Source: a virus
DNA: 64,000 bases
Strand: one strand, 5' to 3'
Virus record (IMG/VR): IMGVR_UViG_3300030099_006533
Part shown: one piece after another, positions 1 to 64,000 of the stretch
Layout: each line of letters opens with the position of its first letter
Numbering within the stretch: the first letter of the stretch is position 1
The notes under the pieces: generated by a model
Databases searched by the model: none
The model's input: the letters and a program-made list of their open reading frames with translations, nothing else
What the model was told of the DNA's origin: nothing
Translations under genes and position numbers: made by a program

Positions 1-29
1 AATAAGCAAGAATCTTAATCATCGCAATC

Positions 30-111
30 GGCTGGGTGGTGGAATTGGTATACACAGCAGACTTAAAATCTGCCGCCGCAAGGATTGAGGGTTCGAGTCC
101 CTCCCCAGCTA
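30..111 (+). tRNA. trnL: tRNA-Leu(TAA)
   Basis: Acceptor GGCTGGG/CCCAGCT, anticodon arm GCAGA-CTTAAAA-TCTGC, long variable arm, T arm GAGGG-TTCGAGT-CCCTC; no encoded CCA. Confidence 0.95.
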
Positions 112-125
112 CTAACGCATGCGTA

Positions 126-139
126 TGTAAAACTTTTGC
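126..139 (+). repeat. 14-nt direct repeat TGTAAAACTTTTGC, copy 1
   Basis: Identical 14-mer at 126-139 and 362-375; imperfect palindrome. Confidence 0.85.
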
Positions 140-148
140 GAAAACGAT

Positions 149-221
149 GGGTCGTTAGCTCAATTGGTAGAGCATCGGACTTTTAATCCGCAGGTTCAGG
201 GTTCAAGTCCCTGACGACCCA
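149..221 (+). tRNA. trnK: tRNA-Lys(TTT)
   Basis: Acceptor GGGTCGT/ACGACCC, D arm GCTC/GAGC, loop CTTTTAA, T loop TTCAAGT; no encoded CCA. Confidence 0.95.
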
Positions 222-234
222 CAAAACATACGTT

Positions 235-355
235 GAGTTGATGGGCGGGCTGTGCATGCCTGAACGGCAGAGCAGCCTGGGCAATAGTGTAGAGCTTAGG
301 GGTTCAAAGCTATTTGCTAAACCGCCATGCCCTAACATGGCGGCCTCATCATCTC
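235..355 (+). ncRNA. Candidate structured ncRNA of unknown family (closing helix plus three hairpins)
   Basis: 235-245 pairs with 344-355; hairpin 247-278 (GGGCTG/CAGCCT, inner TGCC/GGCA); hairpin 281-317; perfect 8-bp hairpin CCGCCATG/CATGGCGG at 322-343; GC-rich, between two tRNAs. Confidence 0.6.
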
Positions 356-361
356 GTCATT

Positions 362-373
362 TGTAAAACTTTT

Positions 374-375
<2 letters not shown>
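362..375 (+). repeat. 14-nt direct repeat TGTAAAACTTTTGC, copy 2
   Basis: Identical to 126-139; its last two bases are the first two of tRNA-Arg. Confidence 0.85.
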
Positions 376-450
<75 letters not shown>

Positions 451-476
451 TTAACAACTAATACAAAGGAAAAAAC

Positions 477-989
477 GTGGGCTATCATTATGGAGACTTT
501 TTAGGCTACGGAAGGAATAGTAGAAATATGAGACGAACACCTTATGACACAGTTATGGTTAGCGGAGGATTTGATCCAATGCACATTGGCCATGTACGGA
601 TGATTCAGGAGGCTGCACGAGAGTTTGGCGAGGTCATTGTCGCCGTAAACTCAGATGATTGGCTTCTACGAAAGAAGGGGTATGTGTTTATGCCTTGGGA
701 AGAGCGCGCCGAAATTGCAAGGGCAATTCAGGGAGTAACCAAGGTTGTTGCATTTGACGACTCTGATAACACTGCTTGTGACGCAATTCGTACTCACAGG
801 CCGACTTTCTTTGCAAACGGAGGTGACCGTACTACGAACAATACACCTGAGCAAGCAGTATGTGAAGAAATCGGCGTGCAGATGGTGTGGGGCGTCGGCG
901 GAGGAAAAATTCAAAGTAGCAGTGAGCTGGTAAACGATTCATCAGGACACTTGCGAGTAAACGTTGAGGACTGGCCACATGGGGTATAA
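477..989 (+). CDS. Stand-alone cytidylyltransferase-like nucleotidyltransferase (HIGH family; TagD/RfaE-II/RibL-like)
   Basis: SGGFDPMHIGH, VAVNSD..L..KKG, NGGDR and SSS motifs; GTG start after AAGGA. Confidence 0.85.
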   Translation: MGYHYGDFLGYGRNSRNMRRTPYDTVMVSGGFDPMHIGHVRMIQEAAREFGEVIVAVNSDDWLLRKKGYVFMPWEERAEIARAIQGVTKVVAFDDSDNTACDAIRTHRPTFFANGGDRTTNNTPEQAVCEEIGVQMVWGVGGGKIQSSSELVNDSSGHLRVNVEDWPHGV

Positions 990-1470
990 GTATAAAGATA
1001 TGGTTTACAACAACATTCAAACTCTAGGCATTCCACCTGATTCTAAAGTAACTCTTCGATATCAAGAGACAGCAGATTGTTTTTTGATGAATGAGGATGA
1101 GGTTGAAACTGCAATTAACGAAACAAATGTTATTAGCAACGTTGCCAGTTTGTTGGCAACTCCAGGCCTAGAGTTTTCTACTAGTTGGCATGAAGATGTT
1201 TTAGGTTCTTTACGCGACGAGGGTTATTTAGACGACTATGATCGTGACGGAACCTTTGAAACCTATCTTGCTGAGGTCCTAGAAGAAAACTTTTACGATG
1301 TAGAGATTATTGAAAGCACAATTGAAAAGTATGATCATAAACGTGGCGCATGCACTCTTACTGCAGAATTAATTACTACAGTGGGTGATCTGTTAGAAGT
1401 CCGTCCATCTTTGTTTGGATGGCGCGCCGAGATTAAAAATGGTCAATCCGTTATTAGTTTAGAGGGTTGA
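979..1470 (+). CDS. Hypothetical acidic protein
   Basis: ORF 964..1470; ATG 979 with GAGGA RBS preferred; no motif recognised. Confidence 0.75.
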   Translation: MGYKYKDMVYNNIQTLGIPPDSKVTLRYQETADCFLMNEDEVETAINETNVISNVASLLATPGLEFSTSWHEDVLGSLRDEGYLDDYDRDGTFETYLAEVLEENFYDVEIIESTIEKYDHKRGACTLTAELITTVGDLLEVRPSLFGWRAEIKNGQSVISLEG

Positions 1471-1485
1471 TAAGGCAAATGGGGC

Positions 1486-1561
1486 TGAGGTGTAGTTCAA
1501 TTGGCAGAGCCCCGGGTTTTGATTCCGGCAGTTGTAGGTTCGAATCCTACCACCTCAACCA
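1486..1561 (+). tRNA. trnQ: tRNA-Gln(TTG)
   Basis: Acceptor TGAGGTG/CACCTCA (U1-A72), loop TTTTGAT, T loop TTCGAAT, CCA. Confidence 0.93.
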
Positions 1562-1577
1562 TAACAAAAAGTCGCGT

Positions 1578-1652
1578 GCTCGCATCGTCTAACGGTTAGG
1601 ACTCTGGTTTTTCATACCAGCAATCGGGGTTCGATTCCCCGTGCGAGTACCA
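1578..1652 (+). tRNA. trnE: tRNA-Glu(TTC)
   Basis: Acceptor GCTCGCA/TGCGAGT, anticodon arm CTGGT-TTTTCAT-ACCAG, T arm CGGGG-TTCGATT-CCCCG, CCA. Confidence 0.93.
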
Positions 1653-1656
1653 ATAA

Positions 1657-1732
1657 TCCCCGATAGCTCAGTTGGTAGAGCAAGCGGCTGTTAACCGCTG
1701 GGTCACAGGTTCGAGTCCTGTTCGGGGAGCCA
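1657..1732 (+). tRNA. trnN: tRNA-Asn(GTT)
   Basis: Acceptor TCCCCGA/TCGGGGA, anticodon arm AGCGG-CTGTTAA-CCGCT, CCA. Confidence 0.96.
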
Positions 1733-1775
1733 TTTCACTGGTCCAGTATTTAATTGAGTGACTAAATAATTTTGC

Positions 1776-2063
1776 ATGGATTTGTACGAATACATAATGG
1801 AAGACGGAGTAGAGACATATCACTACTACTATTCTTATGAAGAAAAACCAGATGTTGTTATTTCAAACTTTATGAAAGGAACAACCGAAAGTAACATTTC
1901 GATAGTGGATGTATTCCCAGAGCCAAATATAATTTCAATCAAACTAGCAGAACCATTACAAATTAATACAGTATCAAAAATTCCGATGTTTTTACCAGAA
2001 GGGTTTTCAGTTACAATTCACACAATGTTCCGAGTATTATTTGAATATATTTCAAGTGAGTAA
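1776..2063 (+). CDS. Hypothetical protein
   Basis: 95-aa ORF filling the gap between tRNA-Asn and tRNA-Thr. Confidence 0.6.
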   Translation: MDLYEYIMEDGVETYHYYYSYEEKPDVVISNFMKGTTESNISIVDVFPEPNIISIKLAEPLQINTVSKIPMFLPEGFSVTIHTMFRVLFEYISSE

Positions 2064-2070
2064 AGATTAT

Positions 2071-2146
2071 GCCTCTGTAGCTCAATTGGTAGAGCAACTG
2101 ATTTGTAATCAGTAGGTTGTAGGTTCAAGTCCTATCAGAGGCTCCA
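2071..2146 (+). tRNA. trnT: tRNA-Thr(TGT)
   Basis: Acceptor GCCTCTG/CAGAGGC, anticodon arm ACTGA-TTTGTAA-TCAGT, CCA. Confidence 0.96.
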
Positions 2147-2203
2147 CTTTTTAAAACTCACGCCTACCTATCTCTGAGGGTGTTTTCTAACGGAGGTGTG
2201 AGA

Positions 2204-2791
2204 ATGAATAAAGTATTTTTAATTTTGGCCACGCTATTGATGGCCTGTGGGCCAGCTGAGTTAATAACCAGCGAGGAACCACCACCCGCTCCAGATCCAC
2301 ACGCTGAAACAATCGGGTTTATCGAAACTGAAGAGTGCGGATGGGCAATTGGCGATGCAGCCTGTGACTTTCAACTGTTAGATCAAGATGAAAGTTATTG
2401 GAGAATGTCGGATTATTTGGGCGAAGTTGTCTTAATAGACTTATCCGCAATGTGGTGCGGCCCATGTAACGCAGCCGCAATGACAACACAGACAATTCAA
2501 GAACAATATGAAGATCAGGGGTTTCAATATGTTACAATCCTTATTGCTGATTTACAAAATGAAGCTGTTGAAATTGAAGATGTAAGTCTCTGGGTAAATT
2601 CATACGGAATGACAACTGCCCCGGTACTTCAAGGAAATAGAGACTTGTTGCAAACAGCCGCTACACCTCATGGTTTTCCAGTACAAAGTTGGCCAACATT
2701 TATACTGGTCGACCGTTCTGGTATGGTTGTTTTTGGCCTACGAGGATATAGCCAAGAGTGGTTAATTCAAGAAATTGAAACAAATCTATAA
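2204..2791 (+). CDS. TlpA/ResA-like thioredoxin-fold lipoprotein
   Basis: GGAGG RBS before ATG 2204; signal peptide MNKVFLILATLLMA-C with lipobox; DFQL, AMWCGPC (CxxC), cis-Pro WPTFILVD. Confidence 0.85.
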   Translation: MNKVFLILATLLMACGPAELITSEEPPPAPDPHAETIGFIETEECGWAIGDAACDFQLLDQDESYWRMSDYLGEVVLIDLSAMWCGPCNAAAMTTQTIQEQYEDQGFQYVTILIADLQNEAVEIEDVSLWVNSYGMTTAPVLQGNRDLLQTAATPHGFPVQSWPTFILVDRSGMVVFGLRGYSQEWLIQEIETNL

Positions 2792-2872
2792 AAGAATGTG
2801 ATACCTTGAAAAAGTGGATAATCCACAAATTCACTATATATTAGTAGACAGTCAGGAGTGATTCTCTAACTG

Positions 2873-4240
2873 ATGAGAAAAAAGAATTATATTGTAGATA
2901 CTAGCGTGTATCTCACCAATGCCGAGGCAGTTTTTGATTTCGGACGACATGACATCATCGTACCTTTTAAAGTATTAGAAGAAGTCGACAAACATAAAAA
3001 AAGACAAGATCCGGTTGGCTCTCAAGCGCGTAAGTTTATTCGAATTTTAGATCAACTTCGTGAGAAAGGCTCTCTTGAGAAAGGGGTTCGTATTGATAAG
3101 GGCTTGGGCCTGTTATATACTCGCGGCCGCGGCTCAACAGACACATCTCTGCTACACCCGGATCTCGATCCTTCAGTGCCGGATCATGTGATTATTTCTA
3201 CTGCACTTACTGTAGCATCAGAAGACTCTTCACGGAAAACTATACTTGTTTCTCGTGACATTAACATGCGAGTTATTTGTGATGCTATTGGAATGCCAGC
3301 AGAAGATTATGTTGCAACCAAAGCGGTACAGGAACTAGAGCAGTTATATGCAGGTTTTGAAACTTATCTTGTAGATGATCAAACGGTAGATCAATTTTAT
3401 GCCGGTGACGAAGTATTTGTAGAGGACGAAGACTCAAAAAGGTTTTTTCCGAACCAATACTTGATGCTAGTTTCGAATGCTAATGAGAAAAAGTCCGCTC
3501 TTGCAAGATTTGTTTCTGAAAATACTCCTTTAAAAAAGTTGGTTCACGACAAACTACCTCTTTGGGGGGTCAGTGCCAGAAACAAGGAGCAGGCCTTCGG
3601 TATTGATTTGCTGATGGATCCCAGTGTCGAAGTTGTGTCCTTGATTGGCAAAGCCGGCTCCGGCAAAACGCTCTGTGCGCTCGCTGCAGGCCTTGAACAA
3701 GTTCTAGGGTCTGGTCTTCCTGCCAAGAGCACCCGAAGCCGCCACAACGCGCCTGAGCAGCGCTATACACGCATGATTGTCTCACGGCCTATCATGCCAA
3801 TGGGGAGGGACATTGGATTCCTTCCGGGCACGATGGAAGAAAAAATGCATCCATGGTTAATGCCGATTCAAGATAACCTACAATTTCTTGTAGGAAATGA
3901 TAGAATTATGTTAGAACAATACATGGAAAAGGGAATGATTGAAATTGAAGCACTGACTTATATTAGAGGTCGTTCAATTTCAAATGCGTACATAATTATT
4001 GATGAGGCGCAGAATTTAACTGCGCACGAAATCAAAACTATTATCACGCGTGCTGGTGAAGGCACAAAAATCGTTCTAACAGGCGATATTGAACAGATTG
4101 ATAATGCATATACAGATGAGACTTCTAACGGTCTTGCATATGCAATCGAAAAGTTTAAGTTTTATGATCTGTCAGGTCATATCACGCTTCGAAAGGGAGA
4201 GCGCTCAAAAGTTGCAACACTAGCCGCGAAAATTCTATAA
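2873..4240 (+). CDS. phoH: PhoH-family ATPase with N-terminal PIN domain (PhoH2/YlaK-like)
   Basis: PIN motifs YIVDTSV, VLEEVDKHK, LVSRDINMR; Walker A GKAGSGKT; GFLPG; RGRS; IIDEAQN; TGDIEQID. Confidence 0.95.
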   Translation: MRKKNYIVDTSVYLTNAEAVFDFGRHDIIVPFKVLEEVDKHKKRQDPVGSQARKFIRILDQLREKGSLEKGVRIDKGLGLLYTRGRGSTDTSLLHPDLDPSVPDHVIISTALTVASEDSSRKTILVSRDINMRVICDAIGMPAEDYVATKAVQELEQLYAGFETYLVDDQTVDQFYAGDEVFVEDEDSKRFFPNQYLMLVSNANEKKSALARFVSENTPLKKLVHDKLPLWGVSARNKEQAFGIDLLMDPSVEVVSLIGKAGSGKTLCALAAGLEQVLGSGLPAKSTRSRHNAPEQRYTRMIVSRPIMPMGRDIGFLPGTMEEKMHPWLMPIQDNLQFLVGNDRIMLEQYMEKGMIEIEALTYIRGRSISNAYIIIDEAQNLTAHEIKTIITRAGEGTKIVLTGDIEQIDNAYTDETSNGLAYAIEKFKFYDLSGHITLRKGERSKVATLAAKIL

Positions 4241-4251
4241 GGATTAGGCCG

Positions 4252-4749
4252 GTGGAAATTAGAATCGCCTTTTACAAGGGAAAAGGCAATTGGAAAAATA
4301 AGGTAATTCGGTGGTGGACGAAAAGTCCGTACAGCCATGCAGAGCTAGTATTGCCAGATGAGATTACCTGGGTGAGTATTTCACCATTCCTTACTTCTAC
4401 CGTGTCAGCAAGATCTGTTTATCAAGTTAAAAATTTAGAAGATTGGGACTTTTTAGATTTTGAATTAAGTTGGAGAGGCCCTGTTCAAGAATACCAAATT
4501 GAACAATTACATCATTTTATACAAGAAACAAATGGAGCAAAATACGACTGGCTAGGAATGATACTATCTCAAATGCTCCCTTACCTAATAAAACATAGAG
4601 ATAAGTGGTACTGCTCTGAGTGGATTGCACACGCGCTAGTAAAAGCCAGAGTCGTTAAATGGGACAAACTGCCAATCTACAAAACACCTAATTTGTCGCC
4701 CGGCAAGCTGTACGATCTACTAAAAGACTACAAACCAGACTACAAATAG
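4252..4749 (+). CDS. Permuted papain-like (NlpC/P60, YiiX-like) cysteine amidase
   Basis: His before Cys: YSHAELV ... GAKYDW ... WYCSEWIA ... SPGKL. Confidence 0.7.
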   Translation: MEIRIAFYKGKGNWKNKVIRWWTKSPYSHAELVLPDEITWVSISPFLTSTVSARSVYQVKNLEDWDFLDFELSWRGPVQEYQIEQLHHFIQETNGAKYDWLGMILSQMLPYLIKHRDKWYCSEWIAHALVKARVVKWDKLPIYKTPNLSPGKLYDLLKDYKPDYK

Positions 4750-4770
4750 ATTATACTTAAAATAAATCTC

Positions 4771-4798
4771 TTGACTTTTAGTTCAAGTATGTTATATT
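4771..4798 (+). promoter_or_regulatory. Sigma70-type promoter with extended -10
   Basis: TTGACT (4771-4776), 16-nt spacer, TGn-TATATT (4793-4798); intergenic, RBS AAGGA downstream. Confidence 0.7.
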
Positions 4799-4816
4799 AA
4801 ACAATAAGGAATAATA

Positions 4817-5134
4817 ATGACAATTCATCAAAACATGTTTGACAACGCACAAAAAGAAAAAATTGATGCTGCTTTTGAAAATGAGCAGCCATGGCCTGAA
4901 GGTCCTTTAAAAGACCTTCTTTTGGAATATGTTGGTACAAAGAAAGAAACAGAAGAAGTAACTGTTGAAATGATTGTTGAGCAGCTAGCCGAAGAGTTTC
5001 CTGAGTTTTTGATGGTAGTAGCAGAAGAAAATTGGATCAGAGGATACCAACAGGCAATCCATGATGTTGACCAGGGACAAAAAATGTTAGCTGAGCAAGC
5101 TAAAGAAAACAAAGCGTGTTTGAATGAAGGATGA
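4817..5134 (+). CDS. Hypothetical protein
   Basis: 105-aa ORF with RBS, first gene after the sigma70 promoter. Confidence 0.8.
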   Translation: MTIHQNMFDNAQKEKIDAAFENEQPWPEGPLKDLLLEYVGTKKETEEVTVEMIVEQLAEEFPEFLMVVAEENWIRGYQQAIHDVDQGQKMLAEQAKENKACLNEG

Positions 5135-5840
5135 AAATACTGCTAATGGTTTAGTTGGTTACATTAAGAAAACTCTAGAAGAGTCAGCTAAGACCCGAAG
5201 AGAATATAGCCTATACGGTACATCGTATGTGTATGTACAGGATTTTTTGCCTGATAACGTAAACGTGGTTGATGTGCTACAAACGATAGAAGACATTGTC
5301 CCGGGCCACATGGTAAAAGAAGTGGACACTATTTTTATTGGAGATTACCAACATCTAAAAGATAAAGCCGTCACAGCCATGTATGATTCAGGCGCGATTT
5401 ATATTTCTAATGAACAAAAAAGCAATGATGATATGGTTGACGATTTAGTGCATGAGATTGCTCATTCATTGGAGCAGCCATACGGGTATGCTATTTATTC
5501 TGATGGTGTAGTAGAAAAAGAATTCTTAGGCAAGCGAATGAAAATGTATGAATTGCTTTCTGCTTACAACTTCGTATCACAAAATAGCAAATCTGCATTT
5601 ATGCAGGTAGAATATGATCATTATTTTGATGAGTTGTTGTATAAAAAAATTGGGTACGAGAGACTAGCCCAATTACTCGTAGGTGTCTATACTACACCAT
5701 ATGCAGCGACCTCGCTGCGCGAATATTTTGCCACAGGATTTGAAGATTATTTTCTTCATGATGGGGAATATCTTAAAAAAATTAGTCCAAGATTGTTTAA
5801 TAAGATTGACAAATTAGTAAAAGGAGTGTATGATGGATAA
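5124..5840 (+). CDS. Putative zincin metallopeptidase (HExxH; MtfA/lethal-factor-like C-terminus)
   Basis: LVHEIAH, and YAATSLREYFATGFEDYF supplying a third-ligand Glu. Confidence 0.65.
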   Translation: MKDENTANGLVGYIKKTLEESAKTRREYSLYGTSYVYVQDFLPDNVNVVDVLQTIEDIVPGHMVKEVDTIFIGDYQHLKDKAVTAMYDSGAIYISNEQKSNDDMVDDLVHEIAHSLEQPYGYAIYSDGVVEKEFLGKRMKMYELLSAYNFVSQNSKSAFMQVEYDHYFDELLYKKIGYERLAQLLVGVYTTPYAATSLREYFATGFEDYFLHDGEYLKKISPRLFNKIDKLVKGVYDG

Positions 5841-6165
5841 TAATGTTGTTACAATTGAATTTAATGAATCCAACAATGTCGCGGTTCTACAGGTGTCGTT
5901 GAAAGAATATAACCCGAGAGAAGATGTCCCAAAAGCTACATTTGGGATTAACGATGCAATTGCTGCAGCGCGCCAAAAGTACGGACAAAAACTTGCAGAG
6001 CCGCTTGTGGCCCTAGAGTCCACAACGCTAGACAATAGGCCGCAGCCCGGGCGAAGAAACTTGTTTGGAACGTTTAGGTTTGAAATGAAGCCTAGGACCG
6101 TAAAGCAACGAAGAACATCAAAGACTACAAGAAGTAGAAAAACCAAGAACAACACAACGGAATAG
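5830..6165 (+). CDS. Hypothetical protein with basic C-terminus
   Basis: AGGAG RBS, overlaps upstream stop; start may be 5833. Confidence 0.7.
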   Translation: MMDNNVVTIEFNESNNVAVLQVSLKEYNPREDVPKATFGINDAIAAARQKYGQKLAEPLVALESTTLDNRPQPGRRNLFGTFRFEMKPRTVKQRRTSKTTRSRKTKNNTTE

Positions 6166-6172
6166 AATCAAT

Positions 6173-6946
6173 ATGAAGCCACATATTTCATTTAGTGAAC
6201 TCAAAGATTGGAATACATGCGCATTTTATCACAAGCTTGTGCATCATGATAAACTAAAAGGTTTTGTTGGTAACGAGTACACTGCTTTTGGAAGCGCTAT
6301 TCATACTATTTGTGAAAAAAAGCTGCTTTCAACAGTCACTATTCCTGAAGAAGAGTTGTTCATTATGGAAGTCGAGAAGGAAGTAGAAAAGCTTCTTTCA
6401 GATTCCGTACAGGTAAATGACAAGTTGATTTTTGATCTAAAGCGGCAAGGCACAAAGATTCTTCCGCAGATTGAGCCGGCCTTAAAGGAGTATTTTCCAG
6501 ATGGATATGAAATTCTTACAACTGAAGAAGAGCTTATGGTTCCGATTGAAGGAAGCCCCAAAAAATTTAAAGGATTTATTGATGTTGTACTTCGGACCCC
6601 CGATGGCAAAATTCACGTTATTGACTGGAAATCCTGCTCTTGGGGATGGGATGCTCGTAAGCGCGCTGATCCTATGGTTGTATATCAGCTAATTTTTTAC
6701 AAGCACTTTTACGCGTTAAAGCATGGACTTGATCCTGCAAATATTGAAACGCACTTTGCACTTCTAAAGCGCACCGCTAAAGAAAAGAATGTCGAATTCT
6801 TTAGAGTAACTTCTGGCCCAAAAAGAACAGAAAATGCTCTAAAACTTTTACAAAAAGCTTTGTATAATATTACAAATTCTCGATTTATCAAGAATAAGAG
6901 TTCATGTTCGCGCTGTGCTTTTAAAAATACTGAGCACTGTCCGTGA
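6173..6946 (+). CDS. PD-(D/E)xK nuclease, Cas4/AddB-like with Fe-S staple cysteines
   Basis: ISFSEL..W..C, GSAIH, GFID...IDWKS, YQL..Y, C-terminal CSRC-x7-C. Confidence 0.85.
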   Translation: MKPHISFSELKDWNTCAFYHKLVHHDKLKGFVGNEYTAFGSAIHTICEKKLLSTVTIPEEELFIMEVEKEVEKLLSDSVQVNDKLIFDLKRQGTKILPQIEPALKEYFPDGYEILTTEEELMVPIEGSPKKFKGFIDVVLRTPDGKIHVIDWKSCSWGWDARKRADPMVVYQLIFYKHFYALKHGLDPANIETHFALLKRTAKEKNVEFFRVTSGPKRTENALKLLQKALYNITNSRFIKNKSSCSRCAFKNTEHCP

Positions 6947-6963
6947 TAAAGGAGTAACAAAAC

Positions 6964-8229
6964 GTGACAAAAAAGACAATTCTGACAATGTCAGATCACC
7001 CGCTTAGCCCTAGTGGAGTAGGGACGCAGACAAATTATGTACTGCAAGCGTTGTTGGAAACTGGCCGCTATCGAGTAATTTCACTCGGAGGCGCTATCAA
7101 GCACAATGACTATACTCCACAAAAGATTGAACCATACGCAGATGATTGGGTGGTTTTTCCGATTGATGGATATGGAAATCCTGAGATCCTAAGATCAATT
7201 CTTAGAACTGAGCGCCCTGATCTAGTATGGTTCATGACAGACCCGCGATTTTATCAGTGGCTATGGGAAATGGAAGACGAAGTTCGCTCTCTATGTCCTA
7301 TGTTATACTATCATGTATGGGATAACTACCCTTATCCAAAGTTTAACAAGGTGTGGTACGAATCCAATGATGTGATTGCTTCTATTTCAAAAGTAACTCA
7401 CGATATTGTGCAAACCGTTGCGCCTAGTGTAGATGCACATTATGTACCTCATGCAGTAGCCGAACAAATTTTTAAGCCACTACCGCCAGAGCAAGTGGCC
7501 ACATACGCAGAAACTGTTTTGCGCGCGGGTGATGTTTGGCAAGATAAGTTAACGTTTTTCTGGAACAACCGTAATGCTCGTCGCAAGCAAAGCGGTTCAC
7601 TTATTTGTTGGTTTAAAGAATTTTTAGATATTGTCGGACACGACAAGGCAAGGTTGATTATGCACACGGATCCAAAAGATCCTAATGGTCAAGATCTAAA
7701 TGCAATCTTAAACAACTTAGGTCTCGTAAATGGAGAGGTCTACTTGTCAGTAGCAAAGGTTCCGCCTGAGCAGATGGCGCTTTATTATAATATGGCAGAC
7801 TGCACCATCAATATCTCAGATGCTGAAGGGTTCGGCTTGGCAACTCTTGAATCATTGTCTTGCGGAACCCCAATCATCGTAAATATGACTGGCGGCCTAC
7901 AGGAACAGGTAACAGATGGTGAAAACTGGTTTGGAATCGGTCTAGAGCCAACAAGTAAGTCAATTATTGGTTCACAACAGGTGCCTTACATCTATGAAGA
8001 TCGTCTTGATGCTGCATCAGTGGTAGGCGCTCTAAAGAAGATGTATGATATGACACCCGAAGAGCGCGCCATGTTAGGTCTTCAAGGAAGAAGCCATGTA
8101 TCGACAAACTACGGGTTTTCTGCTTTTAAAAAGCAATGGGTCGACTTAGTAGATCAAACAGTTGAAAAGTACGGCTCATGGGATACACGAAAAGGCTACC
8201 AGTCTTGGGACTTTATGGAGATTAAATAA
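6964..8229 (+). CDS. Glycosyltransferase, GT4 (GT-B)
   Basis: SDHP..PSGVGTQ, NNRNARRKQ, EGFGLATLES (E-x7-E). Confidence 0.92.
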   Translation: MTKKTILTMSDHPLSPSGVGTQTNYVLQALLETGRYRVISLGGAIKHNDYTPQKIEPYADDWVVFPIDGYGNPEILRSILRTERPDLVWFMTDPRFYQWLWEMEDEVRSLCPMLYYHVWDNYPYPKFNKVWYESNDVIASISKVTHDIVQTVAPSVDAHYVPHAVAEQIFKPLPPEQVATYAETVLRAGDVWQDKLTFFWNNRNARRKQSGSLICWFKEFLDIVGHDKARLIMHTDPKDPNGQDLNAILNNLGLVNGEVYLSVAKVPPEQMALYYNMADCTINISDAEGFGLATLESLSCGTPIIVNMTGGLQEQVTDGENWFGIGLEPTSKSIIGSQQVPYIYEDRLDAASVVGALKKMYDMTPEERAMLGLQGRSHVSTNYGFSAFKKQWVDLVDQTVEKYGSWDTRKGYQSWDFMEIK

Positions 8230-9536
8230 TGAAAAAGAAAGTATTACTTAGAGGGCCGATTCTTACACGGAGCGGCTATGGCGAACAAGCAAGATTTGCA
8301 TATAGGGCCCTAAAAAGTCAGCCTGATAAATTTGATGTATTTGTTGTCCCCACTGGTTGGGGAAAAACCGGATGGATTGTAGATGACTCACCTGAGAGAG
8401 AGGAATTGGATAAGAATATTATCTCTACTTCTGAACATATTAAGCATTGCAATACAGTCGGAACGAACCCGTTCGACATCGCTATTCAGGTCACAATTCC
8501 TCAAGAGTGGGAAAAGCTAGCATCGGTAAATATTGGTTTCACTGCAGGAACAGAGACCACACACATCTCACTTCCGTGGATGCAAAAAGCAAATGAAATC
8601 GACCGCATCATTGCAGTTTCAGAACACACAAAGTCTGGTTTTGTAAATACGGTGTACACCGGTCAAAATGAGTTTGGCCAGGAAGTTCAAGTCAACTGCA
8701 CTACTCCCGTAGATGTTGTAAACTTTCCAGCTAAGACGGAGACTTCTCCTACACCTATTGAGCTAGATGTTGACACAGAATTTAACTTCTTATCAGTAGT
8801 TCAGTGGGGTCCTCGCAAAAATCTTGAAAATACAATTCTTGGATTTATCGAAGAGTTTAGAGACGATGAAAATGTAGGCTTGGTTGTTAAGGCTAACTTC
8901 ATGAGGAATTCATTGGTTGACCGAAATCTCTGTGAAACGAGACTAAAAAAGCTTAAAGAGTCTGCTGGTGAACACAAATGTAAAATTTATTTGCTTCACG
9001 GAAACATGACAGACGAAGAAATGCTTGGCCTTTATACCAATAAGAATATTCATGCGTTTATTAATATTGCTCATGGAGAAGGGTTTGGGCTACCTATCTT
9101 TGAAGCAGCTTATAGCGGATTGCCAATTATTGCACCAAACTGGGGTGGCCAAAAGGACTTCTTGAATGCAAGAGTCACACGAACCTCAAAGCTAAGATCA
9201 GGCAAAAAGAAGTCTAAGACAAAGCATAAGTTTTTAGCAACAGATGTCGAATACAGAATTGCACCAATTCAAAAAGAAGCAGTATGGGAAAACGTGCTTA
9301 TTGAACAGTCAATGTGGTGCTACCCTGTCGCGACATCCTACAGAAAGGCTATGCGTACTGTTTTTAAGAACTATGACCGAGCCATTGGCAAGTCAAAAAC
9401 TCTAAAGGAAATTATCACCACAGAGTTCTCAGAACGCAAGCAAAATGAAAAGTTTGTTAACTCAGTTCTGGAAGCTGCAGCAATTAGTGGCAATGTAGCA
9501 ACTCCTGGCCTGACAGATCAGGTTGTTACCCTATGA
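8229..9536 (+). CDS. Glycosyltransferase, GT4 (GT-B)
   Basis: GP...SGYG, QW..RKN, HGEGFGLPIFEA; TAATG coupling. Confidence 0.92.
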   Translation: MKKKVLLRGPILTRSGYGEQARFAYRALKSQPDKFDVFVVPTGWGKTGWIVDDSPEREELDKNIISTSEHIKHCNTVGTNPFDIAIQVTIPQEWEKLASVNIGFTAGTETTHISLPWMQKANEIDRIIAVSEHTKSGFVNTVYTGQNEFGQEVQVNCTTPVDVVNFPAKTETSPTPIELDVDTEFNFLSVVQWGPRKNLENTILGFIEEFRDDENVGLVVKANFMRNSLVDRNLCETRLKKLKESAGEHKCKIYLLHGNMTDEEMLGLYTNKNIHAFINIAHGEGFGLPIFEAAYSGLPIIAPNWGGQKDFLNARVTRTSKLRSGKKKSKTKHKFLATDVEYRIAPIQKEAVWENVLIEQSMWCYPVATSYRKAMRTVFKNYDRAIGKSKTLKEIITTEFSERKQNEKFVNSVLEAAAISGNVATPGLTDQVVTL

Positions 9537-10771
9537 CAAAGAAGATTCTTTATCAAGGCCAGCTAGGAGACCCATCTGGCTATGCTGTTGCCGGACGCGG
9601 CTACTTGAAATGCCTTTCGGATTATATTGATACGTTAGAAGAGCAGGTTGATTTAAAGCTGTTGTCCATTAGTGCAGATCAAGCTAGCTCTTTAACAGAA
9701 GAAGAGGCTAAGTTTCTTAACCGTTTTACTTTTTCTACTCAAGAAGAATATGATAAATGGGTATCTGATGGAAATTACCATTATGCGTTTCATCACCCTC
9801 CGACGTATGCGGTAAAGATTCCATCAACACGGCCTGCCTCGGCAAAGTCACTTACAACAACTTGCTTGACAGTGTGGGAAACGGATTCTGTTCCAAACAT
9901 CTGGGGTGATATTTTAGAACATCTAGACGTTGATAAGGTCATTGTTCCTTGTGAGTGGAATAAGGAGACGTTTGATTCGTTCTTCGCGTCTAGAGAGGCA
10001 GAGACCCCAGTACAAGTGGTACCACACTTGATTAATGAGACATTTATCGAAAATGACAAAATTGCGGAGGTTGCGGATGTCATTAAGGAAGATGAGTTCA
10101 CCGTATTAACAGTAGGCCAGTGGACAGACAGAAAGGCACTACAAAATGTTATTAAGTCTTTTTACATGGAGTTTAAAGAAACCCCGGAAGCAACTTTGAT
10201 TGTTAAGACATACGGCAATATTCAGGACACCCGCGCCGAGTATCAAGAGTATCAAAAAAATGAAATGCTAAGAGAGATCAAGAAGATCAAAAATTCTATG
10301 CTTACAGAGGATATGAATACTCCAAAATGTAAGCTGCATTTCTTGTATGGGCTTTTTCCAAAAGAGCAGATGAATTATCTTTATAAAGAAAGCAACCTAT
10401 TTGCTCTTCTAAGTAGGGCCGAGGGTTTTGGATTACCAATCGCAGAAGCACTTGCAAACGAAACACCAGTGCTGGTACACAACCAGGGAGGTCACGTCGG
10501 GTTTACAGATTTTGAGTCTAATTTTATAGTAAACTGCTACAAGACTCCTTCTTACTGCACGGTGTTTCCTCTTGTATACACTTGTGACAGCAACTGGTTT
10601 GAAACAGACTATCACTCTGCTAGAGAACAGTTTAGGAATGCTTTCGACGCATGGAAAGATGGGACTCTTTCCTCTCGTGCTACTACGGCCAAAAATTGCA
10701 TGTTTGAAGTTACAGCAGATAGCGTAAAGCTAGGAAAGCTTATCTACGACACAATTGTTCAGGAGCAGTAA
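9533..10771 (+). CDS. Glycosyltransferase, GT4 (GT-B)
   Basis: GQLGDPSGYA, VWETD, QWTDRKA, RAEGFGLPIAEA. Confidence 0.9.
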   Translation: MTKKILYQGQLGDPSGYAVAGRGYLKCLSDYIDTLEEQVDLKLLSISADQASSLTEEEAKFLNRFTFSTQEEYDKWVSDGNYHYAFHHPPTYAVKIPSTRPASAKSLTTTCLTVWETDSVPNIWGDILEHLDVDKVIVPCEWNKETFDSFFASREAETPVQVVPHLINETFIENDKIAEVADVIKEDEFTVLTVGQWTDRKALQNVIKSFYMEFKETPEATLIVKTYGNIQDTRAEYQEYQKNEMLREIKKIKNSMLTEDMNTPKCKLHFLYGLFPKEQMNYLYKESNLFALLSRAEGFGLPIAEALANETPVLVHNQGGHVGFTDFESNFIVNCYKTPSYCTVFPLVYTCDSNWFETDYHSAREQFRNAFDAWKDGTLSSRATTAKNCMFEVTADSVKLGKLIYDTIVQEQ

Positions 10772-11548
10772 ATGCTGCAGCAAACGAGAAGCATCAGGAC
10801 GTCCCTGAATGATATGCAGGACTATAAGCAAAAGATTGATTTTTTGCACAACTGTTATCATCAAAAAGATTGCTTTCTGTTGGCTCCTGGCCCATCTTTG
10901 GGCCATGTAGACCCTAAGCAAGTCAAAGAGAAGGTAGAGGAGCGGAGAGCTGCCGTATTCACTGTAAAGCAGGCATACTTAGAATACAAGAGCATGGCTG
11001 ACTTTCATTTCATCAATGATTGTAATCTGCCAATGATTAACGGATATCCGGGCTATATGTACAGCGCTAAGCGTGGTCCCGTCGTGATTGCGTCTAGTGG
11101 ATACACTGAAGAACATGCCCGCACAAGGTTTGCACCCGCACAACACTGGGACGTGTTTTGTAGGGTTCTAGATCCATTGGTATATCCAAACAATAACCTT
11201 GGGCGACTTTGTGAGAATTATGAGTTTGAGCGCGGCACATTCGACAAGATGATCGAAAGACCGTGTGGGCCAAGCATCACAATGGAAACCGTTATCTATA
11301 TGGCGGTTCATTGTGGGATCAAAAACATCTATGCAATTGGATGGGATTCTGGCTCAAAAGTTGGAGAGCACTTCTACGAAGGTGAAACCCATTTGACAAG
11401 TAATCGTAATTTTGAATACGAAATGGTACAAAAAGGCTCTGGGCCATTGTATAATTGGCTTAAGCAAAGAAATATTAACCTTCGCTTGGTTAGCAAAGTA
11501 AGTGCACTAAGCGATGAAATACCTCGCATCAAATTAAAGGATATCTAA
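10772..11548 (+). CDS. Maf/DUF115 (MptE-like) fold protein, putative nonulosonate transferase
   Basis: FLLAPGPSL, GPSITMETVIYMA..CG.KNIYAIGWD. Confidence 0.7.
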   Translation: MLQQTRSIRTSLNDMQDYKQKIDFLHNCYHQKDCFLLAPGPSLGHVDPKQVKEKVEERRAAVFTVKQAYLEYKSMADFHFINDCNLPMINGYPGYMYSAKRGPVVIASSGYTEEHARTRFAPAQHWDVFCRVLDPLVYPNNNLGRLCENYEFERGTFDKMIERPCGPSITMETVIYMAVHCGIKNIYAIGWDSGSKVGEHFYEGETHLTSNRNFEYEMVQKGSGPLYNWLKQRNINLRLVSKVSALSDEIPRIKLKDI

Positions 11549-12378
11549 TGTCTACATATATTATTGCTGAAATTGGAATTAATCACAATGGCTCACTCGA
11601 CATCGCAAAGCGACTTATCGATATTGCCGCTGTTGCTGGTTGCGATGCTGTAAAGTTTCAAAAGAGAAACCCAGACGTTTGTGTGCCGGAACATCAAAAG
11701 CACACCATGAGAGATACACCATGGGGCAGAATGACTTATCTTGATTACAAGTATCGTGTCGAGTTTGGCAAAGAAGAGTATGATGAGATTGATGCATATT
11801 GCCGTGATAAGGGAATTGCTTGGTCTGCTTCTCCTTGGGATATGGATAGTCTAGAGTTTTTAGGTCAATACGATTTGCCCTTTATTAAGGTGCCGTCTGC
11901 AATGATTACAAATGAAGAGTTGATGCGAGGTTGTGCGCGAACAGGAATGAAGGTGATTTTCTCAGCAGGAATGTCGACGCTTGATGAAACTGATCAGGCC
12001 GTCGAGTGGATGCGACAAGAAGGGGCAGAGTTTGCCCTACTGCACTGCAATTCAACATACCCAGCGCCACTAGAAGATTTGAATTTGCGATGTATTCAAA
12101 CTCTTCGTGAACGTTATGATTGCGAAGTTGGATACAGTGGCCACGAGTTTCGACTGGGCACTACTGTAGCCAGTGTATATCTTGGTGCGAGCATTCTTGA
12201 AAGGCACATTACATTAGACCGAACAATGTGGGGTTCTGACCATTTAGCGTCTGTAGAGCCGCAGGGGCTGATTAAGCTTGTAAAGGGTGTTAGGGAGCTA
12301 GAGGTGGCTCTTGGTGACGGCGTAAAGCGAGTTACTGAAGGTGAACTGCCAGTTCGAAAGAAGTTAAGAGGTGACTAG
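11548..12378 (+). CDS. neuB: NeuB-family nonulosonic (sialic) acid synthase, short form without C-terminal SAF domain
   Basis: IIAEIGINHNG, DAVKFQKR, HCNSTYP, GYSGHE, ERHITLD..MWGSDH; ends at 276 aa. Confidence 0.95.
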   Translation: MSTYIIAEIGINHNGSLDIAKRLIDIAAVAGCDAVKFQKRNPDVCVPEHQKHTMRDTPWGRMTYLDYKYRVEFGKEEYDEIDAYCRDKGIAWSASPWDMDSLEFLGQYDLPFIKVPSAMITNEELMRGCARTGMKVIFSAGMSTLDETDQAVEWMRQEGAEFALLHCNSTYPAPLEDLNLRCIQTLRERYDCEVGYSGHEFRLGTTVASVYLGASILERHITLDRTMWGSDHLASVEPQGLIKLVKGVRELEVALGDGVKRVTEGELPVRKKLRGD

Positions 12379-13093
12379 ATTGCAAGAGTGTTTTGTCCAT
12401 CATAGAGCGACAGTCCCGTTTCCACAGTGGGTGGTGCGGGATGCATCTTTATTGTTTAAAGGCTTTTGCCCAAATGCTGTGGTGAATGAACACATAGCAT
12501 ACAGTGACCGCGACGAATTTAAACAGTATTTGGGAACTACAGTTCTTATTATGGGTGGTGGCCCATCTACATTATCTTTAGATTTACAGCAGGAAGAGTA
12601 CGATTATCTGTGGACTTGCAATCATTTTTTTCGAAATCCTAAGTTGCAAAGTACTAAGGTAGACTTAGCAATGCTGATGGCCGAGGTCGATCCTTCGGAC
12701 GAGAAACTGATACAGTATAGAGAAACATTTCGGCCACTGTTAGGTTTTGAGGTACATGATAAGTGGTTCAATTACGAGTTTGACGATTACGATAAATATT
12801 TTTTTATGCATTCTAACTTTTATGGCCGCTTAGGTATCGGAGTTAGGATGATTCTTTTCGCCTCAGCCATCGGCGCCTCAACAGTTAAGTTTTGTGGTTT
12901 CGATGGGTTTAAGCCAATATATGAAGGAAACCATGCATTTCAACCCGGCAAAACTACGCTGCCATCAAACTTTTCAGAGCAGCAGTACCTTCAGCAGTAT
13001 GACTACTTTTGGCAGTACGCGCAACACTTTAACCCAAATACAAAGTACATCAATTTAGGAGGCGGCAGTGACTTACATAAAAGCATTAGATGA
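12371..13093 (+). CDS. CstII/GT42-like sialyltransferase-fold protein
   Basis: VLIMGGGPS, WTCNHFF, GVRMILFA.AIG...VKFCGFDG resemble the CstII pattern GNGPS/RCNQFY/GVYM...GIDFY (recalled, not aligned). Confidence 0.65.
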   Translation: MTRLQECFVHHRATVPFPQWVVRDASLLFKGFCPNAVVNEHIAYSDRDEFKQYLGTTVLIMGGGPSTLSLDLQQEEYDYLWTCNHFFRNPKLQSTKVDLAMLMAEVDPSDEKLIQYRETFRPLLGFEVHDKWFNYEFDDYDKYFFMHSNFYGRLGIGVRMILFASAIGASTVKFCGFDGFKPIYEGNHAFQPGKTTLPSNFSEQQYLQQYDYFWQYAQHFNPNTKYINLGGGSDLHKSIR

Positions 13094-13760
13094 TGTGGCC
13101 GTAATTATCCAAGCTCGGCTAGGTTCTCAAAGAGTACCCCAAAAGATGATTCGTCCGTTTGCCGATACTACCCTAACAGACATTGCGCTAGAAAAGATTA
13201 AAAAATGTACAAGTTTTCCACAAGAAAACTTTTACTTGTCTGTGCATGAACCTGAATTACTTAAAATTGGTGAAAAGCATAACGTTAATATCTACCGTCG
13301 ATCAGAAAAATCAGCCAAGTCAGAAGGTACGCCTATGACAGATATGTACGAATGGTGGGATAAATTGCCTCATAAATATTGTGTGCTAGTAAACGCCTGT
13401 GCTCCGTTTCTAACTTCAAAAACAATCGACACGTTTGTCAGGACATACTCATACACAGAATCAGATGGAATGTTTGGCGTAATTAGAAAAAAGAATTACT
13501 TTTGGAATTTCAACAAGGATCTGATAACTCCACTAACGGAAGCGGTGATGAATACCAAAACGGTTGCACCAGTGTATGAAGCCGCACATTGTCTCTATGC
13601 CGGTAGACTAGACAGAATTAAAGAAGGAATATGGATGGGAGACTTTAATATTCCCGGTGATATTAAACTGTTTCAAATGGAAGAGCAAGAAGTTTTTGAC
13701 ATTGATTATGAATGGCAATTTACAATGGCTGAAAGTTTATACATGTGGAATAACAAGTGA
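13068..13760 (+). CDS. neuA: CMP-nonulosonate (acylneuraminate) cytidylyltransferase
   Basis: IIQARLGSQRVPQKMIRPF, RRSEKSA, terminal FDIDYEWQF; GGAGG RBS, GTG start. Confidence 0.88.
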   Translation: MTYIKALDDVAVIIQARLGSQRVPQKMIRPFADTTLTDIALEKIKKCTSFPQENFYLSVHEPELLKIGEKHNVNIYRRSEKSAKSEGTPMTDMYEWWDKLPHKYCVLVNACAPFLTSKTIDTFVRTYSYTESDGMFGVIRKKNYFWNFNKDLITPLTEAVMNTKTVAPVYEAAHCLYAGRLDRIKEGIWMGDFNIPGDIKLFQMEEQEVFDIDYEWQFTMAESLYMWNNK

Positions 13761-14893
13761 AAATTTTATTGTTAAATGATACAATCATATCAAAAAATTT
13801 AGGTTGTCAATTAGTGTCTCACATGCTAAGAGACACCTTTAAGCAAGTGTATGATGAGGTTGAAATAACTTTTGTCAACACACTACAAAAGAGTTATCTT
13901 GAGCAGCGCTCAAAGTTTAAAAAAGAATATGATGTGGTTTATGTTAATGGGGAAGGTTCTATGTCCGCCGGCGGCGAATTAAAACTTTACGAAGCTGTAA
14001 AAGCGTCTTTGAAACGAGCCCCTGCAGTGTATCTGTGCAATTTTACGTTCGACCCCAGAGTTCAGTTTCAAAATTTTGTGCGCCGCGGAGAGATATCAAA
14101 ATGGCTTTCTGTGTTTAAACACTGTAAGGCCGTCACTGTGCGAGACCCAATATCATATGAATTTTTAAAGAATGCCGGCGTAAATAATTTGTACCTAGCA
14201 CCAGATATAGGAACAGCTATATATGATTTAAGTGAAAAAAAGCAGAAGAATGTTAGAAAAAGAATTATGTTCGGCGCCGGCTCTTTTACTAAAAGTTCAC
14301 TTTTTAATAGTGAAAAAAATGTTAACAATTTTTCTAAAATTATAAATCATTTTGCTCAAAAAGGATACGAGTGCGACATCCTTGATTGGCCCTCAAATCC
14401 TGTGTCCGATGGACAATTTTTAAGAGGCATTAAAGGACCAAACATATTTCACAAAAAATTAAATTTTCAAGATTATTACGAAAATTGTAAAGACTCACTT
14501 TTAAATGTAACTGGTCGCCATCACGGTAGTGTTATGAGTTATGCTGCTAGTTGCCCCTTTATGACTTATAAAAGTAATATGTGGAAAACAGAAGGAGATT
14601 TAATGTTTTATCAAGGTTCTATGCAAGACTATTGGTTGCAAGCCGACATTAAAAATTTTAACACCGACCAATGGATTGCAAAAATTGAACACAATCTTAA
14701 TAGGTATGAAGAGATATGTGAACAAAATCGTCGCATATTTTCCTTTTTGTCTCAATATCATTTAGATCAAGTAAAGATTGTAAAAGAAAGTATCTACCCG
14801 ATAGCCCAATCAGAAGAACTTTCAAAATGTATGCAGGAAGCAAATAGATATTTGCTAAATTTGACTCAAAACGGAAAAATGCTATCATGGTAA
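13757..14893 (+). CDS. Polysaccharide pyruvyltransferase-family protein
   Basis: NLGCQL, NGEGS, VTVRD..SY..L, APD, GRHHG; noticeably AT-rich. Confidence 0.75.
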   Translation: MKILLLNDTIISKNLGCQLVSHMLRDTFKQVYDEVEITFVNTLQKSYLEQRSKFKKEYDVVYVNGEGSMSAGGELKLYEAVKASLKRAPAVYLCNFTFDPRVQFQNFVRRGEISKWLSVFKHCKAVTVRDPISYEFLKNAGVNNLYLAPDIGTAIYDLSEKKQKNVRKRIMFGAGSFTKSSLFNSEKNVNNFSKIINHFAQKGYECDILDWPSNPVSDGQFLRGIKGPNIFHKKLNFQDYYENCKDSLLNVTGRHHGSVMSYAASCPFMTYKSNMWKTEGDLMFYQGSMQDYWLQADIKNFNTDQWIAKIEHNLNRYEEICEQNRRIFSFLSQYHLDQVKIVKESIYPIAQSEELSKCMQEANRYLLNLTQNGKMLSW

Positions 14894-15792
14894 TTGATTC
14901 AAAACGGTGGGTAACCGATAAAGAGTGTGAGTTTTACTGCGGCCAGCAGAAGGCAATTAATCGTTATAACGCTAAGATTACTGAAAGAAGAGAGAAATAT
15001 AAACAGTTTAATCATGAAGGGCTTGAAAAATACCAAGACGTAATCGATAGCATCAATACAAAAGGATATGCCAAGATTGAAAACTTTTTTGATTTAAAAC
15101 AACTAGATCTTTTGGCAAATGAATTTAGACAAAAACTTAAAACTGGTGAGCACATTAAAAGCGTTCAAGCCGGAAGCCATCTGCAACTTGATCAGCCCTT
15201 TTTAAATTCTGATTATGTCCTTGATATCGCACTGGACGAACGTCTTGTAGACATTGCGACAACTTACTACAGATGTACCCCAGCGCTAGGAACTTGCAAT
15301 CTCAGAAGATCGGACGTAAGATACACTAAAAACAACGGCACAAATAAGTTTCATAGAGACTTCAATAGCCCTGTAAAATTCATAAAGTTTTTTGTGTACT
15401 TAAATGATGTCAACAAAGACAATGGGCCCTTTACTTACGTGAAGGGTTCTAATATCAAGATGCCGCGTAATTGGCAGCTGCAGCATAGATGGGAAGATTC
15501 TCAAATTGTACAAATGTATGGCTCTGAATCAATTGTGCATCTGACAGCAAACTACGGAGATCTGTTAATTGCAACAACAAACGGATTTCACAAGGGTAGC
15601 CAGATTACTAAAGGTACTAGAGACATGCTGACCTTAAATTATGTGATAGCACCAGAGGTCAGAAATCAGAGCGTTGACGAAGAGTCAAAAAGATTTTTAA
15701 TAAGCAAAGAACAATTTAAGTCTCTCGAAGATTGGCAAGTCCCATTAGTAGACTTTTTAAATGTGGAAGGTACAACAAATGAATTACATTGA
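14887..15792 (+). CDS. 2OG-Fe(II) dioxygenase, PhyH family
   Basis: FHRD, IKFFVYLNDV..DNGPF.YVKGS, GDLLI....GFHKG...R. Confidence 0.85.
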   Translation: MVIDSKRWVTDKECEFYCGQQKAINRYNAKITERREKYKQFNHEGLEKYQDVIDSINTKGYAKIENFFDLKQLDLLANEFRQKLKTGEHIKSVQAGSHLQLDQPFLNSDYVLDIALDERLVDIATTYYRCTPALGTCNLRRSDVRYTKNNGTNKFHRDFNSPVKFIKFFVYLNDVNKDNGPFTYVKGSNIKMPRNWQLQHRWEDSQIVQMYGSESIVHLTANYGDLLIATTNGFHKGSQITKGTRDMLTLNYVIAPEVRNQSVDEESKRFLISKEQFKSLEDWQVPLVDFLNVEGTTNELH

Positions 15793-16123
15793 AGAGCGTC
15801 CTTGGGGCAAGTTCGAAAACCTATTGGACACAGACTACTGTAAGGTAAAAAGAATCACAGTAAATCCTGGCCAGCGTCTAAGCTACCAATATCACCACCA
15901 GCGCGGCGAGGTATGGACAGTAGTCAAAGGTGTTGCCAAGGTGACACTAGACGATGCTGAAGGCTGGTACATCGAGGGCGAAGTAATTCAAATTCCAATT
16001 GGTGTACGCCATCGCGTCGAAAACGATACCGAACATGAATTGATTTTTATCGAGGTGCAACACGGAACCTACTTTGGTGAAGACGATATTGTTAGACTAA
16101 GTGACGATTATAACAGAGAATAA
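15779..16123 (+). CDS. Stand-alone cupin, type II mannose-6-phosphate isomerase C-terminal domain-like
   Basis: EERPWG, VKRITVNPGQRLSYQYHHQRGEVW, HRVEN, EVQHG.YFGEDDIVR..DDY. Confidence 0.9.
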   Translation: MNYIEERPWGKFENLLDTDYCKVKRITVNPGQRLSYQYHHQRGEVWTVVKGVAKVTLDDAEGWYIEGEVIQIPIGVRHRVENDTEHELIFIEVQHGTYFGEDDIVRLSDDYNRE

Positions 16124-16125
16124 AT

Positions 16126-16154
16126 TTTAAAAATAAAACAATATCGTTTATAAT
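16126..16154 (+). promoter_or_regulatory. Possible sigma70 promoter
   Basis: TTTAAA, 17 nt, TATAAT (16149-16154), intergenic; weak -35. Confidence 0.45.
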
Positions 16155-16172
16155 GTATTAAAGGAAAATAAT

Positions 16173-16478
16173 ATGATTGTTTTTATTGACATTGATGAGA
16201 CAATTGCTAACACACCTGAAAGCAGAGACTATTCTTTATCTACGCCGATTGTAGAGAATATCCAAAAAGCTAATAAGTATTATGAAAACGGTCACACAGT
16301 GGTTTACTGGACAGCCCGCGGCACGGGTAGTGGAATCGACTGGTATGAAGTAACCAAAAAACAACTTGATGCCTGGGGCGTTAAGTACCATGATTTAAAA
16401 TTGGGAAAACCAATTTATGATTTGTTCATTGACGATAAAGCAATGAATCCCGCACATTGGAAAAAGGAGCAAAAATGA
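16173..16478 (+). CDS. Small capless HAD-family phosphatase (capsule-biosynthesis phosphatase-like)
   Basis: DIDETIA (DxDxT), WTARG, GKP.YDLFIDD. Confidence 0.85.
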   Translation: MIVFIDIDETIANTPESRDYSLSTPIVENIQKANKYYENGHTVVYWTARGTGSGIDWYEVTKKQLDAWGVKYHDLKLGKPIYDLFIDDKAMNPAHWKKEQK

Positions 16479-16705
16479 GCGAAGAAACAAAGAAAAATAT
16501 GACACTCTCAGATCAAGCACTTGGGGCGGTAATGATGGCCCTGCAGAGAAGCTTGTTGGAGCAGAGCGATATTGTTCCCGTACTAAAGGGGATGAAGTTT
16601 AGGCTGTCAGACACTGGCCTAGTAGTTATGAACCCACCGATTGTAAGGGCCTCCTCGCCCGATGTCACAACTACTGAAAGTGATTCAAGTTTTGTGGTAG
16701 AATGA
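16475..16705 (+). CDS. Small hypothetical protein
   Basis: AGGAG RBS and ATGA overlap give start 16475. Confidence 0.75.
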   Translation: MSEETKKNMTLSDQALGAVMMALQRSLLEQSDIVPVLKGMKFRLSDTGLVVMNPPIVRASSPDVTTTESDSSFVVE

Positions 16706-16971
16706 TGCCAAGGTATTCGTATTTATGCGAATCTTGTGAGCAATCATCGGAAGTATTTCATTCAATTAATGAACAAATTAGCGAGTGTCCTCTGTGTCTT
16801 AGCAGCGGATATCTCGTTAAACTTGTTTCTCGTCCACGAATTAACACTGCATCGAAATCCTCCGACACAACAGTCAAAGAACGCGTTGAAGACCACATTG
16901 AGTCTGCTCGAACAGAGCTAGAACAACAGCGCGCAAATTTAAAAAATGAGGATTTTATAAATGACAATTAG
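16702..16971 (+). CDS. FmdB-family zinc-ribbon protein
   Basis: MPRYSYLCESC...ECPLC. Confidence 0.85.
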   Translation: MMPRYSYLCESCEQSSEVFHSINEQISECPLCLSSGYLVKLVSRPRINTASKSSDTTVKERVEDHIESARTELEQQRANLKNEDFINDN

Positions 16972-17323
16972 CCTATCTGTCCAAGCGGCCGTAATATTAG
17001 GTGTAATTTTACTAGCATCTTTAGCAATAAATGGATTGCTAATTTATTATACGCGCATTTCTTTAGTTAAGTTCGCATCAGTATCTGAAGGAATTGGCTC
17101 GCTCAAAGATTCTATTACTGCGTTTGCGGTGCATTTAAAATATGTTTATGAACTAGAAATGTACTATGGAGACGAAACGCTGCAAGCGCTGATTGATCAT
17201 GCAAGAGATTTGTCTGCTTCATTTGACGAATATGAAGAGTTCTATGACTTGTTTGATTTACCAGCACAAGACGATGTAGAAGAGATGGAGGAGCCCGAAG
17301 ATGGCACGCAGACGCAGGAGTAA
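16961..17323 (+). CDS. Membrane-anchored hypothetical protein
   Basis: N-terminal hydrophobic helix, acidic tail. Confidence 0.75.
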   Translation: MTISLSVQAAVILGVILLASLAINGLLIYYTRISLVKFASVSEGIGSLKDSITAFAVHLKYVYELEMYYGDETLQALIDHARDLSASFDEYEEFYDLFDLPAQDDVEEMEEPEDGTQTQE

Positions 17324-17993
17324 AAACTCTAAACAGTATTTTACAGTTGAGCACGAGCAGGCGATTATTAAATACGTTGCTACGCAAGACTTGAGGGAGC
17401 GCACATACCTGTACGAAAATTGGATAGGCCCAGCATTTTCAGAGATGGTCGATAAGATTTGCTACACTTATAATTTCACCAACTTGTCTAATGTAGATGA
17501 GTTAAGGGAAGAATGCAAGATTTGGCTAACAACAATTTTAGACAAATACGATGCTTCAAGAGGAAAAAAGGCATTTTCGTATTTCTCTGTAATTACAAAA
17601 AATTGGTTTATTCATAAAGTAAAGAAGCAGCAAAAGCAAAAGATAAGAGAAACAGATATTGATTCTGTACCAATGCAGACACAGTTGGATCATATGTCAA
17701 CTGTTAATCAATACATGCCACACAGAATGGAGCTTGAATTCTGGAACCTATTGTGGAAAGAGATGGAATCATGGGATGTCGAGACGATGAGGGGCAACGA
17801 GCGCAAGGTTTACGAAGCCATTAAGATTTTGCTAGCGAACCCAGACGACATCGAAATTTTTAACAAAAAAGCTATTTACCTTTACCTGCGTGAGATTACG
17901 GGCCTGAATACCAAGCAAGTTGTAAACAACTTGAACAAGATGAGGAAGCGTTATCGAACGTTTAAAGGTAAATGGGATCAAGGCGAGTTATGA
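17301..17993 (+). CDS. Phage RNA polymerase sigma factor (gp55-like, probably late)
   Basis: KYDASRGKKAFSYFSVITKNWF resembles sigma region 2 (gp55 NPFAYFTQI type); C-terminal helix-turn-helix-like segment; lies just before the structural module. Confidence 0.65.
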   Translation: MARRRRSKNSKQYFTVEHEQAIIKYVATQDLRERTYLYENWIGPAFSEMVDKICYTYNFTNLSNVDELREECKIWLTTILDKYDASRGKKAFSYFSVITKNWFIHKVKKQQKQKIRETDIDSVPMQTQLDHMSTVNQYMPHRMELEFWNLLWKEMESWDVETMRGNERKVYEAIKILLANPDDIEIFNKKAIYLYLREITGLNTKQVVNNLNKMRKRYRTFKGKWDQGEL

Positions 17994-18274
17994 AATTAGA
18001 TGACTACATTAACGAAGCAGTCGATAATATCAGAAATGATAGAGAGACTACCAAAGAGCTGTTGAACGATGCGATCAACTATATGAGCAGCAAGGCTGAC
18101 GCACACGAAACTGTGGGCCAAATCGCGGCCAAGTATGTAGAGACACTGCAGCGTTCCAATGAACAACTTGTAAAGGTAATGGGGCTTCTCCAAAAACGAG
18201 AAAACACGACTGATGCACTGTCTGAAAATGACAAGAAGGAACTGTTTGACTTAATAAGCTCAGGAGACGTATAG
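17990..18274 (+). CDS. Helical hypothetical protein
   Basis: ATGA coupling to the sigma gene; all-alpha coiled-coil-like. Confidence 0.75.
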   Translation: MKLDDYINEAVDNIRNDRETTKELLNDAINYMSSKADAHETVGQIAAKYVETLQRSNEQLVKVMGLLQKRENTTDALSENDKKELFDLISSGDV

Positions 18275-18278
18275 ATAA

Positions 18279-19532
18279 ATGACCGTATACAAGCCCGGCG
18301 GCCTAAATCCAGAAGTTACTCGACACGGAGCAGACTTATATGAATATGAGGCTGATCGGTTCAATTTCTTAGCAGTAAATCGCATGAATCAAACAATGGT
18401 CGGGTCTCACACCCGCGATACTAATGCTGGAGTAATAGAGTATAAAGCAATTGTACTGACTTCTGCGCCACCACCGGGAGAAAACGAGCCTCGGACAGAT
18501 GGCGCAGTTAGATATAAATTTAAAATCAGAATCCCCGAGCTTCATTCAGCGTTGACAGATCCGTGTACTAGCTTGGCAGAGTTTCCTGGCGCCGTCGAGG
18601 ATTTACCTATTGAAGTACAAGACGCAATTGATAAGCACCCCTACGCTTATTCTTATGCAACGGTTCAACAAAATGAAAATGTTAGAGGCGCTGGCCAAGC
18701 TGTGATGCAGCCTCCTCGCCCTTCGGTAGGAGATATCGTTTGGGTAACGTATGAAAAATCACCTTCAGGAGGCCGTCAGGGTTCACCAAACTACAAGGCC
18801 ATGTTTCGACCTTCAGCCATCAGCTCTGAGGTCTTTGGCAACGCCGCGAACAACTTGAGAAATGGATGTGATACTATGGCGGAATTATTTGGTTCTGGAG
18901 ATACGACATCTGTAGGCGATCATCGTACTGGTGCATCGAGTAACGCCCCAACAAATCGCGCTCCACCCATCCCTCGGTCGCCCGCAGAGCGCGCCACATT
19001 AGCAAATAATTATGATAATGATGCTAGTTTACCAAATAAACAACAGCACGCACCCCTTTTGGCAGGATTACATCCAGATTTCAGACCAGTAGTTAAATCA
19101 TTTCTTTACAGGTGCTGGTCTGAAAAAACCATAAAGTTTAGATTAAACAGTTCCTTCAGAGATACGTCAGATCAGCAGCGTCTCCGCCGCGAGTGGATTG
19201 CAAGAGGCAAGACTGATCCTGAGCCGTCCGCGGGCTGGAGTTATCATTCGAATGGCTGGGCCCTTGATTTTAACCCAACGTTGTCAAGCGGTAAGATGCT
19301 CATGTCCCATACGAACAAAAACGAGTGGATTGATTCAGGGCTTGTTGCTATAGCAGAGCAAGAAGGAATGCGTTGGGGTGGTCATTGGCGAAACTACGAT
19401 CCAATTCATGTTGATTGGGGCGCTACACATAGCAAAGAAACTGGCAAATCGTTTTATGATGCTGCATCGGCAGCGAACACAGATCCGAATGATTATACGT
19501 TTGCAGATTATCGAAACAGTGCACAGGTTTAA
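18279..19532 (+). CDS. Baseplate gp5-like OB-fold fused to an M15 (LAS) zinc peptidoglycan peptidase
   Basis: N-terminal KIRIPELH..PSVGDIVWVTY; C-terminal SSFR, H-x6-D (HSNGWALD), RWGG.W...DPIH. Confidence 0.75.
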   Translation: MTVYKPGGLNPEVTRHGADLYEYEADRFNFLAVNRMNQTMVGSHTRDTNAGVIEYKAIVLTSAPPPGENEPRTDGAVRYKFKIRIPELHSALTDPCTSLAEFPGAVEDLPIEVQDAIDKHPYAYSYATVQQNENVRGAGQAVMQPPRPSVGDIVWVTYEKSPSGGRQGSPNYKAMFRPSAISSEVFGNAANNLRNGCDTMAELFGSGDTTSVGDHRTGASSNAPTNRAPPIPRSPAERATLANNYDNDASLPNKQQHAPLLAGLHPDFRPVVKSFLYRCWSEKTIKFRLNSSFRDTSDQQRLRREWIARGKTDPEPSAGWSYHSNGWALDFNPTLSSGKMLMSHTNKNEWIDSGLVAIAEQEGMRWGGHWRNYDPIHVDWGATHSKETGKSFYDAASAANTDPNDYTFADYRNSAQV

Positions 19533-19545
19533 AAGGATATAAGAT

Positions 19546-20610
19546 ATGGGAATTACTGGAAAAGGCCGGACTGAAGGAGCTTATAGAGAGGGCCTAAGCG
19601 ATACCCGGCAAAATGAACTAGATGAAGCGCTAGCAGATCCGCGAGAATCTGGACAATCAGAAGCTGCAGCCCAAGAGCGCCGCGCCCCGGTGGAGGGCTT
19701 TAACTGTCAGACGATGATTGAGCCCATCCCCACATTTGACGTTGCTCCTTGTGAATCAATTATCTCTGGAAAAAACAATTCATGGATTGTTCTTGGCCGA
19801 GACCGCCCCTCCGGCCGCGCCTCTGGTTACGGTGGAGCAGGGCACTCTCACTGCGGTACTATCGATTTGGTTGTAGGTAGAGGTTCAAGTAAAGGAAATG
19901 GGCTACTAACCCCCGCCGGCGCAGCCGATGACGATATTGTTGCACCGAGCATGTTTAACGACGCCGCCCGAGTATATATTTCACAAAAAACAGATTGTGA
20001 TAAAAACTTTGGCCTCTCACCCGGAACACAAGGCAACTATACTGCACAGTCAGCGGTTGTAGCAAAAGCCGATCAAATCCGACTCGTTGGCCGCGGCGGC
20101 ATTAAGATTATCACAGGCCGCGCCAAAAACACACAAGCTGGCCCCGGTGGAGAAAAGATGTCCCACGGTGCTAAAAATATTAGGCCTGCCCCCAAAATTG
20201 AACTAATAGCTGGCAACCAGCTGGGCACTTCCCGACACTTTTCACTCTCCAAAGGCTTGTTTACTGTTGAAAGGATTCAACCTGCTGTAGCTGGAGATAA
20301 TCTAGTCGAGGCTCTAGACGAACTAATTGGGTTAGTAAATCAGCTTCAGGGGGCCGTTGTCAACTTGGCTAAAGAGCAGACGATTATGAACATGGTAATG
20401 GCAGTACACACGCATCCAAGTACGCCCTTCTATACGATGCCCTCACCAGAGATGGCAAGTGCGGGTATTCAAAACATTATAAAGATGTTATCAGACGTTC
20501 ACCTACCTCTCTTTTCACAAAAGATCAATACCATGTTTTACAAATTAACCTATTTACAAGTGTTCGGAATGCGATATATCAACAGTTCGACAATTATGAT
20601 ATCGCTATAA
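19546..20610 (+). CDS. Baseplate central spike protein (gp5 C-terminal/gpV-like)
   Basis: Beta-rich IVLGRD/IDLVVG/ARVYIS/KADQIRL repeats, coiled segment and HTH tip motif (VHTHP, 20404-20418). Confidence 0.6.
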   Translation: MGITGKGRTEGAYREGLSDTRQNELDEALADPRESGQSEAAAQERRAPVEGFNCQTMIEPIPTFDVAPCESIISGKNNSWIVLGRDRPSGRASGYGGAGHSHCGTIDLVVGRGSSKGNGLLTPAGAADDDIVAPSMFNDAARVYISQKTDCDKNFGLSPGTQGNYTAQSAVVAKADQIRLVGRGGIKIITGRAKNTQAGPGGEKMSHGAKNIRPAPKIELIAGNQLGTSRHFSLSKGLFTVERIQPAVAGDNLVEALDELIGLVNQLQGAVVNLAKEQTIMNMVMAVHTHPSTPFYTMPSPEMASAGIQNIIKMLSDVHLPLFSQKINTMFYKLTYLQVFGMRYINSSTIMISL

Positions 20611-20625
20611 TTTATAGGATTAGAA

Positions 20626-23600
20626 ATGGCAGAAGATACTTCTAGTTCAGAAACTACAGAAGAAACAGAAACATCATCCGAAGAACCAAGCTTCATTGAC
20701 TATCAAACGATTCCAACGTATGAAAGTCAATGTGTGCCTGAAGAACCCGGCCCAGCTATACCTGTGGTCGATTGTCCGACGTGTGTTCCAAATCCTGCTG
20801 CTCCAAACATTGATTGGACTAAGACGACTGAAAATGAACCATTCTTAAACAAAAGAAAGTGTACATATTCAATCAATCTAAGAACGAAATACGAAGGAAC
20901 TGGTGGTGAGTCCACCCTTCAGGCCCGCCTCGATGAATATACCAAGGCGGGAGCGATTAGACTGTTAGCTCATTTTAATAAAGCTTTGGACGAAAACACG
21001 GTAGCTATTGCTACTAAGCTAGCAGGCGCCACAGATCACTTTATTCCTCCCCGCCGCAAATTGAAAATGCGAGTCTTGATCGAGATTCCCGCAAATGAGT
21101 TTGACATGTTGCCAAACTCATCCGATGTTCCCGAGATCTCACCAGAAATTGAAGAGGCTATTCCTCCGCGAGAGGTTGTACAGACTGGTGAAGTTGAGAT
21201 GCAAGACTTCGACCAACAAGTTGACAAACTTGTCGAAGGCCTCCGCGTGTACGCTAAGTATCAAGCAATCTATTACCAGACACAGAGAGGATCAATTAGG
21301 TTTCCAGGGGGTGCTCCAGTCAACTTAAATACAGAAGCGGATTATCTGCGCAAGGTAAAGCCTATTCTGTACGAGTTTTTAAGGACTAAGGGATGGGTAC
21401 TCAGAGAATCTAGAGGAGAATCGGGGCGAGCTAGTTCGGATACCGGTCTTAAAGAAGCAAACAATGTAGAGTTTGGCTTAGCGGAAGACGGCACCCTTGA
21501 ACGGATCATTGTTACAGCGCATGGTTCTTGCCGAGAAACACCATCAGAGTATAAAGCAATTCAAATTTCTTCTCTTAGAGGAACTGAGCCATTTAATCGA
21601 CCCACTACGTTACATTGGCTAATAAACATTCAAGAAGCTGTCGGGGCCCTAATTCAACGACAAGGCATGATGAAGTGGACCGACTTCGCACAAAAGTTTG
21701 TTTTTCCAACACCTGTTATTAATCAAGGCGCCGACATGACAAGTGCTGTCTCCGCTATAGCTTCAGCTGCAGTCGGGCAAGCTACAGAAGCAGATCTTGA
21801 TGCTATTACAAATGCTGTCGGAAAGATGACAGAAACTGAAAAAATTGAAGCCAAGACTCCGGGGTCGCTTCAAAAAGTTGGTGATAAATTAAATTCAGTC
21901 CGCAGAAGTATGGGAATCCCAGATGCTGAAACCATTGGAGATCACTTAACATCACCGGCTCCCCGTGAAAGAACACTTACAGAAGGTGCCTTTGCTGAAG
22001 TGGAAAGAAATGCCGACCAGTGGCCATATAAATCAACAGATCCAAACTCTCCAACCTACAGAGGCCCCCAGCAAATTTGGGATCCCACTCTCAATGACGG
22101 CGCCGGCGGCTATAGAATGGAGTCAGAAAGTGAGGCGCACAATCGTTCTAATGCAAATCTAGCAGCAGAAAATGCCCATTTAGTAACTTCAGGTCAATTA
22201 ATTGAAGGCTTATGTGACGATCCGCTAGGTGCAGTGGGCCAATATTTTGCAGATTTGGGTGACGATTTTATGAACGAACTGTTCAGCATTTGGGATGCTG
22301 TAATGTACCAGTTCCATAACTTTATTTGTATGTCCCCAGAAGAACGCGAGGAGATGCTTCAGAAATTAAAAGACGCAAATTCTGAAATGATGTCTTCTGC
22401 TGTGCGGGAAGCTTTGAAAATTTTTGTTGGCTTTTTCGAAATGCTTAATACTCTGCAGTATAACTTAGCAGAGATTCAAAACATTGAAGGGCTTTATAGA
22501 AAAGGACTAGATGAGATTACTTTCTGCGGCCTATTTGACCTTATGCTGGCTTTCTTGGATTGTCTCATGCAAGGCTTTGCGCTCGATGAGGTCCTTGAAG
22601 TACTAATCGCTGCCGCTCTGGCTTCAATGCCTGCGGTGGAACTTGAAAAAGTATTTGTTGGCCTACCTCCCGAAGATCAAGCACAAATTCTTGCGAAGGT
22701 CGAAGCAGCAATTGGTGCGCACACACTTCCATGGCAATCCAAGGTAGGAGATCCCGACCCTGTAGCAGAAGCACCCTTTAGCAATAGGCCATCTATGGGC
22801 AATAAGGGCTCCAATATAGCTTGGGGTGGCCCAGGTAGTCCTGTAGCGAAAGAGAAAGCAGAATCAAGACAATCTCAGACTGCTGTAACTCCGGCCCTCC
22901 AAGCTCTTGCCCGCGGCTTTGAGGACGCCATGAGAGCCTCTATAAAGATTGCAAGAGAGTTTGAGACAAAAGTAAGGCAAGAATCAATCGAAGATCCACA
23001 CGACACCCGCCCAGCAGCGACTATTGTCGATGATGTTAGGACCGAGTACTTTTCTGGAGAAGAATATTTTGGACTAGGTTATTATATCACAGACAGCTTC
23101 GAAGTTAGTGTTACGGATCAAGCAGCAATGACTCATGTATTGTCAATAGGGCAGCACGCTAACGCCTTAGCAGGTTACTTTACCGAGTATGAGATCGAGG
23201 GTTACAAAGACGCGGGAATTACGGGAGAACAGATCGCGTCAGCATCTGGTGATTATATCTCCGCTTTACAAGATTTAATCAATAGAGTCAACAGCGCGCA
23301 TACAGTCACAAACTCAACTGATGGCTCCGTCGACACCCCTGCTGGTCCTTGGACTGGGTCTGAATCAGATGACCCATTCCCCGATAAGTCAGATCGATGG
23401 AAGAACGAGTACTACGCAGAGTATTCAAGATCGCTTGGCGCCCTACAAGCCGAAGCAGAGTTGCTGCCAGAACCAGCTAGGTCAGAACAGTTAGCTGTTG
23501 CTGAAGCTGGCGCAGACACGGCCGCTCGTCTATATGCCGATTCTATTGAGGCGCTCGATAAAGGAAGAATCGGAGACCCAGGACCCTTTGGTACTCGCGG

Positions 23601-26600
23601 CTCACTAGGTGCAGCACTTGGTGGAACTGTTTCGGTTGTTCTTCAAGAATATATCAAGGCCATTCTCGAATATTACTCAGAAAAAGGCTTTGATGCTTTG
23701 ATGGATGTGTTGGAAGACCTACCCGGCGCCGCCATCGTTGCAAAAATTATTGCCCTTCTTGATTGCGCAATTCCGCCTCTTTGGGATCCGCCACTGCTTG
23801 ACTTTCTAAATACTCTTGAAATCGACTTCTGCAACATGGTTCTTAGGTTGGTAGCCCCGGGCCCGCCCAATCTACAGATGCCAAACTGGAAAGATTTCTT
23901 TAGAATCTTATTGCTGATAGCGTATCAAATCGCAATTTACATTATCTTTAGGTTGTTGTTGTGGCTGTTGACAAAGATCGTGATGATTTTGTTTGATTCT
24001 TTGTGTTCAATGCTTGAAAAACTAGCAGAAGCAGCCATGAATGCTGTCGCAGATCAAGTTTGTGCTGAATTAAGTGAAGGTGGCGAGTTTGCTCAAAATA
24101 CTGCTATTGCAATGGAGGCTGCCGGTCATTGTGAGGATCCTCCTCGTGGATTCCTTGACATGGTTAAAGGCGCCTTCTGCGGCCCTGACGCCACAGATGA
24201 AGAGGCACAAACAGTAGCAAATAACGCTATGAGGGGCCTAGGTTCTGTCACAGCTGCCGATGCTGCAAAGATGGCTAATGAAGGCGCGGTTACGCAACTT
24301 ATCGCAGACATTTCAACGGTGCTCACAGGTGGAGAGCTTACAAACTTGCTCTTGGGTAACTACGACCCAGTCGCGACCTCTCTTGTACAAGAAGTCGTAG
24401 AGTCAGAAAATCCAGTGTTTGCTTCTGTGCTCGGTTCCAACACACAAATTGCTGACTTGTTCAAAAACATTGGTAATCTTTTACCACACCAGTTCAAGAT
24501 GCAGCTGCGAGCTACACAGGACGAAATCCCGGCCGTCCGACCTGCAAACCCGATGCTGTGTAAAACTAAGGACGAACTAGATGAGTTTAGAAATCTAAGA
24601 GAACAAATCTTGCTGAGTAAAGACGGGACAACGCCAGAGCAGGCTCAGCAACAGTTTGATGCCATGCGCGGCCGCGCCCTTAACGATATCTCACAGATTG
24701 CAGACATTATGCAGGGCGGCGTTGAGAACTTTATTGAAAATAACATGCCTCCATATGTTGGAGAGCCCGATGAAAACGGCTGTATTCCAGCAGATGCTCT
24801 AGTACCACGCGATCCACCTTTGATGATGGATCTTATTGGAGCAGCAAATGAGGGACTATATGACATTGTTGGTCGCGCTTATGCTCGTGATATCAACGGC
24901 CGCGGCGGCTTTATGTCAATGATTCTGTCAGACACACTTGGTTTTCCATGGCGCCGTCACCAATTTGAGTCAATTTTTAATCGTAACGTAGTAGACTACG
25001 AAATGGAGAGCTTAAAACGATTTGGAATTGAAGACCCTGAAACGCTAGCTGGTACCGCTGCTGAACAATGGCTTAAGCCAATCTACCAGCGTGAACGTGG
25101 CCATTACCCAAAGTATGTCGGGCAGTATTTTAAAGAATATCTTAGGGACAGTAAGCACAATCCTGACGGGTATGTTTCTACATCTGAATTCACACCTACA
25201 GAATATTCATATTTTAATGTTGAAGATGTTCCGCTTGGTTCAATGATCGGACAAGGCGCATATCCTCGTGATGACAGAGGAAACTATATGGGCACAGAAG
25301 AGAATCCGTTTGTTTCTCCTGGCGCCAAAAGTCCCGATCTGGTACTAAAGTTTAGAGACAATGCTCGCGGAATCAAGCAAGATAACCTCAGCGAGAATCT
25401 ACAGTTTATTGAAGGGTTCAATCTTGAGTACGGTTCTTACATAATTGAAGATAACAATGAAACAGCAACACCCGTTACTAATATTGACAATGTATATCAT
25501 CTACGAGTTGTAGATGTCACAAATCCATTCATGAACCTTCCAGCTGGGTTTGCGACCGCTTCGGCAGAGCCTGACTTCGATATTACACAAGGAGTAGAAG
25601 ATGTTCGGTTTGAACTAACAATCACAGGCAGCTTAACAGAAGAAGCAGAGGCTTTAAGAAATACACATACACTTGATACTTTGCCTTTGTCGCCACAAAT
25701 TAATTGCTGGAACGACTTTTTGCATAAAAAGTATAGTTCTTTGGGCCTGACCGATGAACAGGTAAATCAATTTAACGCCAGTCTGCCATTTGCAGGTTCT
25801 GCTGACACCGGCTATACCGGCCACAAAACTCACGACAACATGATGAATACGCTGTTAGACTATTTCGCAAACATGATTGCGGGCAACAGTGAGGCATACG
25901 AATATGGATTTACTCCCGGCACCGACGATGATTTAACAGCCACAGATAAAATGTACATGAGTCCTGACGGCGACAAGCCGTTTATGAACTATATCCTAGA
26001 AGACCTAGCGCCTGAGTTAGGAGACTCTTATATGATTTTTGGAAGTTTACCTAACATCAAAAAGATTAGCAAGTACATTGAAGACAATCAGATTATGGGC
26101 CAATCAAACCACGCCAGGATGCACTTCTTAAATCCAGCAGATCATGGTGGCTCATGGCTTCGTCCGCCTTATTACATTGAGCCTCCGAAATATGAGGGCT
26201 GGCTTGGAATCAGGGACTTGTTATTGCCAGAGGTAGACGGCAAGGAACCCAAGCGGTATCCAGTCTGTAATTTTGAAGATATCAAAGAAAGGGTGGATGA
26301 ATTAACAAAGAAGATGCCCGATGATCCTAGACTAGCAGAATGCCCAGACTGTGTTATTGAGCTTCCGTACTCTAGAATTTTAGACCGTTCCTCTGCTGCC
26401 GGTATGGAAGGCCCCATCATTGCAATGATTAGAATTTATTGTGTTGAAGAGCTGATCAAGGCGATGCCAATGTTTAGTAAGTTCAAGGCAAAAATTCCAG
26501 AGGTATTGGATTACACATACGTTGAATATATTCTTGCTACGATGAAGGAAGACTTCATGCAGAACCTGAGTCGCAAGGGCGGCTTCCTTCGCGGCGAAGC

Positions 26601-28530
26601 TTTGTGGTACACTTTCCTTGAGCAATGCGTACAGTCTTTTGCAAGGCAGATGCAGTTAGATGGTCGAGAGGTTAAGCCTGAAGTTCAAAAAGCAATTGAC
26701 GCACTAAACGCACTGCAAGAAGACTTCCACTATCCGTCAGAAGACGATTTACACAAATCAAAGATGAAGTCAGGGCTAAATCCATGGAGAAAGTTTGGGA
26801 ACATCGAACTTCCAGTACCGATTGATCCAACAAAATTTGATCCTGAAGTTATCTTCGGAAGAAAAGTGGGCCTTACTACTAAACTACACGTTTACCAAAG
26901 GTGGCATTTGCTACAAGCAGTCAAAGATACTGAAGAACATGCAAATGTAATTGTAAGAGTTTTGATTGAAGAGCAATTAGAGTACATGGCCGAAAGGTTT
27001 GTTATGGCGATGTCGGAAGGCTCTCCAATTCCAGGCTTGGTGCCAGATATTGATAATATTTATGAATATTTTATTGGCGAAAGCGGCTTCGTTGCAGGTC
27101 ATTCTGAATATAGCCTTAAAAAATCAGACCAGCCGCTAGAGTCTCCCAAGATATTTGATGTAGGCGCCTCGTTCTCCCCAAGGGCCCTACCCGGCTTAGA
27201 CTCCGGTGTTGTGCCAATGACTAATCCGCTTGAGCAGTATGAAACAAATATCGACACAGACAAACTAGATGTTCAAGTAAAAATCAATGATGACGGTTAC
27301 TATTCAGTAGGCTCGTATAAATCCAGATTTACAAATGGCGAGTTCTTTTTAGAAAAGTATGTTCGTGTAACCGACAAGAACGGAATGGGAATGACTGTTT
27401 CCTTGCCGGATGAAATTACCAACAGGCCTGAGCACATAGATGGCGTGGTTAATGTCAAAGAGTGGAAGCAGTGGCTTGAGAGCATTTCAGAACAATATGG
27501 CGATAATAAACTATCAGACTTCTTTGGCAATCTAGAATTTACATACGCAAATGATAGACAGGGCAATCCAACGGAAGAAGTGACAGGAATCGAGGGCGAA
27601 ATGGGAATTCGTTACGGCCTAAGACTATGTTACATCCCACCAGAATCGTGTGTTGAACAGCTTGATGCATTGTTCAAGTCGCTTAAAGAGTCTGAAAACT
27701 GGTCATACATTTATAATAATATGAAAAAGGAAAAGGCTTATTATGTCACTCCCGCAAACTTACAGCAGTCAGGTCTAAATGTTACGGGCATAACTCTTGC
27801 TGATGCCGAAGAGGGTTCACCCGGAGAGCTTACAGATGCCGCGGCCGATCAAGCTGCTTTATTAGATATCTGGTCTGGTGAACGAGGAACAAGTATTAGA
27901 GAAAATGAATTGCCGTACTTGTTGAAAAACTCAAAATATATTATCCCACTCGCTTCCGCAGAATATGACGCATTAGATCATACTATCAATCAACACATCA
28001 TGAACATTGATTTTGATATGGACTTGTATTGCCTAGGCCAAGATATTGTCAAGAGCCCTGAGTTTGAGATGCTATTCCAATATGTTTTCCCACTTAATCG
28101 CCTAGTATCACTCATGGGCATTTACACAAGTATGGGGTTTGTGATGTCAATTGGCGAAAAGACGCAAAAGATAGATCTAGAGGATATGCTGACCATATTA
28201 GGAAACGGAATCCCTGTACCCGACAATGAGGCGGGCGAATGGCACAACTACGCGTTCAGAGAGGCCCTAGGCGGCGGCTTCCTCATTACAGAGTCATTTG
28301 ATGACTGGGACATGGAGTTCTTTAAAAGAACAAAGCGTCGCCTAGTAAAGATGTTCCGGTCGTACTATAAGTCTCGCGATTGGCTAGACAAGGAAGATGA
28401 CGAGCAAACATCGAACGAAAAAGACCGTAGCAAGAACCGAGATGACAACTCTGGTAAAAAGAAACGAGGAGGCCGCAAGTTTAAGAGACGCCGTAGAGAT
28501 CGGCCATATAACAAGTTTGGAGAACTCTAA
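20626..28530 (+). CDS. Giant (2634-aa) virion-associated protein of unknown function
   Basis: Uninterrupted ORF inside the baseplate module; 33-aa hydrophobic stretch at 23896-23994; acidic N-terminus, Arg/Lys-rich C-terminus. Confidence 0.85.
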   Translation: MAEDTSSSETTEETETSSEEPSFIDYQTIPTYESQCVPEEPGPAIPVVDCPTCVPNPAAPNIDWTKTTENEPFLNKRKCTYSINLRTKYEGTGGESTLQARLDEYTKAGAIRLLAHFNKALDENTVAIATKLAGATDHFIPPRRKLKMRVLIEIPANEFDMLPNSSDVPEISPEIEEAIPPREVVQTGEVEMQDFDQQVDKLVEGLRVYAKYQAIYYQTQRGSIRFPGGAPVNLNTEADYLRKVKPILYEFLRTKGWVLRESRGESGRASSDTGLKEANNVEFGLAEDGTLERIIVTAHGSCRETPSEYKAIQISSLRGTEPFNRPTTLHWLINIQEAVGALIQRQGMMKWTDFAQKFVFPTPVINQGADMTSAVSAIASAAVGQATEADLDAITNAVGKMTETEKIEAKTPGSLQKVGDKLNSVRRSMGIPDAETIGDHLTSPAPRERTLTEGAFAEVERNADQWPYKSTDPNSPTYRGPQQIWDPTLNDGAGGYRMESESEAHNRSNANLAAENAHLVTSGQLIEGLCDDPLGAVGQYFADLGDDFMNELFSIWDAVMYQFHNFICMSPEEREEMLQKLKDANSEMMSSAVREALKIFVGFFEMLNTLQYNLAEIQNIEGLYRKGLDEITFCGLFDLMLAFLDCLMQGFALDEVLEVLIAAALASMPAVELEKVFVGLPPEDQAQILAKVEAAIGAHTLPWQSKVGDPDPVAEAPFSNRPSMGNKGSNIAWGGPGSPVAKEKAESRQSQTAVTPALQALARGFEDAMRASIKIAREFETKVRQESIEDPHDTRPAATIVDDVRTEYFSGEEYFGLGYYITDSFEVSVTDQAAMTHVLSIGQHANALAGYFTEYEIEGYKDAGITGEQIASASGDYISALQDLINRVNSAHTVTNSTDGSVDTPAGPWTGSESDDPFPDKSDRWKNEYYAEYSRSLGALQAEAELLPEPARSEQLAVAEAGADTAARLYADSIEALDKGRIGDPGPFGTRGSLGAALGGTVSVVLQEYIKAILEYYSEKGFDALMDVLEDLPGAAIVAKIIALLDCAIPPLWDPPLLDFLNTLEIDFCNMVLRLVAPGPPNLQMPNWKDFFRILLLIAYQIAIYIIFRLLLWLLTKIVMILFDSLCSMLEKLAEAAMNAVADQVCAELSEGGEFAQNTAIAMEAAGHCEDPPRGFLDMVKGAFCGPDATDEEAQTVANNAMRGLGSVTAADAAKMANEGAVTQLIADISTVLTGGELTNLLLGNYDPVATSLVQEVVESENPVFASVLGSNTQIADLFKNIGNLLPHQFKMQLRATQDEIPAVRPANPMLCKTKDELDEFRNLREQILLSKDGTTPEQAQQQFDAMRGRALNDISQIADIMQGGVENFIENNMPPYVGEPDENGCIPADALVPRDPPLMMDLIGAANEGLYDIVGRAYARDINGRGGFMSMILSDTLGFPWRRHQFESIFNRNVVDYEMESLKRFGIEDPETLAGTAAEQWLKPIYQRERGHYPKYVGQYFKEYLRDSKHNPDGYVSTSEFTPTEYSYFNVEDVPLGSMIGQGAYPRDDRGNYMGTEENPFVSPGAKSPDLVLKFRDNARGIKQDNLSENLQFIEGFNLEYGSYIIEDNNETATPVTNIDNVYHLRVVDVTNPFMNLPAGFATASAEPDFDITQGVEDVRFELTITGSLTEEAEALRNTHTLDTLPLSPQINCWNDFLHKKYSSLGLTDEQVNQFNASLPFAGSADTGYTGHKTHDNMMNTLLDYFANMIAGNSEAYEYGFTPGTDDDLTATDKMYMSPDGDKPFMNYILEDLAPELGDSYMIFGSLPNIKKISKYIEDNQIMGQSNHARMHFLNPADHGGSWLRPPYYIEPPKYEGWLGIRDLLLPEVDGKEPKRYPVCNFEDIKERVDELTKKMPDDPRLAECPDCVIELPYSRILDRSSAAGMEGPIIAMIRIYCVEELIKAMPMFSKFKAKIPEVLDYTYVEYILATMKEDFMQNLSRKGGFLRGEALWYTFLEQCVQSFARQMQLDGREVKPEVQKAIDALNALQEDFHYPSEDDLHKSKMKSGLNPWRKFGNIELPVPIDPTKFDPEVIFGRKVGLTTKLHVYQRWHLLQAVKDTEEHANVIVRVLIEEQLEYMAERFVMAMSEGSPIPGLVPDIDNIYEYFIGESGFVAGHSEYSLKKSDQPLESPKIFDVGASFSPRALPGLDSGVVPMTNPLEQYETNIDTDKLDVQVKINDDGYYSVGSYKSRFTNGEFFLEKYVRVTDKNGMGMTVSLPDEITNRPEHIDGVVNVKEWKQWLESISEQYGDNKLSDFFGNLEFTYANDRQGNPTEEVTGIEGEMGIRYGLRLCYIPPESCVEQLDALFKSLKESENWSYIYNNMKKEKAYYVTPANLQQSGLNVTGITLADAEEGSPGELTDAAADQAALLDIWSGERGTSIRENELPYLLKNSKYIIPLASAEYDALDHTINQHIMNIDFDMDLYCLGQDIVKSPEFEMLFQYVFPLNRLVSLMGIYTSMGFVMSIGEKTQKIDLEDMLTILGNGIPVPDNEAGEWHNYAFREALGGGFLITESFDDWDMEFFKRTKRRLVKMFRSYYKSRDWLDKEDDEQTSNEKDRSKNRDDNSGKKKRGGRKFKRRRRDRPYNKFGEL

Positions 28531-28550
28531 ACTATAAAATAAAAAAGCGA

Positions 28551-28559
28551 GTATTTAGT
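28551..28559 (+). promoter_or_regulatory. Putative late-promoter motif GTATTTAG
   Basis: (C/G)TATTTA recurs in short intergenic gaps before structural genes. Confidence 0.45.
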
Positions 28560-28573
28560 TTAGGAGAATAGCG

Positions 28574-28966
28574 ATGGGTTTTGATGCAACACTGCCTTTA
28601 ATTGCCGGCGGTCTAAATGGATTTTTATTAGTTGAAGGCATGGAAGAGGCTGTCAAGCAAGATTTTTTAATTTTGTTAATGACTGAGCCGGGCGAACGAA
28701 CAATGGATCCAGACTTTGGAGTGGGACTGAAGAAATACTTATTTCAAAATCTCACAAGGGATGTTTTTGGGCATATTGAAAACAGAATTAAAAGTCAAAC
28801 TCTCAGATACATGTCTTTTCTTACGATTGAAAACATATCGTTTGCTAGCGCACTGGATACTCCCGCTAACAGTATGCTATCAGATATTGAAGAAAACAAA
28901 CTTTCTATCTCAATAACATATTCATATGGTCATGGAATTGTAGATGAAATAACTGTTTCGCCGTAG
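28574..28966 (+). CDS. Baseplate wedge gp25/gpW-like protein
   Basis: LLMTEPGER.MDPDFGVGL..YLF. Confidence 0.9.
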   Translation: MGFDATLPLIAGGLNGFLLVEGMEEAVKQDFLILLMTEPGERTMDPDFGVGLKKYLFQNLTRDVFGHIENRIKSQTLRYMSFLTIENISFASALDTPANSMLSDIEENKLSISITYSYGHGIVDEITVSP

Positions 28967-28992
28967 TATTTATAAAACCAGAGCTATTTATC
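28966..28992 (+). promoter_or_regulatory. Tandem putative late-promoter motifs GTATTTATA / CTATTTATC
   Basis: Two copies (28966, 28984) in the 42-nt gap before the gp6-like gene. Confidence 0.5.
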
Positions 28993-29008
28993 AGTTGGAG
29001 ACTAACGA

Positions 29009-30817
29009 ATGTCTAAAAATAAGAGATATACACGCCGAATTAATTACACTAGTCGTGATTTCACTACAATTAAAGAAGATTTAGTTGAACAGGCGAAAGT
29101 CTATTATCCTGATACATACAAAGATTTTAATGATAGTTCCTTTGGTTCAATGTTGTTGGACACAGTAGCTTACGTTGGTGACCAATTATCTTTTTACTTA
29201 GATTATCAAGCTAACGAAAGCTTTCTTGACACCGCTATTGAATATCAAAACGTTGTACGTCATGCCAAGTCTCTTGGCTATCGTTGGAAAGGCGTGCCAT
29301 CGTCTACCGGAGCCGTCGCAATTTATATTGTTGTTCCTGCCTCTGCAACAGGAATGGGCGTAGACATGAATTATGTGCCAGTACTCAAGGCCGGCGCCCA
29401 ACTAAGATCATCACAAACAAAAGCCAGCTTTATTCTTGTAGAGGACATAGACTTCTCAGAACCCTTTAACGAGATTGTAGCCGCCCGCCGAAGCCAAAGT
29501 ACGGGCCAGCCAACACACTACGCTATCAAAGCTCATGGGAAGGTAATTTCAGGAGAACTTGTTCGCAGAACAGAAACGGTGGGCACATTTGAAAAGTTCT
29601 TGAAACTTCCAGTAGGTCCGCTTTCTATTGTCTCAGAAGTTCTTAGTGTAAGAGATGATGAAGGTCATGAGTACTATCAAGTAGAATATCTTTCTCAAGA
29701 TGTCATCTACAAAGACGTAGTGAACAAAGAAGCAAGAGCCTCGGGAGTTCCTTCAGTATTGAGGCCCTTCTCGGTACCCAGAAGGTATATCCTTGAATCT
29801 GATGTAGATACTCTTTATGTTCAATTTGGGCACGGGTCCGATTCAGAAGCTTCAGCGCCTTCTGTTGTTGAGCCACTAAACACTGCACTTGACAGATTTG
29901 GAAAAACTTATAATTCTGAAGTTTCGTTTGATCCATCTAATTTGTTGTCGACGGACAAGCTAGGAATCAGCCCCGCGAACACTAGCGTACATATTACCTA
30001 TAGAATCAATACTGCCGATACAGCTAACGCTGGTGTTGGAATGGTTGATAAAGTGACCTTTTCAAATTTTGTTTTTAAAGACGAAAGAATTCTGACACAA
30101 CAAAAAATTAAAGACGTACAGAACTCAATTGAGTGTTTTAATGAAGAGCCAATTGTTGGAGATATCACATTACCCACATCTGATGATATCAAGCGTCACG
30201 TTTACGATAACTACGCTACACAAAACAGGGCCGTAACTCAAAATGATTATATGTCTCTTGTGTATTCGATGGATCCAAAGTATGGGAAAATTAAGCGTTG
30301 TAATATTATGAGAGATCCTGACTCGCTCAAAAGAAACTTGAATTTGTACGTTTTAGCTGAGGATGAAAATGGCAAACTTTCGTACTGCAACGACGCACTA
30401 AAATCAAACTTAAAAATGTGGCTAAACCAATATAGAATGATTAATGATACAATTGATATTTTATCTGGCAAAATTGTGAACTTTAAAGTAGATTTTAGCG
30501 TCGTATCGCATCGCGATCATGACAAGCACGCAGTACTAAATCAATGCATTGTAGCGGTTAGTGACATGTTTAACCAACCTTTGGCCATGGGAGAACCGAT
30601 TTACATTTCAGATATCCAGAAACGTCTGAACGACCTTGATGGAGTCGTAGATGTTAAGAGTGTGAAAGTACAAATTGCTCGCGGCGGAGCTTACTCTGAC
30701 ACTTTTCTTGATCTTAATGAACACAAATCTGCAGACGGTAGATACATTAAGATTCCACTAAATTGCTCTGCAGAATTAAAGTATGCACAAAATGACATTA
30801 AGGGGACTGTTGCGTAA
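29009..30817 (+). CDS. Baseplate wedge gp6/gpJ-like protein
   Basis: INYTSRDF..IK, SFYLDYQANESFLDTA, FG.G, QNRAVT..DY. Confidence 0.9.
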   Translation: MSKNKRYTRRINYTSRDFTTIKEDLVEQAKVYYPDTYKDFNDSSFGSMLLDTVAYVGDQLSFYLDYQANESFLDTAIEYQNVVRHAKSLGYRWKGVPSSTGAVAIYIVVPASATGMGVDMNYVPVLKAGAQLRSSQTKASFILVEDIDFSEPFNEIVAARRSQSTGQPTHYAIKAHGKVISGELVRRTETVGTFEKFLKLPVGPLSIVSEVLSVRDDEGHEYYQVEYLSQDVIYKDVVNKEARASGVPSVLRPFSVPRRYILESDVDTLYVQFGHGSDSEASAPSVVEPLNTALDRFGKTYNSEVSFDPSNLLSTDKLGISPANTSVHITYRINTADTANAGVGMVDKVTFSNFVFKDERILTQQKIKDVQNSIECFNEEPIVGDITLPTSDDIKRHVYDNYATQNRAVTQNDYMSLVYSMDPKYGKIKRCNIMRDPDSLKRNLNLYVLAEDENGKLSYCNDALKSNLKMWLNQYRMINDTIDILSGKIVNFKVDFSVVSHRDHDKHAVLNQCIVAVSDMFNQPLAMGEPIYISDIQKRLNDLDGVVDVKSVKVQIARGGAYSDTFLDLNEHKSADGRYIKIPLNCSAELKYAQNDIKGTVA

Positions 30818-32346
30818 TGGCTATTAGAAGATACTGGGCTACTAAAGATAACACAATTACAAATGCCTATGAGACTAATTTGACGACTCGTGCAACTGGT
30901 TCTAACATGGGCGCAGCTGATATATTAGAAACGTTTAGAATCTATGGACAAAAAACATCCGGTACGGGTGAAGCAGCAAACGAGTCAATGCGCTTCCTAA
31001 TTCAGTTTCCTGTAACAGGAAGCGAAGTGTACGCTGAAGGCATGCGCTCAATAAAACAGGACAGAGTACTGGGCAAGATCCCCGCATCAGGTAGCGTAAA
31101 TTTTTATCTTAAGCTTTATAATGCCCCGCATTCTCAAACAACTCCAAGAAATCTAAAACTCGTTGCTGCAATTCTAAACCGAGACTGGGAAGAAGGCGAA
31201 GGTTTGGACATGGATAACTTTACCGACACAAACGACGGCCGCCCAGGCTCTGATTGGATTAGTGCTTCATATGGTACCACATGGACTACCCCTGGCGGCG
31301 ACTGGGACTATGACGATTCGTCAGGAGTTACAGCGTCTTTTGACCGAGGAGTTGAGGACATGGAAGTAAATGTAACCCCGCTTGTTGAAAAATGGATTGC
31401 GGGAACAAAAAATAACTATGGAGTTATTGTTCGACTAGATCCTCAGTTATCCGATACAAGCAACTTCCGGTCTTATTACACCAAGAAGTTTTGGGGCCGC
31501 ACCTCGGAACATTTTATTTATAGACCAGTCATCGAAGCCCGTTGGGATTCGGCGGTAAAAGATGATAGAGGCAATTTCTACTACAGTAGTTCTTTGGCAA
31601 CTGAAAGTGACAATTTAAATACATTGTATTTTTACAATTTTGTCCGCGGCCGCTTGCGTTCGATCCCTCTAGACGCTGACCAGCAAGTTGTGGTCGCATT
31701 GTACGAGGCCACTGGAGCCACCAATCCATTTTTGCTAGCCAAAGGCGGCAATGTAGCCGCAGCCGGTAATGTGTATGCAACGGCTAGTCAAACTTCAACA
31801 ACTGGCATTTACTCTGTTTCGCTTTCAATGACAGGCTCAACGACCGCGCATTCTACCATCAAGGATGTATGGCATATTGAAGACACTACTAGCGAAACAA
31901 CAACACAATTTTTTACTGGCTCAATCATCCCCCGATCAGCCGACTCTTCAATTATGAGTAATAACATAAATTATGTACTTGCTGTGCCAAATCTTAAAAA
32001 GAAATATCATCGCACAGATGAAGACAGGATCCGCCTGTATGCTCGTGAAAAAGATTGGAGCCCAACTATTTATACAAGGGCAAACAATACTATTGAAAAC
32101 ACAATTATTCATAGCGCATCGTACCGTATCACAAGGGACGCGGATGACTTTGAAATCATTCCATTTGGAACAGGCTCTGACATGCACACGCTAATGTCAC
32201 ATGATGTATCTGGAAACTATTGCGACATCGATTTCAGAATGTTAGAAGCAGGCTTCTCATATACTCTAGATTTTAGTTTCTATGATCAAGCGATATCAGC
32301 CTGGGTAGTCCAGCCAAATAAGTTTAGGTTTAGAATTGAAGAATAG
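30817..32346 (+). CDS. Virion protein with DNRLRE-like beta-sandwich domain
   Basis: ATKDNTI, DWEEG.G, WTTPGGD, VT.LV..WI.G...NYG. Confidence 0.55.
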   Translation: MAIRRYWATKDNTITNAYETNLTTRATGSNMGAADILETFRIYGQKTSGTGEAANESMRFLIQFPVTGSEVYAEGMRSIKQDRVLGKIPASGSVNFYLKLYNAPHSQTTPRNLKLVAAILNRDWEEGEGLDMDNFTDTNDGRPGSDWISASYGTTWTTPGGDWDYDDSSGVTASFDRGVEDMEVNVTPLVEKWIAGTKNNYGVIVRLDPQLSDTSNFRSYYTKKFWGRTSEHFIYRPVIEARWDSAVKDDRGNFYYSSSLATESDNLNTLYFYNFVRGRLRSIPLDADQQVVVALYEATGATNPFLLAKGGNVAAAGNVYATASQTSTTGIYSVSLSMTGSTTAHSTIKDVWHIEDTTSETTTQFFTGSIIPRSADSSIMSNNINYVLAVPNLKKKYHRTDEDRIRLYAREKDWSPTIYTRANNTIENTIIHSASYRITRDADDFEIIPFGTGSDMHTLMSHDVSGNYCDIDFRMLEAGFSYTLDFSFYDQAISAWVVQPNKFRFRIEE

Positions 32347-32357
32347 AGAGTAGTTTT

Positions 32358-35300
32358 ATGGGAATCAAAGATTTATTTGAGAAGCCACAACAAATACTAA
32401 CATCAGAAGATGCAGAGAATATCACCAAAGATAAGGTGGAATCTATTGAGTATCTGGATGCAGCCCTCCGCGACAAAGAGAGATTCGAACCGTTTATCAA
32501 CTATGAGTCCGCTTCTAACTTTGCATATTTTGGCTCCGCTGAAAAGTATTACGATGATGCTATTAAAGCAATTTATCGTGAGTATCCGTATGATGGCTCT
32601 GACCACGAGATCAAAGAATACACTCTTCGTTTAAATTATCTAACAAAGCACGTTTTAGACAATCAGTATCCTCGTACAAACGGGTATGTCACCCTTGGTA
32701 AATCTGCAACTTACACAGGTGCAATCTCTGGCTCTTATGGCCCAGTAAGTTCAAACGAGTATATTCAAGTTTTTGGTGGCCCACAAACTGGAAGCCATAT
32801 TCAATATGATATTTTATCATCAACGGGTCAGCCGATACATAGCGTCTTTGATTATGCCAACAAACTACAGACAGACCCCTATGCGTTAACTGGCTTGAAT
32901 CAAGGAACAAATCCTGGCTCACGGCTATCAAACTTAAGACTGTCTCCTACCAACGGTGTAACAGTTGAATTTTGGTTGAACAAAGCTGCTTCTAACGCTA
33001 GCAATACCAAGCGCGAGGTTGTGTTCGATCTTTGGAATGGAAAGTCTCAAGATGATGATTCATACGGCCGCCTGCTCATTGAGCTAACATCCTCAGCCAC
33101 AGACCCAGTTCGCGTAACGCTAATTTCCGGCTCCACCTCAGTATCAGACTTGGCAGTTGCCCCGGCTGGCTGGGCATCATCTAATGTTGTAGGAAATGGC
33201 TGGAATCATTATGCACTAAGTTTAGAGTCTTCTGGTACTACAACCACGTTCAGATTCTATCAGAATGGCGACTTATTACGCACACAAGATCAAACGACTG
33301 CTGACGCTTTAACAGAGGTTACCGGCGGCTTACGAGCCAACCTAGGCGCTCTACAGACGGGAACTACCCTCGGTGGTAACTTGGGTTATGGTCTGCTAAG
33401 TGGCTCTCTTGACGAGTTTAGGTACTGGACTACCAAAAGAACATCTGAACAAATCGGCCGCAATTGGTTTACCCAAGTTCGCGGCGGCACCAATAATGAG
33501 CCATACAATACTGGCCTAGGCGTCTATTTTAAATTTAACGAAGGCATCGTAGAAGATGACGACACTGACAAACGCATCCTTGACTACTCAGGTCGCATTT
33601 CAAATGGTACTTGGGTTGGGTACCCCGGAAGTACTTCAAGAAACACCGGCTCAGCGATTGTGGAATCTTTAGCGGCTCCTAGTGAGTATAAAGATCCTAT
33701 TATTTACAAGGATCACCCGACTGTTGTTTCGCTAACAACAGAGTTAAAAGCCTCCGGCTCAGCATGGGATGATAACAACAATGCTTACTTCTTAAATTCT
33801 ATTCCCGAGTTTATTAGGGAAATGGATGAAACTAGCCCTGGTGACGGCTCGCTAACAAACGTCACGCAGTTAATGGGAAGCTATTTTGATACAATTCACC
33901 ATCTTATTGGCGCCCTTCCAAAGCTCCGCGCAACTTCGTATCTAACGGCCTCAGCAAAGCCATACCCATTCGCCACTCACCTACTAGAAAGTGTTGGCAT
34001 GAACGCGCCTCACATGTTTGTACAGGCAAATGTTCTAGAATCCATTTCTGCGAGAGATGAAGATAGGAACTATACTAGGGACATTACTGAAGTTAAAAAC
34101 CTTATTTACCAAAACATCTACAACAACTTGACATACATTTACAAGTCGAAGGGTACTGAAAAATCAATCAGAAACATTATTAGATGTTTTGGCGTAGACG
34201 AAGAGTTGGTCAGACTAAACCTGTACTCCACAAACACAACGTACGAACTAAAGCAAAACACCAGAACAAAGAGTACACGCCGAAAGTTTGTTACCTTCAA
34301 CGATCCCGATAAGTTTGATACAAACGTATACCAGTTTGCAGACCCTAACAATGCTAATTCTGTAGGCTACATTACTGGTTCTGGTGTAACGACAGTGACG
34401 GCAAGTCTAGGCCACGAAGAACTGCTTGGAATGACAGCAGAAGCAGACTTTATTTTCCCAGAAAAGCTAACAATTAAGGATGTTGGCTACTTTCCAACGC
34501 CTTTTACTAAGTCTTCGCTGTTTGGAATGCATTCCGCCAATGGTGATTCTCTAACAGTACCATCCCCGGATTACTCTAACTTCCAAGTTTTGGCCATTCG
34601 CCCTTCTGAGGAGTCGCAACACGTCTACTTTATGTTGACCTCTTCAGCCGGAATGCTGCCTGAATTGACTTCGTCTATTTACTTAGAAACGTATTCTAAC
34701 AAGCGCTGGAGTTTGTCTGTAAGGGTTGCGCCGACAATTCCAGTCACTAACATCACGACAGGCTCCAATATTAGCCCAACCTATGATGTACATTTTTATG
34801 GTGTGAATATTGAGGGTGGAATTGTAGAAAACGAGTTTCATGTTAGCGGAACAGTAGAGGGCCATGTCGGCCGAAACTTCCTTCGTTCTAGCAAGCGTCT
34901 ATATGTTGGAGCGGATAGACAAAATTATACAGGCACAACCATAACAAACTCAGACGTAAAAGCATCGTCAGTTAAATACTGGGCTTCGTTTTTAGAGAAT
35001 GAGGACTTGATTTCTCATGCTAAAGATCCCGAAAACTACGGTATTACTGACCCTTATAAGAGTTTGAACCTTTATACTAAGGAGATGGGCGGAATCTACG
35101 TCCCTAAGATCGATACTCTTGCCCTAAATTGGACGTTTGATAATGTGGTTTCAGCCAGTTCTGATCCAGCAGATCCATCAACTAGTGACTCATTCTTTTT
35201 TGTTGATGATTATTCCTCTGGCTCCTCCGACATTGTAAGCGAAAACAGATATGGTTGGTTAACCCCTATTATTATGAATCAGCACAGTGGTAAGGGAGAC

Positions 35301-38300
35301 AGCTTTTTGCCTCCTGAATCTGGAGACGTCCCGCCGATAGACGTTGAATATATCTCAACAGCCCGACAAACCGGCCCAGAAGTGCTAAATACAAGCGATG
35401 CGGTTCAGATTTTAACTCAAGACGACGACAAGTTTACGAGAGAACACAGTATCATTCAGCATTATTATGCGATTGAAAAGAGTATGTATCAGACAATCTC
35501 TGAAGAAATGCTTAATATGTTTGCATCTGTTGTTGATTTTAATAACCTGATCGGAGATCCGGTCAATAGATATCGTCAAGAATACAAAGACTTGGGTAAG
35601 CTAAGACAGCTTTTCTATGAAAGAATTGGAAATACTCCTGATTTAGACCGCTATATCGAGTTCTATAAATGGATTGACTCGGCAGTCACAACTGTGATTC
35701 AACAGCTTATTCCTGCCTCGGCCGAGGTATCAGAAGAGTTGCACAATATGGTCGAATCCCATGTGTTGGAGCGCAACAAGTACTGGACTAAGTTCCCAAC
35801 AATTGAGTTTAAGCAGAGCGATCCAGAAGCTGGCTTGCGTGGCGTTACAGAGCTTACATACGATTGGAAACATGGCCACCATCCTGTTGTTGGAGATCAA
35901 TCTGATAACGCTGTATATTGGAAAGAACGTGCCGAACGTACTGGCGCGGGCAACCTGCCCTTAGAAGGAGACGCTTCAGAAGAGGTAAACTCCGATAAAG
36001 AAGAGATTCGTAAGGCCCTAGTTACACACCGAAGCCCAGATCAAAACTCACTGGCAAAACCAGACGGCACAACATATTCTGGCCGCACATACGCGCTCAG
36101 AAGGTTTACTAAACCATACAGGTTCCAAATAGATGAAGTGCCTGAATACCGCTCTGGCACTAATTTGGCTCGTAACAATCGCGCTGACGTAGCAAAAGCC
36201 GCTCTTGAAGTCGGCGGCCCATCAACGGTCTCATCTTCTTTTGTTTTGTTGGGCAACAACATGCCTGATATTCCAACAAATGTTATCGTTGTAGATGGCA
36301 GAGAGATTAAAGAATTCAAAGATGTTAACGATAATGATGCTCTTAATACTAAAAAGATTTACAAGGGCGAAGCGATCTACGGTAAAGCACAAACATACGA
36401 CCAATTGTATGATAACACATATGCAGTAACTACGATTGCCAAGGCTGTTCCCGCCCGTATTCTTTCAAGTTCTGTCGACAGCGGATTCAACGCTGAATGG
36501 ATCGGAACTGAAGGCCTGGGTTCTACAAGGGGTGGCTTCTTGACCGGCTCTACGATTACAAACATTCATCATGATACCTATGGCCGTGATCAAGAGGCGC
36601 CACTTCAAGGGCCATTCACTAACAAGTATGTCGGTGGTAAGCAGTCTCGACACGTCAGGCTGAACCCGGGTACTGACAGCTTTGCAAACCGACCTGAAGA
36701 GTGGAGAATCTTGATTGGTAAAGCGGGCAACCCTACGCCTCTCACTGGCGCATTTGGTTTTGTAGCACAAGACTATCCTTTCCCTGACATTGGCCGCGAT
36801 CCTGTCGCTGCTACTGGAGTGGTTGCTTTTGCTAATTCCCCTGCGCCCGCCGATGGAGACACTATTACAATTAGTGACGGTGTTAACGCTACAATTTTTG
36901 AATTTGATACAAACGGAAGCGTCACAGCAGGACGAACAGCTGTCGATATTTCAAGCGCCAGCAATGCCGATCAACGCGCCATAGCTCTGCGAGATGCCGT
37001 AAACTCGGTATCAGGCTTGTATGTAAACGCCAGCACCGATGGTGTAAATGTAAACCTTGAAAACACAAGATATGGTGCCCCTGGCTCTATTGGTAATGCA
37101 ATCCTAGGAACAGTAGGTAATGTGGCCATTACAACTTCACTTACCGGTGTTCCGCTAACAGTTACTGGCATGTCTGGTGGTAAAGATCCGATCATCCTAA
37201 ACTACCATGCACCAAAAGCAACAAGGTACAGAGAAGAACTTGTTAAGCGCCCGGTCAACATTAAGAATATTCTACAGACGACTGCTTCGGTTGACACAGT
37301 TATTTCAGACGCTCGCGATCATGGCCCAATTGGAAACTACAGACGCAACTACGAAATTGTTCAAACCTCTCCAAGATCTGTAAACAACTTGTATTTGAGA
37401 GAGCCCGATCAAGCAGTACTAACCAAGTCAGAAATTGACATGATTCGCCCACGTAAGCCAATGATGGATGAAGGCCGCGAATGGGTTCGTGATTACGATA
37501 CATCAGGTATACAGGATGCAACTCTTCCAACTCGTACAACTAACGAAACAGTAATCGTTACTAGGTTCAGCGCCCCCGGTGGCTTTGAATCTATTTCACG
37601 CGGCTATTTGGATCCTGCTCACGAAGAAATGTCCCCAAATGACGTCATCACTTTTAGAAACAGGCTTGTTCGTGGAGAACACCAATACATTGCAACATCT
37701 GCTTCAATTGCCACATCAAGCCTGATGACAAATGCCGAGTTTTCTGGTACGCTGTTCCAAACCGGCGCCGTTGGCAGTATTTACCGTGTTAGTGATATTC
37801 ATGGTGAACCATGGGGCCTTCGTACTCACTTGACACGCTGGACAAGCCGCTTTGGCCGCGACTCGGCACGACATTACGACATTGATAGTTTTTCAATTCA
37901 GCCAGGCCAGCTTCTAGAGGAACATCCTGGGTTTCACAAGGTACACAGAAATCGCACCCGACAAAATAGTTTTATAACTGATAGAACAGAGACAGTGACG
38001 ACTACCACAACAGGTGTTCGTAGTGCCACCGGAATTACATTCCGACCTGGGTCAGCAGGCACCAGTGGTGATACGTTTAAATTGCAAAACCCCAACATAA
38101 GCAATATGGGTACTACAAAATTTACAGTTGCAACGTGGGTTACCTTTAATCAAGAGCAACCCAATGAAGCCGCACTGTTCTCGCTAGGCGATACTCATCA
38201 GAAGTCAATAGCTTCTAATAGGCCTGTTTTTCTTGTAACGGTTGATGCCAATGAAAAAATCAATCTTAAAGTATTCAATAATACCACAACAAAGCATAAG

Positions 38301-41300
38301 CACTGGCAAACGGCGCCGAATGCAATTACAGCTTCTCAATTACACAATATTATTGTAAGTTATGATGGTACAGATGCGAGCAATGTTCCACTACTTTATG
38401 TCGATAACCATGAACAAACTCTGTCTACATCTCATGTCAGCCCCGCAGCCACGATGAATCAAATTTCTAACGGTAGTTATATAAATGTTGGCGCCGGAAA
38501 CGTAGGAGGAACATGGGGAACTATTAAAGACACAACAATCCATGAAATGGCTATGTGGAAAGAAGCTCTTGGTTCCGTTGAATTTAGGCAAATTTATGCA
38601 AGAGGACAGATGCCAAACCTTACAGAATCAAATGGAGCACACCCGTTAGATGGCACTACATTTAGTTCAAAGGTTACAGACCATCTTGTATCATGGTGGC
38701 GCATGGGCGATCACACGTCGGATCCGGCTAACGACGCCGCGCTACACGTTTCTGGTGCGTTAGTAAAAGACGTACTGGCAAACAACCACCTTGGCTCAAT
38801 GGGCTCTGTAACCGAGATTACGCGGTCAACATACGCCTCAGTTAATATCGCTGCAGCTTCAAACGCGGTGTATACTTATGGTGATAATTACCAGTTTCAT
38901 GATGAGAGCAAGTACGACAACTACTATATTCAGCATACTCTTCCAAGAAACCACACAAATTATTCATGGATTCGCAAATCTGTAGCGCCAAGTTATTATT
39001 CGAAAGGCTTCCCAACTGCCTCAAACTCAATTCCGTTTATTACGGCAAGCGATTATCACTCTGTGCTTGAGCCGGAAGGCCACGGCGAACGTGAGTTTGG
39101 TGTAGCAAAAGATGGAGTTAGCAGCAGACTAGCGGCAAGAGACCAGGGTTCAATTTTATTTACAGACTTTGCGGGAATGAACAGCCATGTGGTAGAGCCG
39201 TCCGACGCGGCAGACAATGTATTAGGCCACGCTGCAGGCACCGACTTGGCCCCAAGCAACCCTGGGACTGAGTACGAAACATCAACTTATATAAATAGCA
39301 CGTTCTTATCGAAGCCGCTCGACAATACTCCAACAACCAGCAGCGCGCCATTGGTGTTCAACGCTCTGATTCTTCACAGACAAGGTCCTTATGGTTGGCC
39401 CACATGGAAGCAGATTCGCGGCGCCACCCACCCACTCGTAAGATACCAATCGCGACGTACAAATAGCTGGACTTACATTCGACCAGATGCTCCTGAGCTT
39501 GCGATCAGTTCTTCTACTGGATTGCGAACAATTAGGCCACGACATGGTTTACTCCACCGTGTTAATCGTGTTACGCCACTAACTACAAAGTTCTTCCCAT
39601 TGCGATCAAGTGTCTCTGTTTCAACTCCAATTAATAATAAGTTTGGTAAGACAATCGTTCGCTCGCTACCTGTTGATATTTTAACTCCTTTTGGTAACGA
39701 AATGAACTACTTCAACATTAAGAAGATTGATAAAGATTTCAATCTCTTCAAGACGACGCCAGCCGTATACGAAGAAGTTAAAGGTATGTACACCCGGGGC
39801 GCCCTAGAGACGTCAATTTCTCCTGTAACTGAGATTAAAAAGTTTGAATATTCTGAGATTATTTACCCATCTGAAGAAAACATGTACTTGAACGAGGTAC
39901 GTCAAAAAGCTGATTATCAAAATAATTTCTGGATTGGTGGACAGCAAAATCGACTTGACAGAGCTGGGCCAACGATTCATGGTAGAACAACATACGGAAA
40001 GCTAGCTCAATGGGCTTCTGATGAGTCTGCTGCTAGTATTTGGCCATTAGACACCTCTACGGGCTCAATGAACAATCTTGTCGATGATAGTAAATCTATT
40101 ACTAATCAGAGATTCTATCTTCGTTGGGGTCATGTTGATGAGCAGAGTCGACTTTTCGGAGCAGGCGAAGGTGAGCTTGTTAATAGATGGAGCTATCCGC
40201 TAAAGTGGTCAGGAGGCAAGTTTACACATTCTAGTGGATCTGTCTCTGCGAGTACCGCTCGTCTACAGCCCGAAGCGGGGCCACAATATGCTATGCCACA
40301 AATGCTTCATGCAACTTCATCAATTAGTTCCCCAACACAGCCGCCACTTGTAACATCATCTGGTTCTCGCGGCCAAGAAATTTTAGGTATTAGAGTAACA
40401 GAAGATCCTAATCTATATCCTGATGGCCCACACTTCTCAGATGCTAATACCGCTAATCCGTCTACTCCGCTTCCGCTCAGCGATGAACGTAACTGGCTTG
40501 GATATATTCCTATCTTTGCAACGCAAACAGCCTGGGATGCACCAACGCTAGCAGGAAAGGTTGAAGAGCGAAACTTACTTAACACAACAAGAGCACTCGC
40601 CGCAAATGTACAAACAGTTAAATTTGTTTCACAATCATCTACTCCGTGGCAAAGTGATTATGATGAATTTAAGAAAGACGTAAGGACAAAAGCAAAAGAT
40701 TATACAGTTGTTCCTGAATTTAGAATTGAAGACCACTTAAAAGATTACATCCTTAATAAAGGAAGCGACTTCTTGGCGGAACAGAACTCACTCTTTAGAA
40801 TGGTCGGTATGCCGTCAGGCTCAGACGCTCAAGCCGCGAACAGCGCCGAACAAAACTTCTTTAAGGTTTACGGTACAACTGATTTCTTGAAGCATTTTGA
40901 GGTCTTAAAAAATGATCTCGAAGAGCACTACGAGCCGTCAGCATTAACACTGCAGTGCAACGCATATTTGAAATTTAATCCATACGATGGGTTTTATCCT
41001 GCAACGCGAACACTACAACTTGCCGCGGCCCTTTCCGCTTCATACGGGCAGCACATTAAGTATTCAGGCCCAGGTCTACTAGATCCAAATGGGGACCGAA
41101 GCACCAACTTCGATGAGCCAATTTATGGTGAAACTGCTGGAGTAAATACGGATCTTGCATTTAGAAACTTTATCACGCCACTGTTCGCTCCGGGTATCAT
41201 GTTTAATACAATCAAGTCTGGTATTGCGTGTGACTGGCCAGTAATGCTAACCGGCTCAAAGATTTATAAAGTAAGATGCGGAGCCTCGGATTACTGGGGC

Positions 41301-44300
41301 CTCGGCATGCCAAATCCTGAGCTTGACCAAGAACTACATAATTACCTTGATGATGTATACAGTGCATCTGCGCCCAAGGTAACATTATCAAAAAGACCAC
41401 TCTCTACTGTTGAGAGTATTGTCCCATTAAAGAATGGCCGCTTCAAATTAAAAGAAGATTATAGAAAACTTGCAATTCAACAAGCAATGACGCCTGCATC
41501 CGCGTCTGTTGGTGGCATTTCAAATGGCCTAGCATATTCTGGTGTGTTTGATCCAACCGGGTCTTTCCCGGGATATAAGCCCGGCTATTACACAGTAAAG
41601 GCAGATCTGAAGGATTTGCCCGGCTTGAAAGAATCAACAGCTACCTTTACCACCAACGCAGACGCCGATGGTATAATTACTGCTATTTTTATTTCAACAG
41701 TAGTAGAGCCTGCGGTTAATGTTGGCCGTTGGGATAAGAGAATCCCATTCGAAGCAATTATTAGTCCTGAAAATTATCTTAAAGATATTAAATTATACGA
41801 TTATACTGCTCATCCGTCAGCGTCTCTTGATGTAACTGCTTCTTGGGACGGTACTGGGGATGACATCTACTCATTGATGACAAATAACTTCCTAGCTTCA
41901 GTTCCCGACTTTTTCTTGAGAAACGGAAGCTTTACCTCAATTGCCTCCAGACCTCAAGACGAACTAAACCTATATGCAAATGCTGGCGATGTATATGGAA
42001 TGAGAATTAAAATGTATCGCTCACTAAACCGCCAGAGAGACTATTCTGCCGAACGAGTTGCTGCACTACGCGCCCTGCCATATGATGTGCCACAAGACCC
42101 GCAAGATGATATTGGGCTACACGAAACTTTTACAATGTACTCTCGCTCTTCAGCATTTGGATATCCGGTTCTTGGACGCACGCATACGATAAGAAATAAA
42201 ACAAGTGGTGACGCCGGCCACGTTAACAACGTTAATACGAATTCTCCCACCAATACTACCTATCCTTTTGCTATTGCTAGACAGCTCACTGCTTCATATG
42301 GCATGAATATCTCGGAAGAATATATCAACCTTGTAGGCGGCCAATATAGCACTTATGGTACCGATGAGTGTCCGCGTGTCCTCTTTGGCACAGGAAGTTT
42401 TAGGAGTACTGCTTCTGGTACGCTTGATAGTCTACAGGGGTACAACTGGTCATATACTCCCCCTTATATGCACGGCGAAGCGTGGTGTGACATTATTTTT
42501 AAACCGACAGTTTCAAAAACGTATTCTTTGGGTGAGATCTTAGACTCTGTAACAGTTGTACAAAGAAGAGTAGACCCTGGATTCCAGCATGTTACCGCTT
42601 CAACAGGTAACAAGTCTCCACAATTTATTCCAAATGGGTATCATAGCTCATCGTTGTATTCAGCAGAGAATATTAATGCGAACGCCATGCAGCTTGATTC
42701 ATGCTTAAACTTGCGCGGCCTAGGCAAAGTTAAGGCCTTTGCATATAGCAATGTCGGAGCCACGGGCCGCGCTCAAGTAGCTTCCGTTAAAAGAACGGTA
42801 GGTGATTCACCCGCATGGATCATCCAGCCTAAGTTTGAAACACCAATGTTGAACTTTAGTCCACTAACAGCAGACAAGGGGGGTACTGCGCCACGCCCGA
42901 TTACGGATGACCTACTCACACTTCCAGTTTATGGATCGGGAACTGTGGCTAGAGGAATGTGGCATCAATTCGGCACAATTCCAAACAAAAACGAAGGCGT
43001 ATGGCTTGAAGTTGGAGACATTCCAAAATCATGGCTTGAAAACCATCCCTCTGTTGAACAAGGGGCAGACTATGCACCGTTTAACGCTACAGGCTCCTTC
43101 GATCTTCACAGATACAGAAGACTCGATACTGGCGAAAGAATGAAATCGCTAGCTGGTTTTGTGGGAATGGACACGACACCCAAGCGCCTAGGAAACCTAA
43201 GAGATAAAATTACAGTCAGCGAAGCTGTTGTTGCCGTTCCGTTTATTGAAAAGAACAACCAAAGACACTTTTTCAAGATTGACCCTCATATGGTTGATAT
43301 TATTTTGGGCGAAGAGACATACAGAAGATCCGACCAGAGTGATGAGCCTGGAGATACTTTGCGAACACTAGTGCGACAAATGGACAAGTATGTGTTCCCT
43401 CCTGTTTTTGACTTTGTTAAGAATCGCAATCTGGTACAGCCAGTAGCAATGTATGTGTTTGAGTTTAACATGACATTTGATAAGAATGATTTGTCCTACA
43501 TTTGGCAAAACTTGATGCCACCCAGCGCTGAAAAGTTTACTACATCTACCTCTACTATTACTCACAACCTGTTAATTAACGAGCTAATGGGTTATTCTAA
43601 CAAAAAGACTGGTAAGCCTTTGAGTGACAAGGTTAAGTGGATGGTATTTAAGGTCAAGCAGCGCTCAAGTACAAATTACTACGATAAGGTCATAGCGTCA
43701 ACCCCAGAACTAGACAGGCTAGATAAGATCTCCAGAAGTAGACAGGTAACCTTGGGTTCCAACTCTGATGCTAAGTACGGATTTAACTGGCCTTATGACC
43801 ACTTTTCCATTGTAGAGATGGCACAGATTAAAGCGTCTGTAGAATTCAGTGCCTTGCCTCAAAACATTCCAACAATCTTGAAGGTTGGAGACGCCGGAAG
43901 TCGTCCCACGAAGCAAGGGCAATATGTGAAGCCGCCAATCCCTGGTCAAGGCGTGCTTGGCTCTACAAACCCTCGACTTGGCTCCTCTGGAGGCTCAACT
44001 CCCTCCTCTGGTCCATCCATCTCCGGTGTTGAGGTCACCCCGGGCCCCCTTCAGCCTCCCGACTTTCCTAGCGCCGACAGGTCTGGATTGATGCTGGACC
44101 CTAGTCGCACACCCGGGTTCGCGCCCAGCCCGGCCGAACGCCTTCTTGACCCATCGCTTCAAGAAGTAACTGGCATTACCAATGAGGAGATTCTGTACGA
44201 CATGGACAGATATTCTTCTGGGCCGCTAGCAGGCGTTGATGTAACTGCCGGCCCATTTGTGCAACCGGCCGATGATGGAACTACACCGGAAATTCTAATT

Positions 44301-44453
44301 AATGTTGCTGGCGGCGGCAGCCCTGGGCTTTCTGATATTAACGTCGGAAATTACGACAGCGGATTTAAAGATACTCTGACAGGTGTAGGCTCTCTCGCAG
44401 ACTTTGCGCTTGTCGGCTCACCACTTTCTGGTTACGGGTATGGTGGCTACTAA
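32358..44453 (+). CDS. Giant (4031-aa) baseplate wedge gp7/gpI-like protein with LamG lectin-like domains
   Basis: YKSKGT..SIR.II..FG at 34140-34193; LamG patterns at ~32940-33640 (TVEFW, WNHYA, LDEFRYW) and ~38090-38790 (TVATW, HEMAMW, LVSWWRMGD); Ser/Thr/Gly-rich. Confidence 0.8.
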   Translation: MGIKDLFEKPQQILTSEDAENITKDKVESIEYLDAALRDKERFEPFINYESASNFAYFGSAEKYYDDAIKAIYREYPYDGSDHEIKEYTLRLNYLTKHVLDNQYPRTNGYVTLGKSATYTGAISGSYGPVSSNEYIQVFGGPQTGSHIQYDILSSTGQPIHSVFDYANKLQTDPYALTGLNQGTNPGSRLSNLRLSPTNGVTVEFWLNKAASNASNTKREVVFDLWNGKSQDDDSYGRLLIELTSSATDPVRVTLISGSTSVSDLAVAPAGWASSNVVGNGWNHYALSLESSGTTTTFRFYQNGDLLRTQDQTTADALTEVTGGLRANLGALQTGTTLGGNLGYGLLSGSLDEFRYWTTKRTSEQIGRNWFTQVRGGTNNEPYNTGLGVYFKFNEGIVEDDDTDKRILDYSGRISNGTWVGYPGSTSRNTGSAIVESLAAPSEYKDPIIYKDHPTVVSLTTELKASGSAWDDNNNAYFLNSIPEFIREMDETSPGDGSLTNVTQLMGSYFDTIHHLIGALPKLRATSYLTASAKPYPFATHLLESVGMNAPHMFVQANVLESISARDEDRNYTRDITEVKNLIYQNIYNNLTYIYKSKGTEKSIRNIIRCFGVDEELVRLNLYSTNTTYELKQNTRTKSTRRKFVTFNDPDKFDTNVYQFADPNNANSVGYITGSGVTTVTASLGHEELLGMTAEADFIFPEKLTIKDVGYFPTPFTKSSLFGMHSANGDSLTVPSPDYSNFQVLAIRPSEESQHVYFMLTSSAGMLPELTSSIYLETYSNKRWSLSVRVAPTIPVTNITTGSNISPTYDVHFYGVNIEGGIVENEFHVSGTVEGHVGRNFLRSSKRLYVGADRQNYTGTTITNSDVKASSVKYWASFLENEDLISHAKDPENYGITDPYKSLNLYTKEMGGIYVPKIDTLALNWTFDNVVSASSDPADPSTSDSFFFVDDYSSGSSDIVSENRYGWLTPIIMNQHSGKGDSFLPPESGDVPPIDVEYISTARQTGPEVLNTSDAVQILTQDDDKFTREHSIIQHYYAIEKSMYQTISEEMLNMFASVVDFNNLIGDPVNRYRQEYKDLGKLRQLFYERIGNTPDLDRYIEFYKWIDSAVTTVIQQLIPASAEVSEELHNMVESHVLERNKYWTKFPTIEFKQSDPEAGLRGVTELTYDWKHGHHPVVGDQSDNAVYWKERAERTGAGNLPLEGDASEEVNSDKEEIRKALVTHRSPDQNSLAKPDGTTYSGRTYALRRFTKPYRFQIDEVPEYRSGTNLARNNRADVAKAALEVGGPSTVSSSFVLLGNNMPDIPTNVIVVDGREIKEFKDVNDNDALNTKKIYKGEAIYGKAQTYDQLYDNTYAVTTIAKAVPARILSSSVDSGFNAEWIGTEGLGSTRGGFLTGSTITNIHHDTYGRDQEAPLQGPFTNKYVGGKQSRHVRLNPGTDSFANRPEEWRILIGKAGNPTPLTGAFGFVAQDYPFPDIGRDPVAATGVVAFANSPAPADGDTITISDGVNATIFEFDTNGSVTAGRTAVDISSASNADQRAIALRDAVNSVSGLYVNASTDGVNVNLENTRYGAPGSIGNAILGTVGNVAITTSLTGVPLTVTGMSGGKDPIILNYHAPKATRYREELVKRPVNIKNILQTTASVDTVISDARDHGPIGNYRRNYEIVQTSPRSVNNLYLREPDQAVLTKSEIDMIRPRKPMMDEGREWVRDYDTSGIQDATLPTRTTNETVIVTRFSAPGGFESISRGYLDPAHEEMSPNDVITFRNRLVRGEHQYIATSASIATSSLMTNAEFSGTLFQTGAVGSIYRVSDIHGEPWGLRTHLTRWTSRFGRDSARHYDIDSFSIQPGQLLEEHPGFHKVHRNRTRQNSFITDRTETVTTTTTGVRSATGITFRPGSAGTSGDTFKLQNPNISNMGTTKFTVATWVTFNQEQPNEAALFSLGDTHQKSIASNRPVFLVTVDANEKINLKVFNNTTTKHKHWQTAPNAITASQLHNIIVSYDGTDASNVPLLYVDNHEQTLSTSHVSPAATMNQISNGSYINVGAGNVGGTWGTIKDTTIHEMAMWKEALGSVEFRQIYARGQMPNLTESNGAHPLDGTTFSSKVTDHLVSWWRMGDHTSDPANDAALHVSGALVKDVLANNHLGSMGSVTEITRSTYASVNIAAASNAVYTYGDNYQFHDESKYDNYYIQHTLPRNHTNYSWIRKSVAPSYYSKGFPTASNSIPFITASDYHSVLEPEGHGEREFGVAKDGVSSRLAARDQGSILFTDFAGMNSHVVEPSDAADNVLGHAAGTDLAPSNPGTEYETSTYINSTFLSKPLDNTPTTSSAPLVFNALILHRQGPYGWPTWKQIRGATHPLVRYQSRRTNSWTYIRPDAPELAISSSTGLRTIRPRHGLLHRVNRVTPLTTKFFPLRSSVSVSTPINNKFGKTIVRSLPVDILTPFGNEMNYFNIKKIDKDFNLFKTTPAVYEEVKGMYTRGALETSISPVTEIKKFEYSEIIYPSEENMYLNEVRQKADYQNNFWIGGQQNRLDRAGPTIHGRTTYGKLAQWASDESAASIWPLDTSTGSMNNLVDDSKSITNQRFYLRWGHVDEQSRLFGAGEGELVNRWSYPLKWSGGKFTHSSGSVSASTARLQPEAGPQYAMPQMLHATSSISSPTQPPLVTSSGSRGQEILGIRVTEDPNLYPDGPHFSDANTANPSTPLPLSDERNWLGYIPIFATQTAWDAPTLAGKVEERNLLNTTRALAANVQTVKFVSQSSTPWQSDYDEFKKDVRTKAKDYTVVPEFRIEDHLKDYILNKGSDFLAEQNSLFRMVGMPSGSDAQAANSAEQNFFKVYGTTDFLKHFEVLKNDLEEHYEPSALTLQCNAYLKFNPYDGFYPATRTLQLAAALSASYGQHIKYSGPGLLDPNGDRSTNFDEPIYGETAGVNTDLAFRNFITPLFAPGIMFNTIKSGIACDWPVMLTGSKIYKVRCGASDYWGLGMPNPELDQELHNYLDDVYSASAPKVTLSKRPLSTVESIVPLKNGRFKLKEDYRKLAIQQAMTPASASVGGISNGLAYSGVFDPTGSFPGYKPGYYTVKADLKDLPGLKESTATFTTNADADGIITAIFISTVVEPAVNVGRWDKRIPFEAIISPENYLKDIKLYDYTAHPSASLDVTASWDGTGDDIYSLMTNNFLASVPDFFLRNGSFTSIASRPQDELNLYANAGDVYGMRIKMYRSLNRQRDYSAERVAALRALPYDVPQDPQDDIGLHETFTMYSRSSAFGYPVLGRTHTIRNKTSGDAGHVNNVNTNSPTNTTYPFAIARQLTASYGMNISEEYINLVGGQYSTYGTDECPRVLFGTGSFRSTASGTLDSLQGYNWSYTPPYMHGEAWCDIIFKPTVSKTYSLGEILDSVTVVQRRVDPGFQHVTASTGNKSPQFIPNGYHSSSLYSAENINANAMQLDSCLNLRGLGKVKAFAYSNVGATGRAQVASVKRTVGDSPAWIIQPKFETPMLNFSPLTADKGGTAPRPITDDLLTLPVYGSGTVARGMWHQFGTIPNKNEGVWLEVGDIPKSWLENHPSVEQGADYAPFNATGSFDLHRYRRLDTGERMKSLAGFVGMDTTPKRLGNLRDKITVSEAVVAVPFIEKNNQRHFFKIDPHMVDIILGEETYRRSDQSDEPGDTLRTLVRQMDKYVFPPVFDFVKNRNLVQPVAMYVFEFNMTFDKNDLSYIWQNLMPPSAEKFTTSTSTITHNLLINELMGYSNKKTGKPLSDKVKWMVFKVKQRSSTNYYDKVIASTPELDRLDKISRSRQVTLGSNSDAKYGFNWPYDHFSIVEMAQIKASVEFSALPQNIPTILKVGDAGSRPTKQGQYVKPPIPGQGVLGSTNPRLGSSGGSTPSSGPSISGVEVTPGPLQPPDFPSADRSGLMLDPSRTPGFAPSPAERLLDPSLQEVTGITNEEILYDMDRYSSGPLAGVDVTAGPFVQPADDGTTPEILINVAGGGSPGLSDINVGNYDSGFKDTLTGVGSLADFALVGSPLSGYGYGGY

Positions 44454-44501
44454 TTTTAAAAAAGCTTGACTATGTATCATTTGAAAAGGAACGATCAATA
44501 A

Positions 44502-45545
44502 ATGGCATTTTTCAATAAAAAAGAAGATGTTATAGATATTAAGCTCACACAATACGGAAAGAGCTTGTTGGCCAAAGGAAAATTCAAGCCAGTATCCTAT
44601 GCATTCTTTGATGACAATGTTCTGTATGATATTGCTTATGCTGGTGACAGTGAGGATCAGAACGACATAGAGCCTAGAATCCAAGAAGATACCCCATCTT
44701 TACGAGCCCAGCACATTTTTTACGGTGCAGAAACCGAAGTGAAACGAATCGTCAATGAAGTCCGCGGCACAAATGGTGAAGTTCCAACAGTACAGCCAGT
44801 GGCAGACAAACATTATGCTTTATCAGCCCCGCTAGGAACTTCTGCTCTACACACTACGGAGATTCCAGCATGGCAAATTAGATTTTTTGGCTCAGAACTA
44901 TTGGGTTCTATAGAGTATGCAACGGGTTCTCATCCAACAACAAAGATTCCGCAACTAAGATCGGAAATCGTTTACAAAACACAAATACGAGACGTAAATG
45001 CACCAGCACCAGTTCGCCAAGAATCAATGAGAATGGCCCAGCAAGAATATACAGACACTACGTCTTTGTTTCAAGACGGTACATATTTCTACACAGTAGG
45101 CGATCAGCTATTGATTGAGATTGATGAAAAAAATACAGACTTCATGAATGACAATTTTATGATTGAAATTTTTGAAGTAGAGGAAGTTGATGTATCTGGG
45201 AGCATTAGCACACCCTCAGTCTTGAACCCAACAAAAAAAGAGGTGTTGAGACCATTGAATTTTAGAAAAAAAAGAAGTAACGTGGTCAACAATGTTTTGG
45301 TTGATTATGACGACACTCGGGCTACGCCTGAATCTATGGATGACGTTTCATACTATTTTGATGTACGAGTAGATTCTGAAATTCCAACAGAAACTCTGTG
45401 CGCTATTTATCAACAGCTAAAGTCTGCCGGCGAAGAACTCGGTTCTCTAGAAACACTAGACTTAAACTGCCCAGAAGCAGAGGTACCATTTAACCTATAC
45501 GCCAGCAATATTACTGATGAGGATATTGAAGAATGCAAAGATTAA
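44502..45545 (+). CDS. Baseplate/fibre-attachment structural protein
   Basis: N-terminus MAFFNKKEDVIDIKLTQYGKSLLAKG..K...YAFFDD is paralogous to the 51962 N-terminus. Confidence 0.7.
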   Translation: MAFFNKKEDVIDIKLTQYGKSLLAKGKFKPVSYAFFDDNVLYDIAYAGDSEDQNDIEPRIQEDTPSLRAQHIFYGAETEVKRIVNEVRGTNGEVPTVQPVADKHYALSAPLGTSALHTTEIPAWQIRFFGSELLGSIEYATGSHPTTKIPQLRSEIVYKTQIRDVNAPAPVRQESMRMAQQEYTDTTSLFQDGTYFYTVGDQLLIEIDEKNTDFMNDNFMIEIFEVEEVDVSGSISTPSVLNPTKKEVLRPLNFRKKRSNVVNNVLVDYDDTRATPESMDDVSYYFDVRVDSEIPTETLCAIYQQLKSAGEELGSLETLDLNCPEAEVPFNLYASNITDEDIEECKD

Positions 45546-48500
45546 CACCAGTTTCGGGTCAGCCAATGATGCAAGGTGTTTTGCCAACACCTCGTATCCG
45601 ACAAGTAAAGTTGTCATACTCTCCTCTGCCTCCTCGTGTTAACAATCCACACATTGATCACGAACGCGAAGTTATCATTTATAAAGATCGTGCAGGCAAG
45701 CAAAAGCTAAAACATCCTGGGTTTTTAGTCAAAAAAGATCCTAGAAATCTTTTAGTTGAAGTTACCGTGGTCCTTATGGACGAAATTAAGCAGAACGGTC
45801 AATCAAATTGGGTTTATGAACAAGATCTTGTAAAGTACATGCACCTACAGCTGGTTCATTCCGAAAACAAAGAATTTACAAAGATGCTGAAAAGTGGTCA
45901 AGTAACTCCGGTCCCTTCTGAGATTAACAAGCATCGCCCAAACAACAACACAGTAAAAGTAGAAACTAGATCTTTATCTAATATTGTGGGCCTAGAAGGT
46001 TTTTACAAGGACGAAAACTTTGAACCAGGGACTCAAGAATTAGTGCTTAAGTTTAAGTTTGCTGTTAATACAGCAAGCCCTGAGCATCTTACCTATTTTA
46101 CAAATGTATATTTTGATGTTGAGCAGATGGCTAACGATTATAGCTTAAATTTGTCAAAAGAGATGTTGTTCTCTTCATGTGGCAATACAACTGTTGAAGC
46201 TGTCTACAGGGATGGCCAACGTGTTAGCACAGCAAAGATGTATATGTCCGCAGGTACATCCAACGCATACGCTGGCCCGGTGTACAAGGTCGCTTCTAAT
46301 AAATACATCCCAGCAAACACCTTAAACGATAATTTGATTCGTAGAGATATGCTGCAAGTTTTAGCATCCCTGCCAAATGTACCAGCAAACTCTACAGGTG
46401 CACAGTACAAAAAACATCTTGAAAATATCACAAAGAAAGATTCGGACAAGCACACAAAGTATGAACAAGTTAAAAAAATGTTGTCAAGTTGGAAGAAAAG
46501 AAGCCCAAACACAATGTCTGGACGAATTTATGATCTTGTGCATGGAAAAATGAAATTGTACAACAACATCATTAACAAAGCTTCAACTTTAAATGTAAAA
46601 GTTATTTCAAACTCAACGATTAAAGATGAAAGAACGATTGAACAATTAAGCATAATTCCAAATCTTATACCGCAGCCAAGTGACGAAGATGCGGCCACAG
46701 TAGATATCCGCAACAAAGATTATAATACTACGTCTGCAACTATAGGCCACAAGCAACCTGCTGCAAGATATTTTAGCCCTTGTATGTTAACAAGAGACTC
46801 GATGAGTTCTTGTCGTCTAAGTTTTGTTCTTGACTGGTACCTGTTGGCGGTAGAATCTAGCGCACATAAAAACATGATTCAGCGCTCCTCAAGAGACATA
46901 CAACAACTACTGTTTTCAAAAATTAGCCTGCAAGGCGCACGCTTGATCAGGGAGCGTATCGATGACGAGAAAGTCCTTCAGCAGTTTGATAACCACATGA
47001 CTCGCGACAGAGAATCGATTGTAGAAGTGATTGCACACGCCACTCCGCAAAGTAATGGTATGTTGGCCGGCCACCGCTTTAAAAAAAGTATATCTTCAAC
47101 AGAAGATAAGAGAGTGGGAACCTTTTCAGAAATTTCATTGGCCGGAATCACTAGTAACAACAGAAGAGCTTTTGCTGCAAGAGACGTTTCCGTAGCTAAT
47201 AGAAAGACTGGTAGCTTTCGCTATAGGGTGGAACTACAATACATTGACAAAATTAGTGAATTCTTGTATGAAAAAATAAAAGAGCTTCGCAAAGCTAGCC
47301 GCCGTATTAGAGACTATTATAATATGTCTAATTTGGCTTGCAATTATGATGAGGCAAACGACAGGTTCTCTGAGTTTTACATTTCAGGGCTGTATAAAAA
47401 GTATTCGTTCCCCAACCCAGATGTGGTAGCTGCAATGACTCAGCAAGAGTTAACAGTAATGCTGCAGAACGGCTCTATTACTACTGCGCCTTGGATCACA
47501 CCGATTGCGAAATATGTTGAAATCTTACAAATTGTAGCAGCACTATCTTCTGCTGATGCTACCGAGTTAGCTAAAAAAATGTACTTAGAGCTAGAGCCTT
47601 CTTTTGCGACTCCCGATTCAATCTTGACCACTGTAAACAGATTTGAAAGCTTAGAACAGCAGATAATTGACATGATCCTAATCGATGAACCGGCCACGGC
47701 CAGCTATCTTAGCGACAATTCAAAGATTGTTCGAAAATTAACAAAATCACAAACTGTGTCTTATCTGTTTCCTGAAGTTTACAACAACAAGACCCTTTCA
47801 AATGTGGGTACAAAATACTTGTATTACGATCAGGAAACCGAACCCGGCCTTGCTAAGATTACGAGAAATGATTTCATTAAACGTATGGCTGAAGAAGAGG
47901 TCCGATTTTATACGAATCAACCGGCTGGCTCAAAGGATGCAATTCAAGATATGCTGACATATAGATATTCGTATATTGCGCCTGCACATATCAAAGTGGG
48001 TTCTCGTAATTTAATGCTGCTTAATAGGGGGCCGGCCTTATACGAAACAGAACAATACAAAGACATGATGTTTAGCATTTCATTGTTGCAAGCTCACCCC
48101 GCAGCCCGGTCTATGACGATGCCTGTGTTAAACTTTAGCCCTGGCACGTTTGATCCTACGACAACGGCGGACCTACAAGCAGCCAAGATTAACGCTGCAG
48201 CTACCTCGCTACTGTCGCTCTATGGGATTACAATTTCGGCACAGACGCCATATTTATCCACTAGGCTTACCGACAGTGACCCCCTTGTAGAAGTCACATC
48301 TATTTTGGGAGAAAACACTCTTTTAGCAATTAGAAATGCCATATCGTCCTCTGCCGAAGAATCTGCGGATCTAGATGACATTGGTACGATCAAGCCAGAT
48401 ATGCAAATCAGTGTTGCGGATGTAAGCTCAATTGCATCATCATTGGTCGGAACCCTTGCATCTACTGGTCTGCAAAACTTTTTAGGAACAAAATCTGCGT

Positions 48501-49393
48501 ACTCGCAAGTTGCCACAATCGATATGGAATCACGCCAGAAAATGCAGTTTGCAAAAACTTTAGAATTTTTTGATATTGCAAATCCTAAAAACGCAATTTC
48601 TGCCCAAACAACTTATCAAACTGGCCCTGAAAGCGGAACTAAGATTAGAAAAATTCCAAACCAAGTAAAAAGCCTATTTCTTGCAAAAACAAATCAAGTT
48701 GCTCCTGCCAAGCAGTGGCACACGATGGAGGTTGACCCAATAGCATCACCAGATACCAGGCCCTTGTTCGAACTTTTATATTTTAATCTTCAAAAGATTG
48801 AAGTATTAAAAGGTTTTTCTACCAATGCATTAAACAACAGATTGATGAAGGCACCGATATATGAGCTACTAACCGCGGACCACCTAAATGGAAAGGGGCA
48901 ATTGCTTTGCAAATTAACAAGATACAGAAACGATACGCTTCATATCGGAGACTCACAATTGCTAGACCTGCCGGTCTATAATCAATATTTTATTCTAGAC
49001 TTAAGCTCAAATAACACAGTAGCCTCCAACAACATTGCTGAATCTGGCCTTTATACGGCCGGCGGAGAATACCAAACACCAGACGGAACTAATTATATTG
49101 GTGATTATCACATTCACAAAGATAAAACAGCTATGACCGGCAAAGAAATGTCAGCAGGAGAAGTAGTGTTGACTCCATACAGTAAGACAACTACAGACCA
49201 GGGCTTTGCAGCCGCCCAGTTAAATGCAAAAATGGCCCCGTCAATGTCAGAGATACAATCGCAAGTTGTAACAACAATGATAACTGAACACTATACCCAA
49301 AAGGATGTACAGACAGATTACTGTGCCACTGAAGATGTAATTTTAGCAGTAGGCGCCCAGGACTATATTAAACTTAGCGGAGGCAGCTTTTAA
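45533..49393 (+). CDS. Large virion structural protein (1286 aa)
   Basis: Within the structural operon; Ig/FN3-like RYRVEL strand; C-terminal LYT.GGEY...Y.G.YHIH module. Confidence 0.7.
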   Translation: MQRLTPVSGQPMMQGVLPTPRIRQVKLSYSPLPPRVNNPHIDHEREVIIYKDRAGKQKLKHPGFLVKKDPRNLLVEVTVVLMDEIKQNGQSNWVYEQDLVKYMHLQLVHSENKEFTKMLKSGQVTPVPSEINKHRPNNNTVKVETRSLSNIVGLEGFYKDENFEPGTQELVLKFKFAVNTASPEHLTYFTNVYFDVEQMANDYSLNLSKEMLFSSCGNTTVEAVYRDGQRVSTAKMYMSAGTSNAYAGPVYKVASNKYIPANTLNDNLIRRDMLQVLASLPNVPANSTGAQYKKHLENITKKDSDKHTKYEQVKKMLSSWKKRSPNTMSGRIYDLVHGKMKLYNNIINKASTLNVKVISNSTIKDERTIEQLSIIPNLIPQPSDEDAATVDIRNKDYNTTSATIGHKQPAARYFSPCMLTRDSMSSCRLSFVLDWYLLAVESSAHKNMIQRSSRDIQQLLFSKISLQGARLIRERIDDEKVLQQFDNHMTRDRESIVEVIAHATPQSNGMLAGHRFKKSISSTEDKRVGTFSEISLAGITSNNRRAFAARDVSVANRKTGSFRYRVELQYIDKISEFLYEKIKELRKASRRIRDYYNMSNLACNYDEANDRFSEFYISGLYKKYSFPNPDVVAAMTQQELTVMLQNGSITTAPWITPIAKYVEILQIVAALSSADATELAKKMYLELEPSFATPDSILTTVNRFESLEQQIIDMILIDEPATASYLSDNSKIVRKLTKSQTVSYLFPEVYNNKTLSNVGTKYLYYDQETEPGLAKITRNDFIKRMAEEEVRFYTNQPAGSKDAIQDMLTYRYSYIAPAHIKVGSRNLMLLNRGPALYETEQYKDMMFSISLLQAHPAARSMTMPVLNFSPGTFDPTTTADLQAAKINAAATSLLSLYGITISAQTPYLSTRLTDSDPLVEVTSILGENTLLAIRNAISSSAEESADLDDIGTIKPDMQISVADVSSIASSLVGTLASTGLQNFLGTKSAYSQVATIDMESRQKMQFAKTLEFFDIANPKNAISAQTTYQTGPESGTKIRKIPNQVKSLFLAKTNQVAPAKQWHTMEVDPIASPDTRPLFELLYFNLQKIEVLKGFSTNALNNRLMKAPIYELLTADHLNGKGQLLCKLTRYRNDTLHIGDSQLLDLPVYNQYFILDLSSNNTVASNNIAESGLYTAGGEYQTPDGTNYIGDYHIHKDKTAMTGKEMSAGEVVLTPYSKTTTDQGFAAAQLNAKMAPSMSEIQSQVVTTMITEHYTQKDVQTDYCATEDVILAVGAQDYIKLSGGSF

Positions 49394-51909
49394 TGTCTAT
49401 TAGTAAAAAGGCTACATACATCGCACCCGGCCAAGTGGACGGTTCTAGTGATCCTCTACGCGCCCAACTAAAAGCACACTGGGTTACCATTAGTCCAAAT
49501 CCCAATTCATCTAAAAGTCACCTAATGTATTTGGCGAAAGATAAAAAAATGGGTCAAAGCGCAGTCATTAATGGTCGTTCATACTCTGAAGAGGTGGACA
49601 ATGACAATACAGCTTTACCATCTAAAAAAGTTACAATGAGGATTTACGGAGACTCAACAAAATTCGTAAATCAAAGTCATTGGAATGCATTTGTGCTAGG
49701 AGGCTCTTATAACGGACAGACGTTTACACCTGCAATAAACACAGGTCAGATGTTTAGGGACCATACTTTTACAGTCGACCAGCCCTTTTCAAACAAAGAG
49801 TCAAAAGAAATAGGAGGAGTCAAGGTAAAAACTAGCAATGTTAATCTTGAATACAATTATTATCAAGAATCATATGAAACAATGATGGGCAGGTTATCTG
49901 ATGAAAAATTGATTCCTAACCTGTATGCATTGTACTCTTTAAAAGAAGGGAATGTTGACGGTGCGACAGCTGGCAGAAATGCAATTTTTAAAACGCATGT
50001 GTCTCTTGCCGGCCGCTTGACAGTTAATCAAATTAATAAGTTTACAGATAAAGGTTCTGAAAACCCTCTTGCCTCAAACAGTACACAATACTTGGAATCG
50101 TTCGCCAGAGCAATCAACCGGCGCACCTTTAACGAAAACTCAGACCCGTACCGGCAAGTTACAACAGCATATCACAACATTATGATGTCACCTAGTTCGA
50201 TTTCTATGTTAAAGTACAATAATAAAAAACAAATGTTTCCGATGTATTCTGAGATTACATTTGCAACAGATAAGACCACGCAATTCACTCAGATTCTAAA
50301 AGATGCTAATATGGGCGCCCTCTTTATGAAAGATGTGTATGGTGCGTCTGTTGGAGGAATCCGCTGGCCAGCAAGTCGCAACCCTCATTTGGTAGCAACA
50401 ATTTTGCCATATGAAAAGCAAAACGGCTTAGGCAAAAAGAATGTTGAAACTGTATCTAGTATGAGACAAACATCGGTTCGCATGTGGAACGTTCAAGACT
50501 GGCTCCAGCATTTTAATCAAGCCTCGCCTGCAGTTATGGAAACTGGCATTTTTATTGGCCAAGACAACAAAGAAATTCAAATGGCTTACAAGAGCGATTT
50601 TGGATTTTATAAGAAAATGATGAGTATGATCTTTTCTGGCAAATTAAGAACTTTAGTAAAAAGTCAACAGAGAAGGTTTGAAGATATCCTAGACGGAGAT
50701 AGTTGTTATTCAGAAGAGGTTATGTACAAAGTAGAAAAGTTTTTGGGTGAATCTACTACACCAATTCAAACTTTCTGGCTAGCAAACACAAACGAGGTGG
50801 ATGTTATAAACTTTATTGATACGCAAGTTAAATTTGGCCAAAGATACCGGTATGAAGCAACGGTGTATAGCTTGGTAATTGGCTCAACATATGTTTACAG
50901 CAACTTGTCGACAAGCCGTAGAGTCACTAGGAAGTGCGTTGAATTGGTAGACTCGATATCAGGAGAGCCAACTACACCACGCGTCCCTGGCCATGTAATC
51001 GTAAATAATGTAAGCGGCCTCCGAACTGCTATCGAGGTGCCGTCAGATAAAAGATTTATGGCCGAAGTAGACGTTACAGTGTTCCCCAATGTGTTTATTG
51101 CAGAGACTCCGTTTTTTACGCACTCGGGAAGACTGATTGACGATCCTCCGTTAGCCCCAGAAATTGACATTGTTCCTTTCCGAACCGACAGCAGGTTCCT
51201 AAAATTTATTATGCAAAGCTCAACAGGCCATCTTGTAATGGATCCAATCGAGATCAATGATGAGGACAGACAAATGGTCAGGATGATCAGAATAGCAAAG
51301 AATCTTAACAATACAGACCCGATCATGTATTCGGCAGATGATCATCCGATAGCATTTCAAATTTACCGTACAGAATCGCCACCAAAAACGTATGCAGACT
51401 TCCAAGGAAATATTAGGAAAACTGTACCCACTGATATTTCTCTTGATACACCACAAAAAGCTACTGCGACTGCCTACATCGATCAAATTAAATCAAATCA
51501 GAAATATTACTACATGTTTAGGGCAATCGACATTCACAATAAGATTGGCGCCCCCACAGCAGTATACGAGGTGGAGATGGTTAGTGACAAGGGGGCCTTT
51601 TATCCAGTAATTAGAATATACGATATGGACACTAGACATGACGTTGTTAAGACTAAAACTGGTAGAAGATTCATTCAAGTTATCCCAAATGTTGAACAAA
51701 CACTAATTAATGAGAGTAAATCCGAGTTTGATAGCTTTGGTTCTGCAAAAGATGTCAAAGGCAACCTAACGTATGGCTATTCGCAAGAGTCGATTTGGAA
51801 CAAGAAATTTAAGCTCCGACTGACTTCTAAGAAAACTGGGAAAAAAATTGACATCAATTTAAGATTTAAAACTAAGAGAGTAAAGACAGATTTAGAAGAA
51901 AGTTCGTAA
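49393..51909 (+). CDS. Virion structural protein with FN3-like domains (838 aa)
   Basis: IDTQVKFGQRYRYEA and YID.IKSNQKYYYMFRAID are FN3-type strands; TAATG coupling. Confidence 0.7.
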   Translation: MSISKKATYIAPGQVDGSSDPLRAQLKAHWVTISPNPNSSKSHLMYLAKDKKMGQSAVINGRSYSEEVDNDNTALPSKKVTMRIYGDSTKFVNQSHWNAFVLGGSYNGQTFTPAINTGQMFRDHTFTVDQPFSNKESKEIGGVKVKTSNVNLEYNYYQESYETMMGRLSDEKLIPNLYALYSLKEGNVDGATAGRNAIFKTHVSLAGRLTVNQINKFTDKGSENPLASNSTQYLESFARAINRRTFNENSDPYRQVTTAYHNIMMSPSSISMLKYNNKKQMFPMYSEITFATDKTTQFTQILKDANMGALFMKDVYGASVGGIRWPASRNPHLVATILPYEKQNGLGKKNVETVSSMRQTSVRMWNVQDWLQHFNQASPAVMETGIFIGQDNKEIQMAYKSDFGFYKKMMSMIFSGKLRTLVKSQQRRFEDILDGDSCYSEEVMYKVEKFLGESTTPIQTFWLANTNEVDVINFIDTQVKFGQRYRYEATVYSLVIGSTYVYSNLSTSRRVTRKCVELVDSISGEPTTPRVPGHVIVNNVSGLRTAIEVPSDKRFMAEVDVTVFPNVFIAETPFFTHSGRLIDDPPLAPEIDIVPFRTDSRFLKFIMQSSTGHLVMDPIEINDEDRQMVRMIRIAKNLNNTDPIMYSADDHPIAFQIYRTESPPKTYADFQGNIRKTVPTDISLDTPQKATATAYIDQIKSNQKYYYMFRAIDIHNKIGAPTAVYEVEMVSDKGAFYPVIRIYDMDTRHDVVKTKTGRRFIQVIPNVEQTLINESKSEFDSFGSAKDVKGNLTYGYSQESIWNKKFKLRLTSKKTGKKIDINLRFKTKRVKTDLEESS

Positions 51910-51917
51910 GTTGCGTA

Positions 51918-51942
51918 CTATTTACAATTGTCACTATTTATA
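51918..51942 (+). promoter_or_regulatory. Tandem putative late-promoter motifs CTATTTAC / CTATTTATA
   Basis: Two copies (51918, 51934) in the gap before ATG 51962. Confidence 0.5.
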
Positions 51943-51961
51943 AAAGGAAGAGGATTGACAC

Positions 51962-52876
51962 ATGGCATTTTTAGATAACTCTGGAGATATTATTCTTGAT
52001 GCCGTATTGACTGATACGGGCCGTTTCCGTCTCGCTAAGGGCGACGGAAGCTTCAAGATTACAAAATTCGCTTTAGGAGATGATGAGATTGATTACGCAT
52101 TGTATGATAAGAATCATGCTTCTGGCAGCGCATACTATGACTTAGAGGTGCTACAGACTCCTGTACTTGAGGCCTTTACTAACAACACCTCGATGCTCAA
52201 GTCCCGCCTAATTTCAATCCCGCGAACAAACCTTCTATACCTCCCAGTTATTAAACTAAATGAAATCTACGCCCCAAGTAATGCTAGGCACACTTCAGGG
52301 GCTTTTCTAGTCGCAGTCAATAAAGACACAGAGGAAGCGGTCGGCACCGACGCTTCCGGTAACGCAGTAAACGGAATTGTTTATGGAGAAAACGTGGGCG
52401 CTGGAACAACAATTCGTTGTGACCAGGGACTAGACACAACAGAGATCTCACCAGCGTTTACAATTGACGCTGATTTGGTCGAAACACAGTATATTGTAGA
52501 GATTGATAACAGATTTGGCTCTCTTGTCAATCCAAGCAATGGAAGCATCGCATCTCCCTCCTTCATTGATGACGACAACATTGCAACGTATTTCTTTTCA
52601 CTCGGTACTGATATTGGTATTGTATCCGAGAATACAGAGAGAGACGTTGCAGCTAGCACACAAACAGTGCAAGGCCCTCGCGGCACCTTCATTGAATTGC
52701 AGGTCCAATCTTCATTGGACTTAAATACTGGCACATTCTTGTTTACCGAGCTTGGCTCCACGACAACAGTGAATGGTTCAGTAAGCTGCTTTTTCATTGA
52801 TACAACCCTGAGAATTACAGGCGCTACAACAGGATATCGAATTGACGTACCAGTTAGATTCGTAAGAAAGCAATAA
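51962..52876 (+). CDS. Baseplate/tail-collar protein (N-terminal gpH-like motif)
   Basis: DAVLTDTGRFRLAKG...KITKFALGDDE resembles the start of tail-collar fibre (DUF3751) domains. Confidence 0.7.
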   Translation: MAFLDNSGDIILDAVLTDTGRFRLAKGDGSFKITKFALGDDEIDYALYDKNHASGSAYYDLEVLQTPVLEAFTNNTSMLKSRLISIPRTNLLYLPVIKLNEIYAPSNARHTSGAFLVAVNKDTEEAVGTDASGNAVNGIVYGENVGAGTTIRCDQGLDTTEISPAFTIDADLVETQYIVEIDNRFGSLVNPSNGSIASPSFIDDDNIATYFFSLGTDIGIVSENTERDVAASTQTVQGPRGTFIELQVQSSLDLNTGTFLFTELGSTTTVNGSVSCFFIDTTLRITGATTGYRIDVPVRFVRKQ

Positions 52877-52888
52877 TAGGATTTAAAT

Positions 52889-54043
52889 ATGGCTACTACA
52901 TTCAAATCATTTTCTAATAACGACGTAATTTCAACAAAGACATTACTACATGAAGCGATTCCGGTTACGGGCTCAATCGTGTCAGGCACTTATGCCGATT
53001 TAAATATTAAAAACTTTGCACATGGGCAGTTCCAATCAGTTTATGATTACCCTTACCTAAGTTCTTCTGCTAACCATGTTTTCGATATTACCACAGGATA
53101 CTCAGCACATTCTGCTCTTTCTGGTGCTTCCAATACGGTCGCACAGAGAAAGAAGATCAACATCTATAACCAAATGGCACAAGTCCTTATGGGGTTCGAT
53201 CACACAGGCTCAGTACAGATGTTTGACGAAGATGGTGACTTGCTAGCCGGCGGCACTAAGATTGACAGTGCTTACTTCCTTAACTTCTCACGACTGCTCG
53301 TTAAAGACGAGATCAAGAAAGGCTCCTTCTCGCTAACTCTAGGCGTTGGCGCAGATGCCCCTCATAAGACTTCTGCAAACACATTCGAGAAGAGAATTAA
53401 GCTTGCAGACACAAACGCCCAGAACGACTTCAGGGTTAACTCACCTGCAGGAGAGTATGGTATCCTCTACGCAACAGTAGACGAAGGCTCCAGTGTCCTT
53501 ACACAGCCTAATGGAACACAAAAGGCCGGCCTGATTTTTTATCAGGCAGGTATCGTTGTTGTCACATCTTCAGTTCTTCTACGCGTTGAGTCGGGTGCAG
53601 ATCAGAATGTAAGAGGAAGTGGCCTCTTACACACCTCACTCGGAGCCCCGCTCACCGCGTCAATCTTTGGCCATAAGGGCTATAACTCCTCAACATCTGA
53701 AACTGCACACCAGATCATGACAGGCTCAAACATTAGTGCTTCCTGTGATGGTTTCCGCGCTAGAATTCATAATGTCTCCTTCAATAACACAACAGAGCTA
53801 AACTCAACAGTATACTTCTGCAGAGCAAATCACAATGAGTTCAACTACAGCGCAAACCCGACATACCTTAGTGCATCAAAGCTGCGAGTTAAGCAGCAGA
53901 GCACAGATACTCCGGTTTCATTTGTCACGACAGTAGGGTTATACTCTGCAGACAACGAATTGATGGCTGTTGCTAAATTGTCCGAGCCCCTTCGCAAGGA
54001 TCCGACAAACGAGATGACGCTGAGAGTTCGTCTGGATTACTAA
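52889..54043 (+). CDS. Baseplate/tail-collar protein (C-terminal gpH-like motif), paralogue 1
   Basis: KKGSFSL; ends YSANPTY...VTTVGLYSADNELMAVAKLSEPLRKD. Confidence 0.7.
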   Translation: MATTFKSFSNNDVISTKTLLHEAIPVTGSIVSGTYADLNIKNFAHGQFQSVYDYPYLSSSANHVFDITTGYSAHSALSGASNTVAQRKKINIYNQMAQVLMGFDHTGSVQMFDEDGDLLAGGTKIDSAYFLNFSRLLVKDEIKKGSFSLTLGVGADAPHKTSANTFEKRIKLADTNAQNDFRVNSPAGEYGILYATVDEGSSVLTQPNGTQKAGLIFYQAGIVVVTSSVLLRVESGADQNVRGSGLLHTSLGAPLTASIFGHKGYNSSTSETAHQIMTGSNISASCDGFRARIHNVSFNNTTELNSTVYFCRANHNEFNYSANPTYLSASKLRVKQQSTDTPVSFVTTVGLYSADNELMAVAKLSEPLRKDPTNEMTLRVRLDY

Positions 54044-54044
54044 A

Positions 54045-54722
54045 ATGTCAGGCGATGTTAAAGCATCCCGCCGACTTAAATCAAAGTACAAGAGACTTTT
54101 GACAGAACTAGAGTATCTGTACACTAAGCTGGACTACGTTACAGAAGAACACGAGCTTAGAAAACAAGAGTTTCAAGAAGATTTTCTTGAGTTTTGCGAA
54201 GAGTATGATTATGATTGTAATACGCAAAAGACACAAGAAACATATCAAGAAAAGCAAGTAGATCCGTATATTGTCGATTTGACTGAGCAAGAGATCTCTG
54301 AGATTGAAGAAGACCTTGAAAACGATGATCTAGATGACAGCGCCCGCGACTTGAAAAACCTATATAGAAAAATTGCTGTACAAACACACCCCGATAAGCT
54401 ATTAGCTGAAAAGCAAGAGAGCGTTAAAGAAAAGAAAAAAAGACTATTTTTAGAGGCAAAGCAGGCCTTAGAAGACAGTAACTTCTTTAAGATGGCTCAA
54501 ATTGCAAAAGAGCTAGACGTGGAATTGCCAGAACCAACGAACCAGCAGCTTGTCTGGATGCGCAGCGAAAAAAAGAAAATTGAAAAAACAATTGATGGAG
54601 TCAAGCAGACTTTTGAATGGGTGTACGGCAACGAAGGCCCGACCGTATCAAAAGTAAACCTGTTCAGCAGGTACGCTGAAATTATTGGTTGTGTAAAATT
54701 ACAAAAAGAAATCCGCATCTAA
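54045..54722 (+). CDS. J-domain (DnaJ/HscB-like) co-chaperone
   Basis: LKNLYRKIAVQTHPDKL (HPD at 54387-54395); N-terminal coiled coil. Confidence 0.85.
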   Translation: MSGDVKASRRLKSKYKRLLTELEYLYTKLDYVTEEHELRKQEFQEDFLEFCEEYDYDCNTQKTQETYQEKQVDPYIVDLTEQEISEIEEDLENDDLDDSARDLKNLYRKIAVQTHPDKLLAEKQESVKEKKKRLFLEAKQALEDSNFFKMAQIAKELDVELPEPTNQQLVWMRSEKKKIEKTIDGVKQTFEWVYGNEGPTVSKVNLFSRYAEIIGCVKLQKEIRI

Positions 54723-54737
54723 GCTAATTAATAGAGC

Positions 54738-55988
54738 ATGTACATCTATAAGTTTAATTCCGAAGACATCATTTACAACAGGATCAAAACGTATCCAAGA
54801 TTCCGCTTTTTTGTTTATGATGAAAAGATCTATATCAATGACGAATCTAACATGAGTGGTTCGTTTGCTTCATCCGTTCTTAATACCTCAACTGGTCAAG
54901 TGAGCCTACATGAGATGAATGTCGATAGAGCAGAAGCTAACACAGGCCGTACGATTGGCTTTGATAGTGTTAATGACAACGGTCTTATTTATCCATTCGT
55001 GACCAAAGATGGCACCCTATCTTCGTTTAAGACCGTAACTGCTGGCTCGTTTGCTGCTTTTGGGTATGGTACGGTCATGTCATCAAGTTATCCGATGACC
55101 GCATCGTTAAGCAGGGGCTTTTATCAACAAGGCACTGCACGTCGACAAATAACGGCACTAAAGAATACGATGAATTATTATACGCCTCTTAGTGATCACT
55201 ATGCATACTCGTCCTCACTAGGAGATAAGAGCAACCAAGACTTAAACCTGATCAGCATACCCTCAATCTTGTATGGCTCTTCAATCAAAAAAGGTAGCGT
55301 ATCGCTCAAGTACTATGTCTCGGGAACATTGGTGGCAGAACTAGCAGACAAAGAGCGCAATGGTGAGCTAATACAGATCTCAGGATCTGCATACGCGCAA
55401 AGTCAGGGCGCTAACAAGGTTGCGGGAGTCGTTCTGTATAACGAAGGGTTTATCATCTTAACAGGAAGCTGGAACCTAGAAAACACCACAGCAGTGTATG
55501 GCGGCGGTGCTACAGGCCGTGATTATATTAATGATCCATCAGATCTTAGAACCTCTGCGTGGAAATATTGGGGCACCACCATGCCCGGCGATGGATACAC
55601 CACAACCAGTGGATCTACAGAATATATTAGTTATGGTATTGACTATAAAGGTACAAACTATGTGCCGGTAATGACCATGCTGGCTCACGCGCCAAAAGGG
55701 CACCTAAACTATTCAAACAATCCTACGTTTGTAAAACACGGCCAGCAGAGAAAGTTAACGCCGGTTACCGGATCCAGAATCTACAAAGAATCAGACACAA
55801 TCGAAGCAAAGAACACGATGTCGTCCAGCTACCCAGACCCCGTAGCTTCATATAGAAAACAGACATTCATTACTAAAATTGGCCTCTATGATGACGAAGG
55901 AAACTTAATTGCAATTGCTAATTTGGCAAATCCTGTGAAAAAACTTGAAGATCTAGATTATACTTTTAAACTAAAGCTAGATTTTTAG
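54738..55988 (+). CDS. Baseplate/tail-collar protein (C-terminal gpH-like motif), paralogue 2
   Basis: IKKGSVSL; ends YSNNPTF...ITKIGLYDDEGNLIAIANLANPVKK. Confidence 0.7.
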   Translation: MYIYKFNSEDIIYNRIKTYPRFRFFVYDEKIYINDESNMSGSFASSVLNTSTGQVSLHEMNVDRAEANTGRTIGFDSVNDNGLIYPFVTKDGTLSSFKTVTAGSFAAFGYGTVMSSSYPMTASLSRGFYQQGTARRQITALKNTMNYYTPLSDHYAYSSSLGDKSNQDLNLISIPSILYGSSIKKGSVSLKYYVSGTLVAELADKERNGELIQISGSAYAQSQGANKVAGVVLYNEGFIILTGSWNLENTTAVYGGGATGRDYINDPSDLRTSAWKYWGTTMPGDGYTTTSGSTEYISYGIDYKGTNYVPVMTMLAHAPKGHLNYSNNPTFVKHGQQRKLTPVTGSRIYKESDTIEAKNTMSSSYPDPVASYRKQTFITKIGLYDDEGNLIAIANLANPVKKLEDLDYTFKLKLDF

Positions 55989-55997
55989 GAGAGGCGC

Positions 55998-56414
55998 ATG
56001 TCTAAAATTAGAGAAGAAAAGCACGCAAAAGCTGCTTGGATTACAAGATGGAGAAAAGAGGATAAACCCTGGGGCTCAGAAATGATCTGGGCTAGTTTTA
56101 CTGCTGGCCACGGAAAATTACTAACTTTACAAGAAGGAAAAAGAACAAGCCTTAAATACAATCCACAAAAAAGTGAATCACTAATCGTTCTTACGGGCAA
56201 AGTTCACGCTAAGTATGGTGATGAGTATACGCTTGATGACCCTGTGGGGCACCCTTGGCATGAGGCTATGCTTGAGCCCGGGATGACTCTTAACGTACAG
56301 TCTGGCTGCCCCTATCGTCTAACGGCAGTAGAGGAGTCGACTATTGTAGAGATAGGAAACCACTTGGCAGACAAGCCTGTTAGAATCGAAGACGACTATG
56401 GACGGTCTGAATGA
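55998..56414 (+). CDS. Cupin-fold protein with degenerate metal site
   Basis: DKPWG, LLTLQEG.RTSL.Y, E...V..G, VEIG, VRIEDDYGR. Confidence 0.75.
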   Translation: MSKIREEKHAKAAWITRWRKEDKPWGSEMIWASFTAGHGKLLTLQEGKRTSLKYNPQKSESLIVLTGKVHAKYGDEYTLDDPVGHPWHEAMLEPGMTLNVQSGCPYRLTAVEESTIVEIGNHLADKPVRIEDDYGRSE

Positions 56415-56965
56415 TACTTGGTCTAGACGTATCGACTAGTATCACGGGGGTGACAGTGGTCGACAACTCAGGCAGTATATTATACAATGATGCTTGGGAT
56501 ACACGCAAATTTAAAAATATTTTTGAGAAAGCAACTTATGTTAAAGAACAAATACACGACCTATATGACAAATATGGTCTTAATCGTTATAGCCATACTG
56601 GCAACGCTATTGAACATATATTCATCGAGCAGAGCTTACAGTCTTTTAGAAGCGGATTCTCCTCCGCAAAAACTCTTTCAACTCTCTCACGGTTCAATGG
56701 AATTGTGTCATGGATGTGTTTCGACATCTTCTCCATCGAGCCAGAATATGTGGCCGCTACAAGCGCCCGTAAATTAGCCGGCATCAAAGTCTCCCGCGGC
56801 CAAAAAGCTAAAGAGGTTGTACTTAAGCACGTTGAAGAGCAAAACTGGCTCAGCGTAGAATATACTAAACATGGCAATCCAAAGCCACAATTTTATGATC
56901 GTGCAGATTCTATAATAATTGCAAAAGCGGGATACTACTTAGTGCAGGAGAGCGTAAAAAAATGA
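56411..56965 (+). CDS. ruvC: RuvC-like Holliday junction resolvase
   Basis: ILGLDVSTSITG, IFIEQ, ARK..G, DRADS. Confidence 0.85.
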   Translation: MILGLDVSTSITGVTVVDNSGSILYNDAWDTRKFKNIFEKATYVKEQIHDLYDKYGLNRYSHTGNAIEHIFIEQSLQSFRSGFSSAKTLSTLSRFNGIVSWMCFDIFSIEPEYVAATSARKLAGIKVSRGQKAKEVVLKHVEEQNWLSVEYTKHGNPKPQFYDRADSIIIAKAGYYLVQESVKK

Positions 56966-57843
56966 ATAAGCAAATGATGACAGAATGGCGTACTTTTCTT
57001 AATGAAGAAAATCGCCCAGCAGAAGAGATCTCAGATGAGGTGCTTGCATTGATTTTCTCAAAAGAAATCGATGCTATTTTAAAAGATAGTAATTTGCATG
57101 AAGGCATTGCTGACCGAGCAAAGGCCTTGGCCAAAAAGTATGGTCTTCCACTCGCAGTCGCCACAGGGTTACTCGCTGGAACTGTCGGCGGTAAAAAGTT
57201 TGCCGATTATCAAAATATGAAAGGTGCTGAAGCCTCAGCAGCCATGACAGCGGCCCAGCCAGGAACCTATGCGTTTCACAGAGCAGCGCGCCCGCCTGGA
57301 TATACCGAGCTAAGCAATCGTGCCTCTATTGAAAAAGCTTGGAATGATATTGCAAATTTGCAACGCTTTCGAGCCCCAGTTTCAGGAAATATCCCCACTT
57401 TAGTTGATGGCGAAATTAAGACTCTAACATTCTCTTATATCCCCACACAAGAAATGTTGCCAGATACAGTTTTACCGATGTCTTTGATGACAGCAGAGCG
57501 ATACCGCGAGATGCTTGAAACGCGACTGCAGCGCCGACCTCAAGAACTTATTTACCTTAAAAATATGATTTTTGGCGATACAGGCAAATGGGCTAGTGGT
57601 ACCGGAGAAAAGCACTTTAGAATTGAAGGAGGCCACGCGCTTCTGCCACCAGAGTGGTCAATCGCTCACGAGGTTTATGCCAATGCCGTTGAGAGTAGGT
57701 TGAAAGAACTGCTAAACTATATTGAAACTGCCGATGCTGAAGCTAGCCTAGAGGTGTTTCAACAGCTTGGCGCCCAGAACGAAGAACAATTTCGTGAGTT
57801 TATTAACGATCAAATGTATAAAATTGGTCGACCACAACAGTAA
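56962..57843 (+). CDS. Hypothetical protein, candidate internal head protein
   Basis: N-terminus M..MMTEWRTFLNE; hydrophobic helix YGLPLAVATGLLAGTVGG. Confidence 0.7.
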   Translation: MNKQMMTEWRTFLNEENRPAEEISDEVLALIFSKEIDAILKDSNLHEGIADRAKALAKKYGLPLAVATGLLAGTVGGKKFADYQNMKGAEASAAMTAAQPGTYAFHRAARPPGYTELSNRASIEKAWNDIANLQRFRAPVSGNIPTLVDGEIKTLTFSYIPTQEMLPDTVLPMSLMTAERYREMLETRLQRRPQELIYLKNMIFGDTGKWASGTGEKHFRIEGGHALLPPEWSIAHEVYANAVESRLKELLNYIETADAEASLEVFQQLGAQNEEQFREFINDQMYKIGRPQQ

Positions 57844-57852
57844 AAAAAATAC

Positions 57853-57881
57853 TTGACACCTGCTGCCCTAGGTGATATATT
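57853..57881 (+). promoter_or_regulatory. Strong sigma70 promoter with extended -10
   Basis: A-tract (UP-like), TTGACA 57853-57858, 17 nt, TGn-TATATT 57876-57881. Confidence 0.8.
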
Positions 57882-57899
57882 GGTTATACAGGAGAGTTT

Positions 57900-58070
57900 A
57901 TGGATTCACTCAAATACATCGCAGCAGGCTTTTTTCTGGGCTTAGGCTTGACTTATTTTATGCAAGGCTTTTATGAGCCTCCCCCGCAAGTCAACTATAT
58001 TGATCAAGAGATGCATGATGATCAAGAGATTGATAAGGTAATTCTAGTAGAGATTCCCCAAGAGCAGTAA
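57900..58070 (+). CDS. Small single-pass membrane protein (56 aa; absent from the ORF track)
   Basis: GGAGAG RBS, MDSLKYIAAGFFLGLGLTYFMQGFYEPPPQ...QEQ*, TAATG coupling to primase. Confidence 0.75.
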   Translation: MDSLKYIAAGFFLGLGLTYFMQGFYEPPPQVNYIDQEMHDDQEIDKVILVEIPQEQ

Positions 58071-59002
58071 TGCACGAGCATGAAAAGTACAAGATCGTAA
58101 CACAGGTCTTGGGCCGTTCGTATAAGTCTGGCTCCGAGCACTTGTTTTTCTGCCCATACTGTAAGCATCATAAGCGCAAGTTGTCAGTTAACATTGAGCG
58201 TGATGTTTACAAGTGCTGGATTTGTGATGCCCGCGGCCGCTCGTGTCGTCGGATCATTCGCCGCTTTGGTGACTTTGCGTTGTTGCAGCAGTGGGATGCA
58301 GTCGCCGGCCGAGTAAGCTTAGACGCGTTCGATTCTCTATTTGAAGAGGAAACACCAGAACCAGAATACATTCTAGATATGCCAGAAGGATTTAGGACCC
58401 TTACTGGCAACTCGATTCCGCTATCTGCCAAGCCGGCTAAGGCATATCTGCGTTCTCGTGGGATTACAAATAGCGATATCTTGCGATGGAAAATAGGGTA
58501 CACATCAGTTGGGGACTATGCGGATAGGATTGTAGTACCAAGCTACAATATGTCGGGCGAACTAAACTACTTTGTGGCCCGAACATATCGCGACAGTTTC
58601 AGAAAGTACATGAACCCGTCAGCCTCAAGAGACATATGCTTTAATGAGTTGTTTGTTGATTGGGACAGTGATCTAGTAATTGTTGAAGGGATCTTTGATG
58701 CTATCGTGGCTGGTAATGCTGTACCTATTCTTGGCTCTAGCTTGCGAAAAGACTCAAAACTCATAAAGAGGATCGTAGAAAATGATACTCCTGTGTACAT
58801 TGCTCTTGACGCTGACGCTGAAAAAAAGGCCAAAAAAATAATCAAAACAATGTTACAATTTGACATTGAGTTGTACAAAGTTGACGTTAAAGGCTGTGAA
58901 GACGTGGGGTCTTTAACGAAAGAAGAATTTGCACGTCGCAAAGAAAGAGCTACTTTCGTAGATGCAGATACGCATCTTCAAGAAATGGTTATGTCCATTT
59001 AG
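58070..59002 (+). CDS. dnaG: DNA primase (zinc finger plus TOPRIM)
   Basis: FFCPYC.H...YKCWIC; YL.SRGI; RIVVP; VEG.FDA; ALDADA; DVG. Confidence 0.92.
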   Translation: MHEHEKYKIVTQVLGRSYKSGSEHLFFCPYCKHHKRKLSVNIERDVYKCWICDARGRSCRRIIRRFGDFALLQQWDAVAGRVSLDAFDSLFEEETPEPEYILDMPEGFRTLTGNSIPLSAKPAKAYLRSRGITNSDILRWKIGYTSVGDYADRIVVPSYNMSGELNYFVARTYRDSFRKYMNPSASRDICFNELFVDWDSDLVIVEGIFDAIVAGNAVPILGSSLRKDSKLIKRIVENDTPVYIALDADAEKKAKKIIKTMLQFDIELYKVDVKGCEDVGSLTKEEFARRKERATFVDADTHLQEMVMSI

Positions 59003-59016
59003 GACAAGGAGAGTGT

Positions 59017-62000
59017 ATGAAAATCGCGCATATTGCCGACACACACATTAAGAACTTAAAATATCACTATGAATATCGAGTCGTATTTGAGCAATTGTAT
59101 GAGACTCTACGGAACGAAAAGGTAGACTATATTGTTCATTGTGGAGATATTGCACATACGAAAACTCAGATCTCGCCAGAGTTTGTAGAGTTGTGTACTG
59201 ATTTCTTTCGTAACTTAGCTGCAATTGCACCGACTTATATTATCTTGGGCAACCATGACGGCAACCTAAAGAACAGTAGCCGTCAAGACGCCCTGACGCC
59301 CATTGCAGACGCCTTAAACTGCAATAGGCTACATCTACTTAAGAACTCGGGCGAGACGGTTGTAAGCGATTCTTTGACCCTTAATGTGCTTAGTGTGTTT
59401 GATCAGGACAATTGGGTTAAGCCATCGGACGATTCTAAGATTAATGTCGCCTTATATCACGGCGCCATTAGCGGCGTGTCAACTGATATTGGCTGGGTGA
59501 TGGATCATGGCGAGCACGACGTTGGTATCTTTGAGCACCACGATTTCGCGATGCTTGGCGATATCCATAAAACCAATCAGGTTCTAGATCATGAAGGACG
59601 CGTGCGTTACTGTGGGTCGACTGTACAACAGAATCATGGCGAGACCAATGATAAAGGATTCTTGATTTGGGATATTCGTAGTAAAGACGATTTTACTGTC
59701 AAGCACCATGTTCTGCTGAACCCCAAGCCGTTTATCACGATTGAACTAACACCAAAGGGCCGCATGCCCAAAGGCACAAGTGTTCCTGATGGCGCACGCC
59801 TAAGACTTGTAAGCAACAATAACCTTCCTCTATCTAAGATGAAGAAGGCTGTTGACATTGCAAAACACAGGTTCAGCCCAGAAAGCATCACATTCCTAAA
59901 CCGTGCTGCCGGCGAACGTGGGAATGTTGAAGACCTTGCCAATGAACTAAAGACAGAAGACCTGCGAGATCCAGCAATTCAGAAGAAGCTCATTGCAGAG
60001 TATCTGAAAGATTATGAAGTAGACGAAATAATGATGGAGAGGGTTCAAAACTTGAACGCTCACTACAACCGCGTTGTTGAAGAGTCAGAAGAGGTTGGCC
60101 GTAATATCAACTGGAAGTTGCGAAGAGTGGAGTGGGACAACCTGTTCAACTACGGTAGCGACAATGCCATTGACTTTGATAAGGTAAACGGTATTATTGG
60201 CATCTTTGGCAAAAACTACAGCGGCAAGAGTAGCGTTGTTGATTCTATCTTATATACGATGTTTAACACCACATCAAAGAATGAGAGAAAGAATCTTAAC
60301 ATTATCAACCAGAATAAGAACGACTGCCGTGGTAAGTTGGAGCTTTCTGTTGGTGAGCGCAAGTACAGTATTGAAAGAACAAGTCAGAAGTATATCAAAC
60401 GACTCAAGGGTGAGGAAACGCTAGAGGCTAAGACTGACCTAAATTTTGAAGTTGCCTGTGAGGCTACCGGCGAGATCGAAAGCCTTAACGGCCTTAGTCG
60501 AATGGAGACAGACAGAAATATTCGTAAGCACTTCGGAACACTGGAGGATTTTCTCATCTCAGCAATGTCTAGTCAGCATGGTGCCCTTAGTTTTATTGAC
60601 GAAGGTTCCACGCGTCGTAAGGAGATTATCGCTAAGTTTCTAGACCTTGAGGTTTTTGAGAAAAAGTTTAAGTTGGCTAAGGAAGATGCGTCGGACACCC
60701 GCGGAGCACTCCGAAGACTTGACGGTCGCGACTATGATCAAGAGATTACGGAAGCACAAGAAGACCTTGAAGCCAACGTGCAGGAGATGGAGACTCAAAA
60801 GTCACTCTGTGCTGTCTTGAAGTCTGACATTGAAAAGCTAACGAATGATATAGCAGAGGTATCACTCAAGATCGACTCGATCCCAGCAGAGATCATTGAT
60901 GTTGTAAAGGTAAAGTCTGAGCTGGCTGTCGCAAGAAACAAGAAGATTGCTGTTGTTGATACCAACAAGGAAAACCGTGAGAAGCGCAAACAGAATGAGG
61001 AAATGTACGAGAAGATCAACAACTTCTTGGAGACCTTTGATCTGGAAGATTTAGAGAAAAAATCAGGAGAAATAGATGCACTGGCCGGCCAGATTAGCGA
61101 AGCTCAGGCCCTGCACAGCAACGAAGTTGCAGAACTTGAGCGTCATCGAAGGAAGAGTGCTCTGCTAGAGGGCATACCTTGTGGAACCAGCTTTCCAAGC
61201 TGCAAGTTTATCAAGGATGCACATGTTGCACAAACTAGGATTCCGATTAGCGAAACACAGATTGCCGAGATAAACGAGTCCCTCGCGGCCTTGCAGACAG
61301 AGTTAGAGGCCTATGAGCCTCATCGGGTACAGGAGCACCTGCTTAAGCACAAGAAGGTTCTAGAGCGCAAGGTGCTGGTATCTAACACTATTGCTGATTT
61401 GAACTTAGAGATTGAAAAGAACAAACTAGCTTCTGAAAAATTACACCATGAAATCAAAAGACTAACAGCCCAGCTAGATGAATACGATCAGAATAAGGAG
61501 GCAATCGAAAACCTTGAAGAACTAACCAGCACGCAAAAGTCGCTAACGCTTAACTTGACGTCTAAGAACAATCAACTCGATGCATGTGAAGAACAGATTC
61601 TTGAGCTTGTAAAGACCAACGGCTCTTTAGAGCAGAAGGTGGTGGCTATCCGAGAAGACAAAAAAGAGCGGCTAGATCTGCAGGAAGAGTTTGCTGCTTA
61701 TGATCTTTTCATGCGCTGTATGCATTCTAACGGCATTGCCTATGATATCATCAAGAAAAAGCTACCAGTCATCAATCAGGAGATCGCTAAGGTTCTTACA
61801 AATATTACCAATTTTGAAGTGTTCTTTGAGGACAACGGCAAGAAGTTTGATATTTTCATTAAGCACCCAAAACATGATGCTCGACCTATCGAAATGGCCT
61901 CCGGTGCTGAAAAGACTATGGGCGCCATGGCTATTCGACTGGCAATGTTATCGGTATCGTCTTTGCCAAAGGGCGATCTTTTTGTCCTAGATGAGCCCGG

Positions 62001-62169
62001 CACTGCCTTAGATGAAGACAATATGGAAGGCTTTATTCGCATTTTGGAACTAATTAAGGTGTACTTCAAGAATGTCTTGTTGATTTCGCATCTCGATTCT
62101 CTTAAGGATTGTGTAGACATGCAAATCGTTATAGACAAGAACAACGGGTACGCCAAAATTAACCAGTAA
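59017..62169 (+). CDS. Fused Mre11/SbcD nuclease - Rad50/SbcC ATPase (gp47-gp46-like)
   Basis: ADTH, HCGD, GNHD, YHG, GDIH phosphoesterase motifs; Walker A GKNYSGKSS; Q-loop SSQHG; coiled coils; ASGAE; LDEP; ISH. Confidence 0.95.
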   Translation: MKIAHIADTHIKNLKYHYEYRVVFEQLYETLRNEKVDYIVHCGDIAHTKTQISPEFVELCTDFFRNLAAIAPTYIILGNHDGNLKNSSRQDALTPIADALNCNRLHLLKNSGETVVSDSLTLNVLSVFDQDNWVKPSDDSKINVALYHGAISGVSTDIGWVMDHGEHDVGIFEHHDFAMLGDIHKTNQVLDHEGRVRYCGSTVQQNHGETNDKGFLIWDIRSKDDFTVKHHVLLNPKPFITIELTPKGRMPKGTSVPDGARLRLVSNNNLPLSKMKKAVDIAKHRFSPESITFLNRAAGERGNVEDLANELKTEDLRDPAIQKKLIAEYLKDYEVDEIMMERVQNLNAHYNRVVEESEEVGRNINWKLRRVEWDNLFNYGSDNAIDFDKVNGIIGIFGKNYSGKSSVVDSILYTMFNTTSKNERKNLNIINQNKNDCRGKLELSVGERKYSIERTSQKYIKRLKGEETLEAKTDLNFEVACEATGEIESLNGLSRMETDRNIRKHFGTLEDFLISAMSSQHGALSFIDEGSTRRKEIIAKFLDLEVFEKKFKLAKEDASDTRGALRRLDGRDYDQEITEAQEDLEANVQEMETQKSLCAVLKSDIEKLTNDIAEVSLKIDSIPAEIIDVVKVKSELAVARNKKIAVVDTNKENREKRKQNEEMYEKINNFLETFDLEDLEKKSGEIDALAGQISEAQALHSNEVAELERHRRKSALLEGIPCGTSFPSCKFIKDAHVAQTRIPISETQIAEINESLAALQTELEAYEPHRVQEHLLKHKKVLERKVLVSNTIADLNLEIEKNKLASEKLHHEIKRLTAQLDEYDQNKEAIENLEELTSTQKSLTLNLTSKNNQLDACEEQILELVKTNGSLEQKVVAIREDKKERLDLQEEFAAYDLFMRCMHSNGIAYDIIKKKLPVINQEIAKVLTNITNFEVFFEDNGKKFDIFIKHPKHDARPIEMASGAEKTMGAMAIRLAMLSVSSLPKGDLFVLDEPGTALDEDNMEGFIRILELIKVYFKNVLLISHLDSLKDCVDMQIVIDKNNGYAKINQ

Positions 62170-62184
62170 ATGGTGGAGGTGAAC

Positions 62185-62379
62185 ATGATGGCAGCAGCAA
62201 AAGCAAAGTTAGATAGACTAGTAGAGAAGATGATTTCTCGTAAATTTATGGTATGGCTAACAGCTACAGGGCTAATGGTGTTTGCAGGACTAGAGTCCTC
62301 AGACTGGGTTATTATTTCAGGTATTTATATCGGCGGCCAGACCGTCATCGATGGAATCGCAAAGCTTAAAGGTGTATAG
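62185..62379 (+). CDS. Small two-TM protein, putative holin
   Basis: GGAGG RBS before ATG 62185; SRKFMVWLTATGLMVF and WVIISGIYIGGQ helices. Confidence 0.55.
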   Translation: MMAAAKAKLDRLVEKMISRKFMVWLTATGLMVFAGLESSDWVIISGIYIGGQTVIDGIAKLKGV

Positions 62380-62774
62380 TGAATTTTATTACAGTGAAAA
62401 AGGCAGCATTACAGTTTTTTCTAAAACACTGGAAAGAGATTCTACTGGTTATGCTATCAGCGGTAATCTTCTTTAAAATGCAAAGTGACATGAACGAGCT
62501 TCAAAAAGCTTATGAGACAGCTAAACAAAGTTACGAGCAACAAATCGAAGGCCTGCAGGACATTCATGAAGAAGAACTTCGTGCACGCCAAGAGGCACTG
62601 GAAAAGTATGAACAAGAGCTTGAGAGGATTCAAGAAGAGTATGCACAAGATCTAGAACAGATCGAGCGTGATGCCCGTCGAAACCAGCAAGAACTTGAGG
62701 ACAACCACACGGAGGCCCCGCAAGAAGTTATTGATGAGATCATAAATCAATTTGGGTTTGAATATGTTGAGTAA
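62379..62774 (+). CDS. N-anchored coiled-coil protein, i-spanin-like
   Basis: WKEILLVMLSAVIFF transmembrane helix followed by an acidic coiled coil. Confidence 0.55.
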   Translation: MNFITVKKAALQFFLKHWKEILLVMLSAVIFFKMQSDMNELQKAYETAKQSYEQQIEGLQDIHEEELRARQEALEKYEQELERIQEEYAQDLEQIERDARRNQQELEDNHTEAPQEVIDEIINQFGFEYVE

Positions 62775-63234
62775 GATTGCGCAAACATTAAGTCTAGTTT
62801 TAGTTTTGTGTGGCACAGCACAGGCAGAAGAGTCTGACACAAATACAGCATTTCCAACAGGCCAGTTTACAATCTTGGATGTAAACCAGCGTGCTCCTTT
62901 CCGCGGCACGTTATTCGATCCAGCAGCCACAGCACACATCCTAACAATTCAACCCCGACTCAGGGCAGAGTTTCAGATCGAGCTTGATTATCAGTTATCG
63001 GAACTTACAGCACAGCACCAGCTAGAGCTTGACAATCTTGATGCTCGATACAGCGCTCTTGACGAAGAGTACAGATTAAGAATCGAAGCAAAAGACATGG
63101 AGATTGCACAACTAAACGCTTCATTGTCTAAGTTAAGCCGCAACGACCGCCATTGGTTTGTTATTGGTGGCTTTGCGATTGGTGTCGGCGTAACTGCCGG
63201 TATTGTCGCAGCAATTAACAGCGCGAGTAATTAA
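62764..63234 (+). CDS. Exported coiled-coil protein with C-terminal TM, spanin-partner candidate
   Basis: Signal peptide ..LSLVLVLCGTAQA, coiled coil, HWFVIGGFAIGVGVTAGIVAAI. Confidence 0.5.
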   Translation: MLSKIAQTLSLVLVLCGTAQAEESDTNTAFPTGQFTILDVNQRAPFRGTLFDPAATAHILTIQPRLRAEFQIELDYQLSELTAQHQLELDNLDARYSALDEEYRLRIEAKDMEIAQLNASLSKLSRNDRHWFVIGGFAIGVGVTAGIVAAINSASN

Positions 63235-63623
63235 TGAGTGATAAAGACTGGGACAAGCTAGCGGCCTTTGAAAAGGCGATTCGCCAGAAGTATGGTGAAG
63301 AAGCTATTCAAAATCCAAAGGCTAATTGGAACGAAGAAAAAGAAAAAGAATACATTCGTCAACAGAAAGAATTGTACTCTAAAGAACTGCAGCAGTCTAA
63401 AGTTTCAGAAAAAGTAGATGTTGGCGGTTTTTTAGTTTCACAAAAACTACTTAATAAAGATTCAAAGACCCCATGCCCGGTTTGTAGCAAGATATTTTTT
63501 AAATCTACAGACGATGTTTGTATGACAAAATACGAATGCTGCTTTGACTGCTATGTCAAGTGGGTAGAAGGTCGAGAAGAAAGATGGCTAGAAGGATGGA
63601 GACCAGATGAAACTACTGATTGA
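63234..63623 (+). CDS. Hypothetical protein with C-terminal zinc finger
   Basis: CPVC ... CCFDC. Confidence 0.75.
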   Translation: MSDKDWDKLAAFEKAIRQKYGEEAIQNPKANWNEEKEKEYIRQQKELYSKELQQSKVSEKVDVGGFLVSQKLLNKDSKTPCPVCSKIFFKSTDDVCMTKYECCFDCYVKWVEGREERWLEGWRPDETTD

Positions 63624-63656
63624 CTTGAACAAAAAATTTAGAGGAGCGCATGAGCT

Positions 63657-63908
63657 ATGAAATTGATAATGGAAAACTGGAAGAGATTTATGAAGGAAGG
63701 CGTGTCCGACGATATCGCAGCTGTAATAAAATACGCTGTTCAAAAAGGATTGAGTCGCGACACAGGAGATGAGGAAGCAAAACAAATCTTTGACGATATA
63801 GTACGCGACGGCTTTTATAACGTAGAGGATGTTGAAGCTGCCCATAAAGACTGGAAGCGTTATGATCTTGGCGAAGTAGATCCCGACGAGTACGAGCGAG
63901 CTTTATAA
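63657..63908 (+). CDS. Small hypothetical protein, candidate internal head protein
   Basis: GAGGAG RBS; N-terminus MKLIMENWKRFMKE. Confidence 0.75.
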   Translation: MKLIMENWKRFMKEGVSDDIAAVIKYAVQKGLSRDTGDEEAKQIFDDIVRDGFYNVEDVEAAHKDWKRYDLGEVDPDEYERAL

Positions 63909-63909
63909 A

Positions 63910-64000
63910 ATGAAAATCACAATCGCTGAACTTAAAAAGATTATTGAACAGGAAATCGATGGTCTTTTCGATGATTCGCAAGAAACTCTTTCTGGAGAAG
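63910..64000 (+). CDS. Hypothetical protein, truncated by the window edge
   Basis: ATG 63910: MKITIAELKKIIEQEIDGLFDDSQETLSGE, open to the end. Confidence 0.65.
   Translation, partial: MKITIAELKKIIEQEIDGLFDDSQETLSGE

Follow-up and report, generated by a model that had tools for sequence, protein, structure and literature searches.

The 121-nt segment at positions 235-355 (plus strand) of the window, a 64,000-nt stretch of viral DNA, belongs to an uncatalogued family of structured RNAs with a narrow known distribution in an uncultured group of marine phages (the L041 type). It lies between genes for tRNA-Lys(UUU) (149-222) and tRNA-Arg(UCU) (374-450), both called by ARAGORN. That the element is a selected, strand-specific RNA structure can be held with high confidence. 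The wider reading favoured here, to which we give a probability of roughly 0.45 as a whole, is that it is the gene of a new family of RNA that is co-transcribed, excised and stable, and acts in trans by binding protein. An earlier note had described a non-coding RNA unlike the known tRNA, 5S, SRP and tmRNA patterns, with paired ends enclosing three hairpins, one of them a perfect 8-bp stem at 322-343 with a CCCTAA loop, and had suggested a z-score against shuffled sequence, a cmscan against Rfam and a covariation test on collected homologues. All three have been run and the description is borne out: the fold is far stronger than those of shuffled sequences (z -5.7, with none of 200 matching it), no known family matches, and six pairs are altered on both sides across four variants, compensatory changes in five helices that uphold the four-way junction. 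The features of the locus are as follows.

126-139, plus strand: first copy of the 14-nt motif TGTAAAACTTTTGC, 10 nt before tRNA-Lys; start of the unit formed by tRNA-Lys and the element
149-222, plus strand: tRNA-Lys(UUU) without an encoded CCA (ARAGORN; 75.1 bits with Rfam), 97-100% identical among variants
223-234, plus strand: A/U-rich spacer of 12 nt, AAAACAUAYGYU-like and conserved; putative 5' processing region
235-355, plus strand: structured RNA with a four-way junction (fold z-score, homologue scores, pair counts, RNAalifold)
235-245 with 345-355, plus strand: P1, an 11-bp closing stem in which 10 of 11 positions pair, with one U.U mismatch
246-279, plus strand: hairpin P2, loop at 261-265
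280-318, plus strand: hairpin P3, with an internal loop and an apical loop at 296-301
296-301, plus strand: L3, the apical loop of P3 (UUAGGG), in which AGGG is invariant
319-321, plus strand: joint J3/4
322-343, plus strand: P4, a perfect 8-bp stem, loop CCCUAA at 330-335
330-335, plus strand: L4, the loop of P4 (CCCUAA), invariant in the four variants; candidate kissing partner of L3
356-375, plus strand: 6-nt spacer followed by the second copy of TGTAAAACTTTTGC (362-375); end of the unit
374-450, plus strand: tRNA-Arg(UCU), which holds the junction of two lineages

The minimum free energy (MFE) of the element is -58.3 kcal/mol, against -40.1 +/- 3.2 kcal/mol in 200 dinucleotide shuffles, and no shuffle equalled it. 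The minus strand folds much more weakly (z -2.8) and the window copy contains six G.U pairs, which together speak for the plus strand.

Relatives were found with a covariance model built on the window sequence alone, and phages of the L041 type were gathered through the gene for an ECF-type sigma factor located 1.5 kb downstream. Scanning metagenomes with a 20-mer from P4 led to two independent marine contigs, L041 (MDTD01035871.1) and L042 (Ga0163109_10003268), which hold the identical 121 nt, both in the order tRNA-Leu, tRNA-Lys, element, tRNA-Arg. Three diverged variants occur in seven further contigs, namely L047 (121 bits, 94% identity to the window copy), L049-L053 (95 bits, 80%) and L056 (93 bits, 76%), the scores with the single-sequence model ranging from 92 to 121 bits. 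In total, four variants are known from 9-11 contigs, all of them marine; contigs L026-L062 derive from Tara Oceans and from Saanich Inlet/Line P. Since independent assemblies contain the same element, the RNA is real whichever way the window was joined.

In the alignment of the four variants, 97.7% of the cells belonging to the 44 pairs are paired, and six pairs, distributed over five helices, are altered on both sides:

P1, alignment columns 5/119: U-A to C-G
P1, alignment columns 6/118: G-C to A-U
P2, alignment columns 16/41: C-G to U-A
P2 tip, alignment columns 24/34: G-C to A-U
P3, alignment columns 49/83: C-G to U-A
P4, alignment columns 91/108: G-C to A-U

When the partners were slid by 1-3 columns as a control, 0-1 two-sided changes and 32-53% pairing were obtained. 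A shuffle control equalled the observed covariation score in 2 of 500 runs, in a test where related sequences can outscore all shuffles even without structure. RNAalifold recovered the same fold when the structure was not supplied, and each of the three diverged variants folds strongly by itself (z -5.0 to -5.3). In the MFE structures of L049 and L056 two small hairpins replace P2, and this helix is the less certain because some of the substitutions suit both P2 and the two-hairpin fold. The covariation statistics are thin, as only four distinct variants from one phage lineage contribute to them. The rate of change adds a separate argument. Neighbouring protein genes are 76-95% identical between the contigs (74-92% for the sigma factor gene), much like the element, whereas the tRNAs are 97-100% identical; because the element diverges at the pace of protein genes and the tRNAs barely change, conservation of the fold amounts to more than slow drift.

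Searches for known families, further copies and a host counterpart returned nothing beyond this phage group. Rfam 15 gave no match to the element at gathering scores when the whole window was scanned, and at E<=10 the region 200-400 yielded nothing meaningful, just the cut ends of the flanking tRNAs; ARAGORN found no tRNA or tmRNA in 223-373. The element had no blastn match among 50,697 GenBank phage records. In IMG/VR, patterns drawn from the element and tRNA-Lys, both exact and gapped, yielded nothing or chance matches that the model rejected; contig L067 of that collection carries a tRNA-Lys resembling this one, but an ORF for a small membrane protein follows it in place of the RNA. Two patterns had no match in GTDB species genomes. 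The ECF-type sigma factor of the L041-type phages (L041:8914-9513, with homologues in L047-L061) has its nearest cellular relatives in marine Myxococcota/Bradymonadia metagenome-assembled genomes (MAGs), at 50-57% identity, a hint to the host or to the source of the gene. When one Myxococcota MAG, whose sigma factor is 56% identical to that of the phage, and 30 genomes of the same order were scanned with model R2, one chance-level match appeared (E 0.08) and no host counterpart was found. Among the cellular relatives of the phage sigma factor, one (L064:10001-10600) lies in an ordinary chromosomal neighbourhood. A resemblance of the minus strand of the P2 tip to a type I-F CRISPR repeat was dropped, as it is not conserved in L049 and L056 and the RNA is on the plus strand.

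Conservation within the element is highest in the loops of P3 and P4. In the window copy, L3 (UUAGGG) is the exact reverse complement of L4 (CCCUAA); five of these pairs are held in two further variants and four in the last, while two 6-nt loops drawn at random would be complementary at five or more bases with a probability of about 0.004. A kissing contact between L3 and L4 is therefore likely from the sequences, although we infer it from complementarity, because the loops show no covariation. P2 adjoins both P1 and P3 without any linker, and the helices at the other two joints are only 1-3 nt apart. Such a junction could stack P1 on P4 and P2 on P3, which would set P3 beside P4 for the kissing loops. 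The earlier note had drawn attention to the tip of P3, where it read GGGGTTCAAA as a T-loop-like apex. This string is not a loop, being neither conserved nor unpaired. The homologues back an apical stem (GAGC/GYUY) that carries a 6-nt loop, (U/G)(U/C)AGGG, at the tip of P3; in three of the four variants the U equivalent to T54 is a C, and GGGGUUCAAAG is replaced by GGGGCUC or GGGGCUU, which is paired in the supported fold. The marks of a canonical T-loop (T54-Psi55-C56 in a 7-nt loop on a 5-bp stem) are absent from the element. With no tRNA match at E<=10 either, the suggestion of a tRNA mimic finds no support.

The position of the element is as constant as its fold. At every homologous locus tRNA-Lys(UUU) lies 12 nt upstream, and in the alignments the element begins with G, preceded by a U. 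The motif TGTAAAACTTTTGC follows the element on its 3' side in all four variants, whatever comes after it. The next feature is tRNA-Arg with tRNA-Gly in the window, L041, L042 and L047 (in the window, the second motif copy overlaps the start of tRNA-Arg by its last two bases), and an ORF in L049-53 and L056, which in L049 and L056 starts about 30 nt past the element. The same motif stands before almost every gene and tRNA of the L041-type phages, in the orientation of the gene and in 211 distinct contexts, and is seen throughout L041, L047, L049, L054, L056 and L060. GGAG and a start codon (ATG) often come after it, and no conserved boxes flank it. The motif may serve as a compact promoter specific to these phages, as an operator or as a site of RNA processing; distinct promoters of the sigma-70-like type, with TATAAT, are found in the same regions of these phages. 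No copy of the motif belongs to the element itself, which places it in one unit with tRNA-Lys within a longer transcript, and the shared unit points to co-transcription with tRNA-Lys and excision at the flanking spacers. The co-transcription suggested in the earlier note thus fits the sequence, in which the element sits within the tRNA-Lys unit.

After some copies of the motif a recurring block is observed (L049:3738-3840, L049:1437-1530, L056:112-200 and L060:5405-5500), composed of a GC-rich stem-loop with a run of T, a sigma-70-like TATAAT promoter, a ribosome-binding site and a small ORF. The block, as seen between tRNA-Leu and tRNA-Lys, was considered as a second RNA and rejected, since it looks like a promoter/terminator cassette of the PeSL kind.

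The element is not present in all phages of the group. The relatives L054 and L060-62 are without it, and precisely so: tRNA-Lys is followed by tRNA-Arg after 9 nt, with AAAAATTTTGC at the joint. Because close relatives do without it, the element is an optional, dispensable cassette. AAAAC flanks the presence/absence indel on both sides, other relatives have lost tRNA-Arg and tRNA-Gly between two copies of the motif, and in general the gains, losses and boundaries of modules coincide with motif copies. In the PeSL cassettes of T4-type phages, modules likewise swap at a short repeated regulatory sequence (PMC2839356, PMC4122927), as the element and the tRNA-Arg/tRNA-Gly pair do at TGTAAAACTTTTGC. 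However, PeSLs are composites of a promoter and a stem-loop, while the 14-nt motif is without conserved flanks and is placed ahead of almost all genes and tRNAs.

The favoured reading goes beyond what the sequences show in four respects, namely transcription, excision, the kissing contact and a role in trans. The element would be transcribed on the strand and in the unit of tRNA-Lys(UUU), as part of a long transcript of the early type in which tRNAs and small ORFs are mixed, and would be excised at the conserved A/U-rich spacers on both of its sides. It would then persist as a stable RNA of about 121-123 nt, a stability predicted because the 11-bp terminal helix closes a compact four-way junction. 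P1 is probably stacked on P4 and P2 on P3, with pairing between L3 (UAGGG) and L4 (CCCUA) locking P3 beside P4. The folded RNA would act in trans, as a decoy or a scaffold for protein, and the cassette would be gained and lost by recombination at the repeated 14-nt motif. A trans-acting, protein-binding RNA is favoured because the maintenance of four helices and of invariant loops argues for a specific three-dimensional shape. A narrower version, quite improbable as it stands, would make the element a decoy for counter-defence or host takeover, a compact kissing-loop RNA produced together with the phage tRNA-Lys(UUU). It would bind and neutralise a host protein whose action is directed at tRNA-Lys or at the processing of tRNAs, and would be traded among related phages as an optional cassette at the per-gene motif; conceivable targets include anticodon nucleases such as PrrC/RloC and factors for RNA repair or quality control. 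The hints for such a decoy are, in all, the constant linkage to tRNA-Lys, the accessory distribution and a gene for an AAA_33/KTI12 P-loop kinase-like protein in the same contigs.

That phage tRNA clusters can harbour small stable RNAs has been known since T4, and the element adds a cleanly defined new family to these RNAs. The nearest analogy is provided by rnaC (species 1, 139 nt) and rnaD (species 2, 119 nt) of T4, non-coding genes that directly follow tRNA-Arg on the tRNA strand. The element is placed alike, behind a tRNA of a phage cluster, on the same strand and non-coding. The function of the T4 RNAs is still unexplained after decades (PMC9697503). The likeness is not one of descent: with its filters off, model R2 scored at most 8.3 bits (<=8.3) across T4 68000-76000, and the folds differ. 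T4 rnaC has a canonical T-arm (CCGGG-UUCGAAU-CCCGG) and an acceptor-like end, which the element does not, and T4 rnaD folds weakly (z -0.8), whereas the element folds very strongly. The earlier note had also thought of Y RNAs. Those of the YrlA type (RF02553; PMC4201824) resemble the element in size, in having paired ends around several hairpins and in their occurrence in phages. The element, however, has no match to the YrlA model at E<=10 and no conserved loops resembling a T-arm or D-arm, and its probable loop-loop contact joins the third helix with the fourth and is not tRNA-like in arrangement. No Ro60/Rsr (TROVE) gene was found among the called genes with Pfam hits within 6-7 kb in L047, L049-53 and L056. 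Together with the failed model match, this leaves the likeness to Y RNA unsupported. What makes the element useful is its strong fold backed by covariation, its fully complementary loops and the natural presence/absence variants, which are ready controls; if it turns out to be a trans-acting protein-binding RNA, it would help to explain why such RNAs lie beside particular tRNAs.

A different role would be played in cis. The element may be a processing or stability block within a polycistronic transcript, guarding the tRNA-Lys precursor or the downstream RNA against exonucleases, or guiding endonucleases to the A/U-rich spacers, with no role in trans. Such a block would suit the fixed place between tRNA-Lys and whichever motif-marked unit comes next, and the conserved flanking spacers, and the element, having no copy of the motif to itself, does not form a unit apart. 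Yet relatives keep tRNA-Lys 9 nt from tRNA-Arg without any block, and a simple hairpin would protect an RNA just as well, whereas four helices and two invariant complementary loops have been kept. A purely cis-acting block is considered unlikely.

The presence/absence polymorphism, its indel flanked by AAAAC at either end, and module boundaries that fall on motif copies, as in the PeSL cassettes (PMC2839356, PMC4122927), might also be expected of a tRNA relic or a selfish cassette with little function. In this case P3 (GGGCAAU...GGGGUUCAAAGCUAUUUGCU) would be a decayed acceptor/T-arm minihelix shuffled at the motif, and the window variant does have the string GGGGTTCAAAGC and an acceptor-like 7-bp base in P3. 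Against this, the compensatory changes in five helices and the invariant loops signify ongoing selection on the fold, and the T-loop-like string is not conserved. The element is also present in a single copy per contig (one in the 64-kb window), not in many, and the hallmarks of MITE-like repeats (many copies, terminal inverted repeats, target-site duplication) were not found, the AAAAC being part of the recurring motif. A relic or selfish origin with little function is accordingly improbable.

Theta ribozymes, which are minimal HDV-like ribozymes, form structured RNAs just 3' of phage tRNAs and possibly handle tRNA transcripts (PMC10879173), a position that the element shares. This precedent, the location directly behind a phage tRNA without an encoded CCA, and the compact junction, whose loops probably touch as they do in hairpin and hammerhead ribozymes, could suggest a new self-cleaving ribozyme that matures the 3' side of tRNA-Lys, analogous to theta. 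The element differs from theta, however, in being about twice the size, in lying behind a conserved 12-nt spacer and in forming a plain nested four-way junction instead of the HDV double pseudoknot, and it matches no Rfam ribozyme at E<=10. Because the spacer intervenes, cleavage at the edge of the element would give no mature 3' end of tRNA-Lys. A ribozyme of this type is very improbable.

Since several classes of riboswitch typically form four-way junctions of about 100-120 nt, and since an ORF begins about 30 nt past the element in L049 and L056, a riboswitch or another cis-regulator of downstream genes may be envisaged. No Rfam riboswitch matched, including the SAM-I, yybP-ykoY, NiCo and cobalamin classes, there is no terminator-like site in 1-600 and no overlap with a ribosome-binding site that would sequester it, and in three contig types two tRNAs stand between the element and the next ORF. 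Regulation of downstream genes is thus more doubtful still.

The earlier note had stated that no ORF explains the segment. Taken literally this is inexact, as ORFs of 42 aa (238-366, plus strand) and 51 aa (183-338, minus strand) overlap the element, but in substance it stands, since no reading frame survives the 1-nt indels that the homologues have at alignment columns 43 and 111. An exact-sequence look-up of the products of the small ORFs found none on record, and the substitutions in the homologues keep base pairs, not codons. Despite the two overlapping ORFs, a small protein-coding gene is hardly credible in the face of these data, and nor is a chance fold when 0 of 200 shuffles fold as well.

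The window itself appears to be composite. Its bases 1-450 are 99.8% identical to L041, the match stopping at 450, the end of tRNA-Arg, while bases 365-2200 are 99.8% identical to Tara Oceans contigs L026-28, where the match begins at 365. Within tRNA-Arg (374-450), the 5' part is of the L041 type (T at 377, T at 390) and the discriminator A447 of the L026 type. Upstream of tRNA-Arg, L026-28 have tRNA-Lys, tRNA-Ile, an ORF of 74 aa and a phosphomannomutase-like gene. The element was absent from all 37 loci fetched through the downstream cytidylyltransferase gene, and it was this lack that exposed the junction. The motif TGTAAAACTTTTGC is distributed accordingly, with two copies in the 64-kb window (126 and 362) versus 19-38 per 10-14 kb in L041-type contigs, and none in L026-type contigs. 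Because the matches break inside tRNA-Arg and the motif is distributed in this way, bases 1-450 are foreign, as judged from sequence comparison, to the other 63.5 kb and come from a different phage lineage, which makes the window a recombinant or an assembly chimera with its joint in a tRNA gene common to the two lineages. The start of the window is probably the start of the record, so that a chimera at the contig end is at least as likely as a natural recombinant. Conserved tRNA genes are evidently places where phage genomes, or their assemblies, become spliced together.

Several minor observations concern the lineage to which the bulk of the window belongs. In L026 the phosphomannomutase-like gene (2105-2920) runs about 23 nt into tRNA-Arg (2898-2974), and likewise in L001 and L029; owing to this overlap, the cut that matures the tRNA at its 5' end would sever the mRNA ahead of the stop codon. 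A tmRNA is encoded a few kb upstream of the tRNA-Arg/cytidylyltransferase region in relatives of the window bulk (L026/L029 lineage):

L004:867-1202: tmRNA
L005:722-1054: tmRNA
L013:659-971: tmRNA
L029:663-994: tmRNA

ARAGORN calls a tRNA-Ile(UAU) of 95 nt in L002 (1560-1654) and L037 (2717-2811), against 76 nt in relatives, which suggests an insertion or an intron in the tRNA gene. Finally, an ORF of 238 aa in the window (5124-5840, plus strand) has a sub-threshold match to the Pfam family ATLF (26.4 bits, cut-off 27.4) and also one to Peptidase_M90, and from these similarities its product is probably a small zinc metallopeptidase (zincin).

Follow-up and report, generated by a model that had tools for sequence, protein, structure and literature searches.

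A phage-encoded glycan island that probably makes an activated sialic-acid-like sugar in uncultured marine T4-like phages

The locus analyzed here, a run of sugar-related genes in viral DNA of 64,000 nucleotides (hereafter, the window), raises the question of which sugar a phage would make with these genes and on what acceptor that sugar would be placed. The original prediction, drawn from the sequence letters, described eleven same-strand genes, ten of them overlapping or abutting, and an open reading frame check found them where they had been placed: all eleven genes, at 6964-16478, are on the plus strand, with the first ten abutting or overlapping by 1-32 nt and a 49-nt gap preceding the last one (16173-16478; Table 1). 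GC content dips slightly, from about 0.42 to 0.37, at 14-16 kb.

Organization and spread of the island

The profile searches proposed with the prediction gave matches to PF03102, PF02348 and PS_pyruv_trans and a below-cutoff score for PF01973. Most of the family assignments held up by Pfam, and those of the Maf/DUF115-like, CstII-like and HAD proteins were recovered through profile or fold comparison. Catalytic motifs are intact wherever they could be checked and are conserved over 80 related viral loci. No transmembrane segments were predicted in 10 of the 11 proteins, and the lone hydrophobic stretch, residues 154-172 of the CstII-like protein, maps to a helix and a strand buried inside a globular model; all eleven proteins are thus predicted to be soluble. 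Judged by sequence, the island comprises eleven intact, soluble enzymes encoded in one translationally coupled block.

Table 1. Genes of the island and its conserved flanks (window coordinates)
Feature	Coordinates	Strand	Evidence
PD-(D/E)XK nuclease (conserved left flank, outside island)	6173..6946	+	PF12705 62.6 bits
GT4a, retaining GT-B glycosyltransferase	6964..8229	+	PF00534 46 bits; EX7E at residues 288-296
GT4b glycosyltransferase	8229..9536	+	PF00534 31 bits; EX7E at 284-292
GT4c glycosyltransferase	9533..10771	+	PF00534 48 bits; EX7E at 297-305
Maf/MptE-fold (sialyltransferase-like) protein, 258 aa	10772..11548	+	PF01973 19.8 bits, below cutoff
SAF-less NeuB-family ulosonate (phosphate) synthase	11548..12378	+	PF03102 261 bits
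CstII-like (GT42-fold) protein, 240 aa	12371..13093	+	Profile and fold matches
Divergent CMP-ulosonate synthetase (NeuA/PseF-like)	13068..13760	+	PF02348 46 bits; PseF 1.5e-9
Polysaccharide pyruvyltransferase, optional cargo	13757..14893	+	PF04230 (PS_pyruv_trans) 67.5 bits; CsaB 1.4e-10
PhyH-family Fe(II)/2-oxoglutarate dioxygenase, optional cargo	14887..15792	+	PF05721 45 bits; HxD at 156-158
Type II mannose-6-phosphate isomerase (PMI) cupin, optional cargo	15761..16123	+	PF01050 109 bits; TIGR01479 C-terminal domain 119 bits
Minimal capless HAD phosphatase, 101 aa, island right end	16173..16478	+	Four HAD motifs; PDB 9IQW 1.4e-23
gp55-like late sigma factor (conserved right flank, outside island)	17301..17993	+	PHROG 234 4.4e-8

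The source is an abundant uncultured marine T4-like phage. The same gene order recurs in about 20 assemblies besides a 170-kb contig from Tara Oceans, and a complete 204-kb genome with direct terminal repeats (DTR; G001) is collinear with the entire window, so that the concern raised at the outset, that the block might be mis-assembled host DNA, gives way to the conclusion that the island is genuine phage DNA. The GC dip and the bacterial type of the island enzymes would fit an assembly or binning artifact that brought host DNA into a phage contig, but the order shared by 21 independent assemblies and the DTR-complete genome, the translational coupling to phage core genes at both sides and the retention of the flanks in 55-58 of the 80 viral loci leave this explanation effectively refuted already.

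The island occupies a slot between the PD-(D/E)XK nuclease gene, which is immediately upstream of GT4a in 55 of the 80 viral loci, and the genes for the late sigma factor and the baseplate; as predicted, the sigma gene is downstream of the island, with three small conserved ORFs in between, and this factor has more than 598 relatives in IMG/VR. At the left end of the slot, GT4a serves as a conserved anchor (58-73% identity in relatives, including two complete genomes, G008 and G009, that lack NeuB). The island is not special to one phage, given that at least 296 IMG/VR contigs encode the NeuB; in NeuB-less relatives, the slot is filled by a different glycan gene set. Between the window and a close relative (L002), NeuB and NeuA are 91% and 93% identical, respectively, whereas the tailoring genes differ. 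Thus, the slot is fixed, GT4a is conserved clade-wide and the remaining cargo is swapped among close relatives. By analogy, the slot seems to behave like an O-antigen locus: bacterial O-antigen and capsule loci likewise combine a fixed slot, conserved flanks and a conserved first gene with recombination-swapped cargo, although, unlike these loci, the island lacks Wzx/Wzy, an ABC transporter, a priming transferase and a ligase. No description of such an island was found in the literature that could be searched, in agreement with the original view of it as a candidate for an undescribed system.

A predicted route to a Kdn-type sugar

In the NeuB-family synthase, all metal and phosphoenolpyruvate (PEP) residues are kept, with invariant equivalents of E25, K53, Q55, K129, H215, E234, H236 and D247. 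The equivalent of E134 is Met in the phage protein, and in all 80 viral and all 81 cellular orthologs this position is non-acidic and both the SAF domain and R314 are absent. The score against the NeuB equivalog model is under the cutoff (269 vs 400 bits), and no NeuC was detected in the five relatives searched. The SAF-less NeuB, the sub-cutoff equivalog score, the lack of NeuC and the presence of a phosphatase and a PMI cupin favor a Kdn-9-P-like route, so that a phosphorylated Kdn-type pathway is likelier than one leading to Neu5Ac. The product of the island enzymes should be an activated sugar resembling sialic acid, probably Kdn instead of sialic acid itself. The original prediction of a phage route for synthesis, CMP activation and transfer of a nonulosonate-type sugar, together with hexosyl transfer and pyruvylation, is supported, but sialic acid proper as its product is improbable.

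A pathway running from Man-6-P through Kdn-9-P and Kdn to CMP-Kdn has been documented (PMC6200933). The Kdn pathways of Bacteroides thetaiotaomicron (BT1713-BT1715) and Prymnesium parvum described there share with the island a NeuB-family synthase, a HAD phosphatase and a CMP-ulosonate synthetase, without NeuC; a source of mannose-6-phosphate is adjacent, and among PDB entries PpNeuA matches the NeuA-like protein best (9T4Z, 2.3e-9; mouse CMAS, 5e-5). The NeuA-like protein, in which part of the conserved QAT motif is replaced, is found in 74 of the 80 loci. Unlike the known pathways, the island is virus-encoded, is joined to five transferases, has a specificity that is only predicted and includes a capless, EcbF/BcbF-like HAD. 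The latter has no match in Pfam and a below-cutoff match (1e-6) to the TIGR01689 capsule biosynthesis phosphatases; its motifs (D6, D8, T10; T47; K79; D88) follow the DxDxT, T, K, DD pattern that is invariant in 26 sequences, and it is retained in 52 of the 80 loci. Assignment to the KdsC/BT1713 type was rejected, and the putative role of an ulosonate-phosphate phosphatase is proposed from gene association.

The closest cellular NeuB (70% identity) comes from Marinimicrobia, where its gene shares an operon with those for a cytidylyltransferase and for a phosphatase that in NCBIfam matches Kdn-9-P phosphatase best (152 bits, below the cutoff of 180). More generally, cellular NeuB orthologs neighbor cytidylyltransferase and Kdn-9-P/KdsC-type phosphatase genes, and those of Streptomyces adjoin a cytidylyltransferase-HAD fusion. 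Because the Marinimicrobia operon also carries a Kdo-transferase-like gene and no KdsA was found in that MAG, an 8-carbon, Kdo-like product is conceivable, and the island may make such a sugar instead.

The proposed pathway would start with mannose-6-phosphate supplied by the PMI cupin, which is present in just 12 of the 80 loci; a NeuB-cupin fusion occurs in L005. The SAF-less NeuB would join the phosphorylated sugar and PEP into an ulosonate phosphate, most likely Kdn-9-P, from which the small HAD would remove the phosphate before the NeuA-like enzyme formed the CMP-sugar. The Maf-fold and CstII-like proteins would transfer this CMP-sugar, the three GT4 enzymes would add hexoses, and the pyruvyltransferase and the PhyH dioxygenase would decorate the product, which is expected to be a short, doubly acidic glycan. 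The dioxygenase is found in 33 of the 80 loci; the pyruvyltransferase is missing from all 80 NeuB loci, and its relatives (40-43%) occur in the equivalent slot of other clade phages.

The resemblance of the NeuB, cytidylyltransferase and phosphatase trio to cellular operons would also fit a plain metabolic booster that tops up a host pathway, such as CMP-Kdn for the LPS core or a wall polymer, and yields no phage-specific glycan. Auxiliary metabolic genes are indeed frequent in marine T4-like phages. However, the trio comes with five transferases, a pyruvyltransferase and a dioxygenase, and the cargo varies between near-identical phages (the window vs L002), which would not be expected of simple flux support, making this explanation improbable.

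Candidate transferases

The PF00534 matches of the three GT4 proteins (31-48 bits) all exceed the cutoff, and each protein contains the EGFGLxxxE version of the EX7E motif. GT4b is found in 58 of the 80 loci; in GT4c, R200 and K201 are invariant. GT4c and the Maf-like domain are separate genes in the window but are fused in most relatives, with GT4c-MptE fusions of 650-700 aa in 25 of 45 distinct relatives. The capsule polymerases of Neisseria meningitidis W/Y are GT4 hexosyltransferases fused to a sialyltransferase domain, an architecture that the phage fusions resemble and that suggests, by analogy, alternating addition of hexose and ulosonate; in the polymerases, the sialyltransferase domain is of a different family, and in the window the two halves are separate.

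For the 258-aa Maf-fold protein, the AF2 model (pLDDT 88) has as its best Foldseek match in the PDB the Magnetospirillum Maf glycosyltransferase 5MU5 (9.6e-6), followed by MptE and CstII, and this modeled fold makes it a candidate nonulosonate transferase. The Maf proteins that O-glycosylate flagellin in Campylobacter, Aeromonas and Magnetospirillum share the central MptE/DUF115 sialyltransferase-like fold and the cytoplasmic use of a CMP-nonulosonate with no lipid carrier. In contrast to these, the phage protein is short, lacks the flanking flagellin-binding domains, scores below the Pfam cutoff and is encoded by a phage without flagellin, and the domain is fused to GT4 in most relatives.

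The 240-aa CstII-like protein, another candidate nonulosonate transferase, has no match in Pfam, but a 32-sequence profile matches CstII (7.6e-8), CstI (1.2e-6) and Lst (2.2e-5), and its AF2 model (pLDDT 92.5) matches MptE, CstII and ST8SiaIII in Foldseek. The match to Campylobacter CstII/CstI (GT42) and Pasteurella Lst spans the GxGPS nucleotide, D..F.CN and A..LG..I.L.G.D motifs, and the predicted fold is the same as that of CstII/CstI. Unlike in CstII and Lst, there are several paralogs per phage island and no aligned region around the catalytic His188 of CstII; there is no invariant His in this family. Direct comparison of the CstII-like and Maf-like families with hhalign gave an E-value of 8.8e-5 at a probability of just 60%.

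The acceptor of the glycan

To our knowledge, the Maf fold is known from protein glycosylation only. Given this relationship to protein O-glycosyltransferases and the absence of a lipid-carrier priming enzyme (neither PF02397 nor PF00953 was found in five relatives), the acceptor is most likely a protein made during infection. On balance, we favor, with some reservation, a phage-encoded, wholly cytoplasmic glycan factory acting on a protein acceptor. The leading, if tentative, candidates are virion proteins of the phage itself; neither the soluble-only enzymes nor the Maf-type fold conflicts with a sialylated virion. Of the giant virion proteins next to the island that had been described as Ser/Thr-rich, the 4031-aa protein fits this description (17.7% Ser+Thr) but the 2634-aa protein does not (11.2%, a value that we judge near ordinary protein composition); some smaller structural proteins near the island reach 19-20%.

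Glycans of the mycobacteriophage capsid and tail tube (Freeman et al. 2023, PMC10527164, as cited in PMC12619734) and the virus-encoded fibril glycans of Mimivirus (PMC9614988) offer a parallel. There, as in the island, the virus supplies its own soluble glycosyltransferases and sugar-nucleotide enzymes, and the glycan gene sets are clade- or strain-specific; the sugars in those systems are neutral or amino sugars, and virion attachment, inferred for the island, has been shown. We know of no virion glycosylation of this type that uses a nonulosonate.

A less likely alternative is that the CMP-sugar and the soluble transferases modify surface precursors of the host, whether for LPS core, lipooligosaccharide, capsule or S-layer, at the inner membrane face, with host flippases and ligases exporting the product, so that superinfection is blocked or progeny are kept off debris. 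The enzymes closest in sequence to the 240-aa protein, CstII and Lst, act by sialylating lipooligosaccharide; the Kdo-transferase-like gene in the nearest cellular NeuB operon represents an LPS-core context; rapid cargo turnover in a fixed slot near host-recognition genes fits a receptor arms race; and similar host-surface remodeling has been proposed for pelagimyophage glycosyltransferases (PMC7029224). Several observations argue against such remodeling: the lack of priming transferases in the five relatives; the finding that in G001, the single complete genome screened for membrane proteins, the tape measure is the sole multi-pass membrane protein and none resembles a flippase, polymerase or ligase; the association of the Maf fold with protein glycosylation alone; and the constancy of GT4a across phages with presumably different hosts, which suggests a phage-constant acceptor.

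DNA hypermodification, with the glycan built on a modified base against restriction, as in T-even glucosylation or the thymidines that SP-15-like phages modify with oligosaccharides, was the other alternative put forward originally. GT4a and GT4c weakly match PF20706, 'GT4 in conflict systems' (28-29 bits), nuclease and PhoH genes border the island, and phage transferases are known to make diverse DNA glycans (PMC12686479; Pyle et al. 2024, as cited in PMC12619734). This possibility has been weakened to the point of being very unlikely because neither a ThyA-family hydroxymethylase nor a C5-methyltransferase was found in five relatives (three with a completeness of at least 94%). Furthermore, no DNA modification that we know of uses CMP-ulosonates, and the clade phages assemble readily from ordinary short-read metagenomes. 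A Tet/JBP search gave no match, with an uninformative control.

Island genes and their phage setting

The island consists of 11 open reading frames, the first ten of which abut or overlap by 1-32 nt, with the eleventh separated from the tenth by 49 nt. Pfam and NCBIfam searches identified three GT4 glycosyltransferases (GT4a, GT4b and GT4c), NeuB, a CTP_transf_3 cytidylyltransferase (NeuA-like), a polysaccharide pyruvyltransferase, a PhyH dioxygenase and a type II mannose-6-phosphate isomerase cupin. Together with profile and fold analysis of the three remaining proteins, of 258 (Maf-like), 240 (CstII-like) and 101 (HAD phosphatase) amino acids, these assignments bear out the gene list of the original prediction, and the catalytic motifs on which that prediction depended are in place in NeuB, the GT4 proteins, the HAD protein and PhyH. 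All three GT4 proteins score above the PF00534 cutoff and carry the EX7E motif in the form EGFGLxxxE, and the HxD motif is present in the dioxygenase. The pyruvyltransferase matches PF04230 with 67.5 bits (cutoff 25.3) across model positions 1-274 of 280. The four HAD motifs of the 101-aa protein are all present and do not vary across 26 relatives; the protein matches PDB 9IQW (1.4e-23; 'capsule biosynthesis protein') and, weakly, TIGR01689 ('capsule biosynthesis phosphatase', 28.7 bits). The NeuA-like protein (PF02348, 46.3 bits, cutoff 22.6), for which the best solved relative in the PDB is 'PpNeuA', has the N-terminal ARxGS...K motif as ARLGS and PQK, with NAC at the position of the QAT motif.

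The window also encodes seven tRNAs, a PIN-PhoH gene, a gp55-like sigma factor, a gp6-like wedge gene, giant structural genes and an SbcD-SbcC fusion, which corresponds to the T4 nuclease pair gp47/gp46 joined in one protein. Judging from its sub-threshold matches, the 238-aa protein encoded upstream of the island is probably a small zinc peptidase. NeuB relatives were found on at least 296 IMG/VR contigs, with the 80 best loci being 68-91% identical, and an identical NeuB protein is present on 46 contigs. Among the NeuB-bearing contigs is G001, a complete genome of 204 kb that has terminal repeats and is collinear with the entire window; it was used as a proxy for the whole genome of the window phage. 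The gene order recurs identically in a 170-kb Tara Oceans contig, and 20 further places are similar; mis-assembly of the island is effectively excluded. A megablast search with the island against 50,697 GenBank phages yielded zero matches, and a tblastn search with NeuB retrieved only three records, at 26-45% identity; thus, no cultured phage resembles the window phage.

Coordinates of the island and of features observed in the window and in related loci
Sequence	Coordinates	Strand	Feature
Window	5124-5840		Clade-conserved 238-aa protein between PhoH and nuclease genes; sub-threshold metallopeptidase matches (ATLF, 26.4 bits; Peptidase_M90)
Window	6964-16478	+	Island, 11 open reading frames
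Window	10769-10774		Split between abutting GT4c and Maf-like genes
Window	28966-28991, 51918-51941, 62321-62328		[CG]TATTTA[TC] sites
Window	59017-62169		SbcD-SbcC fusion, one 1050-aa open reading frame (SbcD-like, residues 1-466; SbcC-like, residues 298-1049)
L081 (Marinimicrobia MAG MED764)	7980-11204		Operon of a SAF-less NeuB; Kdo-transferase-like gene is GT30, phosphatase is HAD
L005 (related phage locus)	12232-13695		487-aa fusion of a second NeuB paralogue and a sugar-isomerase cupin (Cupin_2; weak lyxose/mannose-6-phosphate isomerase matches)
L163 (G001 island)	4729-5913		394-aa RuBisCO large-subunit-like protein (PF00016, 2.9e-33), flanked by methyltransferase and sulfotransferase-like genes
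L187 (slot of G008, a complete NeuB-less relative)	2705-8310		Upstream of sigma gene: sulfotransferase-like, GT10 fucosyltransferase-like, DegT aminotransferase, FdtA-like isomerase, epimerase, Mpo1-like, methyltransferase
L072, L074, L076, L077, L078 (related loci)	~3200-4470		375-397-aa protein with at least four hydrophobic segments, upstream of islands

The NeuB synthase and its candidate product

The NeuB domain (PF03102, 261 bits, cutoff 22.1) retains the equivalents of the metal ligands His215 and His236 along with those of Glu25, Lys53, Gln55, Lys129, Ser132, Tyr186, Ser213, Glu234 and Asp247 (Neisseria meningitidis numbering), all of which are invariant across 80 viral and 81 cellular orthologues. 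Relative to canonical NeuB, this subfamily has Trp for Phe112 and Ser for Asn184, and the position of Glu134 is occupied by Met, Ser or Leu (Met in the window protein). Furthermore, the window NeuB ends at 276 aa, ahead of the C-terminal SAF domain, which in canonical NeuB brings Arg314 into the sugar pocket. Assignment as a canonical N-acetylneuraminate synthase was rejected: the TIGR03569 equivalog model gives 268.7 bits against a cutoff of 399.65, over model positions 1-274 of 329, and SAF, Arg314 and an acidic residue at position 134 are all missing. SAF-less NeuBs occur in environmental bacteria (PMC8208679), and PDB 6NCS is such a protein.

The closest cellular homologue of the phage NeuB (70% identity) comes from a Marinimicrobia MAG. 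Its operon partners there encode a cytidylyltransferase, a Kdo-transferase-like protein and a phosphatase, the last of which has the Kdn-9-phosphate phosphatase NF058599 as its top NCBIfam match (152 bits, below the 180 cutoff). KdsA (TIGR01362) was not detected in this 1.7-Mb MAG; this could reflect an incomplete MAG or the replacement of Kdo by a NeuB-made ulosonate in the LPS core of this Marinimicrobia lineage. The Streptomyces orthologues (58% identity) adjoin a cytidylyltransferase-HAD fusion, and their neighbors show no relation to the phage transferase families.

Among the 80 viral NeuB loci, the NeuA-like gene is kept in 74 and the HAD gene in 52, and the cupin is optional (12 loci). 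NeuC (UDP-GlcNAc 2-epimerase, PF02350) is absent from five relatives, and neither NeuC nor Pse/Leg amino-sugar genes are found among the island proteins of the window. In the documented Kdn route, mannose-6-phosphate and PEP are converted to Kdn-9-phosphate, then to Kdn and CMP-Kdn (PMC6200933). From the families present, we infer that the cupin, NeuB, HAD and NeuA-like set of the window would fit this route. The adjoining isomerase cupin of the window would suit the Kdn-9-phosphate pathway of BT1714, BT1713 and BT1715, in which the synthase is specific for mannose-6-phosphate; the HAD protein of the window is not of the KdsC type, with TIGR01689 but not NF058599 being matched. Alternatively, because no KdsA is detectable in the Marinimicrobia MAG, it is possible that the phage product is an 8-carbon ulosonate instead of Kdn. 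Whichever surface receives the glycan, the combination of a SAF-less NeuB with a mini-HAD is a candidate route to Kdn-type sugars that is both compact and amenable to testing. In one related phage, a second NeuB paralogue is fused with a cupin, which links the isomerase directly to ulosonate synthesis.

A fixed slot with exchangeable cargo

The 80 NeuB loci share a conserved order, namely, PD-(D/E)XK nuclease, GT4a, GT4b, GT4c, Maf-like, NeuB, CstII-like and NeuA, followed by a variable block, the HAD gene and the sigma region. In some relatives, the variable block includes a second, SAF-containing NeuB together with genes for a Pse/Leg-type dehydratase, an aminotransferase, a GNAT protein and a formyltransferase; other contents are extra cytidylyltransferases, GT2 and GT8 transferases, methyl- and sulfotransferases and a RuBisCO-like protein. 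The window and its relative L002 carry different cargo at 91% (NeuB) and 93% (NeuA) identity. The pyruvyltransferase is missing from all 80 NeuB loci; other members of the clade have relatives of it in this slot (40-43% identity). Taking the sigma gene as the marker gives a larger clade of more than 598 contigs, and two of its complete members lack NeuB and retain GT4a at 58-63% identity. In the one of these two that was inspected, G008, another set of glycan genes fills the slot. Considering that GT4a is conserved even without NeuB and that the cargo is exchanged, this locus behaves like an O-antigen locus, in which the first enzyme is conserved and the outer part diversifies. One explanation for the RuBisCO-like protein of G001 is that glycan synthesis has recruited a form IV-type sugar-phosphate enzyme, and for the hydrophobic protein encoded upstream of five islands, an acyltransferase or polymerase-like identity is conceivable.

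Transferases, acceptor and expression

The 258-aa Maf-like protein scores 19.8 bits with PF01973, under the 34.6 cutoff, and the top PDB match of its model (built on 33 relatives, pLDDT 88) is the Magnetospirillum Maf glycosyltransferase 5MU5 (9.6e-6; TM-score of 0.23 when normalised to the 632-aa target), followed by MptE and CstII. In contrast to the Maf flagellin glycosyltransferases, which are about 600 aa long and possess substrate-binding flanking domains, the phage protein does not have the full-length architecture, and no flagellin gene is among the genes met in the window or G001. Uncharacterised MptE-like proteins from uncultured phages are present in UniProt. The 240-aa protein has no match in Pfam, NCBIfam or PHROG; its family profile (32 sequences) finds CstII at 7.6e-8 and also CstI and Pasteurella Lst, and its model (pLDDT 92.5) matches MptE, CstII and animal sialyltransferases (Foldseek, probability 1.0). 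In this family, G62, G64 and P65 of the GT42 CMP-binding GxGPS motif are invariant or nearly so; the alignment with CstII ends at residue 185, short of the catalytic base His188, and no His is invariant across the 32 sequences. Direct comparison of the two families with hhalign (E 8.8e-5, probability 60%) hints at a possible kinship. A single protein of 650-700 aa combines GT4c with the Maf-like domain in 25 of the 45 distinct relatives; the split seen in the window is shared by its two nearest relatives (L002 and L006) and looks like a sub-clade feature. The predicted complex of the two window proteins scored 0.21, against a mark of 0.32, which speaks neither for nor against an interaction.

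Ten of the 11 island proteins have no predicted transmembrane segment, and the single hydrophobic stretch of the CstII-like protein (residues 154-172) maps to a helix and a strand buried within its globular model. The leading candidate for the acceptor is a protein, with phage virions foremost, because all the enzymes are soluble, one transferase is Maf-type in fold, GT4a is conserved clade-wide, and mycobacteriophages and giant viruses provide precedent. The glycan may instead be targeted to the host surface, as favored by the CstII/Lst-like affinities of the second transferase, the LPS-core context of the closest cellular NeuB operon and the adjoining host-recognition genes. Unlike Wzx/Wzy or ABC surface polysaccharide loci, however, these phages encode no initiating phosphoglycosyltransferase of either superfamily (PF02397 and PF00953, five relatives) and no flippase or transporter, polymerase or ligase among the membrane proteins of G001, where the tape measure is the only multi-pass one; any lipid-linked assembly would thus depend wholly on host enzymes. 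DNA glycosylation of known kinds is unlikely because, unlike the T-even phages, the same five relatives encode neither a ThyA-type hydroxymethylase (PF00303) nor a C5-methyltransferase (PF00145) that would supply the hydroxymethyl-pyrimidine handle; a Tet/JBP search gave no match, with an uninformative control. The argument from neighboring Ser/Thr-rich giant virion proteins, which the original prediction also invoked for a virion target, turned out to be weak: it holds for the 4031-aa protein (17.7% Ser+Thr) but not for the 2634-aa protein (11.2%).

With the virion protein as the preferred acceptor, we tentatively, and with considerable doubt, envisage a clade of T4-like phages with 'serotypes', in which GT4a would prime a phage protein and swappable cargo would add strain-specific acidic glycans, here Kdn-terminated and pyruvylated. 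The clade would be globally distributed, comprising marine and freshwater phages of 160-200 kb, and the GT4a acceptor could be, for example, a fibre, baseplate or capsid decoration protein. If so, it would provide the first bacteriophage particle coated with a nonulosonate, along with a viral locus that diversifies in the manner of an O-antigen locus. Cellular surfaces are where nonulosonic acids are usually looked for as markers, from pathogen host mimicry and flagellin glycans to LPS and wall polymers. To our knowledge, giant viruses and a few mycobacteriophages are the only viruses with established glycosylation systems of their own, in no case involving nonulosonic acids; no description of a phage-encoded nonulosonate pathway was found in the literature searched. 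The island combines known kinds of systems, bacterial Kdn/NulO glycosylation and virus-encoded glycosylation, and its interest stems from abundance, O-antigen-like evolution and testability: an abundant ocean phage lineage carries a complete-looking set for synthesis, activation and transfer, with the synthase on hundreds of contigs including Tara Oceans assemblies. If the glycan is on virions, phage adsorption and the stickiness and decay of particles in seawater would have to be rethought, and the meaning of sugar measurements on viral particles would change as well; if it is on the host, a new class of receptor-masking system would be implied.

The T4 late-promoter motif TATAAATA is not enriched, and sigma-70 and terminator scans are close to background. 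The motif [CG]TATTTA[TC] stands before structural genes and also before a DnaB-like helicase gene, so that a late-promoter label is not warranted. It is over-represented in the 60 nt preceding gene starts, with 5 of 13 occurrences so placed in the window and 13 of 36 in G001 (2.2 expected), and is a candidate phage promoter element.

Follow-up and report, generated by a model that had tools for sequence, protein, structure and literature searches.

Nonulosonic acids are known from the cell surfaces of animals, of algae and of some bacteria. The stretch of DNA analysed here (the window; 64,000 nucleotides, IMG/VR record IMGVR_UViG_3300030099_006533) is part of the genome of a large, uncultured marine myovirus and encodes both a NeuB-family synthase and a CMP-nonulosonate synthetase, which raises the question of where the sugar condensed by the synthase would come from. 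The initial annotation had remarked that genes for a UDP-GlcNAc 2-epimerase (NeuC) or for Pse/Leg precursors were missing, and had proposed a self-contained KDN route through 9-phosphates that starts from fructose-6-phosphate. The gene set, the lack of precursor genes and the context of the synthase clade support this proposal; its reasoning from a missing SAF domain, its view of the HAD phosphatase family and its need for a cupin do not hold. The phage probably encodes a route through a phosphorylated intermediate that leads from central metabolites to an activated nine-carbon acidic sugar. For the specific sequence in which the phage island turns mannose-6-phosphate (Man-6-P) and phosphoenolpyruvate (PEP) into KDN-9-phosphate (KDN-9-P), KDN and CMP-KDN, the chances appear about even.

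In a hypervariable glycan island that is seen on hundreds of viral contigs, positions 11548–16478 are the half that supplies the sugar (Table 1). The exact NeuB protein sequence of the window occurs on 46 contigs, a relative is encoded by nearly 300 IMG/VR stretches, and a homologue search returned at least 8,000 relatives at E ≤1e-10. The phage group with this island is very abundant, marine and uncultured. A first NeuB homologue search gave, among the matches listed, close phage relatives with generic names only; no GenBank phage matched the island by megablast, and tblastn with the NeuB query found two uncultured viruses, one bacterial record and nothing else. Across about 80 related viral loci, the SAF-less NeuB (NeuBs), a GT42-like gene (P2fam; 67–77 loci) and the CMP synthetase constitute a near-universal core. 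The gene for a capless HAD phosphatase of 101 aa (mini-HAD) occurs within 10 kb in 52 of these loci and is present in all five long relatives. Four minimal islands consist of mini-HAD, NeuBs, P2fam and CMP synthetase genes plus glycosyltransferases, and nothing more. Synthase, phosphatase and CMP synthetase without NeuC or Pse/Leg precursor genes, the set on which the initial annotation was built, are thus a recurrent core of the phage island. Its left neighbor, a PD-(D/E)XK nuclease gene, holds the same position in 55 of 80 related loci, and the three GT4 genes are conserved in 50–58. The PhyH-type dioxygenase gene recurs in 30–32 of the 80 loci, and the polysaccharide pyruvyl transferase gene in none.

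Table 1. Features of the glycan island and its left neighbor in the window.
Feature	Positions	Strand	Evidence and remarks
PD-(D/E)XK nuclease	6173–6946	+	PF12705 at 7e-17
Three GT4 glycosyltransferases	6964–8229, 8229–9536, 9533–10771	+	PF00534 at 5e-12, 2e-7, 9e-13
Maf/DUF115/CstII-fold protein, candidate nonulosonate transferase	10772–11548	+	PF01973 at 7e-4, under cutoff
SAF-less NeuB-family synthase (NeuBs)	11548–12378	+	276 aa; PF03102 at 1.2e-77
GT42-like sialyltransferase-fold protein (P2fam)	12371–13093	+	Between NeuB and NeuA; profile matches CstI/CstII
Divergent CMP-nonulosonate synthetase	13068–13760	+	PF02348 at 6e-12
Polysaccharide pyruvyl transferase, accessory	13757–14893	+	PF04230 at 2.4e-18
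PhyH-type Fe(II)/2-oxoglutarate dioxygenase, accessory tailoring enzyme	14887–15792	+	PF05721 at 1.7e-11
Stand-alone type II PMI-like cupin	15761–16123 (alternative ATG 15779)	+	PF01050 at 2.2e-31
Promoter-like site	16126–16154	+	TTTAAA-17-TATAAT, 10/12 positions; consensus match only
Capless HAD phosphatase (mini-HAD)	16173–16478	+	101 aa; all four HAD motifs; phrog_1238 at 4.8e-27

The synthase covers the whole PF03102 model (positions 1–241 of 241; 261 bits, cutoff 22.1), and a domain scan found no SAF match, as had been noted before. Its match to TIGR03569, the N-acetylneuraminate synthase equivalog, ends at position 274 of 329 and scores 268.7 against a cutoff of 399.65; the PseI equivalog TIGR03586 gives 197.8 against 340.25. 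Truncation by a frameshift was considered and rejected, because more than 100 close homologues have the same length (273–289 aa, mostly 275–277) and the next gene overlaps the NeuB stop codon. The putative metal-ligand histidines H199 and H220 are invariant in the alignment, as are K36/K114 and E218.

The absence of a precursor pathway was confirmed for the window and extended beyond it. Pfam and PHROG scans of most ORFs of at least ~130 aa, excluding the giant ORFs at 20626–28530, 32358–44453, 45533–49393 and 59017–62169, found no Epimerase_2 domain, and tblastn searches of the window with proteins from related phage islands (PseB, DegT, GNAT, PIG-L, Fmt, GMD and SDR) gave no match. Three near-complete relatives (89%, 100% and 94% complete) likewise contain no Epimerase_2, PseB-type or DegT genes, and NanE, NanK or GNE-like genes are not recognizable among the annotated island genes.

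PMC6200933 (citing Wang et al. 2008) outlines the KDN pathway of Bacteroides thetaiotaomicron as a KDN-9-P synthase (BT1714), a KDN-9-P phosphatase (BT1713) and a CMP-KDN synthetase. The phage island follows the same three-enzyme logic, in which a synthase of the NeuB family is combined with a phosphatase of the C0 HAD type and a synthetase of the CTP_transf_3 family; like the Bacteroides pathway, it has no need of NeuC and draws on central metabolites. It differs in its additional PMI cupin and sialyltransferase-fold genes and in its setting, a lytic-type phage genome. The synthases differ as well. Four Bacteroidota loci, picked by means of a peptide pattern from BT1713, stood in for BT1714 in a NeuB tree; the one HAD tested among them scores 193 bits to 3e81. 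The four adjoining NeuBs form their own clade (support 98), are 35–41% identical to the phage enzyme and carry a SAF domain in both cases scanned, whereas the phage NeuBs falls within a separate, SAF-less clade (support 100) and so outside the BT1714-type group. The lack of a SAF domain, which the initial annotation took as a pointer to KDN, is therefore rejected as a mark of KDN synthases.

The SAF-less clade nevertheless brings the phage enzyme close to BT1713-like HADs by another path. Phage NeuBs and 78 cellular members share a signature (KFQKR, R55-x-TPWG, YSGHE, ERH and W228), and the basic residues K39, R40, R55 and R219, which are specific to the clade, may bind phosphate. A gene for a 170-aa HAD lies no more than ~6 kb from NeuB in 33 of 80 cellular members, as a rule a short way upstream (median offset −0.6 kb); the one representative tested has its best PDB match in the BT1713 entries 3e81/3e8m (1.2e-32). 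The closest cellular relative, from a Neomarinimicrobiota MAG (70% identity), is encoded in an operon of NeuB, CMP synthetase, BT1713-like HAD and WaaA-like transferase genes. In actinomycete members, CMP synthetase, HAD and NeuB are joined in a triple fusion, and a Eubacterium member has a CMP synthetase–HAD fusion adjoining NeuB. This adjacency and fusion lend the 9-phosphate idea real comparative support. These cellular loci, in which NeuB is 52–70% identical to the phage enzyme, share the same triad of activities with the island. Their HADs are of the KdsC/KDN9PP type, unlike the phage mini-HAD.

The CMP synthetase bears on the identity of the sugar. It scores 46.3 bits with the CTP_transf_3 model (PF02348; cutoff 22.6), and its best PDB match is PpNeuA, the CMP-Kdn synthetase of Prymnesium parvum (2.3e-9). 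A family profile that took in four more canonical cellular sequences gives 1e-40 for the CMAS structures 1qwj and 9t4z, but no better than 1e-11 for KdsB. In P. parvum, PpNeuA acts together with a Kdn-9-P synthetase (PMC6200933, PMC12934254); an Arg at its gatekeeper position, Arg196, and the lack of a P-loop Lys are the Kdn markers of such synthetases (PMC12934254). Many partner enzymes of the cellular SAF-less loci carry these markers: 20 adjacent CMP synthetases have Arg in the gatekeeper column, and in the actinomycete triple fusions the P-loop Lys is missing as well. The phage enzymes are only ~18% identical to those cellular synthetases. Like PpNeuA, they are without the Neu5Ac-type P-loop Lys (13 of 14 variants; Gln21 in the window), and their gatekeeper column is polar (Asn, Thr or Gln, never Leu, Met or Ile). 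The window enzyme has Asn rather than Arg there, in an alignment that is uncertain because of a 4-residue insertion.

KDN is accordingly offered as the best guess for the sugar, with confidence at about the halfway mark. The same phosphate logic could yield another product, either Neu5Ac from ManNAc-6-P or a new 8–10-carbon ulosonate from some other host sugar phosphate. No characterized enzyme is found among the tree members of the SAF-less clade, and the non-Arg gatekeeper would fit such a product. Genes for an SDR, a class III aminotransferase and a split transketolase accompany many of the cellular members, and the clade may thus have more than one product; SIS-type sugar-phosphate isomerases are linked to some members too. 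Against this alternative stand the lack of recognizable NanE, NanK and GNE-like genes among the annotated island genes, the polar C5 pocket residue together with the absent P-loop Lys, and the presence in the window of a PMI-type cupin rather than another isomerase. A Kdo pathway was rejected, since KdsB is far more distant from the synthetase profile than CMP-sialic acid synthetases are, and a canonical KdsA is also kept in two of five NeuB-locus genomes tested (one of the NeuBs type, one of the NeuBs2 type). A sugar other than KDN made by this phosphorylated chemistry is rather unlikely.

The gene at 16173 does encode a capless HAD, as first proposed, with motifs I–IV (DxDxT, S/T, K, DD) represented by D6/D8, T47, K79 and DD87-88. 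Among 13 diverse relatives, D6, D8, T47, R49, K79 and D88 are invariant, and D87 varies (Cys in some). By sequence, however, it belongs to another HAD family than BT1713. Its profile matches only 9iqw (1.6e-24) and 1xpj in the PDB, with no match to KdsC or BT1713; it falls outside the KdsC/KDN9PP C0 HAD family with the TGE/TGR specificity motif; and its sole NCBIfam match, TIGR01689, reaches 28.7 where the cutoff is 162. The mini-HAD gene directly adjoins a NeuB gene in 15 NeuB-seeded and 16 HAD-seeded loci, and it also occurs beside GDP-mannose dehydratase (GMD) in islands without NeuB, including that of a complete 298-kb phage.

This distribution could also reflect an unphosphorylated route: the HAD would work ahead of the synthase, turning Man-6-P into mannose, or would be a general sugar-phosphate phosphatase of the island, and NeuBs would condense PEP with the free sugar, in a reaction that may still lead to KDN. 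The mini-HAD gene adjoins the cupin gene in many loci, and the promoter-like site in the sole intergenic gap, between the cupin and HAD genes and just upstream of the latter, suggests a separate HAD transcription unit. Free-sugar chemistry is further implied for those paralogues in related phages in which a SAF-bearing NeuB is fused to a lyxose/mannose-isomerase cupin. Speaking for a phosphorylated substrate instead are the candidate phosphate-binding residues of the clade and the fusion or adjacency of its cellular NeuBs with KDN9PP/KdsC-type phosphatases. Phosphatases of that type act on ulosonate phosphate. Overall, the free-sugar route seems improbable, to about the same degree as a different product. 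That NeuBs is a Pse/Leg-type synthase fed with host-supplied 6-deoxy-diacetamido precursors is very unlikely: five related loci have a PseB-like gene beside NeuBs and no second NeuB, and the CMP synthetase has a weak PseF match (1.5e-9), but full PseB/DegT/GNAT/PIG-L sets come with their own SAF-bearing NeuB paralogue, the PseI score is far under its cutoff, and the polar C5 pocket does not suit an N-acyl group.

The description of the cupin as PMI-like, with intact metal ligands, is well founded. It exceeds the PF01050 cutoff (108.8 bits against 23.6), matches the C-terminal positions 361–467 of TIGR01479, and has RPWG, HHxRxE and HR.EN readable in its translation, which makes it a putative PMI. 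It is found in 12–20 of 80 related loci, about a quarter, and is thus an optional rather than an integral part of the pathway. The fusions of NeuB, SAF and lyxose/mannose-isomerase domains mentioned above tie an aldose–ketose isomerase to NeuB chemistry independently.

In the favored 9-phosphate route to CMP-KDN, the cupin would top up Man-6-P from fructose-6-phosphate, a step that is optional because the host Man-6-P pool can serve. From PEP and a hexose-6-phosphate, of which Man-6-P is the likeliest, NeuBs would then form a nonulosonate-9-phosphate (KDN-9-P), the mini-HAD would remove the phosphate, and the divergent CMP synthetase would form the CMP-sugar. The two sialyltransferase-fold proteins and the three GT4 enzymes may transfer the sugar to an acceptor, either on the virion or on the surface of the host. 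Read in this way, the phage route is a variant of a known pathway type with a SAF-less synthase and a different HAD, and the earlier reading is partly supported. A broader picture is more tentative: marine myoviruses might make CMP-KDN, or a new 5-hydroxy nonulosonate, from fructose-6-phosphate and PEP with a SAF-less synthase and a non-orthologous 101-aa phosphatase, and "sialylate" the virion or the infected cell with two viral sialyltransferase-fold enzymes. If true, a self-sufficient viral nonulosonate route would be a new class of auxiliary function for ocean phages, would give a function to a large uncharacterized NeuB clade that is spread across many bacterial phyla, and would mean that the pathway phosphatase was swapped by non-orthologous replacement. 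The extreme variability of the island, which includes extra Pse/Leg-type routes and methyl-, formyl- and pyruvyl-transferases, would then be the outcome of an arms race in which surface glycans are at stake. Being small, the enzymes might find use in CMP-KDN production.

The genes on either side of NeuB share the fold and the GxGPS and G.D motifs of the Campylobacter GT42 enzymes CstI and CstII and of Maf flagellin nonulosonate transferases, at very low sequence identity. P2fam has no Pfam match; its profile matches 2p2v (3.3e-8) and 1ro7 (3.8e-7) over ~150 residues, consistent with GT42 homology, and its motifs read GGGPS and G.DG. The profile of the upstream DUF115-like protein found no match among PDB sequences, and the protein was therefore folded in silico. 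The resulting AlphaFold model (pLDDT 82.8) matches MptE, Maf (5mu5), CstII and CstI in Foldseek with TM-scores of 0.4–0.5. In relatives, a homologue of this protein is fused to the third GT4.

The four genes named in the initial annotation, a NeuB-family synthase lacking the SAF domain, a cytidylyltransferase, a cupin with ligand motifs and a four-motif HAD (mini-HAD), are all present in the window. They had been read as a possible self-contained route from Fru6P through Man6P (cupin), KDN-9-P (NeuB) and KDN (HAD) to CMP-KDN (NeuA). The best reading is that the island probably encodes a synthase-phosphatase-activator route with phosphorylated logic, fed by host or phage hexose phosphate; KDN is its most likely product, a call that we hold about evenly.

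Genes of the proposed route within the island
Gene	Position	Strand	Features
NeuB	11548-12378	+	276 aa; full PF03102 model matched; ends where SAF would start
CMP synthetase (cytidylyltransferase)	13068-13760	+	
PMI-type cupin	15761-16123	+	strong match to C-terminal PMI domain of GMP/PMI enzymes; ligand motifs retained
Mini-HAD	16173-16478	+	101 aa; all four HAD motifs

NeuB is not truncated, because its length is conserved among relatives. Three GT4 genes precede it, and between it and the CMP synthetase lies a 240-aa gene for a GT42-like sialyltransferase, whose family profile matches CstI and CstII (~1e-7). The gene preceding NeuB is predicted to have a fold like Maf, MptE and CstII, so NeuB would be flanked by two sialyltransferase-fold genes. 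Island genes overlap or abut, save for one 49-nt gap directly before the mini-HAD that contains a promoter-like site. The third GT4 and a Maf/DUF115-like domain occupy two abutting genes (9533-11548) and form a single ~690-aa protein in several relatives (L012:7465-9528, L004:7618-9714). A CsaB-like polysaccharide pyruvyl transferase (13757-14893) is absent from all 80 related loci compared. A further small cupin-like ORF (55998-56414) shares 30% identity across 112 residues with the family of the PMI-type cupin and has no Pfam match; a weak PMI-like match 21 kb upstream of NeuB in the related genome G003 may be its counterpart.

Comparison of 80 related viral loci identifies a conserved core of PD-(D/E)XK, GT4, NeuB, GT42-like and CMP synthetase genes, usually with the mini-HAD; PhyH is present in ~30 and the cupin in 12–20. 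The minimal islands (L074, L076-L078) contain HAD, NeuB, the GT42-like gene, the core CMP synthetase and glycosyltransferases, and nothing else. A second NeuB paralogue occurs in 43 of the 80; many of these carry SAF and adjoin PseB, DegT, GNAT, PIG-L and formyltransferase genes, a separate Pse/Leg-like route. In other related loci, two SDRs and the PMI cupin accompany a second NeuB without SAF. Fusions of NeuB, SAF and a D-lyxose/mannose-isomerase-type cupin (PF07385, above cutoff; ~490 aa) are found at L053:16458-17912, L071:12510-14003 and ~7 other related viral loci, and the mini-HAD directly adjoins such fusions in seven loci.

The reported lack of neuC and Pse/Leg precursor genes is confirmed: profile scans of most window ORFs of ~130 aa or more detected no Epimerase_2, and the window gave no match to PseB, DegT, GNAT, PIG-L, formyltransferase, GMD or SDR proteins. 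The initial annotation had also depended on their absence elsewhere in the genome, for which five long relatives served as a proxy. Epimerase_2 was found in none of the five, nor were PseB-type and DegT genes found in G001 (89% complete), G003 (100%) or G005 (94%). G005 also lacks the cupin, yet retains the HAD directly upstream of NeuB. These absences mean that the route has to begin with a metabolite of the host.

Screening 185,000 species genomes yielded cellular SAF-less NeuB homologues with 52–70% identity to the phage enzyme, and the neighbours of 80 cellular loci were examined. A ~170-aa HAD lies on the same strand within ~6 kb of NeuB in 33 of these, usually a short distance upstream (median offset -0.6 kb). 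The one representative tested best matches PDB 3e81/3e8m, which we take to be the B. thetaiotaomicron KDN-9-P phosphatase (BT1713), ahead of KdsC enzymes. The nearest cellular relative (70% identity), from a Neomarinimicrobiota MAG, lies in an operon of NeuB, CMP synthetase, BT1713-like HAD and WaaA-like transferase. In Planobispora, Streptosporangium and Nonomuraea, CMP synthetase, HAD and SAF-less NeuB form 686-aa triple fusions (L105:6765-8825, L103, L148), and in a Eubacterium MAG NeuB adjoins a CMP synthetase-HAD fusion. Trees place all SAF-less NeuBs in one clade (support 100), with the phage group sister to the Neomarinimicrobiota enzyme. The phage enzyme shares the signature residues of this clade, several of which are basic and missing from SAF-bearing paralogues. 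A recurrent cluster in Bacteroidota, Ignavibacteriota and Chlorobiota (L131, L136, L155 and ~15–20 other loci) encodes, besides a BT1713-like HAD and a SAF-less NeuB, Glyphos_transf-like and CTP_transf_3 proteins, an SDR, a split transketolase, a class III aminotransferase and a fatty-acid hydroxylase, and it may make an amino-ulosonate head group for a lipid.

Phylogeny links the phage NeuB to HAD- and CMP synthetase-associated cellular enzymes, but sets it apart from the Bacteroidota NeuBs linked to BT1713 orthologues. A BT1713 peptide pattern retrieved four Bacteroidota loci with BT1713-like HADs, and the one HAD searched against the PDB scores 193 bits to 3e81. The adjoining NeuBs fall in a clade of their own, sharing 35–41% identity with the phage enzyme; three are ~344 aa, and both of those scanned with Pfam carry SAF. 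The absence of SAF, offered as a pointer to KDN, is therefore no mark of that sugar. The phage SAF-less clade contains no characterised enzymes. In its proposed logic the phage system resembles the KDN pathways of Bacteroides and Prymnesium, although its synthase and phosphatase appear to lie outside their enzyme families.

The mini-HAD belongs to a different family from BT1713, with best matches to 9iqw ('capsule biosynthesis protein') and 1xpj and a TIGR01689 score far below cutoff. Its motifs are conserved in 13 diverse relatives, except for the first Asp of motif IV (Cys in some). In 80 HAD-seeded loci, NeuB lies within 10 kb in 45 and directly adjacent in 16; in many others, GMD replaces NeuB beside the HAD. 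The complete 298-kb jumbo phage G009 (locus L241) has the same PD-(D/E)XK, GT4, mini-HAD and GMD backbone, and no NeuB-family gene was found in it. Such occurrences fit a less likely alternative, in which the mini-HAD would act upstream of the synthase or have a general role. The KDN 9-phosphate reading is partly supported: the synthase-phosphatase-activator logic probably holds, with the cellular NeuBs fused to or adjoining BT1713-like HADs in its favour; the SAF argument falls, the HAD family differs, and the cupin is optional among relatives.

According to the PpNeuA paper (PMC12934254), CMP synthetases specific for Kdn carry Arg196 as a gatekeeper and are without a P-loop Lys that is otherwise invariant. 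Arg occupies this column in 20 CMP synthetases adjoining cellular SAF-less NeuBs, and the triple fusions exhibit both markers. The phage core CMP synthetase also lacks the Lys; its gatekeeper column holds Asn, Thr, Gln, Lys, Asp or Pro, never Leu, Met or Ile, in an alignment made unsafe by a nearby insertion. Searched alone, it has PpNeuA as its best solved-structure match, and its family profile is much nearer CMP-sialic acid synthetases than KdsB. A plain Kdo pathway is rejected for the NeuB loci of G011 (the window's type, NeuBs) and G013 (NeuBs2 type), because both genomes, two of five tested, also keep KdsA.

The source of the window is an abundant, uncultured marine myovirus of ~160–200 kb, since an identical NeuB protein occurs on 46 contigs (longest, 190 kb), at least 8,000 NeuB relatives are found at E of 1e-10 or better, and nearly 300 IMG/VR stretches encode one. 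Every sizeable ORF lies on the + strand, tightly packed, including PhoH, primase, a baseplate wedge protein and a gp25-like baseplate protein. The baseplate protein has only ~31% identity to Flavobacterium and Microcystis myovirus proteins, and no near-identical DNA to the island was found among GenBank phages. Two giant ORFs near the baseplate genes, 20626-28530 (2634 aa) and 32358-44453 (4031 aa), may encode fibre or surface proteins, candidate glycan acceptors. A cytidylyltransferase-like ORF 5 kb upstream of the island (477-989; PF01467, 1e-14) could be an NMN adenylyltransferase or TagD-like enzyme. Immediately upstream of the island, a 238-aa ORF (5124-5840) with a weak, below-cutoff zinc-metallopeptidase match (PF07737, 6.8e-6; PF06167, 9e-4) is kept in 27 related loci.
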